From Botryllus schlosseri (taxonomy: Eukaryota): a stretch of 64,000 nucleotides of DNA. A program made the position numbers and the translations under genes. The notes under the pieces were generated by a model. That model did no database searches. It saw only the letters and a list, made by a program, of their open reading frames with translations, and was not told the origin of the DNA. Positions 1 to 64,000 of the stretch are shown one piece after another. The stretch is taken from assembly GCA_051294905.1 (NCBI GenBank), contig CM119372.1, positions 11,100,001 to 11,164,000 of the forward strand, read 5' to 3'. Within the stretch, counting starts at the first letter, position 1. The number at the start of each line of letters is the position of its first letter.

Positions 1-495
1 TTGTATTGTATTGAATTCGAAAAATCACGAGGCAGTTTCGTTTCATTACTAGTAAAACTCCATAGCTCACATCAACACAATGGCCATCTGAGATAAAATA
101 TCCTGCTGTTCAGACTCATATTAATTGTGAAATTGCCAATAGCCTACTGATACAACTATTTTGCTGTTTCGAGATATTTGGTGCGATATTTGTTGCTATC
201 ATACCCAAATGTGACGCCGGAAGCGTCACCCGTTATTCGCCACCACCTATATTTGTGGGAACAGATTTTCGGCACTCGTTCATATCAAATTGAAGGCGTG
301 AATTTTCAAGACACGACCACGTATTTCAAGAAGTGCAGTTGCAGAATTCGCTTTGATATAATGGAGGTCAGCCTAATTTCTATAAGAATAGTATGATATT
401 ATTTTCAAGAAAAGACATTTTGTTGTTGTTTATCACTAAGCCTACACTTATCATTCGCACAAGACAGATGACGACTGCACGATAATTGAGCTAAA

Positions 496-580
496 TTTGA
501 GCTAAAACTTCGTAGGGGTCCGCGGGGGTCTGTAACGGTCTGAAAGCGGTCCGCGAAGACAAAAAGGTTGAGAAACACTG
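496..580. mobile_element. Terminal fragment of a hAT (Charlie/Buster-type) MITE
   Basis: Ends in AAAAAGGTTGAGAAACACTG followed by ATCTAGAC. The other end lies outside the window or is lost. Confidence 0.55.
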
Positions 581-914
581 ATCTAGACACTACAACAGAA
601 TGCTTGAGACATATTTAGTCGGTACAGATGGACATCATAACTGCAGCTAGGCAAAATGATGTACCGTACTGATTTGATTTTCAGTCAAGGATTGGCCTTC
701 GAGTCAAGTAATTCAGGGTCATTCAAAAAAAGACATCAATCTGATCATGTTGCGCGCATTGTGGAAATAAAAAAAATTTACTTCAGATTTAGAAAAACAG
801 CTCAATCGCATCAAATACAGTATGCCATTCCACGCCAGGCTCATTATTAGCAGTAATGCTTCAATGATCTAGCACAGTAGTTCCCAAAGGGGGCGACATG
901 GATTATATACATAC

Positions 915-1003
915 CATACGTAATGAAGTCAATTCCTTGTCTGTTCGATCCAGCTTTGACTTGAGTGATTCAATAAGCTCGTCTCTTCTCTTAATTTCAT
1001 CAC
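915..1003 (-). CDS. CCDC62: CCDC62-like exon (GDEIKRRDELIESLKSKLDRTDKELTSLRM); gene continues past the left edge
   Basis: Not in the ORF track. Acceptor TTTTTCATGGTCAG, donor ATG|GTATGT. 89 nt, phase 1 to phase 0. Resembles CCDC62 EKRKDELLNIAKSKQERTNSELHNLR. Confidence 0.85.
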
Positions 1004-1091
1004 CTGACCATGAAAAACGCTAGTATAATTCCATGCATCTGTACTGAATGAATTTTAATCATTCCAAAATCGAAACCAAATAACGTGTGAC

Positions 1092-2419
1092 CAGTGGCGT
1101 ATCCAGGGGGGGGTTTTAGGGGGTCGGAACCCCCCCCTTTTCAAAATCCTAAAAATTCATGTTAAATATAGCCTCTAATATTTGCTAATTTATTAGTTCA
1201 ACATATTCATTTTTACGTATGAGAAGGCGAATATGGCGTCTTGATGTTATTTAAGGGGACTAAAACCCCTACAAAATATTGGAATTATGCGCCGAATTAG
1301 TCGAAAGGATAAAATAGGTCGTTATATTTCGCTAATTGCGTACGAATTCTGCGCTTGTTCAGCTACATTTCAGATGTGGCAGATGCTGACGTTCACAACT
1401 TTCTTCCCTCGATTTCTCTCTCGCCTTACTAAAACGAGAGACGCATTTTAGGAAAATCTAATCTAATTGGCCGACGCGATACCGCCGATACGTAATTGCA
1501 AAGACAAAGTTGTCGGCAATGAACATCGCCCGCGAATTCGCTACACCTGCTCGCCTTGAAATCCTAATTAAGAATTGCACGGCGTGTTGATTGATCAGCG
1601 AGACGCAGACAAGGCGGCACCGGTACGACAATGCTGTTCTCAAATCCACATTGTCTTCGCGATTATCGGCGAGAAATGCCCTACGATTGACATTCACATT
1701 TCAAAATACAAGCCTAGCAATCCACGTTCTCGATTGTTAGGTGGCTTGCTGTCGTCCAAATACAGGCCTATGTTGCCGCTGAACGGGAGAATTGAGTAGG
1801 CCTATTAGTAAAGTTAACGTAATGATATCGGCTGACAAGGTCCTCTGTCGCTCAAGTTATTATCCCAGTGTGTACTCTGTATTAATAGAGCGACTTGCGT
1901 GCCTACAATTAAGGGCTAATTATCTTCGCGCGTACTAAACGCTCAACCGTGCGGCTGATAAAGCCATCGAAATGCACACATTCGTGTGCAGCTGTACACT
2001 CCACACCTCTCTGTGGCGATCGCGATCGCCCTCGTGTATGCTACCGCACTATTCCGCGCTTGTTCGTCCGCTGCGATACTACCGGCTGTGCGCATAATAT
2101 AGTCAAAACCTAACAAAATCGTGCATCTCTGGTCGGAACTAGGCGCTTGGAGACCGGCGGCGTTAGTCGGCTCATGACTAAATGTGAGCATTTACGAATT
2201 TCGTTCAATCATAACGTAAAAACATAACGTAAAAATTTCAGGCATTGTCTGTATCGAATTCGTACATCTCCCACTCACCGCAAATCTCTTTTAATTATTG
2301 AACTATAATATATCGTAAATATTCGCCTTGGCGTGTAGACGAGTGATCGTAATTATGACGTCATAATAGGTGATTTCACTCAAAACCCCCCCCTTTTTCG
2401 CGCTCTGGATACGCGCCTG
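1092..2419. mobile_element. Non-autonomous hAT-type element
   Basis: Termini CAGTGGCGTATCCAG / CTGGATACGCGCCTG; perfect 8-bp TSD CGTGTGAC. Confidence 0.9.
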
Positions 2420-2526
2420 CGTGTGACGGTCAGAGTCACCAACGCTTCAAGCACAAATCAAAATCCGATCATTATATCACGTATAGCTGAAACCAATCAA
2501 AATGCTAATACTAAAGAGGTATTTAC

Positions 2527-2628
2527 CTTTAAGCGAAGATTCACTTTGCAATGCCTGCACTTGTTCTTGAAACTTGCCATTTTCCCTTTTACTCTGTCGC
2601 GACTCATTAGTGCTTTGCAACAGCTCTC
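2527..2628 (-). CDS. CCDC62: CCDC62-like exon (RELLQSTNESRQSKRENGKFQEQVQALQSESSLK)
   Basis: Acceptor TATTTCTCAAG, donor AAAG|GTAAAT. 102 nt, phase 1 to phase 1. Confidence 0.75.
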
Positions 2629-2890
2629 CTTGAGAAATACGGGCGTGAAAATTACGTGATAAACTGTCTATGCTGGTTCTATTCTCATGCCATTTCAGAA
2701 TTACACTCATCATCCATTGAACCATAGATATTGATAGAACACCGGTATAAAGATAACATATGCATGAAAAACAGATACAGGCATGTAGTATTTTTGTAGC
2801 TTTATTTCAAATACAAGAACAAACAATTAACGTAGTCAGTGTTGCTTATTGCTATGTAAGCTACGCAATATTTACAAATAAACGACCTAC

Positions 2891-3164
2891 GTTTAAGACC
2901 GGCAACTTGGGACTTGGCCAGTGTCGACTTCGATCTCTCCTCTTCCAAGTCAAAACGCAATATATCCTCCTTCCGCTTGCGGTCTTGAACCTCAGTTTCG
3001 AGGGCTTTGACTTTTCTCTTCAGTGCGAACACATATTCTCCAGCTTCGTAAATTTCTTTCTCTTTTTCTCGCAAGACGTTGGAAAATTTCTGCTCTCTGC
3101 TTTCCAAGTCGTGAATCCTACCGGACATGTCGCTAAGCGAGTCGTTGAGCGAATCATTTTTTTC
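2891..3164 (-). CDS. CCDC62: CCDC62-like exon (EKNDSLNDSLSDMSGRIHDLESREQKF...VAGLK)
   Basis: Acceptor CATTTAAAG, donor C|GTAGG. 274 nt, phase 0 to phase 1. Resembles CCDC62 NETLSNTLVELSAQVGQLQAREQ. Confidence 0.85.
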
Positions 3165-3511
3165 CTTTAAATGACACGATACAGTCATTTACAATACGGA
3201 AATTCAAGATCAACGACATACAATAACAAACTAGACATTTTTAGGGGCGGATCATTCATTTATTTCCGATTCACTGCATAAATTCATAATCATCTTTCAG
3301 TGTATCACTATTTATAGCATCAGTTCGGATCCCAGTGTTACCGCAACCACGTATAAAATGGACTATTTATCTGTAAATGGCAATATGAGGAAACCGGTAT
3401 CAACAGGAGTATTTTAATATCAAAAATGAAAGGAAACATACCAAGTCTACAAGATTACCAGCGAATAAATTGTGGATATTACTCACATAAATCACCATTG
3501 ATAATAAAAAT

Positions 3512-5531
3512 CAGGGTTGTAACCAAGTCACAAGGCTCCGAGTCACAAGTCAATCTCACTATTATTGTTTTGACTCGAGTCAAGCCGAGTCATTTTCAAT
3601 TTGCCACCGAGTCAAGTCCGAGTCCAAGTATTATGTATTATGACTCGAGTCGAGTCCAAGTCATTGTGTTGACTAACCAGTTTTCCAGTTGAAGTCTTGT
3701 TAAATCAACTTTTTATAACTCTGGTTGGAGATATCGAATGGCTCGCTTTTATAATATACAAATTTTTCGCGTTTTTAGCAGTTTCTGATTGCATTTTCAA
3801 GTACCAGTACCAATAGAGCAGTGGTTCCCAAACGGTGGGGAATTCCCCACTGGTGGGGAATTCAATGGTTTCTGGTGGGGAATGGACGCATTTATTCAAA
3901 ATTATATACAGGACAGTCTATATATTCACGGAGACACATGCGCATTGCGCAATTACCTTTACCAGTTAACTGCTCTCGAATGTATGCATCGAAAATAATA
4001 TTGCGTGTTGTTCACAAAACCTCATTTTAACTCTGGATGGCCAATGATGGCGTCACAAACGCATCCAACACGACTAGTTTGACGTGAAATAAGGCATTCG
4101 AGAAATTTTGAGCGTTACTGGTATCGGTTCACAACACGTTTTATGTTGCAGTTATATAGGCGATTGTCTTGCGTACTGGTGTGGTTGTGTGTCTTGTGTA
4201 GTCAAACCAGCAAATAGCTGCTCTGTGATCACAAAAGTTTTGGGTAGTAGGGAACAGGACCGTAACTGTTGCAGCCCAAACCCCCCAATTGGGGTGGGGG
4301 CGAGCTCGAAGGGGCCCAAAATTATTTCGTGAATTAACATAAATTATAGAGTATTTTTTTGGACATTTATGCCACTTTTTCAAAATAAAATTGGCTGAAT
4401 ATCTTGATTATTGGGTACCCTTCCCCCACAAAACACGTAGAATTTATAGAAATGGAGACTTCGGCGTCGGCCATTACTGCGCCACGACGCACCAAGACAT
4501 ATGAAGTTTTAGGCCATGTAACATGCGACTCCGAGAGGTGTGCCAGAACGATCAGCAGCGAGAAGACCTTGCCCGAGACGGAATGCCCTTGTGGTGACCG
4601 AAAACTTCGATATATATAAGTTTAATTGTCCATAGGAGGCTAAATGGCTAGCGCCGAATGTTCCTTCCCTGCCGATCTGAACCCCACAGGACAAATGCCA
4701 TCCCACAGAGAAAAATCATTTTCCAGTAAAGCAATACCAATTTGAAATCGTGTGTTTTGGCGATTTCCATATCTTTTGACATAGCAGATATAGGAGGTCA
4801 CGAAATAGCATAACGTAACGAAGTCAATATACGAACGGGTCCGCCCGAAGAAGTTTAATTCTTATTTAGGGGTCCTGCCTTTTCCAACACACCTCACTCA
4901 GCTCTACCGGTAAATCTGATTACGTGAGCAGAGAGGGGATAAAAAATTGATAGCAAAATACATGTAATTCCCGATTATATTGACCGATTCAAACATGAAT
5001 TATAAAAAAATTTCGCGCTTTGCGCGTTTAGTCGAAATAAGGCGACGCACTAAACAGTAGATAAGTAGCGAGGAATACCGTACATGCTAAGGGGGCTGAG
5101 GCGAAAGCCCTCCACAAGTCTGGTTTTCACCCTGTGAGGCCCAAGACCAACTTTTTTTGGGGGGGTAGACCTGACGAAGTGCTGTTACGGTGTTGGTGGG
5201 GAATGAAGGCTCGGAATAAATCTGAAGTGGGGAATGAAGACAAAAAGGTTGGGAACCACTGCAATAGAGGAAATCCCAATAGTGTTGTTACTTTACTATT
5301 CTTCGAAATTACAATGAAATGTCTGTCTTGGCCGTCTGAGTCTCGAGTCATATGACTTGGTTCAAGTCATGCCCAATGACTCGAGTCCAATCGAGTCAAT
5401 ACAGATTTACTCGAGTCAAGTCTAGTCATTTTTGTATTTTGATAAAATAACTCAAGTCAAGTCGAGTCATCATAAAATCGTCACTCGAGTCAGACTCGAG
5501 TCGAGTCATGACTCGAGTCATTACAACCCTG
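3512..5531. mobile_element. hAT-type MITE (GACTCGAGTC-rich family) carrying a nested insertion
   Basis: TIR CAGGGTTGTAA / TTACAACCCTG; TSD ATAAAAAT. Same family at 20004 and 32794. Confidence 0.9.
3819..5261. mobile_element. Nested hAT (Charlie/Buster-type) non-autonomous element
   Basis: TIR CAGTGGTTCCCAA / TTGGGAACCACTG; TSD CAATAGAG. Confidence 0.9.
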
Positions 5532-6349
5532 ATAAAAATGTGTGACGCACTGCGTAGGTATTGATGGAATAGGTGGCTACCTCTCTACATCTATATCTGG
5601 CTACATCTACTACTACTGCTACTACATGAAGCTTAACTCTGCTCTCTGTCATTCTGCAATAACTCCACCTTAGGTGGTAGGTAACAAAGTACTTTACATC
5701 TACGGAGTAGCCAGCTCAAGTAGATTTTGTCTACTTTGACCAAAATCGTTTATACACTCATAAGCACCCATACCGCCAGACACCCTTGAAAAAATTGACC
5801 CCCCTTCTCCCCAAAATCACAGGTTATTTTTCATGGCACATGGCTGAATGCCATAGAAAATATAAACAATGCATAAATTGCACGCACACTCACTGTCTAT
5901 AATGAGCCATGCCCTGTCTCTCTATCAAACTTGGCACACAAAGTATAAAAAGTTTCAATGTAGTTCTGCTTTTACATTGGACACTTGCGAAAGTGTGCAA
6001 CAGCAATATTGATCAATAAAATGAGGACCTTGGTAATATGACCAATGTTATCAAATACTCATACAGCATTGCTCCGTACCCGAAAAAAATATTCCAAGTA
6101 GAAGAAAGTTTAGATATGTATTTCTGAAACATACTTAGGTCCCCTCTACTCATATTACTCATGCTGTAAAAGTAATTGTGGCTGAAAAATAGCTGAAAAA
6201 ATAGCTAAAATAGCCTAGTGATATCACCTCAAACAAGGAGTGTCACATAATAAATAGGACACATTTTCCGCTAAAAAGGTAGTCTCTTCTGTGGTGAATA
6301 GGCTGAGTTTTCAACAGCAGTCACAATCATGTAGCCGTGAAACAATTAC

Positions 6350-6516
6350 CTTAAGATCATTGGCTTCAGAATTTGTAATGCAGGCATCTTCTTCCAACTG
6401 CTTCATTCTTGCAACAACATTTTGAAGTTGATTATGGGTGCTCTTATGCTTGGTGTCAGACAGTTTAATGAAATGGATGAGCTGCTTTATCTGTTGACTC
6501 CTTTTCTTCAACTCAG
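6350..6516 (-). CDS. CCDC62: CCDC62-like exon (SELKKRSQQIKQL...SEANDLK)
   Basis: Acceptor TTTCATTTCAG, donor AAG|GTAATT. 167 nt, phase 1 to phase 0, in frame with both neighbours. Coiled-coil composition. Confidence 0.85.
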
Positions 6517-7222
6517 CTGAAATGAAACAGATACAAATGCCCAACTGCAGATTAGCGTTGCCGGGATGTATTTGAATCATATTAACATTTCGACAAACTA
6601 TACATAGCCTATGCGTTCAACACTGACCGTGTGAGACCATAACTTTGACCAGACAGTAGGCCTCTGTATACTGATCAGAGGTGGTCATAGTAGTCAAGAA
6701 GGCTACTCAAGTAGAAGTAGAAATTTAGTGACCCAAAAATCTACTCAAGTACGAGTAGAAGTACTCTTTTTAAAAGCAACCTAAAACTACTTGAAGTACA
6801 AGTAGAATTTCCTGGCTTAAAATCTACTCAAGTAAGTAAGTAGTTTTGAGAACGCTCATAATATGTTCGCATGGACTGAAAAAAGCTGCAAATTGAGCGG
6901 AGAGCTTGATTCATATTGATGCATCACATGAGGTACCAATTTTCGAAGGCATGAGCATTCGTATGTATCATTGGGTGCAAAAGACAATGCTATGGACACT
7001 AACCTTTGTTTACCCGAACACCCCGTTTTAGAAAACGCCATGGTGCGGCGCCTTCACCCATATTATAAGGCCCATAGTTTAGTGGAAGGGCAATACCAAG
7101 AAGCTGTAGCGAGATTAGTATACATTATTCAAAAATATAACGGATCGTAAAAATGCCATCCCATAGCGTAATTTTATTTTCGGAAAATACTACACTTGCT
7201 TTTAAACTTCAACATGTAGGTT

Positions 7223-9972
7223 CAGTGGCGTAGACAGGGGGGGGGTAATCGGTGTCCGATACCCCCCGTTTCCAAGCTCGAAATACCCCCGTCTTACATA
7301 TATTTCCATTGATCTAATATTTCTTGTTCTTATTCGATAATCCCCTAATTGCCGCGCGGCATCATCACGCCATCGATCAATCAGACAATGCAGTGCGGTC
7401 AAGCCTTTTTCTCATATTGTTCTCTCGTATACGGAAGCCCGAAAAACGCATCTCACATGGCTCTCCCGTCTCATCTGAACGATATTATCCAGTTACAGAA
7501 CCAGAAGTCACAGGAACAATAACACTCGCATTGAAATTTCGATACCGCGCGAGTTGGTTTTCGTGTTTGACAATCTATAGTCAACAAACGTTGAGAACAT
7601 GCGCGCTGGGCTTGTATCATTAGAGATAGCAGATCCCTACAGTACCAAAACAGATCGTACTAATCAAATGTTCTGTATTGATCCAATTTGCGATCATTTA
7701 GTTCGGTTGTTGTGTGTGGGTTTCCAGATCTCCAGCCGTTTCGTGTCTCAGGCCTCAGGCACATCTGCTGATTGTCCTGTTATAACGCGCTTGACCAGTA
7801 GTAAAAACATCGGAGGCTAGGAAAATTAGGCCGCTCCGTGACTCGCGGCGCGTGATAGTGCTACTCGATGTACTATTGTAATGACCAGAAGTTATAGTCT
7901 TGGCCTCGACAATTCGCAATTGTCACTTCTGCACCGCAAACGCGTTTAGGAATGCATTTTGATCGCGAGCCTAAGCCTAAGCCAGGCCACTGTTATTCAC
8001 GTGATGCAATCGCACAAGCTCGAGCGGTAATTAGTCTTTACCATCTCCACACACCAAAAATACTACACCATCTTGGCAGACAGTAAAAATCATATTGATT
8101 TAAAAAAAAATTAATCCAGATTGTTTGTATCAAACGGCAACAGACTATAATTCATTTGCGCGTCTTCACTGTTCGAGTGTTCGTGTTTGAGCGCAAAATG
8201 GAGAGATCTTTCGCTGTGCTGTAATATGATCTGCGCGCACTTTCGTGATTACATCCTTGCTTTGGTAATTAAGGTCAAGATTAGAGCCCGACCGATTATC
8301 GGCTCGCCGATAATATCGAGTCGATATTACGCTTGGAGAGAAATATCGGTATCGGCCATTGAAGTTAAAAATATATCGGTCATTTTCGTGACGTCACAAC
8401 ATGATGGCAGGGAGTCAGAGAAGTCGATAGAAGACGTGAGGACGGTAAATTATAAAAATAAATGGCTAAGCTGCATATAGTGCATACTGCATACCGGGCA
8501 GTAGGCGTGCCTATCTGAAAAATATTATAGATAACTAACCACCGTTATGCCCCACTGACTTCGTGGGAATCCCCCTGGAGTAATCGATCACCAAAGACAG
8601 AGAGCAGCTGTTGTCTGCAGAAGATTTCAATCAGTAAGAGAAATGGGAACTTCAATCATGCTGGACTGACCCTCGTGATGATAGAGAAAAGCATGGCGTC
8701 GAAACATTTCTCTGAAGATAGTGCTACTGGTTCGGTACCAACAGAGCTAATTATACCAGTAATGTATGAAGTCGTCTGACTGAGGCCTGCGGGGCCACCA
8801 TGATAGGAAATAGGCGAGCATAGAGGGCAAGAAAATCAAGCAAACGTGGAGTAAAGCCAATAATTGATACGAAAATTTTTGATTCCGTGATGACATTGGC
8901 CAACTCTGACAAAAGAGCGTAAAATATTGATCAGTTGATTGTTGAAATGCTGGTCATGGTCAAGGCCCAAGGGGGATGGGTGGAGCAGTTGCAGATGTGG
9001 ACAATATGAGTTGTTTTGCACACTCTCTTCAGCTATTTGTTAATGATGTGCTGAAGGCTCCAGGTGCACTGCCAGAAGATTATCAATATTAATATCAATA
9101 TTTGGTGAAACCATTGAAGGAAAGATCCCCTGCAAGGGAGCGGTGGAACCGAAATGAAGAAAGATTTCCAATTCTTGCTGTGCCACTAACTATGGTACCA
9201 AGTGAAAGACTGCTCTCTATGTTTAGTACTAAACACATCATTTATGGAAGACCACAGAAGTTCACTCCTTGGAGAGAAAGGGCCGAGAAATTGTGCTTCG
9301 TGAACTGTAATCTGCAACTGCTGGATTGGTGCTTTTGATATATTTTTATAGCCCCTAGATCATTTATTTCATGTTCAAGCATATCAATGGCTGTAAAGTT
9401 GTTGAAATAAATGCTCTGAGGTGTTACATATGGGCCTTGAGCTAGATTCCATATCTTTTGAATATCGGCTGAATATATCGGGGTTATCGGTGGAGGTACT
9501 GGATATCGGTCTTATCGGTATCGGCTCAGAAATCCAATATCGGTAAGGCTCTAGTCAAGATACCTCGCTGTCATTGAAATTTGTTTGCTACTTCCATCTG
9601 ATCTGATACATTGTGATTTGCGAGGTGATCATCGATCACCTGCTGAGTTGAGACATGATTCGAGCGCGTTTTGTATCAAGATACGCGCGCATGAAACTCG
9701 CTGTCGGCAAATAGTGGCGCGCAAGGCAAAAGCGCCTTCCGTTTGTTACTGTAGCATGCGACTGCGCATAATAGAGCTATATTTTAAGATAACTGGCAAA
9801 TGTTCATGTGTATAAAGACGTAAACACAAACGAGATTATCTTACCCTTGTTGTATCGGCATTTGTGTGTATTAAACCGCAATAAAGTGGTTAGCATAAAG
9901 AATATCATCTTTTCAAAAAATATCCCCGTTTTAATAAATATCCCCCGTTTTTTTCGGCTGGCTACGCCCCTG
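7223..9972. mobile_element. Nested hAT-type non-autonomous element
   Basis: Termini CAGTGGCGTAG / CTACGCCCCTG; TSD TGTAGGTT. Confidence 0.9.
8282..9553 (+). mobile_element. Internally deleted hAT (Ac/ZBED-type) transposon with transposase relics
   Basis: Termini TAGAGCCCGACCGAT / ATCGGTAAGGCTCTA; TSD GTCAAGAT. Relic CxxH motif MSCFAHSLQL near 9006-9035, and a dimerisation-domain relic RWNRNEERFPILA..VPSERL..ERAEKLCFVNCNL at 9102-9338. Confidence 0.9.
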
Positions 9973-10041
9973 TGTAGGTTCCCCAAATCCAGACAAAGGC
10001 ACTGAAACTAATGATACTGCGAACTGAACGAGATATACAAT

Positions 10042-12448
10042 TAGGGTGGAGTGAAAAATGGAAAATTTTGAATTTCAAAACGGACACTTGATATGTGGTG
10101 CCAAATTGAAAAAAAATAATTTCTATAATAATTTTGGGCTCGTGCACCCTCTAGTGGTCGTGCAATTGCACCGAACGAGCCAAAAATAGCTAATTTTGTT
10201 ATATATTGATTACTGCTTATCCTAGAAAGCTGGTTTTGGGCTTAAAAGATGCGGAAGCAACAAGTTTCTATCTCACTTCCACAGAACTTTGTCTTAAAAA
10301 TGAACAGAAAAAAAGTTACAAGCAAATTATTGATTTTTAGGCTGTTTTAGGTAAAATTAGGCACTGAAGTAGGCGCTATTATGCCACAAGCTTGTAGTGA
10401 TTGATCTTATGACTGACAACTCTATATTAAAAGCACATAAATTGCAAATCCATATTGAAAACACAAAAACATCAATTCTATATTGAAAAAAGATATATTT
10501 CGAATGTGGTTTCACTACCAGAGTATTAGTCTGCGTAAACTTTAAAATCTTGTTTCGTAATAAAGGATTTCATCTGCTTTCGAGATTTCAGTTTTTGTGT
10601 GATGAGGCCATCTCTACGTTCAAATCCCGACACAAGGGCAATCGGCATATGCTTCGGTCACCACTTTAACGTCTCTTTCCACTGCCTGGTTGTGCCAAGG
10701 ATGATTGATCCTTAATGGTGATGACCTTAGATTTTCCAGTTCGAGATATGAAAAGTTTTTGATTGCTGGTGGCTTTTCCACATCTTTTAGATGCAAGCTG
10801 ACAATTTGGTGGTATAATTTGGCCTTGATGTTTATAATTGGGATTTTTAACAATCTGATTCTAGTGTCAACGTTGTTTTTAGGTTTCGGTTCATTAACAT
10901 ATCCTCCTTCTAAGTCGTCAATTGGAATCTGATATTCTGTTTGATCTGCTCATAGTTGTAGTCTTGCAAGTCTTCTGAGGCCTTCATCATCATCACCGAG
11001 CATTCCCAGATGTGCAAAACATGCCTTTTGTTTTAGCAAAGATAGTGCAAGGTCACGAATTGTGTATTAGAAAGCTTTTGTAACATGGGAAACTATGTTG
11101 CAGAAGTTTTTAGCACCATCAACAATGGAATTGTGCCTTTTTATTTCAAACCATGACGGAAAATAAACCTCAATGCAGAATTGAGTAAGATAGTTCAGAT
11201 TACCTGATGGATGACTCTGTCCCACATAGAACATGCCAAATTTTGAGGTTCTATACATAGCATACATGTGCGACAGAGTCATCCGTCAAGCAATCTGAAC
11301 TATCTTGCTTAATTCTGCATGGAGTTTTATTTTCCGTCATGGTTTGAAATAAAAAGTCACAATTCCATTGTTGATGGTGCTAAAACTTGTGTAACATAGT
11401 TTCCCATATTACAAAGCTTTCTGATACACGAATTCGCAACCTTGCACTACCTTTGCTACAACGAAAAGCATATTTTGCACATCCGGATAATGTTTTTTGG
11501 GCATGCTCGGTGATGATGATGAAGGCCTCGGAAGACTTGCAAGATTACAACTATGAGCTGATCAAACAGAATGTCAGATTCCAATTAGCGACTTTGAAGG
11601 AGTATCTGTTAATGAAACGAAACCTAAAAACAACGTTGACACTAGAATCAGATTGTTTAAAATCCCAATTATAAACATCAAGGCCAAATCATACCACTAA
11701 ATTGTCAACTTGAATCTAAAAGATATGGAACAGCCACCGGCAATCAAAGACTCGCCATGTCTCGAGATGGAAAATCTAAGGTCATCTCCTCAAACATCCC
11801 TGGCACAACCAGGCAGTGGAAAGAGGCGTAAAGTGGTGACCAAAGCATCTGCCCATGTGTCGGGATTTAACCGTAGAGATGGCTTAATCAGCGAAAAACT
11901 GAGGTCTCAAAAACAGATGAAATCCTTTAATACGAAACAAGATTTCAAAGTTTGCGCAGACTAATACTCTGGTAGTGAAACCATCTTCGAAATATATCTT
12001 TTTTCAATATAGAATTGATGATTTTGTGTTTTCAATATGGATTTGCAATATATGTGCTTTTAATATAGAGTTGTCAGTCATAAGATCAATCACTACAAGC
12101 TTGTGGCATAATAGCGCCTGCTTCATTGCCTAATTTTACCTAAAAACAGCCTAAAAATCAATAATTTACTTGTAACTTTTTTCTGTTCATTTTTAAGACA
12201 AAGTTCTGTGGAAGTGAGATAGAAACTTGTTGCTTCCGCATCTTTTAAGCCCAAAACCAGCTTTCTAGTGCAAGCAGTAATCAATATATAGCAAAATTAG
12301 CTATTTTTGGCTCGTTCGGTGCAATTGCACGACCACTAGAGGGTGCACGAGCCCAAAATTATTATAGAAATTATTTTTTTTCAATTTGGCACCACATATC
12401 AAGTGTCCGTTTTGAAATTCAAAATTTTCCATTTTTCACTCCACCCTA
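10042..12448. mobile_element. Foldback element made of two inverted 3' ends of a divergent hAT-like (hATm-like) transposon
   Basis: Inverted arms of about 1.19 kb with a spacer of about 35 bp. Termini (T)TAGGGTGGAGTG; TSD (A)TATACAA. Both arms encode decayed AYFAHPDN and HNQAVERDVKVVTEAS...RRDGLI...FNTKQDF. Confidence 0.85.
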
Positions 12449-13019
12449 ATATACAAACACCATTTCTGAAAAGTGAAAAATGTGTTACATGTCTCTTGTC
12501 CAGATAGCTTCAATAGTCGTCAGCGAAAATTTTTCCAGATTAGGACACGCCATGCTAGGCTGCTAGATTACTATGTGATAGGTAAATACTGGATTGTGAA
12601 ACTACTAGTTTCAAATGTTATGATGAGTCATAATTATTTACTGTGATGAACTATTTCATATGGACGACAATGCGGTGTGACTAAAGGGAGCCGCGCTACA
12701 GCTACCTAAATTATAGCCTATTCACAAATACTTTCGTGAAAACATAGGCTACTTGACAGTCATATCTACTTTGCGCGAAGCGCGAAGAAAATTCAGGGCT
12801 TTAGTTCACTTTTATGAATATTAAATGTTGGTTCCAATCGGACGATTACACTACTTCTACTTGAAAACTGAAAATAGCGAAAAGTAAGTAAGTTACAAAA
12901 TATTACGAAGTAGAAGTGGCGGAAATTAGATTTACTTAAGTACCACAAGTAGTGTAAAACTACTAGAGTACTTCGAAAAAGTAAAAGTACTTCGTTACAG
13001 ACCACCTCTCATACTGATC

Positions 13020-13954
13020 CAGTGGTTCTCAACATTTTCGGCCTAGCCGCACCCTCTCGAAGGGAAAATTAGTTTGCTGCACCCTATAGCACTTCAAGTA
13101 CCCTCAGTGGCGAGTAGTGTAGCGGACTTTGAGTCCGACTCCAGAATCCATACCTAAGTGTTGGAGGTTTATCTAGGCTCCTCCTCCCCACCCGTTCTCC
13201 ATAAGCAGTGTCTTAAAAATAGTCTGGAGCGAACGTGCTATATGTTGGCATCTCAGGAAAGGAATCATAATCACCAATATCGCTCTGGTGTAAAATGACC
13301 ATAGATGCCAAAGATTGGCAGGATGACTAAAAAAGAAACAGCTAGTACATCGGTCTGCGTCATGTCACTTTCCCCCCCGCTTCTGATGGAGGAGACTGGA
13401 AAAGGTCAACAAATTTGGCCGGACCTCCACATCATGACCCAATTTCCCGAGTGATGACCTTTTATTTGGTATACCGTACCGAATGTTACGATATGTTGGC
13501 GAGTAAGCATAGCACCCCAATTGACAGTGAAGGCCACGGTTTGATTTTTAGCATAGTGAGTTCTGTAGCGTCGGAGGTTTATCGGAGATAATCAACCCCA
13601 ACGTCGCTGTGCACACAGCGTCTTTACAATATAAAACCCAGAGAATTACCCTATCAACGACTAATCCCAGGAAGATAATGACACGAGCGATGGAGATCGA
13701 ACACTCTCAGTAGGCTGAGGGGGATGCCAGATTGAAAGATTGTACTTGGTCGTTTCGACATCCTCATATATGTTCATTGCATCGCATTGTTGGTTACATT
13801 GTGTGTCTTCAGTGGTTAAAAATAATAGAGCCACTGTCGTTTCTGCACACTCTGAATTTGGATTCCTTATTTTTGTTATACGTCGACCATGATAACCACA
13901 TTTTCTCGCGGCAACCCTGAGCAGTCTAATTGGCACACTGGTTGAGAACCACTG
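13020..13954. mobile_element. hAT (Charlie-type) MITE containing a decayed SINE at about 13107-13310
   Basis: TIR CAGTGGTTCTCAAC / GTTGAGAACCACTG; TSD degenerate. An internal segment matches the SINE at 63261. Confidence 0.75.
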
Positions 13955-14011
13955 TACGGTACCAATCTTATGACTGTACGTACGGTACATACTAGTATGA
14001 TTTCTCAGGAC

Positions 14012-14431
14012 TAGGGCTGGGCACAATGATTCGAGTACTCGAATCTGAATCGAGTATTAATCCTAATGATTCGAGTCGAGTAGTAAGAGGTGATTTTTTC
14101 AAGTACTGAAATCGTACGCTCCAAGTCAATAACAGTAAATTTATCAACGAAAATTATAATTCGAAACCATTTTCCACTCAGGAAGCCTTGAAACTTCGAT
14201 TAGTCGTATTACAGCATACGTAACACGTATTGCAAAGCTACAAATTACCTTTACATGGTGTACGACTGGCTTTATATTATTTGCGGTAGGATAAAATTCA
14301 TATTTGAATTTTGTCATCTCCCATACAGATGTGACGTCATAATAACTGATACTCGATTACTCGACTCGACCCGAACCAAAATACTCGATTCAGGATCGAA
14401 TCACTCAGGTACTCGATTTTGCCCAGCCCTA
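14012..14431. mobile_element. hAT-type MITE, 420 bp
   Basis: TIR TAGGGCTGGGCA / TGCCCAGCCCTA; TSD CTCAGGAC; ACTCGA subterminal repeats. Confidence 0.92.
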
Positions 14432-14807
14432 CTCAGGACCACTAACTTCAAGTAGAGTTAAATCATGTTACAGGGGTCGGCAACCACTGACACACATGTC
14501 ACCCGATGATTTTTTTATGGCAGTCCAAATTGATGCACATGATATATCAGAACCATGTTTGTAGCAAAAAATGAAACAGAAGTTGTAAAAACTAAAAATC
14601 ATGATACCACCTGGGTGCTAAGTCTACAGTTCTACACCACGGCCAAATGCGTTCTATGATTACTTCTATACCAGTTCAGCTTTTCTCAAATCTACCTCCC
14701 TAGTTTTCTTGAATGTTCGACCGAAGGGCGTCAAAACCAATGTGGTTAGGTATAACGTGGATCTGAAAGCCGACGGAATAGTAACCCTAGTTAATAAATA
14801 ATCTTAC

Positions 14808-15065
14808 ATTCATATCTTTTCAATTTTTGTTCCATATACAAAGATCTTTGCCGATCTGTTTCCCAGGCAGACAAATGCTGCTGATGAGAGGTAACCATGC
14901 CATTCAACTCCCGGTCCCTGTCTTTCAATTCTGAAAGTAATGTGCGCAACTCCTTTCTTTGCTTTTCGATTGTGGATGCTTCCAATTCCTTTAACGTTAA
15001 CACTGCCCCATTGCTTCTATCTCCCGAGAAATCATTTGATCTTTTCGTAACCTTCGTATAAATCA
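14808..15065 (-). CDS. CCDC62: CCDC62-like coiled-coil protein, first identifiable coding exon
   Basis: Translation STIEKQRKELRTLLSELKDRDRELNGMVTSHQQHLSAWETDRQR closely resembles the recalled CCDC62 N-terminus (STIEKQRKELQLLIGELKDRDKELNDMVAVHQQQL). Donor T|GTAAG at 14807. The acceptor ATATCCAG| before 15065 is less certain. Confidence 0.85.
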
Positions 15066-15181
15066 CTGGATATTAGATCTATACCATAGGAGGTCAAAGT
15101 CAAATTTGCTCTTACAAAGCAATGGTAATGATGGCTAGAAATAATTGGACAAGCAACAATGATTATAATGTGAGTCTAGGA

Positions 15182-16594
15182 CAGCGGCTGGGAACCTATG
15201 GCTCGTGAGCCATACAGGGCTCTTTCGGGTATGAGATATGGCTCTTTAACAAATTTTTAATTTTGTTATAAATTTATCAATATTGCAGTAACTTGTTAGT
15301 AAATTTTCATTACGTCCAGAATAATTATTCTCGTGGCAGCCTAAACATGTCTTTGAGAGGTCAGGACCGTAGGGTATCCAGGGTTAGGGTCTCGTCCCCC
15401 TTCTCAAAATCCTCAAAGTTTTAAGTTGCTGAAGCGGCGGCGACTGACAGCACACGCGAATTCGATCCACCCGACATCGCGCACCTCGAAATTTTAGACT
15501 GCACGATGCCTTGATTGATCCAAGAGATTAGCAAACATGGTGATGCTTGAATGACTGCCTTGGAAGTGACATTCACAATTAGAAATTCAAATAAAAAACA
15601 ACGCCATAGCTATCCATGTTCTTAATTGGTAAGTAGCTTTCTAGTACACCGCTGTTAAAATGTAGGGTTACCATACTTTGGGAATCTGAGAAGAGGAAAA
15701 TTTTTCCTTATTTTCAGACTTACAATACTGGAGAAAAATCGGGAAAAATGGTAAATTTTATCCGAGTTTGTGGTTGGTTGACTAATAAAAAGGTCATCTT
15801 TCCAGCTAAACTCCCAAAATGCCGACTTCCTATGAGATTTTCCGTTGATTGACTGAAAAAAAGTCATTTTTCTGGCTCAACTCCCGAAAAGCCCCCGAGA
15901 CCGTTACTTCAGCGCTGATTTCCTATATCTCAGTCCAATTTTCACATACATTTAACCATAATTTTCAAAAAAGAGGACAAATTCTCATAAAAGAGGACAT
16001 TTAGGGGTCCTCCGAGGACACTTTCAATAAAGTCGAAAAAAAGGACGTATGGTAACCCATTAAAATGTAGCTGTGTAGCACAATGTTTTGTTACCCGAAT
16101 ACTGAAGAAGTCTATCAAGTCAGTGCAACAATTACATTCAATATCAGTGATTATAAATTCTAAGCTATTTACGGTGAATTGCGCTATCACAGGCGAGGCT
16201 TGGCCCGTCTGTGTCTCACCTGTGCATTACCTCTCCTTTCGAGCTTTATTTTTGATCAATAAATTTGAAAATTGCTTGATTTTGGGAGTCAAAATGTTCA
16301 AAATCCAGTCATTCATGAACATCAATAGAAAATACCAATAATAATCATTGAAGGTATCAATGTATGTAGGCCTACTACTGTAGTGACCATGTTTGGCTCC
16401 ACCTACACATGTGTGCAGAGAAAATAGGCTATGGCACGCACTACGAATTCCATGTATTAGTGCTATCAATAGCCTACATCACAAATTTTCAATTGTGAAG
16501 TAATAATTGATTGACATTCATGCTTCTTTAGGAGTTACATTTGAAAATATTGGGTCAATATGGCTCTTCAGTCGAAAAAGATTCCCAACCCCTG
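15182..16594. mobile_element. hAT (Charlie-type) non-autonomous element
   Basis: Termini CAGCGGCTGGGAAC / ATTCCCAACCCCTG; TSD GTCTAGGA/GTCTAGGT. Confidence 0.8.
15663..16059. mobile_element. Nested hAT-type MITE (AAAGAGGACA family)
   Basis: TIR TAGGGTTACCATAC; TSD TTAAAATG. Other copies at 31299, 58115 and 63731. Confidence 0.88.
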
Positions 16595-16820
16595 GTCTAG
16601 GTGTTTGTGTCTACGAGACAGACTGTCTTGGTATATTGATCTAACCAGACCAAGAACAAGAAGCCCAGTCAGTCGAGGAAGGATACCCAGAAATATACGC
16701 ATGCAACCTTCCGGAGTCGGATCAAAAAATGATAACACACAAAAAGAGCATCTAAAATATTTCGTTCTTTCTGGTATTATTATGGTCCAACAAAATAGAC
16801 CTATACTTGGTTGTGTGATA

Positions 16821-17582
16821 GGTTTCCAGTAAATTCGGCCACCGGTAAATTCGGCCACAGGTAACTTCGGCCCTCGGTAAATTCGGTCCTCGGTAAATTC
16901 GGCCAGGGCCGGGGTAACAATAACATTTACAATAACATTACCTAACCTTAACCCTAACCCTAACCCTAATCCTAACCCTAATCCTAATCCTAATCCAAAC
17001 CCTAATCCTAATCCTAACCCTAACCATAACCCTAACCCCAACATTACCTAACCCTAACCCTAATCCTAACCCTAATCTGAACCCTAATCCTAATCCTAAC
17101 CCTAACCTCCAAATCACTTGATAATAATATGATTATGTAATTAATTCACGTTAATAGTTGGTAATACATTTTTACACAAAATTCTCCTGGGGCCGAATTT
17201 ACCGATTGAATTCGGCCCTCGGTAAATTCGGCCCGTAAATATCCGCATTATCTGCGGTGACTGCTTGATATACGCACTCCCTGTCCTCCAAATCACTTGA
17301 TAATGATATTATTATGTAATTAATTCACATAAGTTGGTAATACGTTTTTATACAAAATTCTCTGAGGGCCGAATTTACCAGGTAAATTCGGCCATCGGTA
17401 AATTCGGCCCCTTGAATATCCGCGCTATCTCCCGCGATTACGCGATCTACACATACCCTGACCTCCAAATCACTTGATAATAGTATAATTATGTAATAAA
17501 TTCATGTTAACGGTTGGTAATACATTTTAATACAATATTCTCGGCGGGCCGAAGTGACCTACGGTCGAATTTACTGGCAACC
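16821..17582. mobile_element. GG..CC non-autonomous TIR element (MULE- or Merlin-like) with an internal telomere-like tract
   Basis: Termini GGTTTCCAGTAAATTCG / CGAATTTACTGGCAACC; TSD GTGTGATA/GTTTGATA. GGTAAATTCGGCC subrepeats and three internal repeats of about 180 bp. Confidence 0.8.
16938..17107. repeat. Telomere-like (CCCTAA/TCCTAA)n tract
   Basis: Direct reading of hexamer repeats; explains the GLGLGL ORF on the minus strand. Confidence 0.95.
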
Positions 17583-20003
17583 GTTTGATATACCAGTATA
17601 TGATTAATATGTTAGTAACTTTACTTTACAACACATCAACTATAAGCTTACTAGAAATTGAGGATTGTAAATGTGGTTGAGTTGATCAGGTACTGCACCC
17701 ACGGGTCCCCAGACTGGAATTAGTGGTTGTTTTGGGCAATAAGTTGCACGTGACAGAAGGGTTTCTGCCATAGAATAAATAAGGAATTAAATGGAAAGTT
17801 GCGCGTGACGTTTGCCACCAATTCCACTCTGGACGGGTCCTAGGTCCGCTAGGTGCAGATGCCACAATCAATAATCGTGCATGACCAAATCGAAATGATT
17901 CCCGGTGGGATAGGAATGACTGCAGTACATGAATTCAGGGCAAGTCTCATGCAATAGTCCCATCCCTAACACCAAACAGTGTGCTAGTCCCAAATAGATG
18001 AGGTGAGGGGGAAGAACTGAAGATTAATGAAAAACTGAGAATAAATTCAATACCGACGTCGCAATCAAGATCATTACAACTTTATTCTATTAACGTGGTG
18101 ATTTTCTAAATTATCGAAAACAATAAATATAGTTGCCTTACGCTTACCTCTTGATTTGTCGACAGTGGTGAAAGATTTGTCATTTTGTTGATCACCAGTG
18201 TCTTATACTGGTAATGAACATGACATCGATATCGCTTTCAAGAGTACATCCAGATATTTTGTACGCAGATGGACTAAACGCGTGGGCTCTTTCAGTCTGT
18301 CAACGACTACCAGCTCAGAGAAAACCCTCGCAGCCACTCAGGAAAAACTGGAGCCACTCGACATCGCCACCGCCATACTTTAAACCTGTCGGGTGTTTGT
18401 AAACAACCAAGCACCGCATAATCCGCGGGAAACAAGCTGAACGCGAGCGCCACCGTGCCGTAGTTCTCATCTTCGAGGATCCACAATACCTCAGCAGGAA
18501 GCATTTAGATCGAGTTATGAGTCGCAAAGCCATCAAGCTAATATGCCTTGTCAATCGTAGAGATTGCTCAACCCCGCATACTATAGTCTGAAAATTGAGA
18601 TTATCTATAGTTTTGAAGTCTGTATTTTATTGCATAAATAGAACACCACTCGCCTATAATTATACTCAAAGCATAGTCTTTATAAGATAGTCGTTACACT
18701 CCATTGTTCCCGGTGGTAAGTATTGGCGGGACAGCAGCACCTAGCGGTGGTTGTGTTAATCTTTATTTTGGGCGACGGTTGTCCTTGTAACGGCCCTGTG
18801 GATATACAGCTGTATCACTCAAGTATCAGTCAAGTACCAGCTGTATCACTTCCAGTATCGCCCAGGTATCACTCTGCAATAAGTTTCACTGCGTCTGGAT
18901 GCGCGAAATAATCTGTTATCTCTCAAATATCAGCTGTATCACCCAGGTACCTCTCTGCATAAAAAGTATCACGTCAAGACTACGTCGGGGATGCGAAATA
19001 GTCAGGTATCAGAACAAAATGGTATCGTCTTTTATCGAATTCGTGTCTAATATCGAAAATAATGCAGTACTGAAAATAACCGAGAATTCCCTTCAACCTC
19101 CACAATTTGTATTCTGTTCAATAAAGAGATTCGCTTTGGTTCCGTTTCATTTATAACCATATGTCTCGTATCAGTACAACAGCAATAGTAGCAGCAGATA
19201 TTTCCGAGGTACAACATCCGTGTATAAACAACACTATGTAGCATACACCTGGCACCATTTCGAGCTTGAAAATATAGTCCAAGAGAAGACTCAAGTTAGG
19301 TATGTTGCAATGACCCGATCATGACAAAGTCATCTTTGTACCAGTACTTCAGTGAATATAAGCTCCTACTGAATTATATTTCCTGATCACAGCTTTATGG
19401 TGCCCTTTTACATCATAATATTTTTCACAGAGGATAGTGGACAAATCAATGAATCTGGCAGGCAACTGATTTCGGAAATAGAATTCCACATTGTTTTTTT
19501 AAGAAAGTTAGTTCTGGATAAAAACAGGACAGCATTTCTTCGGCAGACGATTAACCTCCGTCTATTCAACAAGGCTATATGAATAATAACGATTTTGACG
19601 TTTTCTTGAATAGCCTACTCAAGCACCACCGATTGCTATTGCTTTGCATCTCACGCAGCATTCAAGAACGTGTCACACATATTCTAAAATTTCATCATGG
19701 AGATAGGGTGTTAATTGTGACGTTGTTTATCGGCATAGGACTGGACGTGTTGCAGGCAATCAAAACTTCGGCAATGTCGCAGAGTAGATAAGCAACGTCT
19801 TCTGCAGAATCCGAAAGTTCACCAGTTCGTCGGTCCGCAGACAAAGGTATCCTTTGTCCTGAATGTGAATATATTCTTCGACAATTTACGACGAGATGAG
19901 TAACATCCGATGGCCCTAAAATGAATGACCGAGCATATTAACAACAACAGAGCTGGCTATATTATTTGGTAGAGTGATTGCATCTTTATCGGAACTGTAA
20001 ATG

Positions 20004-20548
20004 CAGGGTTGTAATGACTCGACTCGAGTCACGATTTTCGGATGACTCGAGTTATTTTCTCAAAAAATGGAAAGACTCGACTCGAGTCAATCTGTGTATT
20101 GACTCGACTTGGACTCGAGTCATTGCGCATGACTCGAAGCAAGTCATTGACTCGAGATTCAGACGGCCAAGACCGACATTTCATTGTAATTTCGAAGCCA
20201 ACACACTATTGGGATTTCGTTTGTTGGTACTGGTGCTTGAAAATGCGACCAGAAACTGCTAAAAGTGAGGAAAATTGATATATTATAAATGCAAACCATT
20301 CAATATCACCAAACAGAGTTAAAAAAGTGGGTTTAGGAAGACTTTAAATGGAAACTGAGCAGTCAACACAATGACTTGGACTCGGACTCGAGTCATAATA
20401 TCATGACTCGGACTCGATCCTCTCTTCGCTGACTGGGACTCGGACTTGACTCGGTGGGAATTGAAAATGACTCGACTTGACTCGAGTCAAAAATATAAAA
20501 GTGAGATTGACTTGTGACTCGGAGCCTTGTGACTTGGTCACAGCCCTG
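20004..20548. mobile_element. hAT-type MITE (GACTCGAGTC family), uninterrupted copy
   Basis: Termini CAGGGTTGT / ACAGCCCTG; TSD TGTAAATG. Confidence 0.92.
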
Positions 20549-23276
20549 TGTAAATGGGAAATGGCATGAATACCGGTACTCATTGTAAACACGAAAAATT
20601 GTTTCGGCGAACGGCGCCATGATAATACTGTGGCTAGATAACGCATACACGCAGTCCTCACGTTATCGAACAATTCAATTAGCTCTTCATCTGATATATC
20701 CATCGCAAACATGAAGCATCAGTCTCTGGCAATATGTAAATAATGCTTGATATACAAATGCCTTCTTCCTCTTCGTCCTAAAATCGAAAATGTTCGGTGA
20801 ATGCAGGTAGTTACATTCTTCTACGTTTAATAACCGCAATGAGAAATGTATAAAAATCAAGTAGTAACAGATAATATCAGACAACCCCAAATAGAATGAC
20901 CAGCAATAGCAACAACATAAGGGTACACAACAGTTGGAGATGGTATATGATCAGTACTGACGTACGGTATCATTACTCGTTGTAAAAACAACAAATTTAC
21001 AATATTCTGGCGATCGATGCCTTCACATTATTGCTAAATAACGCATTATTATAATCAATACTTACATTACAAAACAATTCCATAAGCTCTTCATCTGATA
21101 TATCCATCGTAAATAGTAAAGATCTACCTCCGGCCGTAGGCAAATAATACCGAGTTGTATGAAACTGCTTCGATGTACCTTACCACCACTAGGTGCTGCT
21201 GTCCCGCCATGGAGTGTAACGACTATCTTATGAAGGCTATATGCTCAAAGTATTCAAGAAAGCTACTCAAGTAGAAGTAGAAGTAGTGACGAACAAATCT
21301 ACTCAGGTAAGAGTAGAAGTACTTCTTTAAAAGCAACCTAAAACTACTTGAAGTAGAATTGACTGACTTTAAATCTCCTCAAGTAAGTAGTTGTGAAAAC
21401 GATCGTAATTCGTTCTCAAGGACTGTCAAGAGCTGCAAATGGAGCTATGCATTCCAGGACGTGTCAATTTTTGACAGAATAAGCGGTCATCCATATCATA
21501 GGATGTAAATGATAGTATTCGTTTACAAACTAATTCTCGAGTTAGTTTCGTGATAGTCTCTTTAATTGGAGCGCGAAATAGAACAGTGTGTGTTTGTCTA
21601 TGCCAGCGAATTGAAAGTCATTGTTGCGCAAAGTGCGCTTATTCATTACCCCAACACAAAGCTTTGCTAACTTTGATCGGGAAATGTAGCAATGCAGGAT
21701 GCAGCTCAAACGTCGTTATAATCAGTAAACAGTTGTCGCGATGTCAGACTCGAAACCCTCATTGTGCTGTGCGCAAGTCGAGGAATTACTGATTAGATGC
21801 GCGCTTTCTCGTTTGCTATCATCTATATTCTATAGGCTACTAATTCCAGTCTGCTTTATACAGTCGTATTCCCTCGATGTCACTTGTCAGTGTTTGATTT
21901 GTTATTAATACTGCGCATTGCGCAGTGCACGGCGTTGAGTAGCCTAACGTTTTCAAAATTGATGCAACACGAGATTCTCGGTGGCGCAAATTCTGAATTT
22001 ATTCGATTAGTTTGAACGGGAACCTTCTATTTTCCAATCAACATCATTGCTAGGCGGACTCTATCGAGCGCAACCATATCGCGGATCGAATTTCAAAACT
22101 TTGGAATAAGGTCACGGCATGCGCCCATATTGCCCTTACTGCAATAAGACGTGAATAATTAAAAGCGCACCATTTTACGATCACATTCGACTGGCTGATC
22201 GGCGCCTACGTAGGCCGTAGGCCCCGGGGTGAAATTGACCAGCGCGTTGTCGGCATAAAAACCCCAGGTGCGTAGTCGGGGTGTTTCTCATTTATAACTA
22301 GAAAACCCGCGTCCTTTTTGAAATACCAATTCATTAATTCGTATTATCGATGCTGCGTACTGCAAATTAGCGAGAATCATGTGTATGAGAAATGAGTCAT
22401 CGATATATCTCATGTGCACTATCGTTGGTGGTTTCATTCATTAGAGCGTCCGCTTGCCAGTGTTGGGATCGAGTCACTACCTTCGAGTCACGAGTCATTG
22501 CACATTTTGACTCGAGTCAAGTCAAGTCAAGTCACGAGTCAAGTCAAAATTCAAGTCAAGTTGCCTTTTCGAAGTAAAAAGCATGGTTACGTCATTACAT
22601 TTCGCCAGCTGTCTGAATTACAGATTAATTGGTCATTTATTCTGAATCGACGAACGAATATAGAGTTAAATATACATGTAAAAAGGGGCTGTATCGCTTA
22701 GATATACGTAGAACTGTTAAACTGCCCAAGTAATTGCATAGCCTCGGTTTATATATAGTTACTCTAGTTACCAGCCAAAATAAAAAATAAAGAAACGAAT
22801 TGATAAGATGCAATACATTACCCATTTATGCATATTGATATGATACAATTCGTGTCTGGGCCATTCCCAACCTGGACAACAAAAGTTGGAACCACCACAT
22901 TCCCAAATCTTCTGAAATTTGGTACATGCATAGATGAGTTAATTTCGAACACAATAAAGTTTATTTGAGGAATATTGATCCCCGGGGTCAAAAGTTATGT
23001 CATTTTGAAAAATTGACGATTTTCTGCTCATTTCAGGTCTGCAGAATTCAGGTTTATCAATGTAAAATTCAAAAAGGTGTAAACAGATGTTGGATTACAG
23101 TTGAGATTTGGCACTGGGTTTTCTGAGTAGCTAGTATATTGGTCTATATTCTCATGTGGTATTGAATGCAATGCGGTGTAGTGTTAAAGGTTAAATTGAG
23201 GCGAAACTTGGTCGATGGTCTGAAATCGGTCAAGCGTTACACAATTTAGAATGCGAATTGAGCAAAACCTTATAAG

Positions 23277-24261
23277 TAGGGATGGTGTGAACCTCTAAAA
23301 GGTTCGGGTTCGTGTGAACGCGAACCTTTTTGAAAGGTTCTGTGTGAACGCGAACCTCGTGACGTCACGTGACGTCATATTGCTAATTCCAACCCTACAT
23401 TTCAGTGAAGTGATAGCGTTGCAATACCTAGCGACGATTCGGGCCATATAATGCCACAATGCTGAAATACCCATTGATGTTTTAAACGTCTACAGATGTA
23501 TCAACTGGGGCAATCAATTGATATAATCATCCCAGAAAATCAATATCTTGCGTCGCTTTGCCACGATTTCGACGAGAACTTGCAAAGGAATATAAGCTTA
23601 CGCCTTAACGGTCAAGGTCAGACCGGACAATGTATTCGACGTCCCGAGTAGTGCTAAGTTGATATTGAGCAGAGTGTAAAACGGGTTTCCCTACTTGCTA
23701 CCGATATTACCCCTTTAACAAGTTATGCAGCAGTAGCCGTCACCCCAATCCACGGAGTTGGTTTTTATGATACAATAAGCATATGAAATCGAGATTGACC
23801 CCGTACGCCTGCTACATTTTTTACATCAGACAACGATACCAATTTCATTGATTGGTTGGATAAGAGTCATTCACTGACTACCTACATGTAGTGTTTCTCT
23901 CTTGATGTTGTGTGATTGCGGGTCAAGCTCACAGCAGAGATGAGTCACTAAATATTCGCAAACGGAAAGCTGGATATTTCGAGCAAACAATTGTAACAAA
24001 GCAAGTAAAATGTTTGAGATTGTCAAGGTGCATGCTCGTTTAGTGTTGATTTTTATGCTGCCAGCGCCATGCATATACCGGGCCCGCAGCTGAAATGCAA
24101 TAAATTTCAACCAAAGATGCTATAATGAAGTGAAAATTGTAATATATGAAAAAGGTTCACAGTGCAGAACCTACCAAGGTTCGTTTGTGAACGTGAACCT
24201 CTAAATATCTGAGGTTCACACACAGAACGCGAACGTGAACCTCACGTTCACACCATCCCTA
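23277..24261. mobile_element. hAT-type MITE inserted in the left arm only
   Basis: TIR TAGGGATGGTGTGAAC; TSD CTTATAAG. The empty site is visible in the right arm near 27193. Confidence 0.93.
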
Positions 24262-24589
24262 CTTATAAGTATATTCCAGCGAGTAGGGTATCATATGAAA
24301 GCTGGTTACAAAGACAATTTTCCATAGCTTTTTCATTTTGGTTTTTTGACTGTAAGGTGGGGAAATCGCCATCTCAAGAGTACACTGCATTTGTACATGG
24401 ATAAATTGGATATGCTTAAGTTTGGAATACGGTAAACCGATGGTTCCCATACTTTTTTGACTCAACACACCTTGCTAAGCTCAACTTATATTCATCACTA
24501 CCCCTGAACACTATATGTCAATTTCCAACAACCTATTTGAAACCAAGAGCTGTTCCTTGGGTATATATTAATGAGAAATTTAAAAAAAT

Positions 24590-25690
24590 AACCTAACCGT
24601 TAACATCGCTGGTCAGCCCGTTTCCAACTCAGATAATGACAAATATCTCGGGGTTTTATTGGACTCGGACATGTCCTGGAAGAGTCATATTAAGTCCCTA
24701 GACACTAAATTATCACCGAAGTGCGGCCTGTTCTACGGCCTTGGACCCTTCATGCCAGCCTGGGTTCTTCTGATACTCTTTAAATCCTTAATCCAATGGA
24801 AGTTACAATATGGCATCCTTTGTTGGGGGGCTGGCAATAAAACTGCACTCGAGCCACTGCAAAAACTATAACATAAGGTACTCCGTATCATAGCTAGAGC
24901 CCCACAGGGGCCTGTTGGTCCATCCAACAAGTCGCTGCTGAAGAGATTCAGTGTCCTAAACATAGAAGATATGCAAAAACTAGAAATCGCCAAGTTTATG
25001 TATCAGTTCCACTGCGGTCGTTGCCCCGAATATTTCAATGACTTTTTTTTTACCTCGGAATCAAAAGCGTACAAGTACAACACACGCGCGTCCACGTCGT
25101 CCAAATATCATATGATCGACCGAAAAGATCATCGCTCCGTCAAATATGCCGGATCTGATGTGTGGAACAGTATCCCGCCGGCTATCCGACAGTCGACGAG
25201 CATGTCCAGTTGTCCACAATCAAGTCGAAATACAAGCAATTACTACTAAATGAATACTAGTCCATCCCCAAGCTTACCAGACCACGACTGACCTATCGAT
25301 CTCGCCTTCCATGACATGCCGCCCCATTTTTGTCGCTTGCTTTTTTCTATACTATCTTCTTTACTTTTCATTCAATGTGCATATACCTCCTCTTTACATC
25401 GCCTAGGCCAAGGTGGCTGTCCGATTTCATAGACTATTCCAAGTCGCTTCGACACCTTCCTACCTTTCATTGTATCGCATGTCTGGTGTGTATTGAGCTG
25501 ATAAAATTGCTAATAAACCAATGATTATGATGATGTGCATGACTCCTCTTTCCATCGCCTATAGGCCAAGGTGGGTGTCCGATTTCATAGACTACTCCAA
25601 GTCGCTTCGACACCTTCCTATTTTTCATTGTATCGCATTTCTGTGGTGTATTGAACTGATAAAATTGCTATTAAACCAATGATTATGATG
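24590..25690 (+). pseudogene. CR1/L2-like LINE 3' fragment (end of RT ORF and 3' tail, tail duplicated)
   Basis: KYLGVLLDSDMSWKSHI, LFKSLIQ.KL.YGILCWG and LEIAKFMY, with a stop and frameshifts. The tail ends AATAAACCAATGATTATGATGA. Confidence 0.85.
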
Positions 25691-26109
25691 AGAATAGCTA
25701 CCCATTGCTCCCGTCGTTTATCCGTCCGTTGCAAAATTTCTCAACTTTGACATTCATAGTTATATTTTTCAGCAGAAACTCTACCGATAGTGCCCTGAAT
25801 GTCAAGGTAAGGAAATTCAACATAGGTGCGGGCTAACGACGGAAGTTAACGACGGGAGTAACCAGGGGGTCACCAACTCAAAATGGGTCGCGGTCCACTT
25901 TTCGAAATTCCTAGAGGCCGCGGGCTTCAATATCGAGATAAAAATATTCAACGCTGGGGCCTCGGCAACGCAGTTTATTAACCGCGTTTGGATAACTCTA
26001 CATCAGTACAACCCTGTGCTAACATGGGTGACGGGCAAAGTTACCACAGAAGAAATAATATGTTAAATACAAAAACAAATACAAATACAACAATGCATGC
26101 ATGCACAGT

Positions 26110-26880
26110 TGCACACTGAATGAAAATAGAGAAGATATTATAGAAAAAAGCAAGCGACAAAAATGGGATGGCATGTCATGGAAGGCGGGATCGATAGATC
26201 AATCGTGGTCCGGTAAGCTTGAGGATGGACTAGTATTCATTTAGTAGTAATTGCTTGTATTTCGACTTGAATGCGGACATGCTCGTCGACTGTAGGATAG
26301 CTGGCGGAATACTGTTCCACACATCAGGTCCGGCATATTTGACGGAGCGATGATCTTTTCGGTCGATCATGTGATATTTGGACGACGTGGACGCGCGTGT
26401 GTTCTACTTGGGCGCTTTTGATTCCGAGGTAAAAAAGTCATTGAAATATTCGGGGCAACGACCGCAGTGGAACTGATACATAAACTTCGCGATTTCTAGT
26501 TTTCGCATATGTTTAGGACACCGAATCTCTTCAGCAGCGTTGTGTTGGATGAACCAACAGGCTTCTATGGGGCTCTAGCTATGATTCGGAGTACCTTATG
26601 TTATAGTTTTTGCAGTGGCTCGAGTGCAGTTTTATTGACAGCCCCCCAACAAAGGATGCCATAATGTAACTTCGATTGGATTAGTGATTTAAAGAGTATC
26701 AGAAGAACCCAGGCTGGCATGAAGCGTCCAAGGCTGTAGAACAGGCCGCACTTCGGTGATGATTTAGGGTAGGGACTGAATATGACTCTTCCAGGACATG
26801 TCCGAGTCCAATAAAACCCCGAGATATTTGTCATTATTTGTGTTGGAAACGGGCTGACCAGCGATGTTAACGGTTAGGTT
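26110..26880 (-). pseudogene. Inverted copy of the same LINE 3' fragment
   Basis: Reverse complement of about 24590-25385, with small indels. Confidence 0.85.
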
Positions 26881-27641
26881 ATTTTTTTATTATTTCTCAT
26901 TAATATATACCCAAGGAACAGCTCTTGGTTTCAAATAGGTTGTTGGAAATTGACATATAGTCTTCAGGGGTAGTGATGAATATAAGTTGAGCTTATCAAG
27001 GTGTGTTGAGTCAAAAAAGTATGGGAACCATCGGTTTACCGTATTCCAAACTTAAGCATATCCATGTACAAATGCAGTGTACTCTTCATATGGCGATTTC
27101 CCCACCTTACAGTCAAAAAACCAAAATGAAAAAGCTATGGAAAATTGTCTTTGTAACCAGCTTTCATATGATACCCTACTCGCTGGAATATACTTATAAG
27201 GTTTTGCTCAATTCGCATTCTAAATTGTGTAACGCTTGACCGATTTCAGACCATCGACCAAGTTTCGCCTCAATTTAACCTTTAACACTACACCGCATGG
27301 CATTCCATACCGCATGAGAATATAGACCAATATACTAGCTACTCAGAAAACCCAGTGCCAAATCTCAACTGTAATCCAACATCTGTTTACACCTTTTTGA
27401 ATTTTACGTTGATAAACCTGAATGCTGCAGAATGGAAATGAGCAGAAAATCGTCAATTTTTCAAAATAACATAACTTTCGACCCCGGGGATCAATTTTCC
27501 TCAAATAAACTTTATTGTGTTCGAAATTACCTCATCTATGCATGTACCAAATTTCAGAAGATTTGGGAATGTGGGGTTCCAACTTTTGTTGTCCAGGTTG
27601 GGAATGGCCCGTCTGTGTTAATGGTTCAGGAGTATATAAAC

Positions 27642-29837
27642 TGTGTGAATATCTCTTGCTGCTATCACTCTCTCTCTAATAGTTTCCTTAAACGCATGAG
27701 CGATCTCATCATCTGCACTGACCACAAACCTTTGGTAAAAATCTTTGGGGACCGCTCCCTTGATGAAATTACCAACACAAGGATTTTTCGTCTGAAGCAG
27801 CGCACATTGTCATGGCGCTTCCGTGTCGTCCATGTTCCTGGCAAGCTCATTCCTGCGTCTGATGCATTTTCCAGGCACCCTGCTCCCTTGACTCCAGTGG
27901 AGGACATGCCATTGGACCACTGCGACAGTATAGTAGCTGCCCATGAGGACACCAATCTGATTGAAATCAGCATCGTGGCCGCCTCCCGAGCATCATTGAA
28001 TGCCATTGAAGTTGTCTCCTGGGACGACGTAAAGCGTAGTACCGCATACGATCCTATCCTCAGTGAGTTGAAAAATCACATCATCTCAGGATTCCCAGAC
28101 AAATCGGACAAACTGCCTTTTCAACTACAATCATATTGGCGGTACCGCGAAAACCTTTCGATCGTAGATGATGTTGTCATGTATAATGACCGGATCGTCG
28201 TTCCCCCGCCGCTGCGAGGGGTTATTTGTGAAATCTTACACTCGGCACACCAAGGGACTGCTGCCATGTCACAGAGGGCACAGGCCACAGTATTTTGGCC
28301 TGGGATGACTGAGTGTATAGCACGTACACGAGCACGTTGTGACAACTGCAGTAAAATGGCACCGAGTCAAGCATACATGCCTCCGGCCGAGCCATTCATA
28401 CCGACCTACCCTTTCCAAGCTGTTGCTGCTGATTATTGCACCGCCGCAGGCCACCACTATTTAGTCGTTGTTGACCGCTTCAGCAACTGGCCAGCGATAT
28501 TCCATGTGAAGCATGGTGGGCAAACGTCTGGAGCCCTCGGACTCCAAGATGCATTACGAAGTTACTTCGGCACGTTTGGAGTGGCCGAAGAACTTAGCAG
28601 TGACGGGGGACCCGAATTTGCTGCGCACAGCACTCGGGAATTTTTTCGAAAATGGGGGGTGCGCCACAGGCTCTCGTCGGCTTACCACTCCCGGTCAAAT
28701 GGCCGTGCGGAGGCCGCGGTGAAATCGATGAAACGACTCCTTCTCGGCAACATTTCGCAGGGTGGCAGCATTCGGACCGATGCAATTACTCGGGCGTTGC
28801 TACAGTTTCGCAATTGCCCCGACCCCGCGAACGGACTCTCTCCTGCAGAAATAGTATTTGGCAGGACTTTGAAAGACGCGCTGCCGATCAAAGCATGGGT
28901 CCCAGTTTTCACCCAGCGCAATATAAGGCCATTATGGAGAAACCTCTGGCGGAGTCGCGAGCACACGTTGCGTACCAGATTTGCGAAGCAGCTGGAATCT
29001 CTGTCGTTGAACACTAAGCCATTATCACCGCTTCTTGAAGGTGATGTCTGTCGCATTCAAAACCAAAACGGTCGTTACCCCCTTCGATGGGACAGAACCG
29101 GCACTGTGGTTCAGTGCCGGGACCATGACCAGTACCTCGTGAAAGTGGACGGTTCCGGCAGATTGACGCTGCGTAACAGGAAATTTCTGCGCAAGATTGA
29201 GCCGTACTTCTCGAACCAGAAGCACCAATCTCTTCAGCCAACGGTCTCGTCTCCCGGCACAGCTACGCCTCCTCAAGTCGTTTCGCCACCCGCTCGAAAT
29301 GGGCAGTCAAATGAAGTAGACCCTGGCGTGCTGCGATCCGCCGAATCGAGTGCAGGAGATCATCTACCAGTTGAAGTACCGATCGACGACACTAGTGTTG
29401 CAGCACCGCCTAATGAGAGACGCCAGCGCTCTGGCAGAAATGTTACTCCTCCAGTATGGCACAAGGACTATGTTATTGGGGCACAAATTTTATGTTGATT
29501 CCCGCTATCGCCATTGGAGTATTTGGTTGAACGTTCTCTATACGCGGTATTTTGAACTCCTCACTCAATGCACGTTGATTTCGTTAGGAGTTGGGGGGGA
29601 TGTGTGAATATCTCTTGCTGCTATCACTCTCTCTCTAATAGTTTCCTTAAACGCATGAGCGATCTCGTCTTCTTGTTGTTGTGATTGCGCGACGTGTGTG
29701 CATGTATGTATTAGCACCCACGTCTTGTGAGTTATTGGAGTAATAGGTATTAGGCTAGTCGATGCAACTGTTCTTTTGTATTTCAGTTTGATCATTTATT
29801 ACGGTATTTAACCTATGAATAAATGCAAAGTTGCACA
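27642..29837 (+). mobile_element. Internally deleted Ty3/Gypsy LTR retrotransposon
   Basis: TG...CA ends and 5-bp TSD TAAAC. The 5' LTR is cut to about 65 bp (27642-27706). PPT AGGAGTTGGGGGGGA precedes a full 3' LTR at 29601-29837. Confidence 0.92.
27696..29498 (+). CDS. Gypsy RNase H tail plus complete integrase (HHCC, DDE), open frame of 600 aa
   Basis: TDHKPL, HVPGK..PASDAFSR, HSAHQG...CDNC, AVAADY, SSDGGPEF, SNGRAEAAVK. No stop codons. Confidence 0.85.
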   Translation: MSDLIICTDHKPLVKIFGDRSLDEITNTRIFRLKQRTLSWRFRVVHVPGKLIPASDAFSRHPAPLTPVEDMPLDHCDSIVAAHEDTNLIEISIVAASRASLNAIEVVSWDDVKRSTAYDPILSELKNHIISGFPDKSDKLPFQLQSYWRYRENLSIVDDVVMYNDRIVVPPPLRGVICEILHSAHQGTAAMSQRAQATVFWPGMTECIARTRARCDNCSKMAPSQAYMPPAEPFIPTYPFQAVAADYCTAAGHHYLVVVDRFSNWPAIFHVKHGGQTSGALGLQDALRSYFGTFGVAEELSSDGGPEFAAHSTREFFRKWGVRHRLSSAYHSRSNGRAEAAVKSMKRLLLGNISQGGSIRTDAITRALLQFRNCPDPANGLSPAEIVFGRTLKDALPIKAWVPVFTQRNIRPLWRNLWRSREHTLRTRFAKQLESLSLNTKPLSPLLEGDVCRIQNQNGRYPLRWDRTGTVVQCRDHDQYLVKVDGSGRLTLRNRKFLRKIEPYFSNQKHQSLQPTVSSPGTATPPQVVSPPARNGQSNEVDPGVLRSAESSAGDHLPVEVPIDDTSVAAPPNERRQRSGRNVTPPVWHKDYVIGAQILC

Positions 29838-30260
29838 TAAACTATATTCGATTTCAATTTCAAAATAGAACAAAAGGTTCGGTTAAGGTAAGAACAGAAA
29901 GAGATATTTTGGTATTAAACTACTTTACTACTAGTTTACGACAACGTAAGCTGTAAGCTTCGATCGCGTCGTTTATGGTCAATATATTTTTGAGAGAATA
30001 ATGTAGGCTCAGTAAAACGCACAATCACTGAATGATTGGTCGATCTCACGAGTTACGCCAGCGTTAGACGAACAATCCGAACATGCAAGATACAGTGATT
30101 TTTATTGTCACCGATAACTTGATGCCTTGAAATTGACTCGTGAATTTTGCTCCGAGTCACGAGTCAATCCACATTTCTGATGCGCCAAGTCAAGTCAAGT
30201 CATTTTACCAAAGTGACTCGACTCAAGTCAAGTCATACAAAAAAGTTGACTCGAGTCTGA

Positions 30261-30478
30261 CCATCGAGACGCTTTGACGACGGAATGGCGATACGGCCGT
30301 GAGGTCATCTAGTCTGCGCCCCCGTTTTTTTTTTCTCCTCTATGTTATCCGTGATTGCTGAGCGACTTGCAGGCGGATACCAAATTTCGAGTCTTTGATA
30401 TGACCTGGCCGGGGATCGAACCCACGACCTACCGATCGAGGAGCCGGACGCATGACCATTAGACTATCTCGCTCGGTG
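30261..30478 (-). mobile_element. tRNA-derived SINE, family A
   Basis: Reverse complement of 40134-40353; A-box TAGTCTAATGG and B-box GGTTCGATCCC. Confidence 0.85.
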
Positions 30479-31298
30479 ATGTACAAACTACAAATTCGAC
30501 CTCATCGTTAGAAACATAGCTGTGAGAAACACATCTTCTATCGCGATTTGACGACCAAATATACGTCCACCTTCTACAAATTAAAGTGCATTATTTACAT
30601 CGATGAGGGCCGCAAGCCGCGTTTAAAATATTTTGTGAACTATTTTTGTGATAAATATTCTCGGAGCGCAAAGTTGAACAGTGTCTTATTGTGAGTGCCT
30701 GTCAGTTGGAATTTAATCCAGTGCCCATAACATTAATCGAATTATACTTTGTGAACGTAAATCGGGAAATGCAGCAATGCAGTCAAAATCGATGTTTTAA
30801 TCAGCAACAAATTGTCGCGATGCGAGCTACTCAATACTAAGTAAAGACCCGTTCTGTTGGCGGTATAGGATATTTGCTGACTGATTGGCCGCGTGCGTTT
30901 GTAATCATATTTCTTGTCTGCCTTTCGTGTTCCAGAATTGTCGCACCGCGTTACTGCTCAATCCAGCGACAATGATCTAATTCCGCAATCATCTCAGCGG
31001 GAGACCGTGTTGCATTGTGCGATGTGATATGCATGCACAGACGAATCTCGTCAATTGGACGCGGCCCCGTGTAACACTGATAATACGACTGGTTGAATTG
31101 CAACTGAGAATATTGGCGTCAGAATGGTCATTTCAAAAGGACGGGTTTTGCGTTTCAAAAGGATTGGGTTTCGACACCCTCTGGCTACGGGCCTGCCACC
31201 ACCCCATGCAAAAACAAAAGTCGGCGCCTATGGGTGAAGGAGTATTGTTTTGGTTCTGCTAGGCTCCCAAACTATCGAATGTGACATTCGCTACTCCA

Positions 31299-31755
31299 TA
31301 GGCTTACCATATTTTGGAAATGTAAAAAGAGGACACTTTTTCAGAAATTTCAGACATGCAAAACTGGAGAAAAATTCTTAAAAACCGGTAAATTTTTCCC
31401 ACTTCGTGATCGGTTGACTAAAAAAAAAAAAAGGTCATCACTTCCGCTCAGAGCTCAAAATAACGTTCTTCTCTCCACATTGCCAGGTGGATGACTAATA
31501 ATAAAAAATAAAAAAAAGGTCTTCTTTTCGCTCAGAGCTAAAATCACCGCTTTACCCTCCGAAATACCCGCCGGAGCTTCACTTCTGCGCTAATTTGCGG
31601 CATTTCACTCGCAATTTCCTCTAAATCTGACCTAAATTTTCAAAAAAGAGGACAAAATCTCAAAAAAGAGGACAAAAGGGCGTCCTCCGAGGACACTTTC
31701 AAAAAAGTCAAAAAAGAGGACAAATCCTCTTAAAAGAGGACGTATGGTAAGCCTA
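31299..31755. mobile_element. hAT-type MITE (AAAGAGGACA family)
   Basis: TIR TAGGCTTACCATA; TSD CTACTCCA. Confidence 0.92.
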
Positions 31756-31884
31756 CTACTCCAACACTTTGTAGCTACATTGAACTCGTCAAACACATTT
31801 AAATATTCCTGAAATGGAGAAGATACCGAATAGATTCAATCGAGAAGAGACAGTTGATTAGCGACCTTCAACAAGCGGTTAGAG

Positions 31885-32227
31885 CAGTGGTTCCCAACCT
31901 TTTTCGACCCATCGCCCCCTTTTCAAGGTCAACACTGATCATCGCCCCCCAAATTTTGTGTACCGAAAATTGGGCATACAAACTGTAATCACCGGCGGGT
32001 TGACTAAAAAAAAAAGGTCAAATTTTCAGCTCAATATCTAATTTAACACACTTTTGTAACTAAATTTCTGTGGGTTGACTAAAAAAAAAAAAGGTCAGCC
32101 GTTTTGACGCGTCATCGCCCCCTTCGCTATTTTCGCCCCCTTTGTCCATTTTCGCCCCCCTTCATCATTTTCGCCCCCCTAGATCGCCAAATCGCCCCCT
32201 GAGGGGCGATCACGTTGGGAACCACTG
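31885..32227. mobile_element. hAT (Charlie-type) MITE
   Basis: TIR CAGTGGTTCCCAAC; TSD GGTTAGAG; TCGCCCCC subrepeats. Confidence 0.92.
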
Positions 32228-32793
32228 GGTTAGAGCGTTAGACCTTAAATTGTATCCATGCACTCGGCCCAGAATGTATTAAATATTTCAGTTCAAAAAT
32301 CCGACTGGAATTATCACAGTGTTTCTAGCTAGTTACATAAATCATTATATATATATATTAATATACCACATATATATCAAAACTCAAAAGCCAAAGAAAA
32401 GTTGATCAGCTGTGAAATACTTACATTCAAGTAGGCATACGAACCAAGTAAAAATTTGGACAGGCTCTATCATATTAGCCATCAATGAGGTGCTGATGAG
32501 TGATGATCGAATTGCACACACCACCAACTGGCAATTGAGCACGAGAATCTAATCGAAAAACCGGAGATATTCAAATAATGTGCATCAAAAGCATGTTAGT
32601 CTGGATTCTGTCAAGTGAACTACTACATAGAGCAGTATTGTAATTGCCAGCTAACTGGAGCAAATTTGCTACGAATCGGTATGAATTTCATAATTCAAGC
32701 TCATGAAAATGAGATTAATTTCAGGCATGAAGTTGAATAAAAAATCGCAGTGCTCAGCAAATCTGAACCCTATACTGTGTTTCACGGTGATGA

Positions 32794-33319
32794 CAGGGTT
32801 GTAACCATGTCACAAGTCAATCTCACTTTTATAGTCTTGACTCGAGTCATTTTTATTTTACCACCGAGTCAAGTCAGCGAGCAGAGGGTCGAGACCGAGT
32901 CATAGTATTATGACTCCGAGTCCTGGTCCAAGTCATTGTGTTGATGGCTCAGTTTCCAGTTAGTCTTGTTAAATCAACTTTTTATAACTCTGTTTGGTGA
33001 TATCGAATGGTTCGCAATAATATACTAATTTTCACCACTTTTGGAAGTTTCTGGTCAGATTTTCAAGTGACAGTCCCAATAAACGAAATCCAAATAGTGT
33101 GGTTACTTTACTATTCTTCGAAATTACAATGAAATATCGGTCTTGGCCGTCTGAGTCTCGAGTCATATGACTTGGTTCGAGTCATGCGCAATGACTCGAG
33201 TCCAAGTTGAGTCAATACACAGATTGACTCGAGTCGAGTCGAGTCATTTCCGGGTTTTGAGAAAATGACAAGTCATGTCGACTCATCAGAAAATCGTGAC
33301 TCGAGTCATTACTACCCTG
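32794..33319. mobile_element. hAT-type MITE (GACTCGAGTC family) 31 bp past the UVSSA stop codon
   Basis: Termini CAGGGTTGTAA / TTACTACCCTG; degenerate TSD GGTGATGA/GGCGATAA. Confidence 0.85.
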
Positions 33320-33350
33320 GGCGATAAGTATACTCTCTTATTCGCCACCT

Positions 33351-33888
33351 TTAATTAAGTGCATAATTGAAATTATTTCCAAATTTTTGAAAATTCCTCT
33401 TTGCATCCAGAGTATCAAGCGTTTCAGATACACGTTTGATACTTTTCGGATTCAGAACTTTTTTCTTAAGCCGATGACGTGAAGTATCTTTCATATTCTT
33501 TACATCGGTTAAATTAGTTCTTTTTCTTTTCTTTTTAGGACTGGGCATCGTTAGATCATGACCAGTCGCAGATTGCAGTTCTCGTAGGTATTCCGGATCT
33601 TGCCAGTCAGGTTTCCCTAACCCAGTCACCCTTTGCTTGTCACCGTGGGAGTTATTAATATCAACATTCCTGGGATTGCCAGCGAAATCTCTGGGAACGA
33701 TTGGCCCGTGAAATGGACATTTTAGTCGATCCATCCTCGGACAAAGTTTACCGCTCGGCAAGGGAGCCCTACAGGTATGATTGACAGGCTCAAATTTCCC
33801 AACAAAAGGTATACTACGCGTGGTGAGCGCTGTAAGTGCAGCTTCCGACACTTGTTCTCCCTTTGACGCAGTGTCACCACTCCAAAAC
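33351..33888 (-). CDS. UVSSA: UVSSA exon 2 (DUF2043 / zinc-finger region and basic C-terminus)
   Basis: Splicing the 65-bp intron 33889-33953 restores the conserved HRFW motif. Contains CRAPLPSGKLCPRMDRLKCPFHG and ends FGNNFNYALN*. The joined CDS is 674 aa. Confidence 0.95.
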
Positions 33889-33953
33889 CTGAGAAATTAG
33901 AATCGCAATTAACACGATAGCTTGCATTTTAAAGTTTTCAGTATGGCACTTAC

Positions 33954-35440
33954 CGATGCCCGATATCCAGTTCACGTGCCATTCCTAAACTCAAAGTTTC
34001 TTTCAACTCATTCTTTTTCAAATCATCCCATTCAAGAAGATCCTTGCCAAATGGAACAACTGGGGCGTGTCTTATTGATGGTGATGCGGCGTTTGACTGT
34101 GAGCTACCGGAATCTAGACTGATGCTGCTGTATTTCTTTGGGTGAATTTTGATAAGAGGCGTACTCGAATCTTTCCTTCTTTCCAGAACTTTTCGCTGCA
34201 TAGCTAGCGCTCTGGAATATGAGGTGGGGTCGTTGATATTATCATCATCGCGAATCGGCTTCCAAACATTCAGATCTGAAGTCTCTTGACTGCATTTTGC
34301 ACCCTTACCAGTCAAATTAGATTTTTCTGCCTTGCTTGGTTTGGAATCAAGCATTGCTCCGCATTTTTCCGGCACTTCTATGAAACCTTCATCATCGCTG
34401 CTCTCAAACTCACTATCGTATTTGTCCGGATTCGTATTACCAGAGATGGAAATGTTATCATCTGTTTCCACTACCAAATCACGCGATTTGCTCAAACAAT
34501 TTACAATCGAAGCCTTCAAATCGATCATGCGCTTCAATACTACACTTTGCTCACGAAATTGGCTAAGTTGTTGAACCAAATTCTTCACTTTGGATAAGTA
34601 AGTTTTCTTCAAGATCATTTCACGATCTTTCAAATTCTCCAGGATTACCTCGTTGTCCTTGCTGCTATAAATATGCACAAATTTCATAATGTTTTCTGGA
34701 ATATCGATATTAACACTGTAATCTTGCAACACAATGCCCAAAGCTCTCGTATTTTCAGAATCAGTACATTTGTGATCATCTGATTCGTCATTGCCAGCAT
34801 CAGTAAACTTCGGTACAAGCAGACTGATGCACGCTTCCATTTCAGCGACACATGACATTATATCATTCTCATAGAGCTGTATTTCGGCAAGCAGTTTATC
34901 ACACTTGATTTTATCACGCTCCTCCTGTTTTTGTCGTTTATCCTCGGCCGCATTTCTCTGGATTTCCGTCTGTACTTCATCTGCACTCACCATTCTCACG
35001 TTCTTTGTGTTCCGAAGAAAGTTATAACCAAGAGCAAGCCTTTTGTAAGCAGTTCCAAATTTTTCATGCCATTTATGGATTGTCTTCACAGTGACTTTTA
35101 GCAACTCTTGTGCTGCCGACTTCGGCTCAGGTAATGGCATGTCAAAGTTTGTCCCAGCAGCAAGTTCCAAGAAGTCACCGAACCTTTCGAGCAACAAGGT
35201 GCGAAATATGTGAGAACGTTGAAAAAATACATCCATCAATTTCACAGAAGAGAGCCTGATTTCCGAATGATCCTTTTCCAGTTGTGAATACAGTGATCGA
35301 AACCCTTGTTCTAGGTATTCATTCGAGTTCTTGCAAAGTAACTTCAATTTTTTCAAGTTTGCCTTATCAAATTCATGTTTTCCATTGGTGGTCAGGCTTA
35401 CGATCAAGTAAGACAGCTGATCGAAATCAGTTATCTCCAT
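33954..35440 (-). CDS. UVSSA: UV-stimulated scaffold protein A, exon 1
   Basis: VHS-like N-terminus (LTTNG...LKKLKLLCK...HSEIRLS...FQRSHIFR...LPEPKSAA...KRLALGYNFL). Likely ATG at 35440 (MEITDFDQ). Donor CG|GTAAGT at 33953. Confidence 0.95.
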
Positions 35441-36185
35441 GCACGCGTATATTATCGAAGGACTGCGAAAACATAAGAGAAATTGTGAAACTACATCAAA
35501 CAAATGTTGTGTTGGTACTGATACAAAATGATTGTTTACCATGCAACGCAAGGATCTAATGTTTCAACTGAAAGTCACCTTGAATGTCAAGTCATGTAAG
35601 CGTCAACATGAGCCAAGAATTAATTAGAGATCTTTCTTCAAGATCACTTAAACAATATACCATTATGCAATACAATACTTGCGAATATCAAGTTGGATAA
35701 AATTCCTCACGTCTGCAATCATCACAAAAACTGACATGACTAAATGAGGGTCGTTTTGAATCAGCATGGATTAATCACAACTACATACTATATTTGGTAA
35801 AACATAAAAACTGCATGTCAACTATAGCGTATTATATTGCAGCAACTACATCACATCCGAGGTTCGTATGATGAAAGATTGAAGTATTGTAACTGGTGCA
35901 AAGAACAATTGGGCAGTGTGAAAATTAAGAATTAATACACTGAACTGCACCCAAATGTAATCAACGTATATTAATGAAAATGGGCCTACCAGCATTGACA
36001 CTGCACTGAATAAAACAACACATGAAAATTTCATCATTCCAATACTTATTCAGAAAAATTGTACGTGGAACATATCAAACAATGCATACTGTGAACTTTT
36101 CTGCTGCTGTAACATAGCCTACTATCCGATAACTATGTCTGAGTACGATTTACAAAACGACAAGGCATGATGGACAATTGGACAT

Positions 36186-36698
36186 TCACACATCAACAAC
36201 CATTTTTTTATGTACATCTAGCGTATCGACCATTGCACAAAATTCTTCAAACGAAATCTTTCCATCTCCATCAAGGTCGGCATAAATGATAGTCTTGTCG
36301 ACAATCTGCTGTAGCTGAGTATCTTTGAGATTGCTGCCAACCATCATTTTTAAAACTTGAAAGAGTTCCCCATTGGATATATATCCATCGTGATCCATAT
36401 CATAGATTCTGAAGGCAAATCGAAGCTTCGACGATTTGTCTCCTTTTACGCTGAATTGAGACACGCCTTCGATGAACTCGCGGAAATCTACCTCACCATT
36501 TCCATCTTGATCAAAGATGTCAATGACCCGTTGGACGAGTGGATTTTGCTGCAGCTGCGGCAGACTCATGAACTCCTCGACACTAAGTGATCCCGATTGG
36601 TCGAGATCCAATTTTCGAAATCGTTTTCCGAGCCGTGCTATCTCCTCTGGATCAAAATGGGAACACATTTCCATCGGTAGCGATAATTCATTCCCCAT
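36186..36698 (-). CDS. PPP3R1: Calcineurin subunit B (four EF hands), intronless CDS, 170 aa
   Basis: [39 protein letters not shown]...HKKMVVDV, with myristoylation Gly2 after the ATG at 36698. The longer ORF-track N-terminus is probably not real. Confidence 0.97.
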
Positions 36699-37554
36699 TT
36701 TATTATTTTCACTCGAGTGTTTGATGGTAAAGTAACCTGCACGTATGAACGAAACCCTGTGTATTGCACAAAATAAACTGATTTCCAAATATAGCCTATC
36801 ATGTTTCATGATTCTTTAGCTATTCGTATAGGCAGAGGCACAGTTAAAGTCAAATGAGCTGTACACGATATCTCTGGGCTTATTCCGGACTTATCTATGA
36901 TTTCGGACAGGTCCGAACAACAAACGCGTGACAAAATTCCGAGCTACTGACCCATAATCGCGGAATCAACGCACGAAACTGTAAACCACCTAACACTGAA
37001 ACGGTTGTGCGGGATCCGATACGAAACTGCTCTACAAGAACCGTAATTCGCAATTACTACGACGATTCTACTTGTCTTCCCTTTGTCATTTATAGCATCA
37101 TAGGACCGGGAGCACCGAGCAGAGCGGTCTAACTATAGAGCAAGGGTGACAAACATCCGATTTTGACCGACGACCAACGATTTCATCCGGCCCGTTACGC
37201 AATTCTGATTAAATGAAAAAATTGTTGTATTGTCCAGCATATTTTTAACAAAACTCAACATTTTTCGTAAATAATTTGAAAGGAAATGTACATGGCGCAG
37301 TGTTGAGTTTCAAATCAAGTCACAATTAGGAACTAGTCGGTGACATTGAAACCGCATTTTGTGGAGGCAAAAGAGTTCAAATCAGTTTAGAGTTTTCTGT
37401 AAAGACTAAAGGTCGACCAAAATAGCAATTCAGAGGCGAAAACGCAATACGAAACCGTATGTAGGCTACAATTGTACATATGGTATACATGGGTATATAT
37501 ATACATGGACGTGGAAGGTACATGGTGAATATAATAGTTACAAGAAGAATATAG

Positions 37555-38053
37555 GGGTCTAGTCTACTTTCTTGTCCATAACAACATGACCATCACCAAT
37601 CACAGTTCACCATGATCATGTCTAAATTGATGGTGTTTATAATTAAATCAAGGTTAGGGTAACATCGTAATATCATTCTTCACCCTTACTCCCAACCCAA
37701 TGGCCCAATCCTTCGACACCTCGACCTAATTATAATTAGTAACCCCAACTTTAAACCTCATCCAAACCCTAATTTCACGGTATACTCTAGCAGTTCCAGC
37801 CTAACCTTTTATTACCCTAACTAACCCCGGACCCTAATTTAAAGATACACTAACTCTAATTTTTCTATACTCAACCCTAACCTAATCCTCAACCCCAACC
37901 CTCATTTTATGCGACCCCAACCCCAATTTTATGATACCTTAAACTAATCCCTAATCCTAAACCAATTATAAACGCCAAGAATTTTGACATGTTCATGGGG
38001 AGCCCTGATTCGTGATATTGACATCTTTGTGGATAAGAAAGTAGACTAGATCC
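37555..38053. mobile_element. GG..CC MITE with a degenerate telomere-like tract
   Basis: TIR GGGTCTAGTCTACTTTCTT / AAGAAAGTAGACTAGATCC; TSD GAATATAG. CCCTAA/CCCCAA-rich interior. Confidence 0.85.
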
Positions 38054-38932
38054 GAATATAGTTCAAATATCCTTCATCGCACCGCTACAGGACTACAGTG
38101 CAAATCTTATTCTGACCCAAAAGTTCCAAGCCTCGGTCTCCAGGGAAACCTGAATAGTGATATAGTCTATAAATAAAATTCTAACGTTCGTGCTTACAAC
38201 TCCTGTATTCTTCAAAACCATGGTCGGCCAACCTGCGGCCGTTGACGCGTAATTCAACTAGTATGTTTAGTCGGCCATCGACATCCAATTTGAATATACA
38301 AATTAACTGCCGGATTTCAGAGAGATTTCATTCAAATTAATCCAATTTTAATTCTTTGCGTAATATGCATGATTCAATGTGCCCTCAAATTTTTATTTTT
38401 TATATACTGTATAGTTAGTGTAGTATCATCATTGGTTTATATTAGCATCTAGCATCGGTTGCAATCTGGGTCCCACAGTGCAGCGAACAGCAGAGGAAAA
38501 TTAGGTACTCCATAGAAATACCAAAACGGAATCGTGTGCTCTCCAGGAAATAAATTTGTTTCTGGTACATTCGGGCTATTCCAACCATCTTTTCAGTATA
38601 CCGACAATCCTGATGGCTGATCTAAGATCAATAAATAGCGGCATGCAACAAAGTGACTAACAACAATTGGCCCGCCCGAAGATGCATCATGATTTATAAC
38701 TTCCGATAAATTTTCGAGCACACTCCCTCCATCCATACTGGAATCCTGGTACGTTTTGTCTAATATAACAGGTGAGCACTGAGCAATAGGGCTCTTCAAA
38801 AATGACTTTTTTTCTCAAATCGAACTGGCTACTTGATAAAATTGTTAGGTTACCTAATTTAAGCCTACACACAAAATTTTGTTCAATTCCAGCCAGTAAC
38901 CGCTTTGCTACAGGAGAAGAAAGTTTCTATTT

Positions 38933-40064
38933 GATTACCAGTGAACCCGTCCCTCGGTGAACCCGTCCCGTGAACCCGTCCCTCGGTGAACCCGTCCCTC
39001 GGTGAACCCGTCCCTCGATGAACTCGGCACCTCCGGCAACCCTAATATCCCCCTCCCCCAACCCTAATATCCCACCCCCGGCAACCCTAATATCCCACCT
39101 CCGGCAGCCCTAATATCCCACCTCCCCCAACCCTAATATCCCACCTCCACCAACCCTAATATCCCACCTCCGGCAACCCTAATATCCCACCTCGGACAAC
39201 CCTAATATCCCACCTCCGGCAACCCTAATATCCCACCTCCGACAACCCTAATATCCCCCTCCCCCAACCCTAATATCCCACCCCCGGCAACCCTAATATC
39301 CCACCTCCGGCAACCCTAATATCCCACCTCCCCCAACCCTAATATCCCACCTCCCCCAACCCTAATATCCCACCTCCACCAACCCTAATATCCCACCTCC
39401 GGCAACCCTAATATCCTAACCCTAATATCCCACCTCCGACAACCCTAATATCCCACCTCCGGCAACCCTAATATCCTAACCCTAATATCCCACCTCCACC
39501 AACCCTAATATCCCCCCTCCCCCAACCCTAGTATCCTACCCGAACCCAATGTCCCACTCCTCGAACCCTAATGTCTCCCCCTACCCTACCCAACCGGCCA
39601 ACCCTAACACCCCACCTCAACCTACAGTTGCAATAACGAGCAGACCACGCGTGGTTGATATGTGAGCAATAACAATCGTTGGGATATATTTTTCATCTGA
39701 ACAAGTCACACACAATATACAATGCGATAAGACCCAATGCGATGTCATGAACAGATACGAGGATGTCGAACGTCGCACGTTCGCCCCTCGCCAAGTCAAT
39801 TCAACAATGAGCCGACCACGCAATCGTGATCTGATCACTCCGTGACTGCGTGATCTACGCATGCCCTGACCTCCTTACAAGATCGACAAATCAGTTGATA
39901 ATAACATTATTAGTTTAATAATTCATAATAATACTTGTTAATACACTTAATTTCAAAATTTCCCGAGGGCGGAATTCACCGAGGGCGGAGTTCATCGAGG
40001 GCCGGGTTCACCGAGGGACGGGTTCTCGGGACGGGTTCACCGAGGGACGGGTTCACTGGCAACC
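38933..40064. mobile_element. GG..CC-type element with a 22-bp minisatellite (CAACCCTAATATCCCACCTCCG)n
   Basis: Termini GATTACCAGTGAACCCGTCCC / GGGACGGGTTCACTGGCAACC; TSD TTCTATTT. Array at about 39030-39540. Confidence 0.88.
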
Positions 40065-40133
40065 TTCTATTTATTATTTAAAAATAAATGATGAAAAATT
40101 TGAAAATTTTCTGTTCACCCCATGAAAGTGCCC

Positions 40134-40353
40134 CCGTGCGAGATAGTGTAATGGTTATGCGTCCGGCTTCTCGAGCGGTAGGTCGTGGGTTCGATCCCCG
40201 GCCGGGTCATACCAAAGACTCGAAAAATGGTATCCGCAGCTATCCTGCTAGGCGCTCAGCAATCACGGATAGCATGGAGAAAAAAAAACGGGGGCGCAGA
40301 CTAGATGACCTCATGGGGCCGTATCGCAACTCCGTCGCCAAAGCATCTCGATG
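40134..40353 (+). mobile_element. tRNA-derived SINE, family A
   Basis: A-box TAGTGTAATGG, B-box GGTTCGATCCC, unrelated body; second copy at 30261. Confidence 0.85.
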
Positions 40354-41602
40354 GTGCAGGCGAGAAAGAATATCATATGTCTCTCTCTCTGTTAGGCTGT
40401 CTATAGAAACTATGCTCACCAAATTTGGTTCAATTCCAACCAGTGGAAGCGGAGTTATTGCCGTCAAAAAATTGGGATTTGATTAAAATAGTATTTACGG
40501 TGAGCAGAACTATAATAAATAAACAAAGAATCGGTCACCGTAAATACTATTTTATTCAAATCCAAATTTTTCGACGGCAATAACTCCGCTTCCACTGGTT
40601 GGAATTGAACCAAATTTGGTGAGCATCGTTTCTATAGACAGCCTAACACTTTCATGGGGTGAACAGAAAATTTTCAAATTTTTCATTATTTATTTTTATA
40701 TAATAAATAGAAACTTTCTTCTCCTGTAGCAAAGTGGTTACTGGCTGGAATTGAACCAAATTTTGTGTGTAGGCTTAAATTAGGTAACCTAACAATTTTA
40801 TCAAGTAGCCAGTACGATTTGAGAAAAAAAGTCATTTTTGAAGAGCCCTACTGAGCATTGATACTATGGAAAGCTGAATCAAAAATGAATATCAGAACTA
40901 CTGTGCAAAAAACCGCAGGTATCGGATGTATCACCAGGATCAAGTTTCCGGCCACGGGGCAGCCATCGGCCACATATGATGTTTCAAGTTCGACGTAGGT
41001 CGATAATGTCGATTATTATCATTATGTTATTGATAGCTCACAATAAATAGTCGTCATAGCTGCGACATAGTTGGAACGAAGTAGACGCACCCCGACTTTG
41101 GCTGCGTTTTGATCGTAGTGTCCTATGACTTCGATTGGATTTAGGATTCAATCAATCAGTCAATCAGGTTTATTAATATTTTCATCGTTTCAAAACATCA
41201 CAAGACTGCGATACAATGAAAAGATAGGATGGTGTCGAAACAACTTGGAGTAGCTTTTAAAATCAGACACCCACCTTCGCCTAGGGCCTAGGCGAAGTAA
41301 ATAAGAGGCATGCACTGCACACTGAATGAAAAGTAATGCAGAGAAGAATATAAGACGCAAGCGACAAAATGAGGTGGCGTGTGGCGGAGGGCGAGGTCGA
41401 TGTTAGGTCGTGGTCCTGTAGCGTACCGCTCCATGATTATCCTAATTACCCTCGCTGATTCGCATGATAGGCCAACCCTTGTTGTGTCGCACTCTGTTGT
41501 AACAGTCGACTTTTAGTCATCGTCGGAGGTGCAGTCGCATTTCAGTCACCGTCGGAGGTGCAGTCGGCATTTAGCCACCGTCCGACGTCAGTCGCCTTTC
41601 CG

Positions 41603-42052
41603 CAGTGGTGGCTTTTGGGGTGGGCGAGGTGGGCGGTCGCCCCCCCCCCTGGTCGAAGGGGCCCCCCTATTCGGATTATGCGCTTTTTTAAGGATAATAA
41701 CGAATAAACATGGAAATCCGTGTACCAAGCAAGAACACGATTCCGTACGAATGTGTCGATCATCATCAAATCTCTGCATTTGTTAGAAAAGTCCCGTATT
41801 CCGATGATCATCACGTCTCTGCGTGCAGTAGAATTACTTAGTCTTGATGTAGTCTATCCTTAGTGGGATTTCACAGTCAACGCATGCCACACCCATGCAA
41901 TAATAGACATAGCCGAATCCAGCACCTGGCCAAACCTTACCGCGGGAAAGGGTGGTCTGGGGGGCGGAGCCCCCCAGAAGTTACGGTTAGATACCTATAG
42001 GGGCCCAGCCCAGCCCCCCCCCCCCCCCCCCCCGTTTGTAAGGCCACCACTG
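41603..42052. mobile_element. hAT-type MITE
   Basis: TIR CAGTGGTGGC / GCCACCACTG; TSD CCTTTCCG/CCTTTCAG. Confidence 0.8.
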
Positions 42053-42350
42053 CCTTTCAGTCACCGTCCGAGGAGCAGTCGCTTTTAGTCTCCGTCGGAC
42101 GGGCATCGTCGTGTTTTAGTTGTTTTAATAAAAAGGTAATGCTGACGTGCCTACTTTGTCTTACCGAGCCGCGGACCTAGAAGAACGCGCGCCCACGATA
42201 GAGCACGCTATAGTCCGGTAATCCTGACCACTGGCTAGTATTGATTTAGAAGAAATTGCTTGTATTTCGACTTGAATGCGGACATGCTCGACGACTGTCG
42301 GATAGCCGGCGATATGCTGTTCCACAATTGGGGTCCGGCATACTTGATAG

Positions 42351-43609
42351 CAGGGCTTTGGAGCAGCCGTAAATTTAAACTGCTCCAGCTCCGGCTCCGG
42401 GGCTCTCTTCTATCATACATTAGCTCCGGCTCCAGCTCCGGAGCCGCATTATAACCACTGCTCCGGCTCCAGCTCCGGCTCGGAAATTATCGAATAGTCC
42501 TGTCTATATCAGGGTGGCCTGCAAATGTGGCCCGCGAGAGGGTTTTGCGTGGCCCGCGAGGTAATGTCCTATTATATTATCGAAAATGAATTGCTCAGAT
42601 TGTGAACTTGCAATGCCAATCAAAAATTACAATTCTGGCTGCGACACTTGAGATGTTGATGACTAAGATATCAATTCCGACGCATTGGCAGATCCAGGGT
42701 CCAGTCATATTTTCAGTAAATCGTCGTACATTACAATAAACTAAAATAGTAGCGAAATTTTTCTTCACGCTTCGCGTGTTTAATTGTCACACGATTTCTT
42801 GCTTGGTGGCCTACCCCCTACTGAAAATTAAAAAAAAACGCCTAATTTACCCGATTGAGTCTAACTGTATTCGCAATTACGGAAGAAAGTCTTTTCGCGT
42901 TTGCGCTCGCATAAAATCGTCGACGGTGAAATGTAGGCACAAAATGATTGTCGCATATTATCGGAGGCCTTCGATATCGATGTGTCCAGACGCCGAATAG
43001 TCGTGTCCTTGCAAACTGAGCCTAGCGGGTGGTATACAATAGACCCGCAATACTCACCTAGTTTATTTATAAACTTAGAAAATTTTACCCGCTTGGCGTG
43101 GCTAGTGGACCGCGCACTCGTTCGTCAATTGCATGTGCCCCTTTATCCGTAAAGGTTGTCCATTCCTGGTCTATATAGATTACTAATCGACTAATAGGTT
43201 AGTTATCTATAGTAATCTAAGAGTCCGTCAGCCGTCAGTAACATCCGATGTAGCAACAAAGACATATAGGTGCCGCCATGCCGGCTTGTGACTTCATACT
43301 GAATGCTTGTCAATTGTCGACAACATCATAGTTCCACTAGAACGCAATTTACTCCATGCCATTGCTGTGCACAGCATTAAAATTCAGGCCTGGTGGCTGG
43401 TGTTCCATTATGATAAATCAGCAGATGTGGTTGTTGCATATATATAATAGCATCTTATGAAATAGGTCGGAGCCGGAGCTATTCCTCAAAAAAACGGGCT
43501 CCGGCTCCGGCTAAATTTATGTAGAGCTCCGGCTCCGGCTTCAGCTCCGGTGAAAATGCACGGCTCCGGGGCTCCGGCTCCGGGCTCCGGCTCCGGATCC
43601 AAAGCCCTG
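42351..43609. mobile_element. hAT-type MITE with GGCTCC subterminal repeats
   Basis: TIR CAGGGCTTTGGA / TCCAAAGCCCTG; TSD CTTGATAG. Confidence 0.92.
42510..43168. mobile_element. Nested hAT (Charlie-type) MITE
   Basis: CAGG...CCTG ends, GGCCCGC subrepeats, TSD GTCTATAT. Confidence 0.8.
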
Positions 43610-43859
43610 CTTGATAGCGCAATGCGTTTTCTTGTATTCAGTCCTGATCATATGGTAGTTGTTCTTCGTTGACGCGCGTGTGCTGTACTTATGCGCTTTT
43701 GTTTCCGAGTTGAAGTAGTCGTTGAAATTTGAGGGACATTGACCGCAATGGAGTCGATACATAAACTTGGCAATTTCTAGCTTCCTCTTCTTCAGAACGC
43801 CACCGTAATGGAGCTGCAATTTATTGAAATTTCCACAGGACCGTCACGCTCCAGCTATC

Positions 43860-46700
43860 GCTGAATAAATTTCAATATTATTGACTGTTTAGTCGAGCGT
43901 ATCGGGCCCGTTGAACACCTTGCGCCACTAGAATATCGCTGAAAATTGGTGTGCTGTTACTTAGGCGTTACTGTAGGATTACGAATTCGAAAGCCATTCC
44001 GTGACACAGACTTTAGTTTGGAAAATTTCGAATATTTTTCTTGAATAAATCTGAATTTCAAGACTGTTCAGTAGAGCTTATCGGGCCCGTTGGACACCTT
44101 GCGCCACTTGGATATCGCTGAAAATTATTGTGCTGCTAGGCGTGACTGTAGGCTATACGTATTCGAAAGCCATTCTGTGACACCATAGTGTCCTATATGG
44201 TGTCGACACAAGCAAATCGCACGGTTCAATGAAATTGTATCACGTCACAGTTTCCATTTGGCTACAGGCAATTTGACGGTGATTTTTGACCGGCTTGCCG
44301 AGCATTAAATTTGATGAATCGGGTATCAATCGAAAGCTGACTCTGCACTGATTAAGAAAATATAAATTTTATTCCGCTCGCGGCCCTGGAACCCCCACAA
44401 TCAGCCCCCAATTATTCATTGTCGAGTAGATTGGCAGTGTGACGCAACAATGCTGTCTGGCGAAACGAGAGACTAGCTCAAGAGCAAGGATGCGGCCGAG
44501 CGGCGAGAGTGGGATCAGCTGACGTCGCGGCAATAGCGATGTGCAAACGCGCCACAGAGAAACGCTGCGCTGTTGATACTTTTTCTATGCGTTTCGGTAC
44601 AAGCGAGCACACACCAGCCTATCCTTGACTTGTAAGGGTAGAACTGGGTCCACAGAATGTATTAGGGCCCTACCATTTTCACGCAATATCCTTCAGCTGA
44701 TAAAGATATGTAGGCTACGTCTAAGTAGTCTACATTGGATATGTCAGATTATTATGATATCGATTGCCTTAGCCCGCTTGTTGCGTAGGGCTCCAGAGAC
44801 ACGTCGCGCTGTTGATGGCGGGTGTCGATACTTTCTATAGTCGCTTTTATGGTTAAGTGTGAGCAAGGAGCATTGAGCATGAGCATACATTTCAAGCTTT
44901 TATTTGATCCGTATGGGTAGGACTTGGTCCGCGAATGCAGCAGGTAAAATGTTGATTGTTGAATAAAGCTTAACAGCAGGAGTGTCGAATTAAACTGGTA
45001 TCGCTGTCCGGATTCAATCCGTTACTAGAAAGCTTGCGGGCCATACCTGCCAAATGATTCCAAAATGTTACCACCAAATTCATACCTTTGTTTTTCACTG
45101 GAATATATCTGATATCACTATAAACGTTGACGTTGGAATTTGGTTTAGCATTTTTCAATCACCAAATAGTTTTTTTTGAATGTCGGGGACCTTTTGCGTC
45201 AAAAGTAATACAGTGGTATCACAGATATTTGAATTATATTCATTCTGTAGCCTGTATATATATTCCTAATGTAACTTACGTAAAACGGATTTGCAGTATT
45301 TTTTTCGCATCTGTGAATAACTGAATGTCCATTGTCCATTCGGCCCAACAGAGTTTGCACTTTTTCGCCTTCTCGGAATTTGGCAAGGTCACCGACGTGA
45401 TGCTTATGGGGACTAGAGTGAAAACTCAACACTGTAGTTGTATTACTACAATATGATATATTTACATTATCTAAATTTGCTGTCTTGAGTGAATCTTATT
45501 ACTTGAAAGTATATTTTTCTTACTAGAAATATCTCTAACAGCTGAAGGATTGCGCGAAAATTGGTAGGGACCAAATACATTCTGTGGACCCAGTTCTACC
45601 ATTACAAGTCAAGGAAAGGCTGGTTTGTGCTCGCTTTTAGCGAAGCGCATAGAAAAAGTATCAACAGCGCCACGCATCTCTGGAGCCCTACGCAACAAGC
45701 GGGCTAAGGCAATCGATATCATAATAATCTGACATATCCAATGTAGACTACTTAGACGTAGCCTACCTATCTCTATCAGCTGAAGGATATTGCGCGAAAA
45801 TTGGTAGGGCCCTAATACATTTCGTGGACCCAGCTCTACCCTTACAAGTCAAGGAAAGGCTGGTGTGTGCTCGCTTGTACCGAAACGCATAGAAAAAGTA
45901 TCAACAGCGCAGCGTTTCTCTGCGACGCGATTGCTCATTGCTATTGCCGCGACGTCAGCTGATCCCACTCTCGCCGCTCGGCCGCATCCTTGCTCTTGAG
46001 CTAGTCTCTCGTTCCTCCAGACATCATTGTTGCGTCACACTGCCAATCTATTCGACAATGAATAATTTGGGGCAGATTGTGGGGGTTCCAGGGCCATGAG
46101 TGGAATAAAATTTATATTTTCGCAAGCAGTACAGCGTCAGCTTTCGATTGATACGCGATTCATCAAATTTAATGCTAGGCAAGTCGGTCAAAAATCACCG
46201 TCAAATTGCCTGTAGCCAAATGGAAACTGTGACGTGATACAATTTCATTGAACCGTGCGATTTGCTTGTGTCGACACCATATAGGACACTATGGTGACAC
46301 AGTGTTTAGTTTGGAAAATTTCGACTATTTTTATTTGAATAAATCTGAATTTCAAGACTGTTCAGTCGAGCTTATCGAGCCCGTTGGATAGTTGGACACC
46401 TTGCGCCACCTGGATAACGCTGAAAATTGGTATGCTGCTAGGTGTAACTGTCGGATATACGTATTCGAAAGCCATTCCGTGACACAGCTTATATTTTTTC
46501 TAATATTTTTCATGAATAAATTTGAATTTTATTTACTGTTTAGTCGAGCGTATCCAACCCGTTGGACACTTGGATAACGCTGAAAATTTGCGCGTTGCTA
46601 GGCGTAACTGTAAGCTATACGTAGACGAAAGCCATTCCTTGACACAGGTTATAGTTTGGAAAATTTCGAATATTTCTTGTGAATAAATTTGAGTTACAGT
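43860..46700. repeat. Tandem repeat of 170-180 bp (about 4.5 units) split by a foldback insertion
   Basis: The unit TGAATAAAT...GTCGAGC...GTTGGACAC...CGCTGAAAATT...TTCGAAAGCCATTCCGTGACACAG starts near 43862, 44042, 46337, 46512 and 46680. Confidence 0.8.
44182..46295. mobile_element. Unclassified foldback element with TIRs of about 630 bp
   Basis: Termini ACCATAGTGTCCTATATGG / CCATATAGGACACTATGGT. Comparison with intact neighbouring repeat units gives a 3-bp TSD GAC. Confidence 0.85.
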
Positions 46701-47154
46701 GATTGTCGCGCGCCATGGCCGGAAACTTGATCCTGGTGATACATCCGATACCTGCGTTATTCTACACAGTAGTCCTGAAATTTATTTTTGATGGCTAGAA
46801 TTTGATGACTGACTTCCTAACCGATATAGAACCAGAGGTGGTCAAAGTAGTGAAGAAAGCTACTCACGTAGAAGTAGAAGTAGCGACGGAAAAATCTACG
46901 GCACTTCTTCGTTATTCCCACACATCCAGAAGTGATCACCATGAAACCAATAAATAATTTCCATGAACATGTGAAAATTTATAAACGTCAAAATAAATGT
47001 TTTTCGCGTTGGGATTAGGGCTAGGAGAATACTAGGGTCGGGTGGGAGATATTAGGATAGTGGGAAGTGGGTATTAGGATTAGGGTGGGTTAGGGTCAAG
47101 GTTGGGATATCCGAAGATTAGGGTTGGGGAAGGGGTTATTAGGGTGGGTGGCCC

Positions 47155-49330
47155 CGTGGATATACTCAGCTATCGCAGCTCCCGCAGCTATCGCAGCTAT
47201 CACTTGTGGATATACTCAGCTATCACAGCTATCACCAAAAATCGCAGACATACAGGTCATTTAAAGGTCACGTATCGTCTAGGGCGCAGCTATCAGCGCT
47301 GGAGCTTGTCTGGGTTGAAATAGTGCGCAGCTATCAGATCCGGAGCACGTCTGAGTTGAAATAGTGCGCAGCTATCAGATCCGGAGCAAGTCTGAGTGGA
47401 AATAGTGCGCAGCTATCAGCTCCGGAGCACGTCCGGGTTGAAATAGTGCGCAGCTATCACTACTGTGGATATACTCAGCTATCACATCTATCACCAAAAA
47501 TTGCAGACATACAGGTCATTTAAAGGTCACGTATCGTTTAGGGCGCAGCTATCAGAAAAGGAGCAAGTCTGAGTGGAAATAGTGCGCAGCTATCAGATCC
47601 GGAGCACGTCCAGGTTGAAATAGTGCGCAGCTATCAGCTCCGGAGCACGTCCGGGTTGAAATAGTGCGCAGCTATCACTACTGTGGATATACTCAGCTAT
47701 CACAGCTATCACATCTATCACCAAAAATCGCAGACATACTAGTCATTTAAAGGTCACGTATCGTTTAGGGCGCAGCTATCAGCGCTGGAGCTTGTCTGGG
47801 TTGAAATAGTGCGCAGCTATCACATCCGGAGCACGTCTGAGTAGAAATAGTGCGCAGCTATCAGATCCGGAGCAAGTCTGAGTGGAAATAGTGCGCAGCT
47901 ATCAGATCCGGAGCACGTCTGAGTTGAAATAGTGCGCAGCTATCAGATCCGGAGCAAGTCTGAGTGGAAATAGTGCGCAGCTATCAGATTCGGAGCACGT
48001 CCTGGTTGAAATAGTGCGCAGCTATCAGATCCGGAGCACGTCCAGGTTGAAATAGTGCGCAGCTATCACATCCGGAGCAAGTCTGAGTGGAAATAGTGCG
48101 CAGCTATCAGCTGCGGAGCACGTCCAGGTTGAAATAGTGCGCAGCTATCACTACTGTGGTTATACTCAGCTATCACATCTATCACCAAAAATCGCAGACA
48201 TACAGTTCATTTAAAGGTCACGTATCGTTTAGGGCGCAGCTATCAGAAAAGGAGCAAGTCTGAGTGGAAATAGTGCGCAGCTATCATATCCGGAGCACGT
48301 CCAGGTTGAAATAGTGCGCAGCTATCAGCTCCGGAGCACGTCCGGGTTGAAATACTGCGCAGCTATCACTACTGTGGATATACTCAGCTATCACATCTAT
48401 CACCAAAAATCGCAGACATACTAGTCATTTAAAGGTCACGTATCGTTTAGGGCGCAGCTATCAGCGCTGGAGCTCGTCTGGGTTGAAACAGTGCGCAGCT
48501 ATCACATCCGGAGCACGTCTGAGTAGAAATAGTGCGCAGCTATCAGATCCGGAGCAAGTCCGAGTGGAAATAGTGCGCAGCTATCAGATCCGGAGCACGT
48601 CTGAGTTGAAATAGTGCGCAGCTATCAGATCCGGAGCAAGTCTGAGTGGAAATAGTGCGCAGCTATCAGATTCGGAGCACGTCCTGGTTGAAATAGTGCG
48701 CAGCTATCAGATCCGGAGCACGTCCAGGTTGAAATAGTGCGCAGCTATCACATCCGGAGCAAGTCTGAGTGGAAATAGTGCGCAGCTATCAGATCCGGAG
48801 CAAGTCTGAGTGGAAATAGTGCGCAGCTATCAGATTCGGAGCACGTCCTGGTTGAAATAGTGCGCAGCTATCAGATCCGGAGCACGTCCAGGTTGAAATA
48901 GTGCGCAGCTATCACATCCGGAGCAAGTCTGAGTGGAAATAGTGCGCAGCTATCAGCTCCGGAGCACGTCCGGGTTGAAATAGTGCGCAGCTATCACTAC
49001 TGTGGATATACTCAGCTATCACAGCTATCACATCTATCACCAAAAATCGCAGACATACAGTTCATTTAAAGGTCACGTATCGTTTAGGGCGCAGCTATCA
49101 GCGCTGGAGCTTGTCTGGGTTAAAATAGTGCGCAGCTATCACATCCGGAGCAAGTCTGAGTGGAAATAGTTTGCAGCTATCAGCTCCGGAGCACGTCCGG
49201 GTTGAAATAGTGCGCAGCTATCACTACTGTGGATATACTCAGCTATCACATCTATCACCAAAAATCGCAGACATACAGGTCATTTAAAGGTCACGTATCG
49301 TTTAGGGCGCAGCTATCAGCGCTGGAGCTG
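47155..49330 (+). repeat. 41-bp tandem array with an interspersed unit of about 100 bp (left arm)
   Basis: Unit TAGTGCGCAGCTATCAGATCCGGAGCACGTCTGAGTTGAAA with starts at 47321, 47362 and 47403. Punctuated by TGTGGATATACTCAGC...TTTAAAGGTCACGTATCG. Confidence 0.97.
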
Positions 49331-49398
49331 TGGTTCGAAAATTGCTGTCTTGGACCGCAGAGCAGTTGCCGGAGGTGCCCAAAGGGTGAAAGGAAAAC

Positions 49399-51125
49399 GT
49401 GTATTTCGTGGTGAATAACAAATTAAACATCCGAAGGCAAGAAGAAAACTTGAATAATGTTTTCATAGACGATTGTGGTGCTTGGGGTAGCTTTAAGCGC
49501 TACAAAAAGTACTACATCAAAAACAACGACAGTGATGATCTAAAGATTGTCTATGACTACAAGGGGGATATTTGTAGGCGAGTCAGACATGGTGATAAAG
49601 ATTATATACACATCCCACTGGAAACATTGTCGGACAGCATGGCCCAGCAAAATTCTGTTTTAGTATTGTACATTTATTTGTGTACAAGCAGGGTAAACCC
49701 TGATTACAGACGTAAAATAACATGGATAAAAGATTGCGACAAGGAGCTTGCAGTGTATGAATACCTGGGCAAACATCCCGGGCACGATGTATATGGAAAT
49801 GCCAGATCTGCTTCCGCCAGCGACTACGTAAGAAGTTCAGTGGAGTTTCTGAACGAAGTAAAGCGACTTACGACTTTCATGCCACCAAAAAAGGCATACA
49901 CTACTCTCATGAAAAATAATGATATGAATATGCAACCTAAAAATCATCAGCAAATGCGTGAAAGAGACTGAGAAAAAGAAAGGAAATCCATTCGGAACTT
50001 TCCGTGATTAAGTGACAATGCTCCATCTCAGATGATTATCAAAGGGTGATGAGCATGGTAACGTCTCACCCATACGTGGGATCATGTATAATGGACAAGA
50101 GCGAACCTTTTTGCGCAACCCTGTACATTGAGGAACAAATTAAAGATATTAAGCGATGTTGCTTTTCAGGTCACACGCCGCTGTGTGTTGACAAGACGTA
50201 CAACCTAGGGAATGTCTTTGCGACAGTCACGGCCTATAAAAGCTTGAGCGTAACAAGAACGGATCCCCCATATTCATAGGCCCCATATTTCTACATACAA
50301 AGTCATCTAAAATGTCTTACGCTAATTTTGCTAACCAACTGCAAAAAATATTTCCGGCCGCCGACAAGCTAATAATTGGGACTGACGATGAAATTGCAAT
50401 GCACAGCGCGTTATTGAAAGGACTATCGTGTGCACAACATATTCTATGCTTCAATTACCTGAAAAAAAAATTTAAAGGATCACTTAATTAAGGTTGGGGC
50501 AAGTGAGTCTATTCGGAGGGCTGTAATTGAGTGCGTAACGAGTCTACTGGAGTCATCGTGCCTCGCCACATTTTCGTCACGAGAGGATAATTTAAAGAGT
50601 TGTTGTGAGACCAATTGTTCGCAGATATTGCCATATCTAAATCACGGATTCCTCGACAAGGCTCGTTGTAAAGTCTGGGGACCAAACAAGACACTGCACT
50701 CGCGCAATGCCGCTGCAGACAGTTTTTTCACCACAAATAACGCAGAAACTGTTAATTTTATGATCAAAGTTGAAACTCAGTGGAAGAAACATTCAAAAGT
50801 GTCAGACTTGATCGTTCTATTGTACGATTTAGTGACAAGCGTGTTCATTGACTTTCAACGATCACTTTATAAAACTGCAGGATTGTATCGCCTTAAGGGG
50901 GGATTTTCAAAGTATGAAATGGACCTGTATGAATGGAATGATAAACCTGAACAAGACAGGAGATTGATATTCGATAGATTCCTCTCAGAGCCCATCATGC
51001 GTCATAACAAAAGCCAGATATCATCCGATGGAAAATTGCTGGTAACAGTCCCTGAGAAAAATGCGGGCAAGAAACCAGGACATGTCGGCCGAAAACGCAA
51101 AACAAAGCTGAGGATATTTCAGTGA
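49399..51125 (+). pseudogene. Frameshifted MULE/MuDR-type DDE transposase
   Basis: Across at least three frameshifts: CVDKTYNLG, PIFIGPIFLHTK, IIGTDDEIAM, HILCFNYLKKN (CxxH position, H replaced by Y), TTNNAETVN, and a basic C-terminus AGKKPGHVGRKRK. Confidence 0.8.
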
Positions 51126-51928
51126 AACTGCAATTCTTATAACAATTGAATTACTCAATTGCATTCGTTTTTAAGTCCATTCGTTATTGTTTAATTTTGC
51201 ACATTGTTCGTAGCACTCATGTTTCGTTTCATTTGTTTTTTTATGCTTTTAATACATTGAATGAGAGTTGAATTAAACACAATGGGATTAACAATAGAAC
51301 GTACACCCATATCATCTGCGTTGCGAATGTTTAATATTTTTAATACGCAGGAAGTCGACAAACATGGCAAAAAACCTTTTAAACAGGTAAATGAGAAACT
51401 CCGGCCCTTCAGCTCTATGTTACGTCGACGTGTTAGCACGAAATCCGAGCCGTGGCAGATCCTTCGCTAAGCTTGGTACGGTATAAAACTTCGTCGCCTT
51501 GTGTTAAACACATCGCGAAACCACTCCGCACTGTTTCATGAAAGCACATCGAATAACCAATGCTGCGTAAGGGCCTTATATATAGGCCTACCTTTCTAAT
51601 GAATCTTTGGAAACTACCCCTGAGGAATGTTATATAGCTTATTGACGCCGTTGTTGGTATTGATATTGATTTCGTTTCATTCGGCAACCTTGGTCATTTT
51701 ACACCAGGCCAATATTCGTTATCGTCGTCATGTTTCGGTATTTCAGCTTTGGAGCAGTCGTAAATTGTTCATTATATTTCGAACCACACACTTGGCTATC
51801 GCCCATCGGTGTTGTGCTGATGACGAAATTTAGGGTATACCTCCGGACGGAGCTGATAGATGCGCACCAAATAGCCTACCTCCAGGCAGGGCTCAGAGCT
51901 GATAGCTGAGCATAATTTGAGTCCAGAC

Positions 51929-52520
51929 CAGTGTTGGGATCAAGTCACTACCTGTGAGTCATTTCACTTGGCACATTTTGACTCGAGTCAAGTCAAGTAA
52001 ATCGATTTTCGAAGGTGACTCGAGTCGAGTCAAGTCAAGTCACACATTTTTTGGAGGTGACTCGAGTTAAGTCGAGTCAAGTCAAGTCACAAATCAAGTC
52101 AAATTGAATTTTCGAAGTATGAGAGATGATTCAAAGTCAGTACATTTTGCTAGCTGTGTGAAAGACAGATTAATTTGCTATTTATCTTGAATCAAATAAC
52201 CAATATGAAGTTAAATATACATGCAAAAGGGCGTTGTACCGCTTACGCACACGTATAACTGCTAATAAAACACGTGATAAATATAGAACCGAATACAGAG
52301 AGAGGTTGAAACAAATTTATATGGTACAATAGCCTACAACACACAGCATCTACACATCCGTGAGAATATAAACAAACAGACTATATCGTTGTTCTATTTA
52401 AATCATACAAAAGGGTAAGTGAAGGTGAGCACTGCGCAACTTGAGCATTATGCCGTCTAAGAAACAGAGACACATTGCTATTAGATTAATCTACTACTAC
52501 GGCTACGTAAGCTGTGATAG
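51929..52520. mobile_element. Truncated MITE (CAAGTCAAGT family) inside the MULE
   Basis: The left end matches 22458. It is followed by a LINE-tail scrap and another hAT end at 52566. Confidence 0.7.
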
Positions 52521-53069
52521 CTTTGTTTTCGGTCCATGGAATCATACACCCACCTTGGCCTAGGCCAGGGGTGTCAAACATACGACCCGCGGGCCCCATC
52601 CAGCCCGCCAGACGAAATGTGAGTATTATTATCCCGAATATTTCTGGAAAATGTTGGTGTTTTTAGTAAGAAATACTTGTATTAAATAATCCCTCAAGAC
52701 ATCAGTTGTAGAGTATGTTTATAGGCCACATTATAACTATAACCGACAACGGTGTTGTGGTTTCAATCCAGTCACCATTAGAAATAAATAGCTGGCATTG
52801 ACACCCAATTCCGAGGAGACATACTGATCACAGTATTTTATGGAAAAAATGACCAAAAACTAGTTATTCACAGAAGTGAAATGGCCAACGCGAAACCGCG
52901 TTATATGCAGGTTACATGAAGAATTTACAGTTACACGGGAATATAATTCAAATATCTGTGGTCGTCGCACTGCTACATGGCTTTTGACTCGAAAGATCCA
53001 CAGCTAACAGAGAAACGCTTATCGCGATTTAATAATAATTAAATGAATTTCAACGTGCGCGGTGGCTGC

Positions 53070-54806
53070 ACACTCAGACTTGCTCCGGATCTGATAGGTG
53101 CGCACTATTTCAACCTGGACGTGCTCCGGATCTGATAGCTGCGCACTATTTCCACTCAGACTTGCTCCGGATCTGATAGTTGCGCACTATTTCAACCCAG
53201 ACAAGCTCCAGCGCTGATAACTGCGCCCTAAACGATACGTGACCTTTAAATGACCTGTATGTCTGCGATTTTTGGTGATAGATGTGATAGCTGAGTATAT
53301 CCACAGTAGTGATAGCTGCGCACTATTTCAACCCGGACGTGCTCCGGATCTGATAGCTGCGCACTATTTCAACCAGGACGTGGTCCGGAGCTGATACCTG
53401 CGCACTATTTCCACTCAGACTTGCTCCGGATGTGATAGCTGCGCACTATTTCAACCAGGGCGTGCTCCGGAGCTGATAGCTGCGCACTATTTCCACTCAG
53501 ACTTACTCCGGATGTGATAGCTGCGCACTATTTCAACCTGGACGTGCTCCAGATCTGATAGCTGCGCACTATTTCCACTCAGACTTGCTCCGGATGCGAT
53601 AGCTGCGCACTATTTCAACCTGGACGTGCTCCGGATCTGATAGCTGCGCACTATTTCAACCAGGACGTGCTCCGAATCTGATAGCTGCGCACTATTTCCA
53701 CTCAGACTTGCTCTGGATGTGATAGCTGCGCACTATTTCAACCTGGACGTGCTCCGGATCTGATAGCTGCGCACTATTTCAACCAGGACGTACTCCGAAT
53801 CTGATAGCTGCGCACTATTTCCTATCAGACTTGCTCCGGATGTGATAGCTGCGCACTATTTCAACCTGGACGTGCTCCGGATCTGATAGCTGCGCACTAT
53901 TTCAACGAGGACGTGCTCCGAATCTGATAGCTGCGCACTATTTCCACTCAGACTTGCTCCGGATCTGATAGTTGCGCACTATTTCAACCCAGACAAGCTC
54001 CAGCGCTGATAACTGCGCCCTAAACGATACGTGACCTTTAAATGACCTGTATGTCTGCGATTTTTGGTGATAGATGTGATAGCTGAGTATATCCACAGTA
54101 GTGATAGCGGCGCACTATTTCAACCTGGACGAGTGGACGTGCTCCGGATCTGATAGCTGCGCACTATTTCAACCAGGACGTGCTCCGAATCTGATAGCTG
54201 CGCACTATTTCCACTCAGACTTGCTCCGGATCTGATAGCTGCGCACTATTTCAACCCGGACATGCTCCGGATCTGATAGCTGCGCACTATTTCAACCCAG
54301 ACAAGCTCCAGCGCTGATAGCTGCGCCCTAAACGATACGTGACCTTTAAATGACCTGTATGTCTGCGATTTTTGGTGATAGCTGCGATAGCTGAGTATAT
54401 CCACAGTAGTGATAGCTGCGCACTATTTCAACCCGGACGTGCTCCGGATCTGATAGCTGCGCACTATTTGAACTCAGACTTGCTCCGGATGTGATAGCTG
54501 CGCACTATTTCAACCTGGACGTGCTCCGGATCTGATAGCTGCGCACTATTTCAACCAGGACGTGCTCCGGATCTGATAGCTGCGTACTATTTCAACCAGG
54601 ACGTGCTCCGGATCTGATAGCTGCGCACTATTTCAACCCAGACAAGCTCCAGCGCTGATAGCTGCGCCCTAGACGATACGTGACCTTTAAATGACCTGTA
54701 TGTCTGCGATTTTTGGTGATAGCTGCGATAGTTGTGATAGCTGAGTATATCCACAAGTGATAGCTGCGATAGCTGCGGGAGCTGCGATAGCTGAGTATAT
54801 CCACAG
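53070..54806 (-). repeat. Inverted 41-bp tandem array (right arm)
   Basis: Reverse complement of the left-arm units, with a different order and number of variants. Confidence 0.97.
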
Positions 54807-55161
54807 GGCCGGGTGGGTTCGGATATCCTAAGATTAGGGTTGCGGGACGTTAGGGTCAAGGTTGAGGTAGGATATCCGAAGATTAGGGTTGGGAATATTG
54901 TCATCTTCACCCTCAACCCTGATCTTAGGATATCTTAACCTCATCCAATCCTTGACCCTAACCCACCCTTATATCCCCCATCCATAATATCCCCAAGTCC
55001 CAACCCTTATCTTAGGATATCCTAACCCACCGACCCACCCTAATATCCCCAACCCTTGGGATATCCTAACCCTAACCACCCTAATATCCCCTTCCCCAGG
55101 CCCATCCCGAATCTTAGGATATCCTAACCTAACCCAAATATATCCATCCCTAATCCTAGCA

Positions 55162-56380
55162 CAGGGGTTCTCAAAGGGTGGGCCATGGCCCACTGGTGGG
55201 CCACAGAGCATTTTGAGGTGGGCCACAGAGCCATTTAGAAAATTTCAGAATTAATGTAAGTTTAGTTATATTTCTTATGTTATTCGCTAAAAATATATTC
55301 GTATTATCAAATTATACGTAAGCTACATAAAGCTTTTCATCCGACTCTGATTAGACGTAGTGGCACGCATGAAGTCAGCATGTACAAGTTGAAAACGTTC
55401 TGGCTCTGACAACCTATGGCTAACAGCAACTAAAATAATTTCAAGCGTATAATAACTGGAAGAGAATGCTGAAGTAACCAAGTATTCCGGTAGGGTCATA
55501 TGTCGTATGCCGTTGAAAGGGGTATGCAATGAGCTCGCAATGAAGTGCAATTGATGTACAGATTTACCGAAATTCGGCAGGCCGTATTATTGCAAGATAA
55601 TCATAGCCATAATTGCACGTTATTAGCAACTTCTGGAGGAGGTATATACTGCACCACCGCAACAACGAATCTTAATGGATTGAAGATTTATCGGAGCGCA
55701 TTAATCTTTGAAGTTGGTTTAAAATGTCCGGTCTGGAAATCAATGTACATTGTACATACTGAAAGAGTCACGGGAATTGATTGTATCATTGGATTGAATG
55801 TTCTGACATCGCAACTTCAGTTGTTTTGGAACAAGACATACAAAGTACATCATGCATATTGAAAAATCTTTCTCCACTTCGCTGTAGTACCCCATTCACC
55901 AATGAATTGTTCGATGCCGGCCCAGAATGATTCCCCTCAATAGTATCACTAAAGTCCCAATTACACCGTGCGGGGATCTGATCATTGTGTTTCGCGACGC
56001 GAATGGAGCAGCGGACGAAAATAATCTTCTTAGGAGTTTTTGCTTATGATCTACCAGGGCCGTAACTGCCGCACCCACATCCCCAATTTGGGGAGCTCGA
56101 AGGGGCCCAAGATTGTTTCGTTGGTCGTTTGTTGAAGGAAATTTATTCAACTTGAAATTTTTTTCGCGCTTCGCGCGATTTCATATTCCGGGAGATCGAT
56201 ACTTAAATATCATCAGTTAGAGAAACATGCGCATATTTTAGAGAAATAGGCATATCGGCGCTGTCCATCACCAGTTGACCACGCATTGAACAATATTATG
56301 ACTCCAAGATATCAGGTGGGCCACAGCACATTTTTAAACCGGAAAATGGGCCACGGCCTAGAAAGGGCTGGGAACCCCTG
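55162..56380. mobile_element. hAT (Charlie-type) element inserted into the telomere-like tract of the MULE right arm
   Basis: Termini CAGGGGTTCTCA / TGGGAACCCCTG; TSD TCCTAGCA. Confidence 0.9.
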
Positions 56381-57865
56381 TCCTAGCATATCCTAACCCA
56401 CCCTAATACCACCCCCCCCCCCATCCCTAATCTTAGGATATCCTACCCTAACCCACCCTAATATCTCCCGACCCTAATATCCCCAACCCTAATCTTAGGA
56501 TATCCTAACCCATCCTAATATCCCCCTCCCCCGTCCCTAATATCCGTCTATCCCACCCCAACGCGAAAAACAATTCATTTTGACGTTTATAAATTTTTTG
56601 TTTATGTTCATGGGGTAACATTTATTGGTGTCATGGAGATCATTTTTTCGATGTGTGGGGATTGGGGAATAACGAAGAAGTTCCAAATCTACTCAAGTAC
56701 GAGTAGAAATACTTCTTCCATAAGCAACCTAAAACTACTTGAAGTAGAAGTAGAATTGACTGACTTTCAATCTACTCAAGTAAGCAAGTAGTTTTGAAAA
56801 GTCTTAATTCGTTCGCATGAACTGTCAAAAGCTGCAAATTGAGATATGCGGAAGGTGCAGACAACTTGATTCGTATTGATGCATCCCAGGAGATATCGAT
56901 TTTCGACAGAGTAAGGATTCTTCGCATCATGGGATGCGAATTATAGTATTGATAGGAAAATGCGATGCTAACCCTTTGTTTACTAGAAGACCCCGTTTTA
57001 GACGATATCACGGCAAGTCGCCCTACCCCATATTAGAAGACCCCAAGTTTAGGCGAAAAACAATACGGAGAAGTTGCACTGGATTCGGTTTCGACACTTT
57101 GCGCAATTAGTATAGTTTAATAACAAATATTGTAGATTGTCAAATTTCTATATATAGTGTAGCTTTATTTTCGGGAAATAGAGGCATTACTACACTTGCT
57201 TGTATGCTTCAACATGTATGTTTCTTGTCTTCCGTCCATGAAGCTTCAAGATTGATCTGCTAAAACAGGTGTAACGTTAAAAAAAGCCGGGTTTTTCAGA
57301 TTATCAGGACACGTCATGGGTTGCTAGATTATGATATGGTAGGTAATTGCTAGATTGCAAAACGGTAGTTTCAAACGTTTTGGTGGGCCATATTTACTGT
57401 GTTGAAATATTTGATATGTGCGACAATGCGGTGTGAGTGGAACCAAGCAATCCGGTACCTAAATCATATTCACTGATACTTTCGTGAAAACATATTTGTG
57501 CGCGAAGTACAACAAAATTTCTGAGCTCTACTTGACATTTATGAATATTAAATGTTGGTACCCCGTGAAAACAGCCCCAAAATTCCTCAGGCTATCTTCC
57601 GTATTGGGGGATTAAACTACTTCTACTTGACAAGCCTGAAATAGCAAAAAGTAAGTAAGTAGATTACTAAATATCACGAAGTAGAAATAGAGAAAATCTG
57701 ATCTACTTGAGTAATCACCAGAAGTAGAGCAAAACTACTTGAGTACGGTACTTCCAAAAAGTAGAAGTAATTCGTTACTGACCATCTCTGTGTAGAACCT
57801 CATGTAAATGGTATCATTTATACGGTATTGGCATCTAGATGGACAAAATTAGACAATATAAAACC

Positions 57866-58070
57866 GTTTTTGTCGCTTGCGTCTTATATTCTCTGCATTA
57901 CTTTTCATTCAGTGTACATGCCTCTTATTTACTTTGCCTAGGCTAAGGTGGGTGTTTGATGATAAAGCCTACTCCAAGTTGTTTCGACACATTACTATAT
58001 CTTTTCATTGTATCGCAGTCTTGTGATGTTTTGAAACGATGAAAATATTAATAAACCTGATTGGTTGATC
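57866..58070 (+). repeat. LINE 3' tail fragment
   Basis: Matches the reverse complement of 41150-41370. Confidence 0.8.
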
Positions 58071-58114
58071 TTGACATTAGCAGCGTGTCAAATATCTTAT
58101 CTTTAATACTATAG

Positions 58115-58387
58115 TAGGGTTACCATATTTTAGAAATCTGAAAAAAGGACACTTTTCAAAATTTTCAGACTTGCAATACCTAAATTTCATTTTCCCACGT
58201 CGTGGTAGGTTGACTGAAAAAAAGGTCAACTTTCCAGCCCAACTGCTTCCAAAATAGCCGCCGGAGCGTTACTTCAGTGCTGATTTACTGTATCTGACTC
58301 CAATTTTACGGCACCCAAGGACATTTGGCCGTCCTCCGAGTACGCTTTCAAAAAAAGAGGACAAATCCTTTTCATATGGTAACCCTA
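58115..58387. mobile_element. hAT-type MITE (AAAGAGGACA family), 260 bp upstream of PCMT1
   Basis: TIR TAGGGTTACCATA; TSD TACTATAG. Confidence 0.9.
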
Positions 58388-58648
58388 TACTATAGCTAGC
58401 CTGATATAATAACATAGAGTCTTGTCTGTTATGCACTATGACTTTTTGCTGTGACATCAACCGACTTCTTCTTTTGAACAAGAATTCCTCTTGGTATCCT
58501 TGATCGCTCATTTAATGTTCACTTGTGTCTGTATATTGAGCTAATGTATAGTCATCTGTTGTCAATCAAGGTACCGTATTCTTATTCTAGTGGATTAACT
58601 ATGCAAGGTTAATTCAGACACACGGAGCTGCATCAATGCGATTTAACC

Positions 58649-59356
58649 ATGGCTTGGAGATCACATGGAAAGAATAATGTTGAGCTGATAGTAAATATGC
58701 GGAAGAATGGACTCATCAAATCCGACACGGTATTAAATGCAATGAAAGCTACCGATAGAAAATTCTACTGTCCGCATAACCCATATGATGATGCGCCCCA
58801 AAGTATTGGATATCAAGTCACAATAAGTGCTCCTCATATGCATGCCCATGCTTTGGAGATACTAGAAGGTCATCTTACTTCTTCTACTAAATCGAGAGCA
58901 TTAGATGTTGGATCAGGCACTGGGTATTTAACAGCATGCATGGCAAGAATGATTGGTGAACGTGGGGTTGTCATTGGAATTGAGCATATTCCAGAGCTTG
59001 TCGCCAAGTCTGTTGAAAATGTTGAAAAAGACGACAAAAACCTTATTTGCACTGGGCGAGTAATACTCGTCCAAGGAGATGGACGTTTAGGATATAACCC
59101 TGAACACTTCCGTGATGGACTATATGATGCTATTCATGTCGGTGCAGCAGCTCCGGATGTACCTGAAGCGCTACTGCAACAATTAAAACCAGGGGGACGG
59201 TTAGTTCTACCCATTGGACCTCCAGGCGAGACTCAGATGCTCCAGCAATGGGATAAAGCAGAAGACGGAAGTTTATCTCATAAAAATTTAATGTCTGTAG
59301 TTTATGTTCCTCTCACTGACAGAAAAAAACAGTGGCCTAGTGGTATTCGTGGGTGA
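58649..59356 (+). CDS. PCMT1: Protein-L-isoaspartate O-methyltransferase, intronless CDS, 235 aa
   Basis: MAWRSHG start, [20 protein letters not shown]-binding motif [35 protein letters not shown]. Confidence 0.97.
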
Positions 59357-61117
59357 CATTCTTTGCCACTGCAAACAGTTCTGAAATATCCTGGTGGCAT
59401 TTACAGAAGCATATAGTTGGCTGTGGACAGTGATACTCGCGGATTCTACTAGGATCCATTAGCGACTTTCCGAATCCGCTCTTTATTATGGAGTTGGCCA
59501 CTGGACCCCATTTGTCTTACGATCGTGTTCTCTTGCTTTAGTCCACGGTTGCTCGGTCTCTTCCTGTAAGAATAATAATCCGATATATCATAACTTGTCA
59601 TACTGTATCAATCATTCAGAGGTTGTCGATAACAAAGTACTTCTACTTTTTTTGGGTACTCAAGTAGGTTTTGCCTACTTGTAGTACTTACTCAAGCAGG
59701 TATGTTTTCAAACTACTTCCACTTCTAAACTATAAAAGTACATACTTCTTACACTTTGGATTTTCTAAAGTAGTTATGGGATATAATTGCATCACTTCCA
59801 TCAGTGAAATTGTAGTGACATCTACCTACAGCGGTACAGCCCTACATTTTCAAATGTGGCCACCTCTGGATCTTATAATCTACCAAAACTAAGCGACTTA
59901 TCAACCAAACATTTCGATACTTTTTTAGCCCAGCCTACTTGATTTTTTTTCAGATCTTCTGTTTCTACTTGAAGTGCTTTCGACATGTCTTTGCTACTTC
60001 TACTTGTAATTAAGTAGCAATTTACGGTGTTAATTCTACTTGAGTAGCTATGCTGACTCGACTACTTCGACCACATCCGCAATCATTATCTGGTGCTGTT
60101 GAAAGTTCGGAAGTTTTTTTGGAAGACTGGAATTTGCTGTTAATTTGTCTGCCAACAACAAAATCACTAGTCTTCCAATAAAAAATCCTGTATGGGAAGG
60201 TGACTTAAGCCCTTCATCATTCTGCACAATTGCTAGTACTTTTGAAATACAATTCATGAATTCAATATATATCTCTTGAATTGATTTTCAATTCAATCAT
60301 TAAATACCTTCAAGGCAATACTCTGTCGTGATAGAGTATGAAGATTATGTTACTCGTTTGCGTGGGTTCACAGTCCACGGCGCCTGGCCATCCTGCGCTT
60401 CACTCTGACCAACCCTATGCTGAGTGAACGTGCGATGCCTTTTGAAGCTGCCAAAGCGAGATTAGAAAAACGTATTTTCTTATTGAGTTGAACTTGCTTC
60501 GTATATTTAAATTATTCAGTAGGCTGTAAACAAAGAAAATTGTGCCAACCAACACTCGAAATTGAGTGTTTCATTCATACTTCGACTGCTGTCGAGTCAG
60601 GTGGGATTATGAATATTACATAAACTTTACAAAGGCAATCTATGTATTATTCAACGAGTCCCTCTCCTTTTGGCATTATTGATAATGATCTGCTGAAAGA
60701 CGGAAGAGCGTCTTGTTGGGAATGGAAATTTGGTGACAACGCCGACGTGTTGGCAAGTCGGTGACCATTCACTTCGTAGGTAGTTCGATCTACGGATAAG
60801 TACAACTGCTAATCAAGTAAACGCATTGTCAGCATGTATTTTAGCAAAACATGCGTAGCAACGTTTGCGTTGAAAAGGTCCAATCTATCATTGGTATAAT
60901 TTTTACGGCTTGATTTATGTACGGATACTAAGTAGCCCAAAACAGCTGCTCAGCAGTGCCCATCCTCAGCTCAGTATCAGTAATATTTTCATCATTTCAA
61001 GACACCACAAAACTGCGATACAATGAAAAGATGGAAAGTTTCGAAATGACTAGGAGTATTCTTTGAAATCAGACACCCGCCTAGGCCATAGGGTCTCAAA
61101 CACGCGGGCCACATACG

Positions 61118-62903
61118 CACTGGCGTAGCCAGAAAGGGGCGGTCGCCCCCCCAAATTTTTGGGAATTTTTTTAAAATCAATATATATTACAGTATTTTGG
61201 CGTAGATGTATGTAACCTCAAATTTTTCTTCGCGATTCGCGCGATTTATTGTCCATTCATGTCTTGATTTTAATATCGGTATCACGAAAAAAACTCTTCC
61301 GCAAATACCCATTATTGAATATAGCTGCATTCTCTATTATGAAAATTCAACAGTACCAGTAGATACACTACAGTAGCCCGAGGTCGTTGGGTTGATTGAG
61401 TCTATAGGAGTGTCAGTTCAGTATGGGGGTTGGGGACTGATAGCTCCGGCGTCTTCCGTTCCGGGACACATGAAGATATATGAAGTATAGGCTACATGCG
61501 ACTCCGCAAAGTGCGCTTCCAAAATGATTGACGGCCATAAATCCGACCCATGTATTCCGAAAGCCTTCGAGAAACATTTTCGGCTGCTTAAATGGCTGCA
61601 TGGCGCCTAATGATCCTGTCCCTGCAATCAGACCCCTCCAACATAAATGCGACTGGCACAGGAAAATATCACCACATGTTAAAAAGTGCTAATTTGACAT
61701 TGAACGAGTCTATGATCAAAGGAGTTTTATTATTTGGTCTGATTTGTATCAGCGATTTCAATCTTTAAAGTATAGCGTCAATCTGTAGGCTACTAGAGGT
61801 TACGAACTAACCGCGTGCTTCAACGAAGTGATAAGAATGGACACCACTTGCTCATAGACGAACCAATATTATTGATCAAATTAATCCGTCATTTATTCAA
61901 AAAAAAAATTTACGTTCTGCGCGACTATGGCTGAAATTCAGACTGATTATTGTTCATCACTTAATGCCAGCGATTTGGGCTCGTCCGCGAAACGACCACC
62001 TAATACAAGCTTAGTTGACAACTGGAAACTTCCATCAGGTATGTGTGTGTGCGTCAGAATCGTATGTGTGAAATGTAGTGACAGCTTTCTCCCCAAGTCA
62101 TGAAGTAACAGCAATAAATGACAACTGTCCTGTCCGGCGTCCACCCTCTAGAACAGGGACGGCCTGCCCGGGGCCCAGCCCGGGAGGTTTTGAGTGGCCC
62201 GCGGGTTAATTCTCGAAATTACTAATATTATCAAAAAAAAAATTACCAAAACCAAATAAACCAAATTTTGTTTAGCTTGACCACGAAATTTGGGATTTTG
62301 ACGAATAAATTATCAGTTTCGACGCATTGGCGTAGCCAGGGGCCAGCAGCCACATTTTTCGTAGATCGTCCTATATAATGTACAATATTTCGCGCGGCTA
62401 TGTCGGGGATCCACCAGAAGTCTTCATGTCATAATTGTTATTGATTTTGATACGTATTAATATATAAGTAATGTTTTCACCGTTACATCAACATTCATAT
62501 ATAGTTCATATGGAACATATAGTTCATGATGTATAATTAAGTGCCCCCTGAATGTTTGATGACACCACCTCCTATCAGCAGTCAGCACTGCCAGTAAATC
62601 TGATAATGAAAACGTATTTGCAATATGCGAATAACAATAGAATGAACGAATTTCATTCATTAACCAAGAAAAATTTTCGCGCTTCGCGCGAAGGTGTTGT
62701 CGTCGGGATTTTCCACAATCATCATATTATCACATCATGTCTGTGAATGGAATATATATAACGATCGCCCCAGATGTTGTGTTAATCATCCAATAAGGGC
62801 CCAAGTCCATCGTTTTTTACCTATTTTTCTTTATCTTTAAGGTTCATTTACGTCATCGAATTTTTCGCCCCCCCCCCAAATATTTTTTCTGGCTACGCCC
62901 TTG
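61118..62903. mobile_element. hAT-type non-autonomous element nested in another hAT end
   Basis: Termini CACTGGCGTAGCCAGAAA / TTTCTGGCTACGCCCTTG; TSD CACATACG. Confidence 0.85.
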
Positions 62904-63260
62904 CACATACGGCCCGCGAAAACATTTTGTGCTGCCCGAGATAGCATTTTAAGTATTCAACTGCCTGATTCCACATATATTTTTTTAGATTTGAGAACCT
63001 GAACTTCACCCTTGATCTGCTCCAAAAACCCGCAAACTCATCAACCTTCACTGTCAACAGCTACCATGTGGTGGACGATCATTCGATCAGCTATTATGTA
63101 ACATTTCTTGTTCACGATAAAACATCACCCGCTAATGATTCGTGACTGAAAATTGTAATAAAAACTTGGACGTAACCGTTCGTAAATGACTCGAATTGAG
63201 TCGGGCCAAACGATAAAATCAGAGGACTTGTGACTCGGAACGTCATTACTTGGTATACGA

Positions 63261-63542
63261 GTGGCGAGATAGCGCAGTGGTATAATCCGCGGCTGCAACA
63301 CCAATGGGTGCGGGTTCGAGTCCGACCGAGGTCGATCGACTTCCGAATTCCGATACCTAAGTGTTGGAGGTTTACCTAGGCTCCTCCTCGCCACATCATC
63401 CGCGTCAGCGGTGTCTTACAAAAAGCCTAGAGGTGGGCCGTGCTATAAGTCGGCAGTTACGGAAAATAAGAAGAATATCGGCCTGGTGTAAATGACCATA
63501 GTAGTCGACAAACACCATGAATACCCCAAAACAAACAAACAA
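63261..63542 (+). mobile_element. tRNA-derived SINE, family B, full length
   Basis: A-box TAGCGCAGTGG, B-box GGTTCGAGTCC, (AAAC)n tail, and a 13-bp TSD ACTTGGTATACGA. Confidence 0.93.
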
Positions 63543-63730
63543 ACTTGGTATACGACCACGGACTCAACAAACTGTCATGGGGAATAGTAATATATCAAAA
63601 GGTCGTAGCTTGCGTAGCGTATAGCTATCTAATCAGGTCAGTATGGTAATAATCGGCATTCTGTTGCCCCCCATGATGTAGGCCTATGGTAAGTTACAGC
63701 CTGGGTGATATTCGGTCTCTTTATCCATGT

Positions 63731-64000
63731 TAGGCTTACCATATTTTGGAAATCTAAAAAGAGGACACTTTTTCAGAAATTTCAGACTTGCAAAACGGAG
63801 AAGAATTCTCAAAAACCGGTGAAAAAGGTCACCTTCTCCGCTCAGAGCTCAAAATACCGTTTTTCTCTCCACGTTGTCGGGTGGATGACTAAAAAAAAGG
63901 TCTCTTTTCGCTCAGAGCTAAATTCACCGTTTTTTACTCCGAAATACCCGCCGGAGCTTCATTTCTGTGCTAATTTGCGGCATATCGCTCGCAATTTGCT
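63731..64000. mobile_element. hAT-type MITE (AAAGAGGACA family), cut by the window edge
   Basis: Collinear with 31299 onwards. Confidence 0.88.

Follow-up and report, generated by a model that had tools for sequence, protein, structure and literature searches.

The segment at positions 46900-56684 of the 64-kb window (the whole stretch of DNA analysed) is a Mutator-type cut-and-paste transposon, with GG (46900) and CC (56684) as its termini. It is very probably a Mutator/MULE DNA transposon with foldback-type arms that carries a gene of the animal OTU-MULE group and is inserted in a small host repeat. The sequence-only reading had proposed a decayed Mutator-like foldback transposon, and this identification is backed by sequence, profile and fold evidence. 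The element is real, its target site duplication (TSD) having been checked on two empty paralogues; to judge from its sequence, this copy is dead. Compared with known families by description only, it appears to be a new family of a known design, the foldback MULE with tandem-repeat arms.

Termini and insertion site

An identical 8-mer flanks the element at 46892-46899 on the left and 56685-56692 on the right. Separate BLAST searches with the two flanks led to a pair of further copies of a single host repeat, elsewhere in the same window (21242-21450 and 6676-6981). At both paralogous sites the flank matches overlap by exactly 8 nt and the 8-mer occurs once, which identifies these as empty sites and upholds the GG..CC termini and 8-bp TSD claimed earlier. 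By itself, an 8-bp TSD is also compatible with hAT, P or Merlin, but none of these can be the identity of the main element, since its protein is that of a MULE. Both its TSD length and its long, G/C-ended TIRs lie within the MULE range, which the available portions of PMC6446971 and PMC13359780 give as a TSD of 8-11 bp and long TIRs ending in G/C.

The region is rich in repeats and nested elements, as might be expected if chance or misassembly had placed two independent satellite patches beside a MULE remnant. Such an origin is scarcely credible, as the inverted layers follow the same order at both ends, the TIRs are unique, and the TSD is confirmed by the empty paralogues; the empty-site comparison effectively rules out chance juxtaposition.

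Structure of the arms

The outermost layer is a TIR of 111 bp on the left (46900-47010, + strand, GG end) and 125 bp on the right (56560-56684, - strand, CC end). The two are 77.6% identical in inverted orientation (E 6e-21), and the first 17 nt were found at the element's two ends only, with 3 mismatches tolerated, in agreement with the earlier claim of about 110 bp of unique TIR per side.

Both arms also contain a higher-order array, at 47152-49329 on the left (+ strand; 35 complete 41-bp units, 7 spacer blocks) and at 53060-54808 on the right (- strand; 30 41-bp units and a single 49-bp unit, with 4 spacer blocks). The 41-mers stand in runs of 3-17 with spacer blocks of 95-104 nt between them. 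In the left array the runs comprise 4, 3, 9, 3, 13 and 3 units, and the last unit is broken midway against coding sequence. The arrays are inverted relative to each other, the arms matching over up to 658 nt at 92%, and a GCTATC core occurs 55 and 38 times in the two arms, on one strand throughout. The outer TIRs are only about 78% alike, whereas over the 179 nt of array next to them a single substitution and one 9-bp unit are the sole differences, a contrast that speaks against the main reading. About 2 kb of 41-bp array had been described on each side; the inverted arrays are indeed present, but the right one spans about 1.75 kb, and the organization is higher-order, with spacers. These multi-domain inverted arms with tandem repeats unequal in number are characteristic of foldback elements, and tandem repeats in inverted termini are also a Rehavkus feature. 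No exact copy of the 41-mer core was found among viral or prokaryote contigs.

The transposase and its relatives

Protein comparison places a 5'-truncated MULE transposase pseudogene at 49330-51125 (+ strand), consisting of a GCM-like DNA-binding region, a DDE core and a basic tail. Its earlier description as a frameshifted DDE transposase is correct as to the frameshifts, of which there are three (near 49960, 50262 and 50462), but the gene has also acquired a stop at 49387 and lost its N-terminal part. The piece 50240-50488 matches PF10551 at E 0.006, a result that favours the proposed MULE identity at a score (17.4) below the Pfam cut-off (27.6). All columns of the D, D, E triad are retained in the window pieces. 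The (C/D)xxH motif that follows the second D, a MULE superfamily motif according to the available part of PMC5499845, reads Y in the element copy at 46900-56684, and is restored by a His codon at 50456 in contigs from three other DNA data sets (X1, X7 and X11). The residue before the catalytic E, W in the relatives and the likely counterpart of Muta1 W401, is F in this copy; the 40 contig differences listed, with 493 more beyond them, do not include this position.

The piece 50016-50276 retrieved 273 relatives at E<=0.001, which tile all four window pieces in order (best P0095, E 3e-68); the gene is that of a Mutator-type (MULE) transposase, from a group widespread among animals. Of 31 relatives scanned, 25 matched PF10551 with E<=0.01, ten of them reaching the curated cut-off, while 12 matched OTU, eight of them at cut-off, and OTU lies upstream in 26 of the 29 related loci having at least 1300 nt upstream. 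A PHD finger was found in two of the 31, both weak and below cut-off, and the front of this copy is absent. FLYWCH and SWIM were found in none of the 31, nor was FLYWCH found in any of four longer cluster members. In the 64-kb window itself no OTU domain was found, in keeping with the 5' deletion of the gene.

The catalytic core of the P0095 model (residues 242-558) has as its best structural match the ISCth4 transposase (IS256/Mutator family, PDB 6xg8; Foldseek E 7.5e-6; VIA Z 12.6, rmsd 5.1, 231 aligned), although this protein is bacterial, only 11% identical, and matched in the core alone. ISCth4 was also the sole match of a PDB sequence search (E 0.068). The N-terminus of the model matches a GCM domain (Z 7.6, rmsd 3.7, 102 aligned), and the N-terminal region retained in the window is GCM/CG-1-like; for this region CG-1 clusters came up in the ESM Atlas at 0.83-0.88, but recognition was low, so that they are no more than a lead. 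The full protein of the group, as seen in relatives, is (PHD)-OTU protease-GCM-like DNA-binding domain-DDE core, and the missing front of this copy presumably conformed to it.

A word-index search of longer proteins gave no match to the pieces 50463-51122 and 49390-49968, which is weak evidence, and viral contigs contained no transposase relative. No RNA data set was listed as containing the sequence. In RNA run X24, of which about 6/100 was read, there were zero reads over 49427-50823 and a depth of at most 2.1 at the 3' end, values that are taken neither for nor against expression.

Repeat-built ends also occur in relatives L004, L018, L031 and L040. TSDs of the related loci were mostly unreadable; among nine end pairs, L004 alone gave a candidate, of 8 or 9 bp.

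Variant copies and the joint between array and gene

Comparison with the X1, X7 and X11 contigs shows a sense codon at 49387 in X1 and X7, 4 extra nt at 49960 and 13 extra nt at 50262 in all three, and 1 nt fewer at 50462 in X7 and X11; among the differences listed, the last is not in X1. These indel sizes agree with the frame steps of the pseudogene. The lesion-free states are spread over several contigs, and none of those listed covers all lesions. As X1 also lacks the listed change at 50462, an intact copy is not demonstrated.

None of the contigs listed bridges the array/gene joint (49329/49330), and the link between arms and transposase therefore rests on one copy. A diverged X7 contig matches exactly up to 49330, where 24 nt without likeness to the array follow; in X11, by contrast, it is the array unit that runs on normally beyond 49329.

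Downstream of the gene, the 3' internal region (51126-51840) has a depth like that of the transposase to about 51585 and a higher one from 51586; because of this resemblance, 51126 to about 51585 is probably the element's own. Nested high-copy repeats, which we take to be MITE/hAT, cover part of 51840-52980, with a CAAGT-rich element from about 51929, another element from about 52566 (limits approximate) and other copies within the window. Depth reaches 1e4-1e6 over 51840-52601, whereas the gene has 45-1070. A non-coding element of 1219 bp with CAGGGG ends, presumably hAT-like, is nested at 55162-56380 and has its own 8-bp TSD (55154-55161, identical to 56381-56388). Nested insertions account for some 1.2 kb and for a further 0.8-1.1 kb or so.

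The abrupt start of coding homology partway through a 41-bp unit, the unbridged joint, and the patching of the stretch ahead of the right array with other repeats raise the question as to whether the element is a composite, in which non-autonomous foldback arms captured, or recombined with, a truncated transposase of a different MULE family. There is a small but real chance of this. Conversely, this transposase group and MULEs produce GG..CC ends, an 8-bp TSD and arms built of repeats, and the gene runs on into 3' sequence of similar depth. Depth, which is not copy number, adds a weak argument against a composite: the bin that includes 30 nt of array exceeds the next bin, which is gene only, by a factor of just 5-8 or so, the nested MITEs being at 1e4-1e6.

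The G-rich layer

A G-rich tract occupies the same position in both arms. The left tract (47011-47150, + strand) is a mosaic of ATTAGGG and GGATAT(CC) words with no tandem TTAGGG, and the right tract has an inner part (54900-55161, - strand) and an outer part (56389-56562, - strand). The two C-rich mirror pieces noted from the sequence (54900-55160 and 56380-56560) therefore exist, but are one tract cut by the 1219-bp nested element. In addition, a 90-nt piece of the right tract (54807-54896, + strand) is locally inverted and folds back on 54900-55030 (DNA fold -70.1 kcal/mol, z -9.2). Tract length and order are strongly unlike between the arms.

TTAGGG is enriched, with 5 in 140 nt against 0.23 in shuffles, a count reached by 0 of 2000 shuffles. 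Tandem TTAGGGTTAGGG, however, is absent from every G-rich tract of the element, perfect telomeric runs reach at most 8-13 nt, and hexamer coverage is only 11-24%. While the enrichment bears out one side of the "telomere-like" description, the label is overstated: the tract is not the tandem (TTAGGG)n of a telomere, and true telomere addition is rejected. Each tract has 16-22 GGG runs and a G4Hunter-type mean of 1.0-1.4; the left tract is G-quadruplex-prone by score only.

Two unrelated 8-bp-TSD elements of the 64-kb window bear similar G-rich tracts, the GATATTAGG word being common to the element's tract and a neighbouring 8-bp-TSD element, and similar tracts also occur in unrelated elements of other animals. 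Most likely, the G-rich layer is not telomere sequence added by telomerase but a linker prone to slippage, such as TIR elements of this genome commonly carry.

The equal position in both arms, the TTAGGG excess, the GGG runs and the common word could also reflect a selected part of the arm, a G-quadruplex or telomere-type protein site that aids synapsis, targeting or silencing escape. This is unlikely: tandem telomeric repeats are absent, the arms differ strongly, and a 1.2-kb insertion and an inversion have been tolerated. Furthermore, nine candidate pairs of ends were inspected at related loci and none had the tract, and the G-rich cluster seen in 5 of 80 loci lay within small separate elements or away from known ends. 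It is very unlikely that the layer is a functional cis-module common to the OTU-MULE family and nearby GG..CC 8-bp-TSD non-autonomous elements; if it were, TTAGGG-bearing mini-elements, widespread in marine invertebrates, would be tied to MULE transposases, and such elements would mimic telomeres.

Comparison with known elements

The following comparisons draw on the available portions of the papers cited. Rehavkus, a Repbase group beside or within MULE, comprises elements of 5-18 kb with a TIR and variable subterminal tandem arrays, of up to 50 units and with Tribolium termini sometimes exceeding 11 kb (PMC6446971, PMC12581902). By description only, it differs in its listed TSD (9 bp, against 8 bp at the element's one site) and in that OTU, present in relatives of this transposase, is not listed for it in those portions; its PHD finger may have a counterpart in the two weak, below-cut-off matches among 31 relatives. 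MuDR-6_HM of Hydra (group 14, PMC6446971 Table 1), also an animal MULE, has an OTU ("Ovarian Tumour") domain, as do most relatives of this transposase, but is listed there without TIR or TSD; the likeness is one of description, and kinship a lead only.

In the Phantom/Muta group, which includes Muta1 of Aedes (PMC5499845), Tm1 of Meloidogyne (PMC3169594) and Phantom Cs of Ciona savignyi, a MULE transposase similarly lies within foldback TIRs with subterminal tandem repeats and a TSD of 8-9 bp. Unlike the 2-kb higher-order arrays described here, Phantom repeats are of 12-14 bp and the arms of a few hundred bp. Phantom also has an N-terminal FLYWCH finger, whereas the relatives scanned have OTU instead and the N-terminal region is GCM/CG-1-like. 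Membership of Phantom is not supported, and the element, the extreme N-terminus of which is missing in this copy, is probably not Phantom.

Tetris of Drosophila virilis, a proposed Mutator, has three-domain TIRs that include a domain of tandem repeats and reach 1.7 kb, and a TSD of 8-10 bp, but is non-coding, with 220-bp units and, in the portion available, no mention of a G-rich layer (PMC4079207). Layered tandem-array TIRs are therefore known from Tetris, Rehavkus, Tm1 and Muta1, and the suggestion of an undescribed telomere-plus-satellite design is weak on that point, as it is on the G-rich layer, which is not a telomeric array. What stands is that the literature search found no direct precedent for a TTAGGG-like layer in MULE arms or for telomere-like repeats in TIR elements, on which the available portions of PMC2872659, PMC6947457 and PMC9071541 hold nothing. 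The search also found no paper on ascidian foldback elements.

Proposed history and implications

By analogy with Muta1, whose subterminal repeats raise binding and excision (PMC5499845, available part), the transposase would cut at the GG..CC terminal TIRs and bind many copies of a short oriented array motif, for which the GCTATC core is a likely candidate; more repeats would then mean stronger binding and more excision. Slippage and unequal exchange may have enlarged the arrays to higher-order blocks. A single deletion at the 49329/49330 joint probably removed the inner left arm, the promoter and the N-terminal coding region, and the copy also acquired the stop, three frameshifts and nested insertions. 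With its gene truncated and bearing these lesions, the copy would be mobile only with transposase supplied in trans.

A telomere link of the element is not supported. Its importance is modest: it offers a clear MULE case in which putative transposase-binding repeats have grown to a 2-kb higher-order array, the route from transposable element to satellite having already been proposed for Tetris and Rehavkus in the portions of the literature available. It also links such repeat-array arms with a little-described group of animal MULEs that has an OTU domain, and, with open-frame alleles in other samples, the family may provide a usable test of whether array length tunes transposition.

Insertion and Surroundings

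The main element extends from 46900 (GG) to 56684 (CC), a length of 9785 bp, and an identical 8-mer flanks each end. When the two flanks were blasted separately, both matched two further copies of a host repeat, at 21242-21450 and 6676-6981, with the flank matches overlapping by exactly 8 nt at each copy. The 8-mer is single-copy at both of these empty sites, which shows that the main element is genuinely inserted, with an 8-bp TSD. These observations bear out the GG..CC termini and 8-bp TSD proposed by the sequence-only reading. Its outer TIR layer of about 110 bp is likewise confirmed: the outer TIRs measure 111 and 125 nt, are 77.6% identical, and have first 17 nt that are absent elsewhere in the window.

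Directly to the left, within a tandem repeat of ~178 bp, sits a second foldback element of about 2.1 kb (44175-46302), with 505-nt arms at 94% and internal repeats of ~240 bp. Elsewhere in the window, a frame of 707 aa (27375-29498, +) encodes integrase H2C2 and rve domains and corresponds to the 3' end of the pol gene of an LTR retrotransposon, and long unbroken host-gene frames lie at 33351-35563 (-), 36186-36815 (-) and 58613-59356 (+). In this order, the host genes are UVSSA, in two frames (UVSSA_N and DUF2043), one for an EF-hand protein resembling calcineurin B, and PCMT; all three look intron-poor. The host itself is apparently an animal.

The Transposase and Its Relatives

The transposase is encoded at 49330-51125 (+) in four frame pieces, one of which matches PF10551 weakly (E 0.006, below cut-off). 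With the second piece (87 aa) as the query, HMMER found 273 relatives, whose matches cover the four pieces one after another at about 22-48% identity; the two that are species-named are from Branchiostoma. Among the 31 relatives taken for domain scanning, the longer of 150 listed, the MULE domain was found in 25 (10 at cut-off), OTU in 12 (8 at cut-off) and PHD in two, both below cut-off, while neither FLYWCH nor SWIM was found in any. In the window copy the catalytic triad residues are retained, the CxxH histidine is replaced by Y, and the W preceding the last E by F. The structure model is that of the closest relative, P0095 (pLDDT 85.5), rather than of the window protein, and its best match is ISCth4 (Foldseek E 7.5e-6; VIA Z 12.6, rmsd 5.1, 231 aligned). 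Together, the weak PF10551 match, the domains of the relatives, the retained triad and the P0095 fold uphold the proposed transposase class, and the main element is a MULE. The N-terminal part of the model matches a GCM domain with a middling score (Z 7.6, rmsd 3.7, 102 aligned), a predicted likeness that agrees with the WRKY-GCM1 domains known in MULE transposases (PMC1702500).

Relatives are also encoded by 478 stretches of metagenome contigs, of which 80 were retained as loci. An OTU domain lies upstream in 26 of the 29 loci having at least 1300 nt upstream; none was found in the window. Four loci (L004, L018, L031 and L040) have ends built from 9-17-bp repeats, showing that arms made of repeats characterize the transposase group. 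L040, an OTU-MULE from another animal, is a smaller foldback of this group; it has GG ends, and its modular arms are based on a 10-bp unit (L040:1-400 and L040:7630-8168). Two related proteins, P0147 and P0011, carry tandem peptide repeats, that is, coding minisatellites, in the linker that joins the OTU domain to the DNA-binding region.

State of the Window Copy

Four sequencing runs were compared with 49300-53095, and contigs from other copies of the gene came from data sets X1, X7 and X11. Two sets of contigs can be told apart, a close one that differs by about 1-4% and another that differs by about 10-14%. Other copies have a sense codon at 49387 (X1, X7; X11 not covering), 4 extra bases at 49960 and 13 at 50262 (X1, X7, X11), a His codon at 50456 (X1, X7, X11), and a 1-base deficit at 50462 (X7 and X11, whereas X1 does not list it). 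Since these indels have just the lengths needed to step from one frame piece to the next, the family is not fixed for the lesions. All lesions are never covered by a single contig; an intact copy of the transposase likely exists in the family. The description of the transposase as frameshifted thus stands for 49960, 50262 and 50462, but was incomplete, as there is also a stop at 49387 and the front is missing. On 51840-52601 the depth of 1e4-1e6, versus 45-1070 on the gene, identifies nested high-copy repeats. One contig from X11, a run labelled as another organism (organism B), is about 98% identical to the transposase on 49581-50349, which may reflect a close species, a label difference or transfer.

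At 49329/49330 the left array abuts coding sequence. Homology to relatives begins exactly there; a diverged X7 contig matches exactly to 49330 and then continues unlike the array, and a loose end in X11 indicates that the array unit normally runs on past 49329. No contig among those listed bridges this joint, so it is just conceivable, though unlikely, that the arms and the gene derive from different families. A deletion joint is the reading we favor, in which the inner left arm, the promoter and about 350-450 codons would have been lost.

Organization of the Arms

The proposed 41-bp array is present in both arms, yet it is not a simple one: the arm arrays are higher-order, with spacer blocks. 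Parsed on a common core, the left arm holds 7 spacer blocks and 35 complete 41-mers, the latter grouped into runs of 4, 3, 9, 3, 13 and 3, and the right arm 30 41-mers, one 49-mer and 4 spacers. Array modules of 9, 18, 23/25, 41 and 61 bp all start with this core. Divergence among units is 11.5% in the left arm and 12.9% in the right, and 12.2% when units of the two arms are compared, whereas each differs from its nearest neighbour unit by only 1.05%; a few variant types have therefore been shuffled, rather than each arm diverging on its own. The two arms contain GCTATC 55 and 38 times and its complement not at all, compared with 15 and 14 occurrences in the 54 kb outside. Between arms, the first 179 array nt are one substitution and one 9-bp unit apart, far closer than the outer TIRs; either conversion or an asymmetry built into the ends may account for this.

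The G-rich tract had been called telomere-like. TTAGGG is indeed enriched, with 5, 7, 5 and 3 copies in the four tract pieces versus 0.09-0.35 in shuffles, none of 2000 of which reached the observed count. However, the pieces contain no tandem TTAGGG pair, perfect telomeric runs reach at most 8-13 nt, hexamer coverage is 11-24%, and words of the types ATTAGGG and GGATAT(CC) make up the tract as a mosaic. The right tract is interrupted by a nested element of 1219 bp that has an 8-bp TSD of its own, and an inverted stretch of 90 nt of the tract forms a hairpin (z -9.2).

Similar clusters also occur in unrelated elements. Two of the three other TTAGGG clusters in the 64-kb window lie inside non-coding elements, at 16821-17582 and 38933-40064, which share near-GG..CC ends of a related GGTT(G/T)CCAGT type, 8-bp TSDs (with 1 and 0 mismatches, respectively), subterminal repeats of 16 bp and, on one side, a tract of CCTAAC or CCCTAATATCC, and whose sequence is unrelated to the main TIR. 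Both are probably non-autonomous MULE-like elements, and the second contains the word GATATTAGG of the main tract 22 times. A further degenerate CCCTAA cluster at 37767-37949, possibly a remnant end, adjoins GACATGTTCATGGGG words that resemble a portion of the right TIR of the main element. Among the related-transposase loci, 5 of 80 have 3-4 TTAGGG copies within 150 nt; the clusters of L062 and L063 lie inside small separate inverted-repeat elements. The G-rich module is a common ingredient of invertebrate TIR elements, neither a family mark nor a telomere, and it is very improbable that the layer mimics telomeres.

Placement and Proposed Mechanism

Such transposon families are usually catalogued in Repbase and Dfam. 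The arm design had been taken as undescribed, but layered arms with arrays, as seen here, are described in the literature for Rehavkus (PMC12581902 and its preprint), Tetris (PMC4079207), Tm1 and Muta1; what stands is that no paper was found describing a TTAGGG-like layer in MULE arms. A MULE survey (PMC6446971) gives Rehavkus a 9-bp TSD and PHD, gives Phantom an 8-10 bp TSD and either no added domain or one of FLYWCH and SWIM, and notes OTU in MuDR-6_HM; OTU and PHD add-ons on transposases are also known (PMC2836005). The earlier comparison with Phantom and Rehavkus holds for the foldback arms with arrays, but not for membership: Phantom was not assigned, given the lack of FLYWCH in the 31 relatives scanned, nor was Rehavkus, which its published description sets apart by the 9-bp TSD.

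The insertion footprint, arm anatomy, transposase class and lesions were established in this analysis. By analogy, the main element would work like a foldback MULE of the Rehavkus/Muta1 type. Muta1 transposase binds subterminal repeats, with more repeats giving stronger binding and more excision (PMC5499845), and Galileo and Tetris have been argued to work similarly (PMC4079207). The oriented GCTATC core would then be a putative secondary binding site for the GCM-like domain, slippage and unequal exchange could enlarge the arrays, the G-rich layer may be a passive linker, and this copy would be mobile only in trans. The main element is real and its limits are well defined; it is a dead copy, and the family to which it belongs, though of a known kind, is probably uncatalogued.
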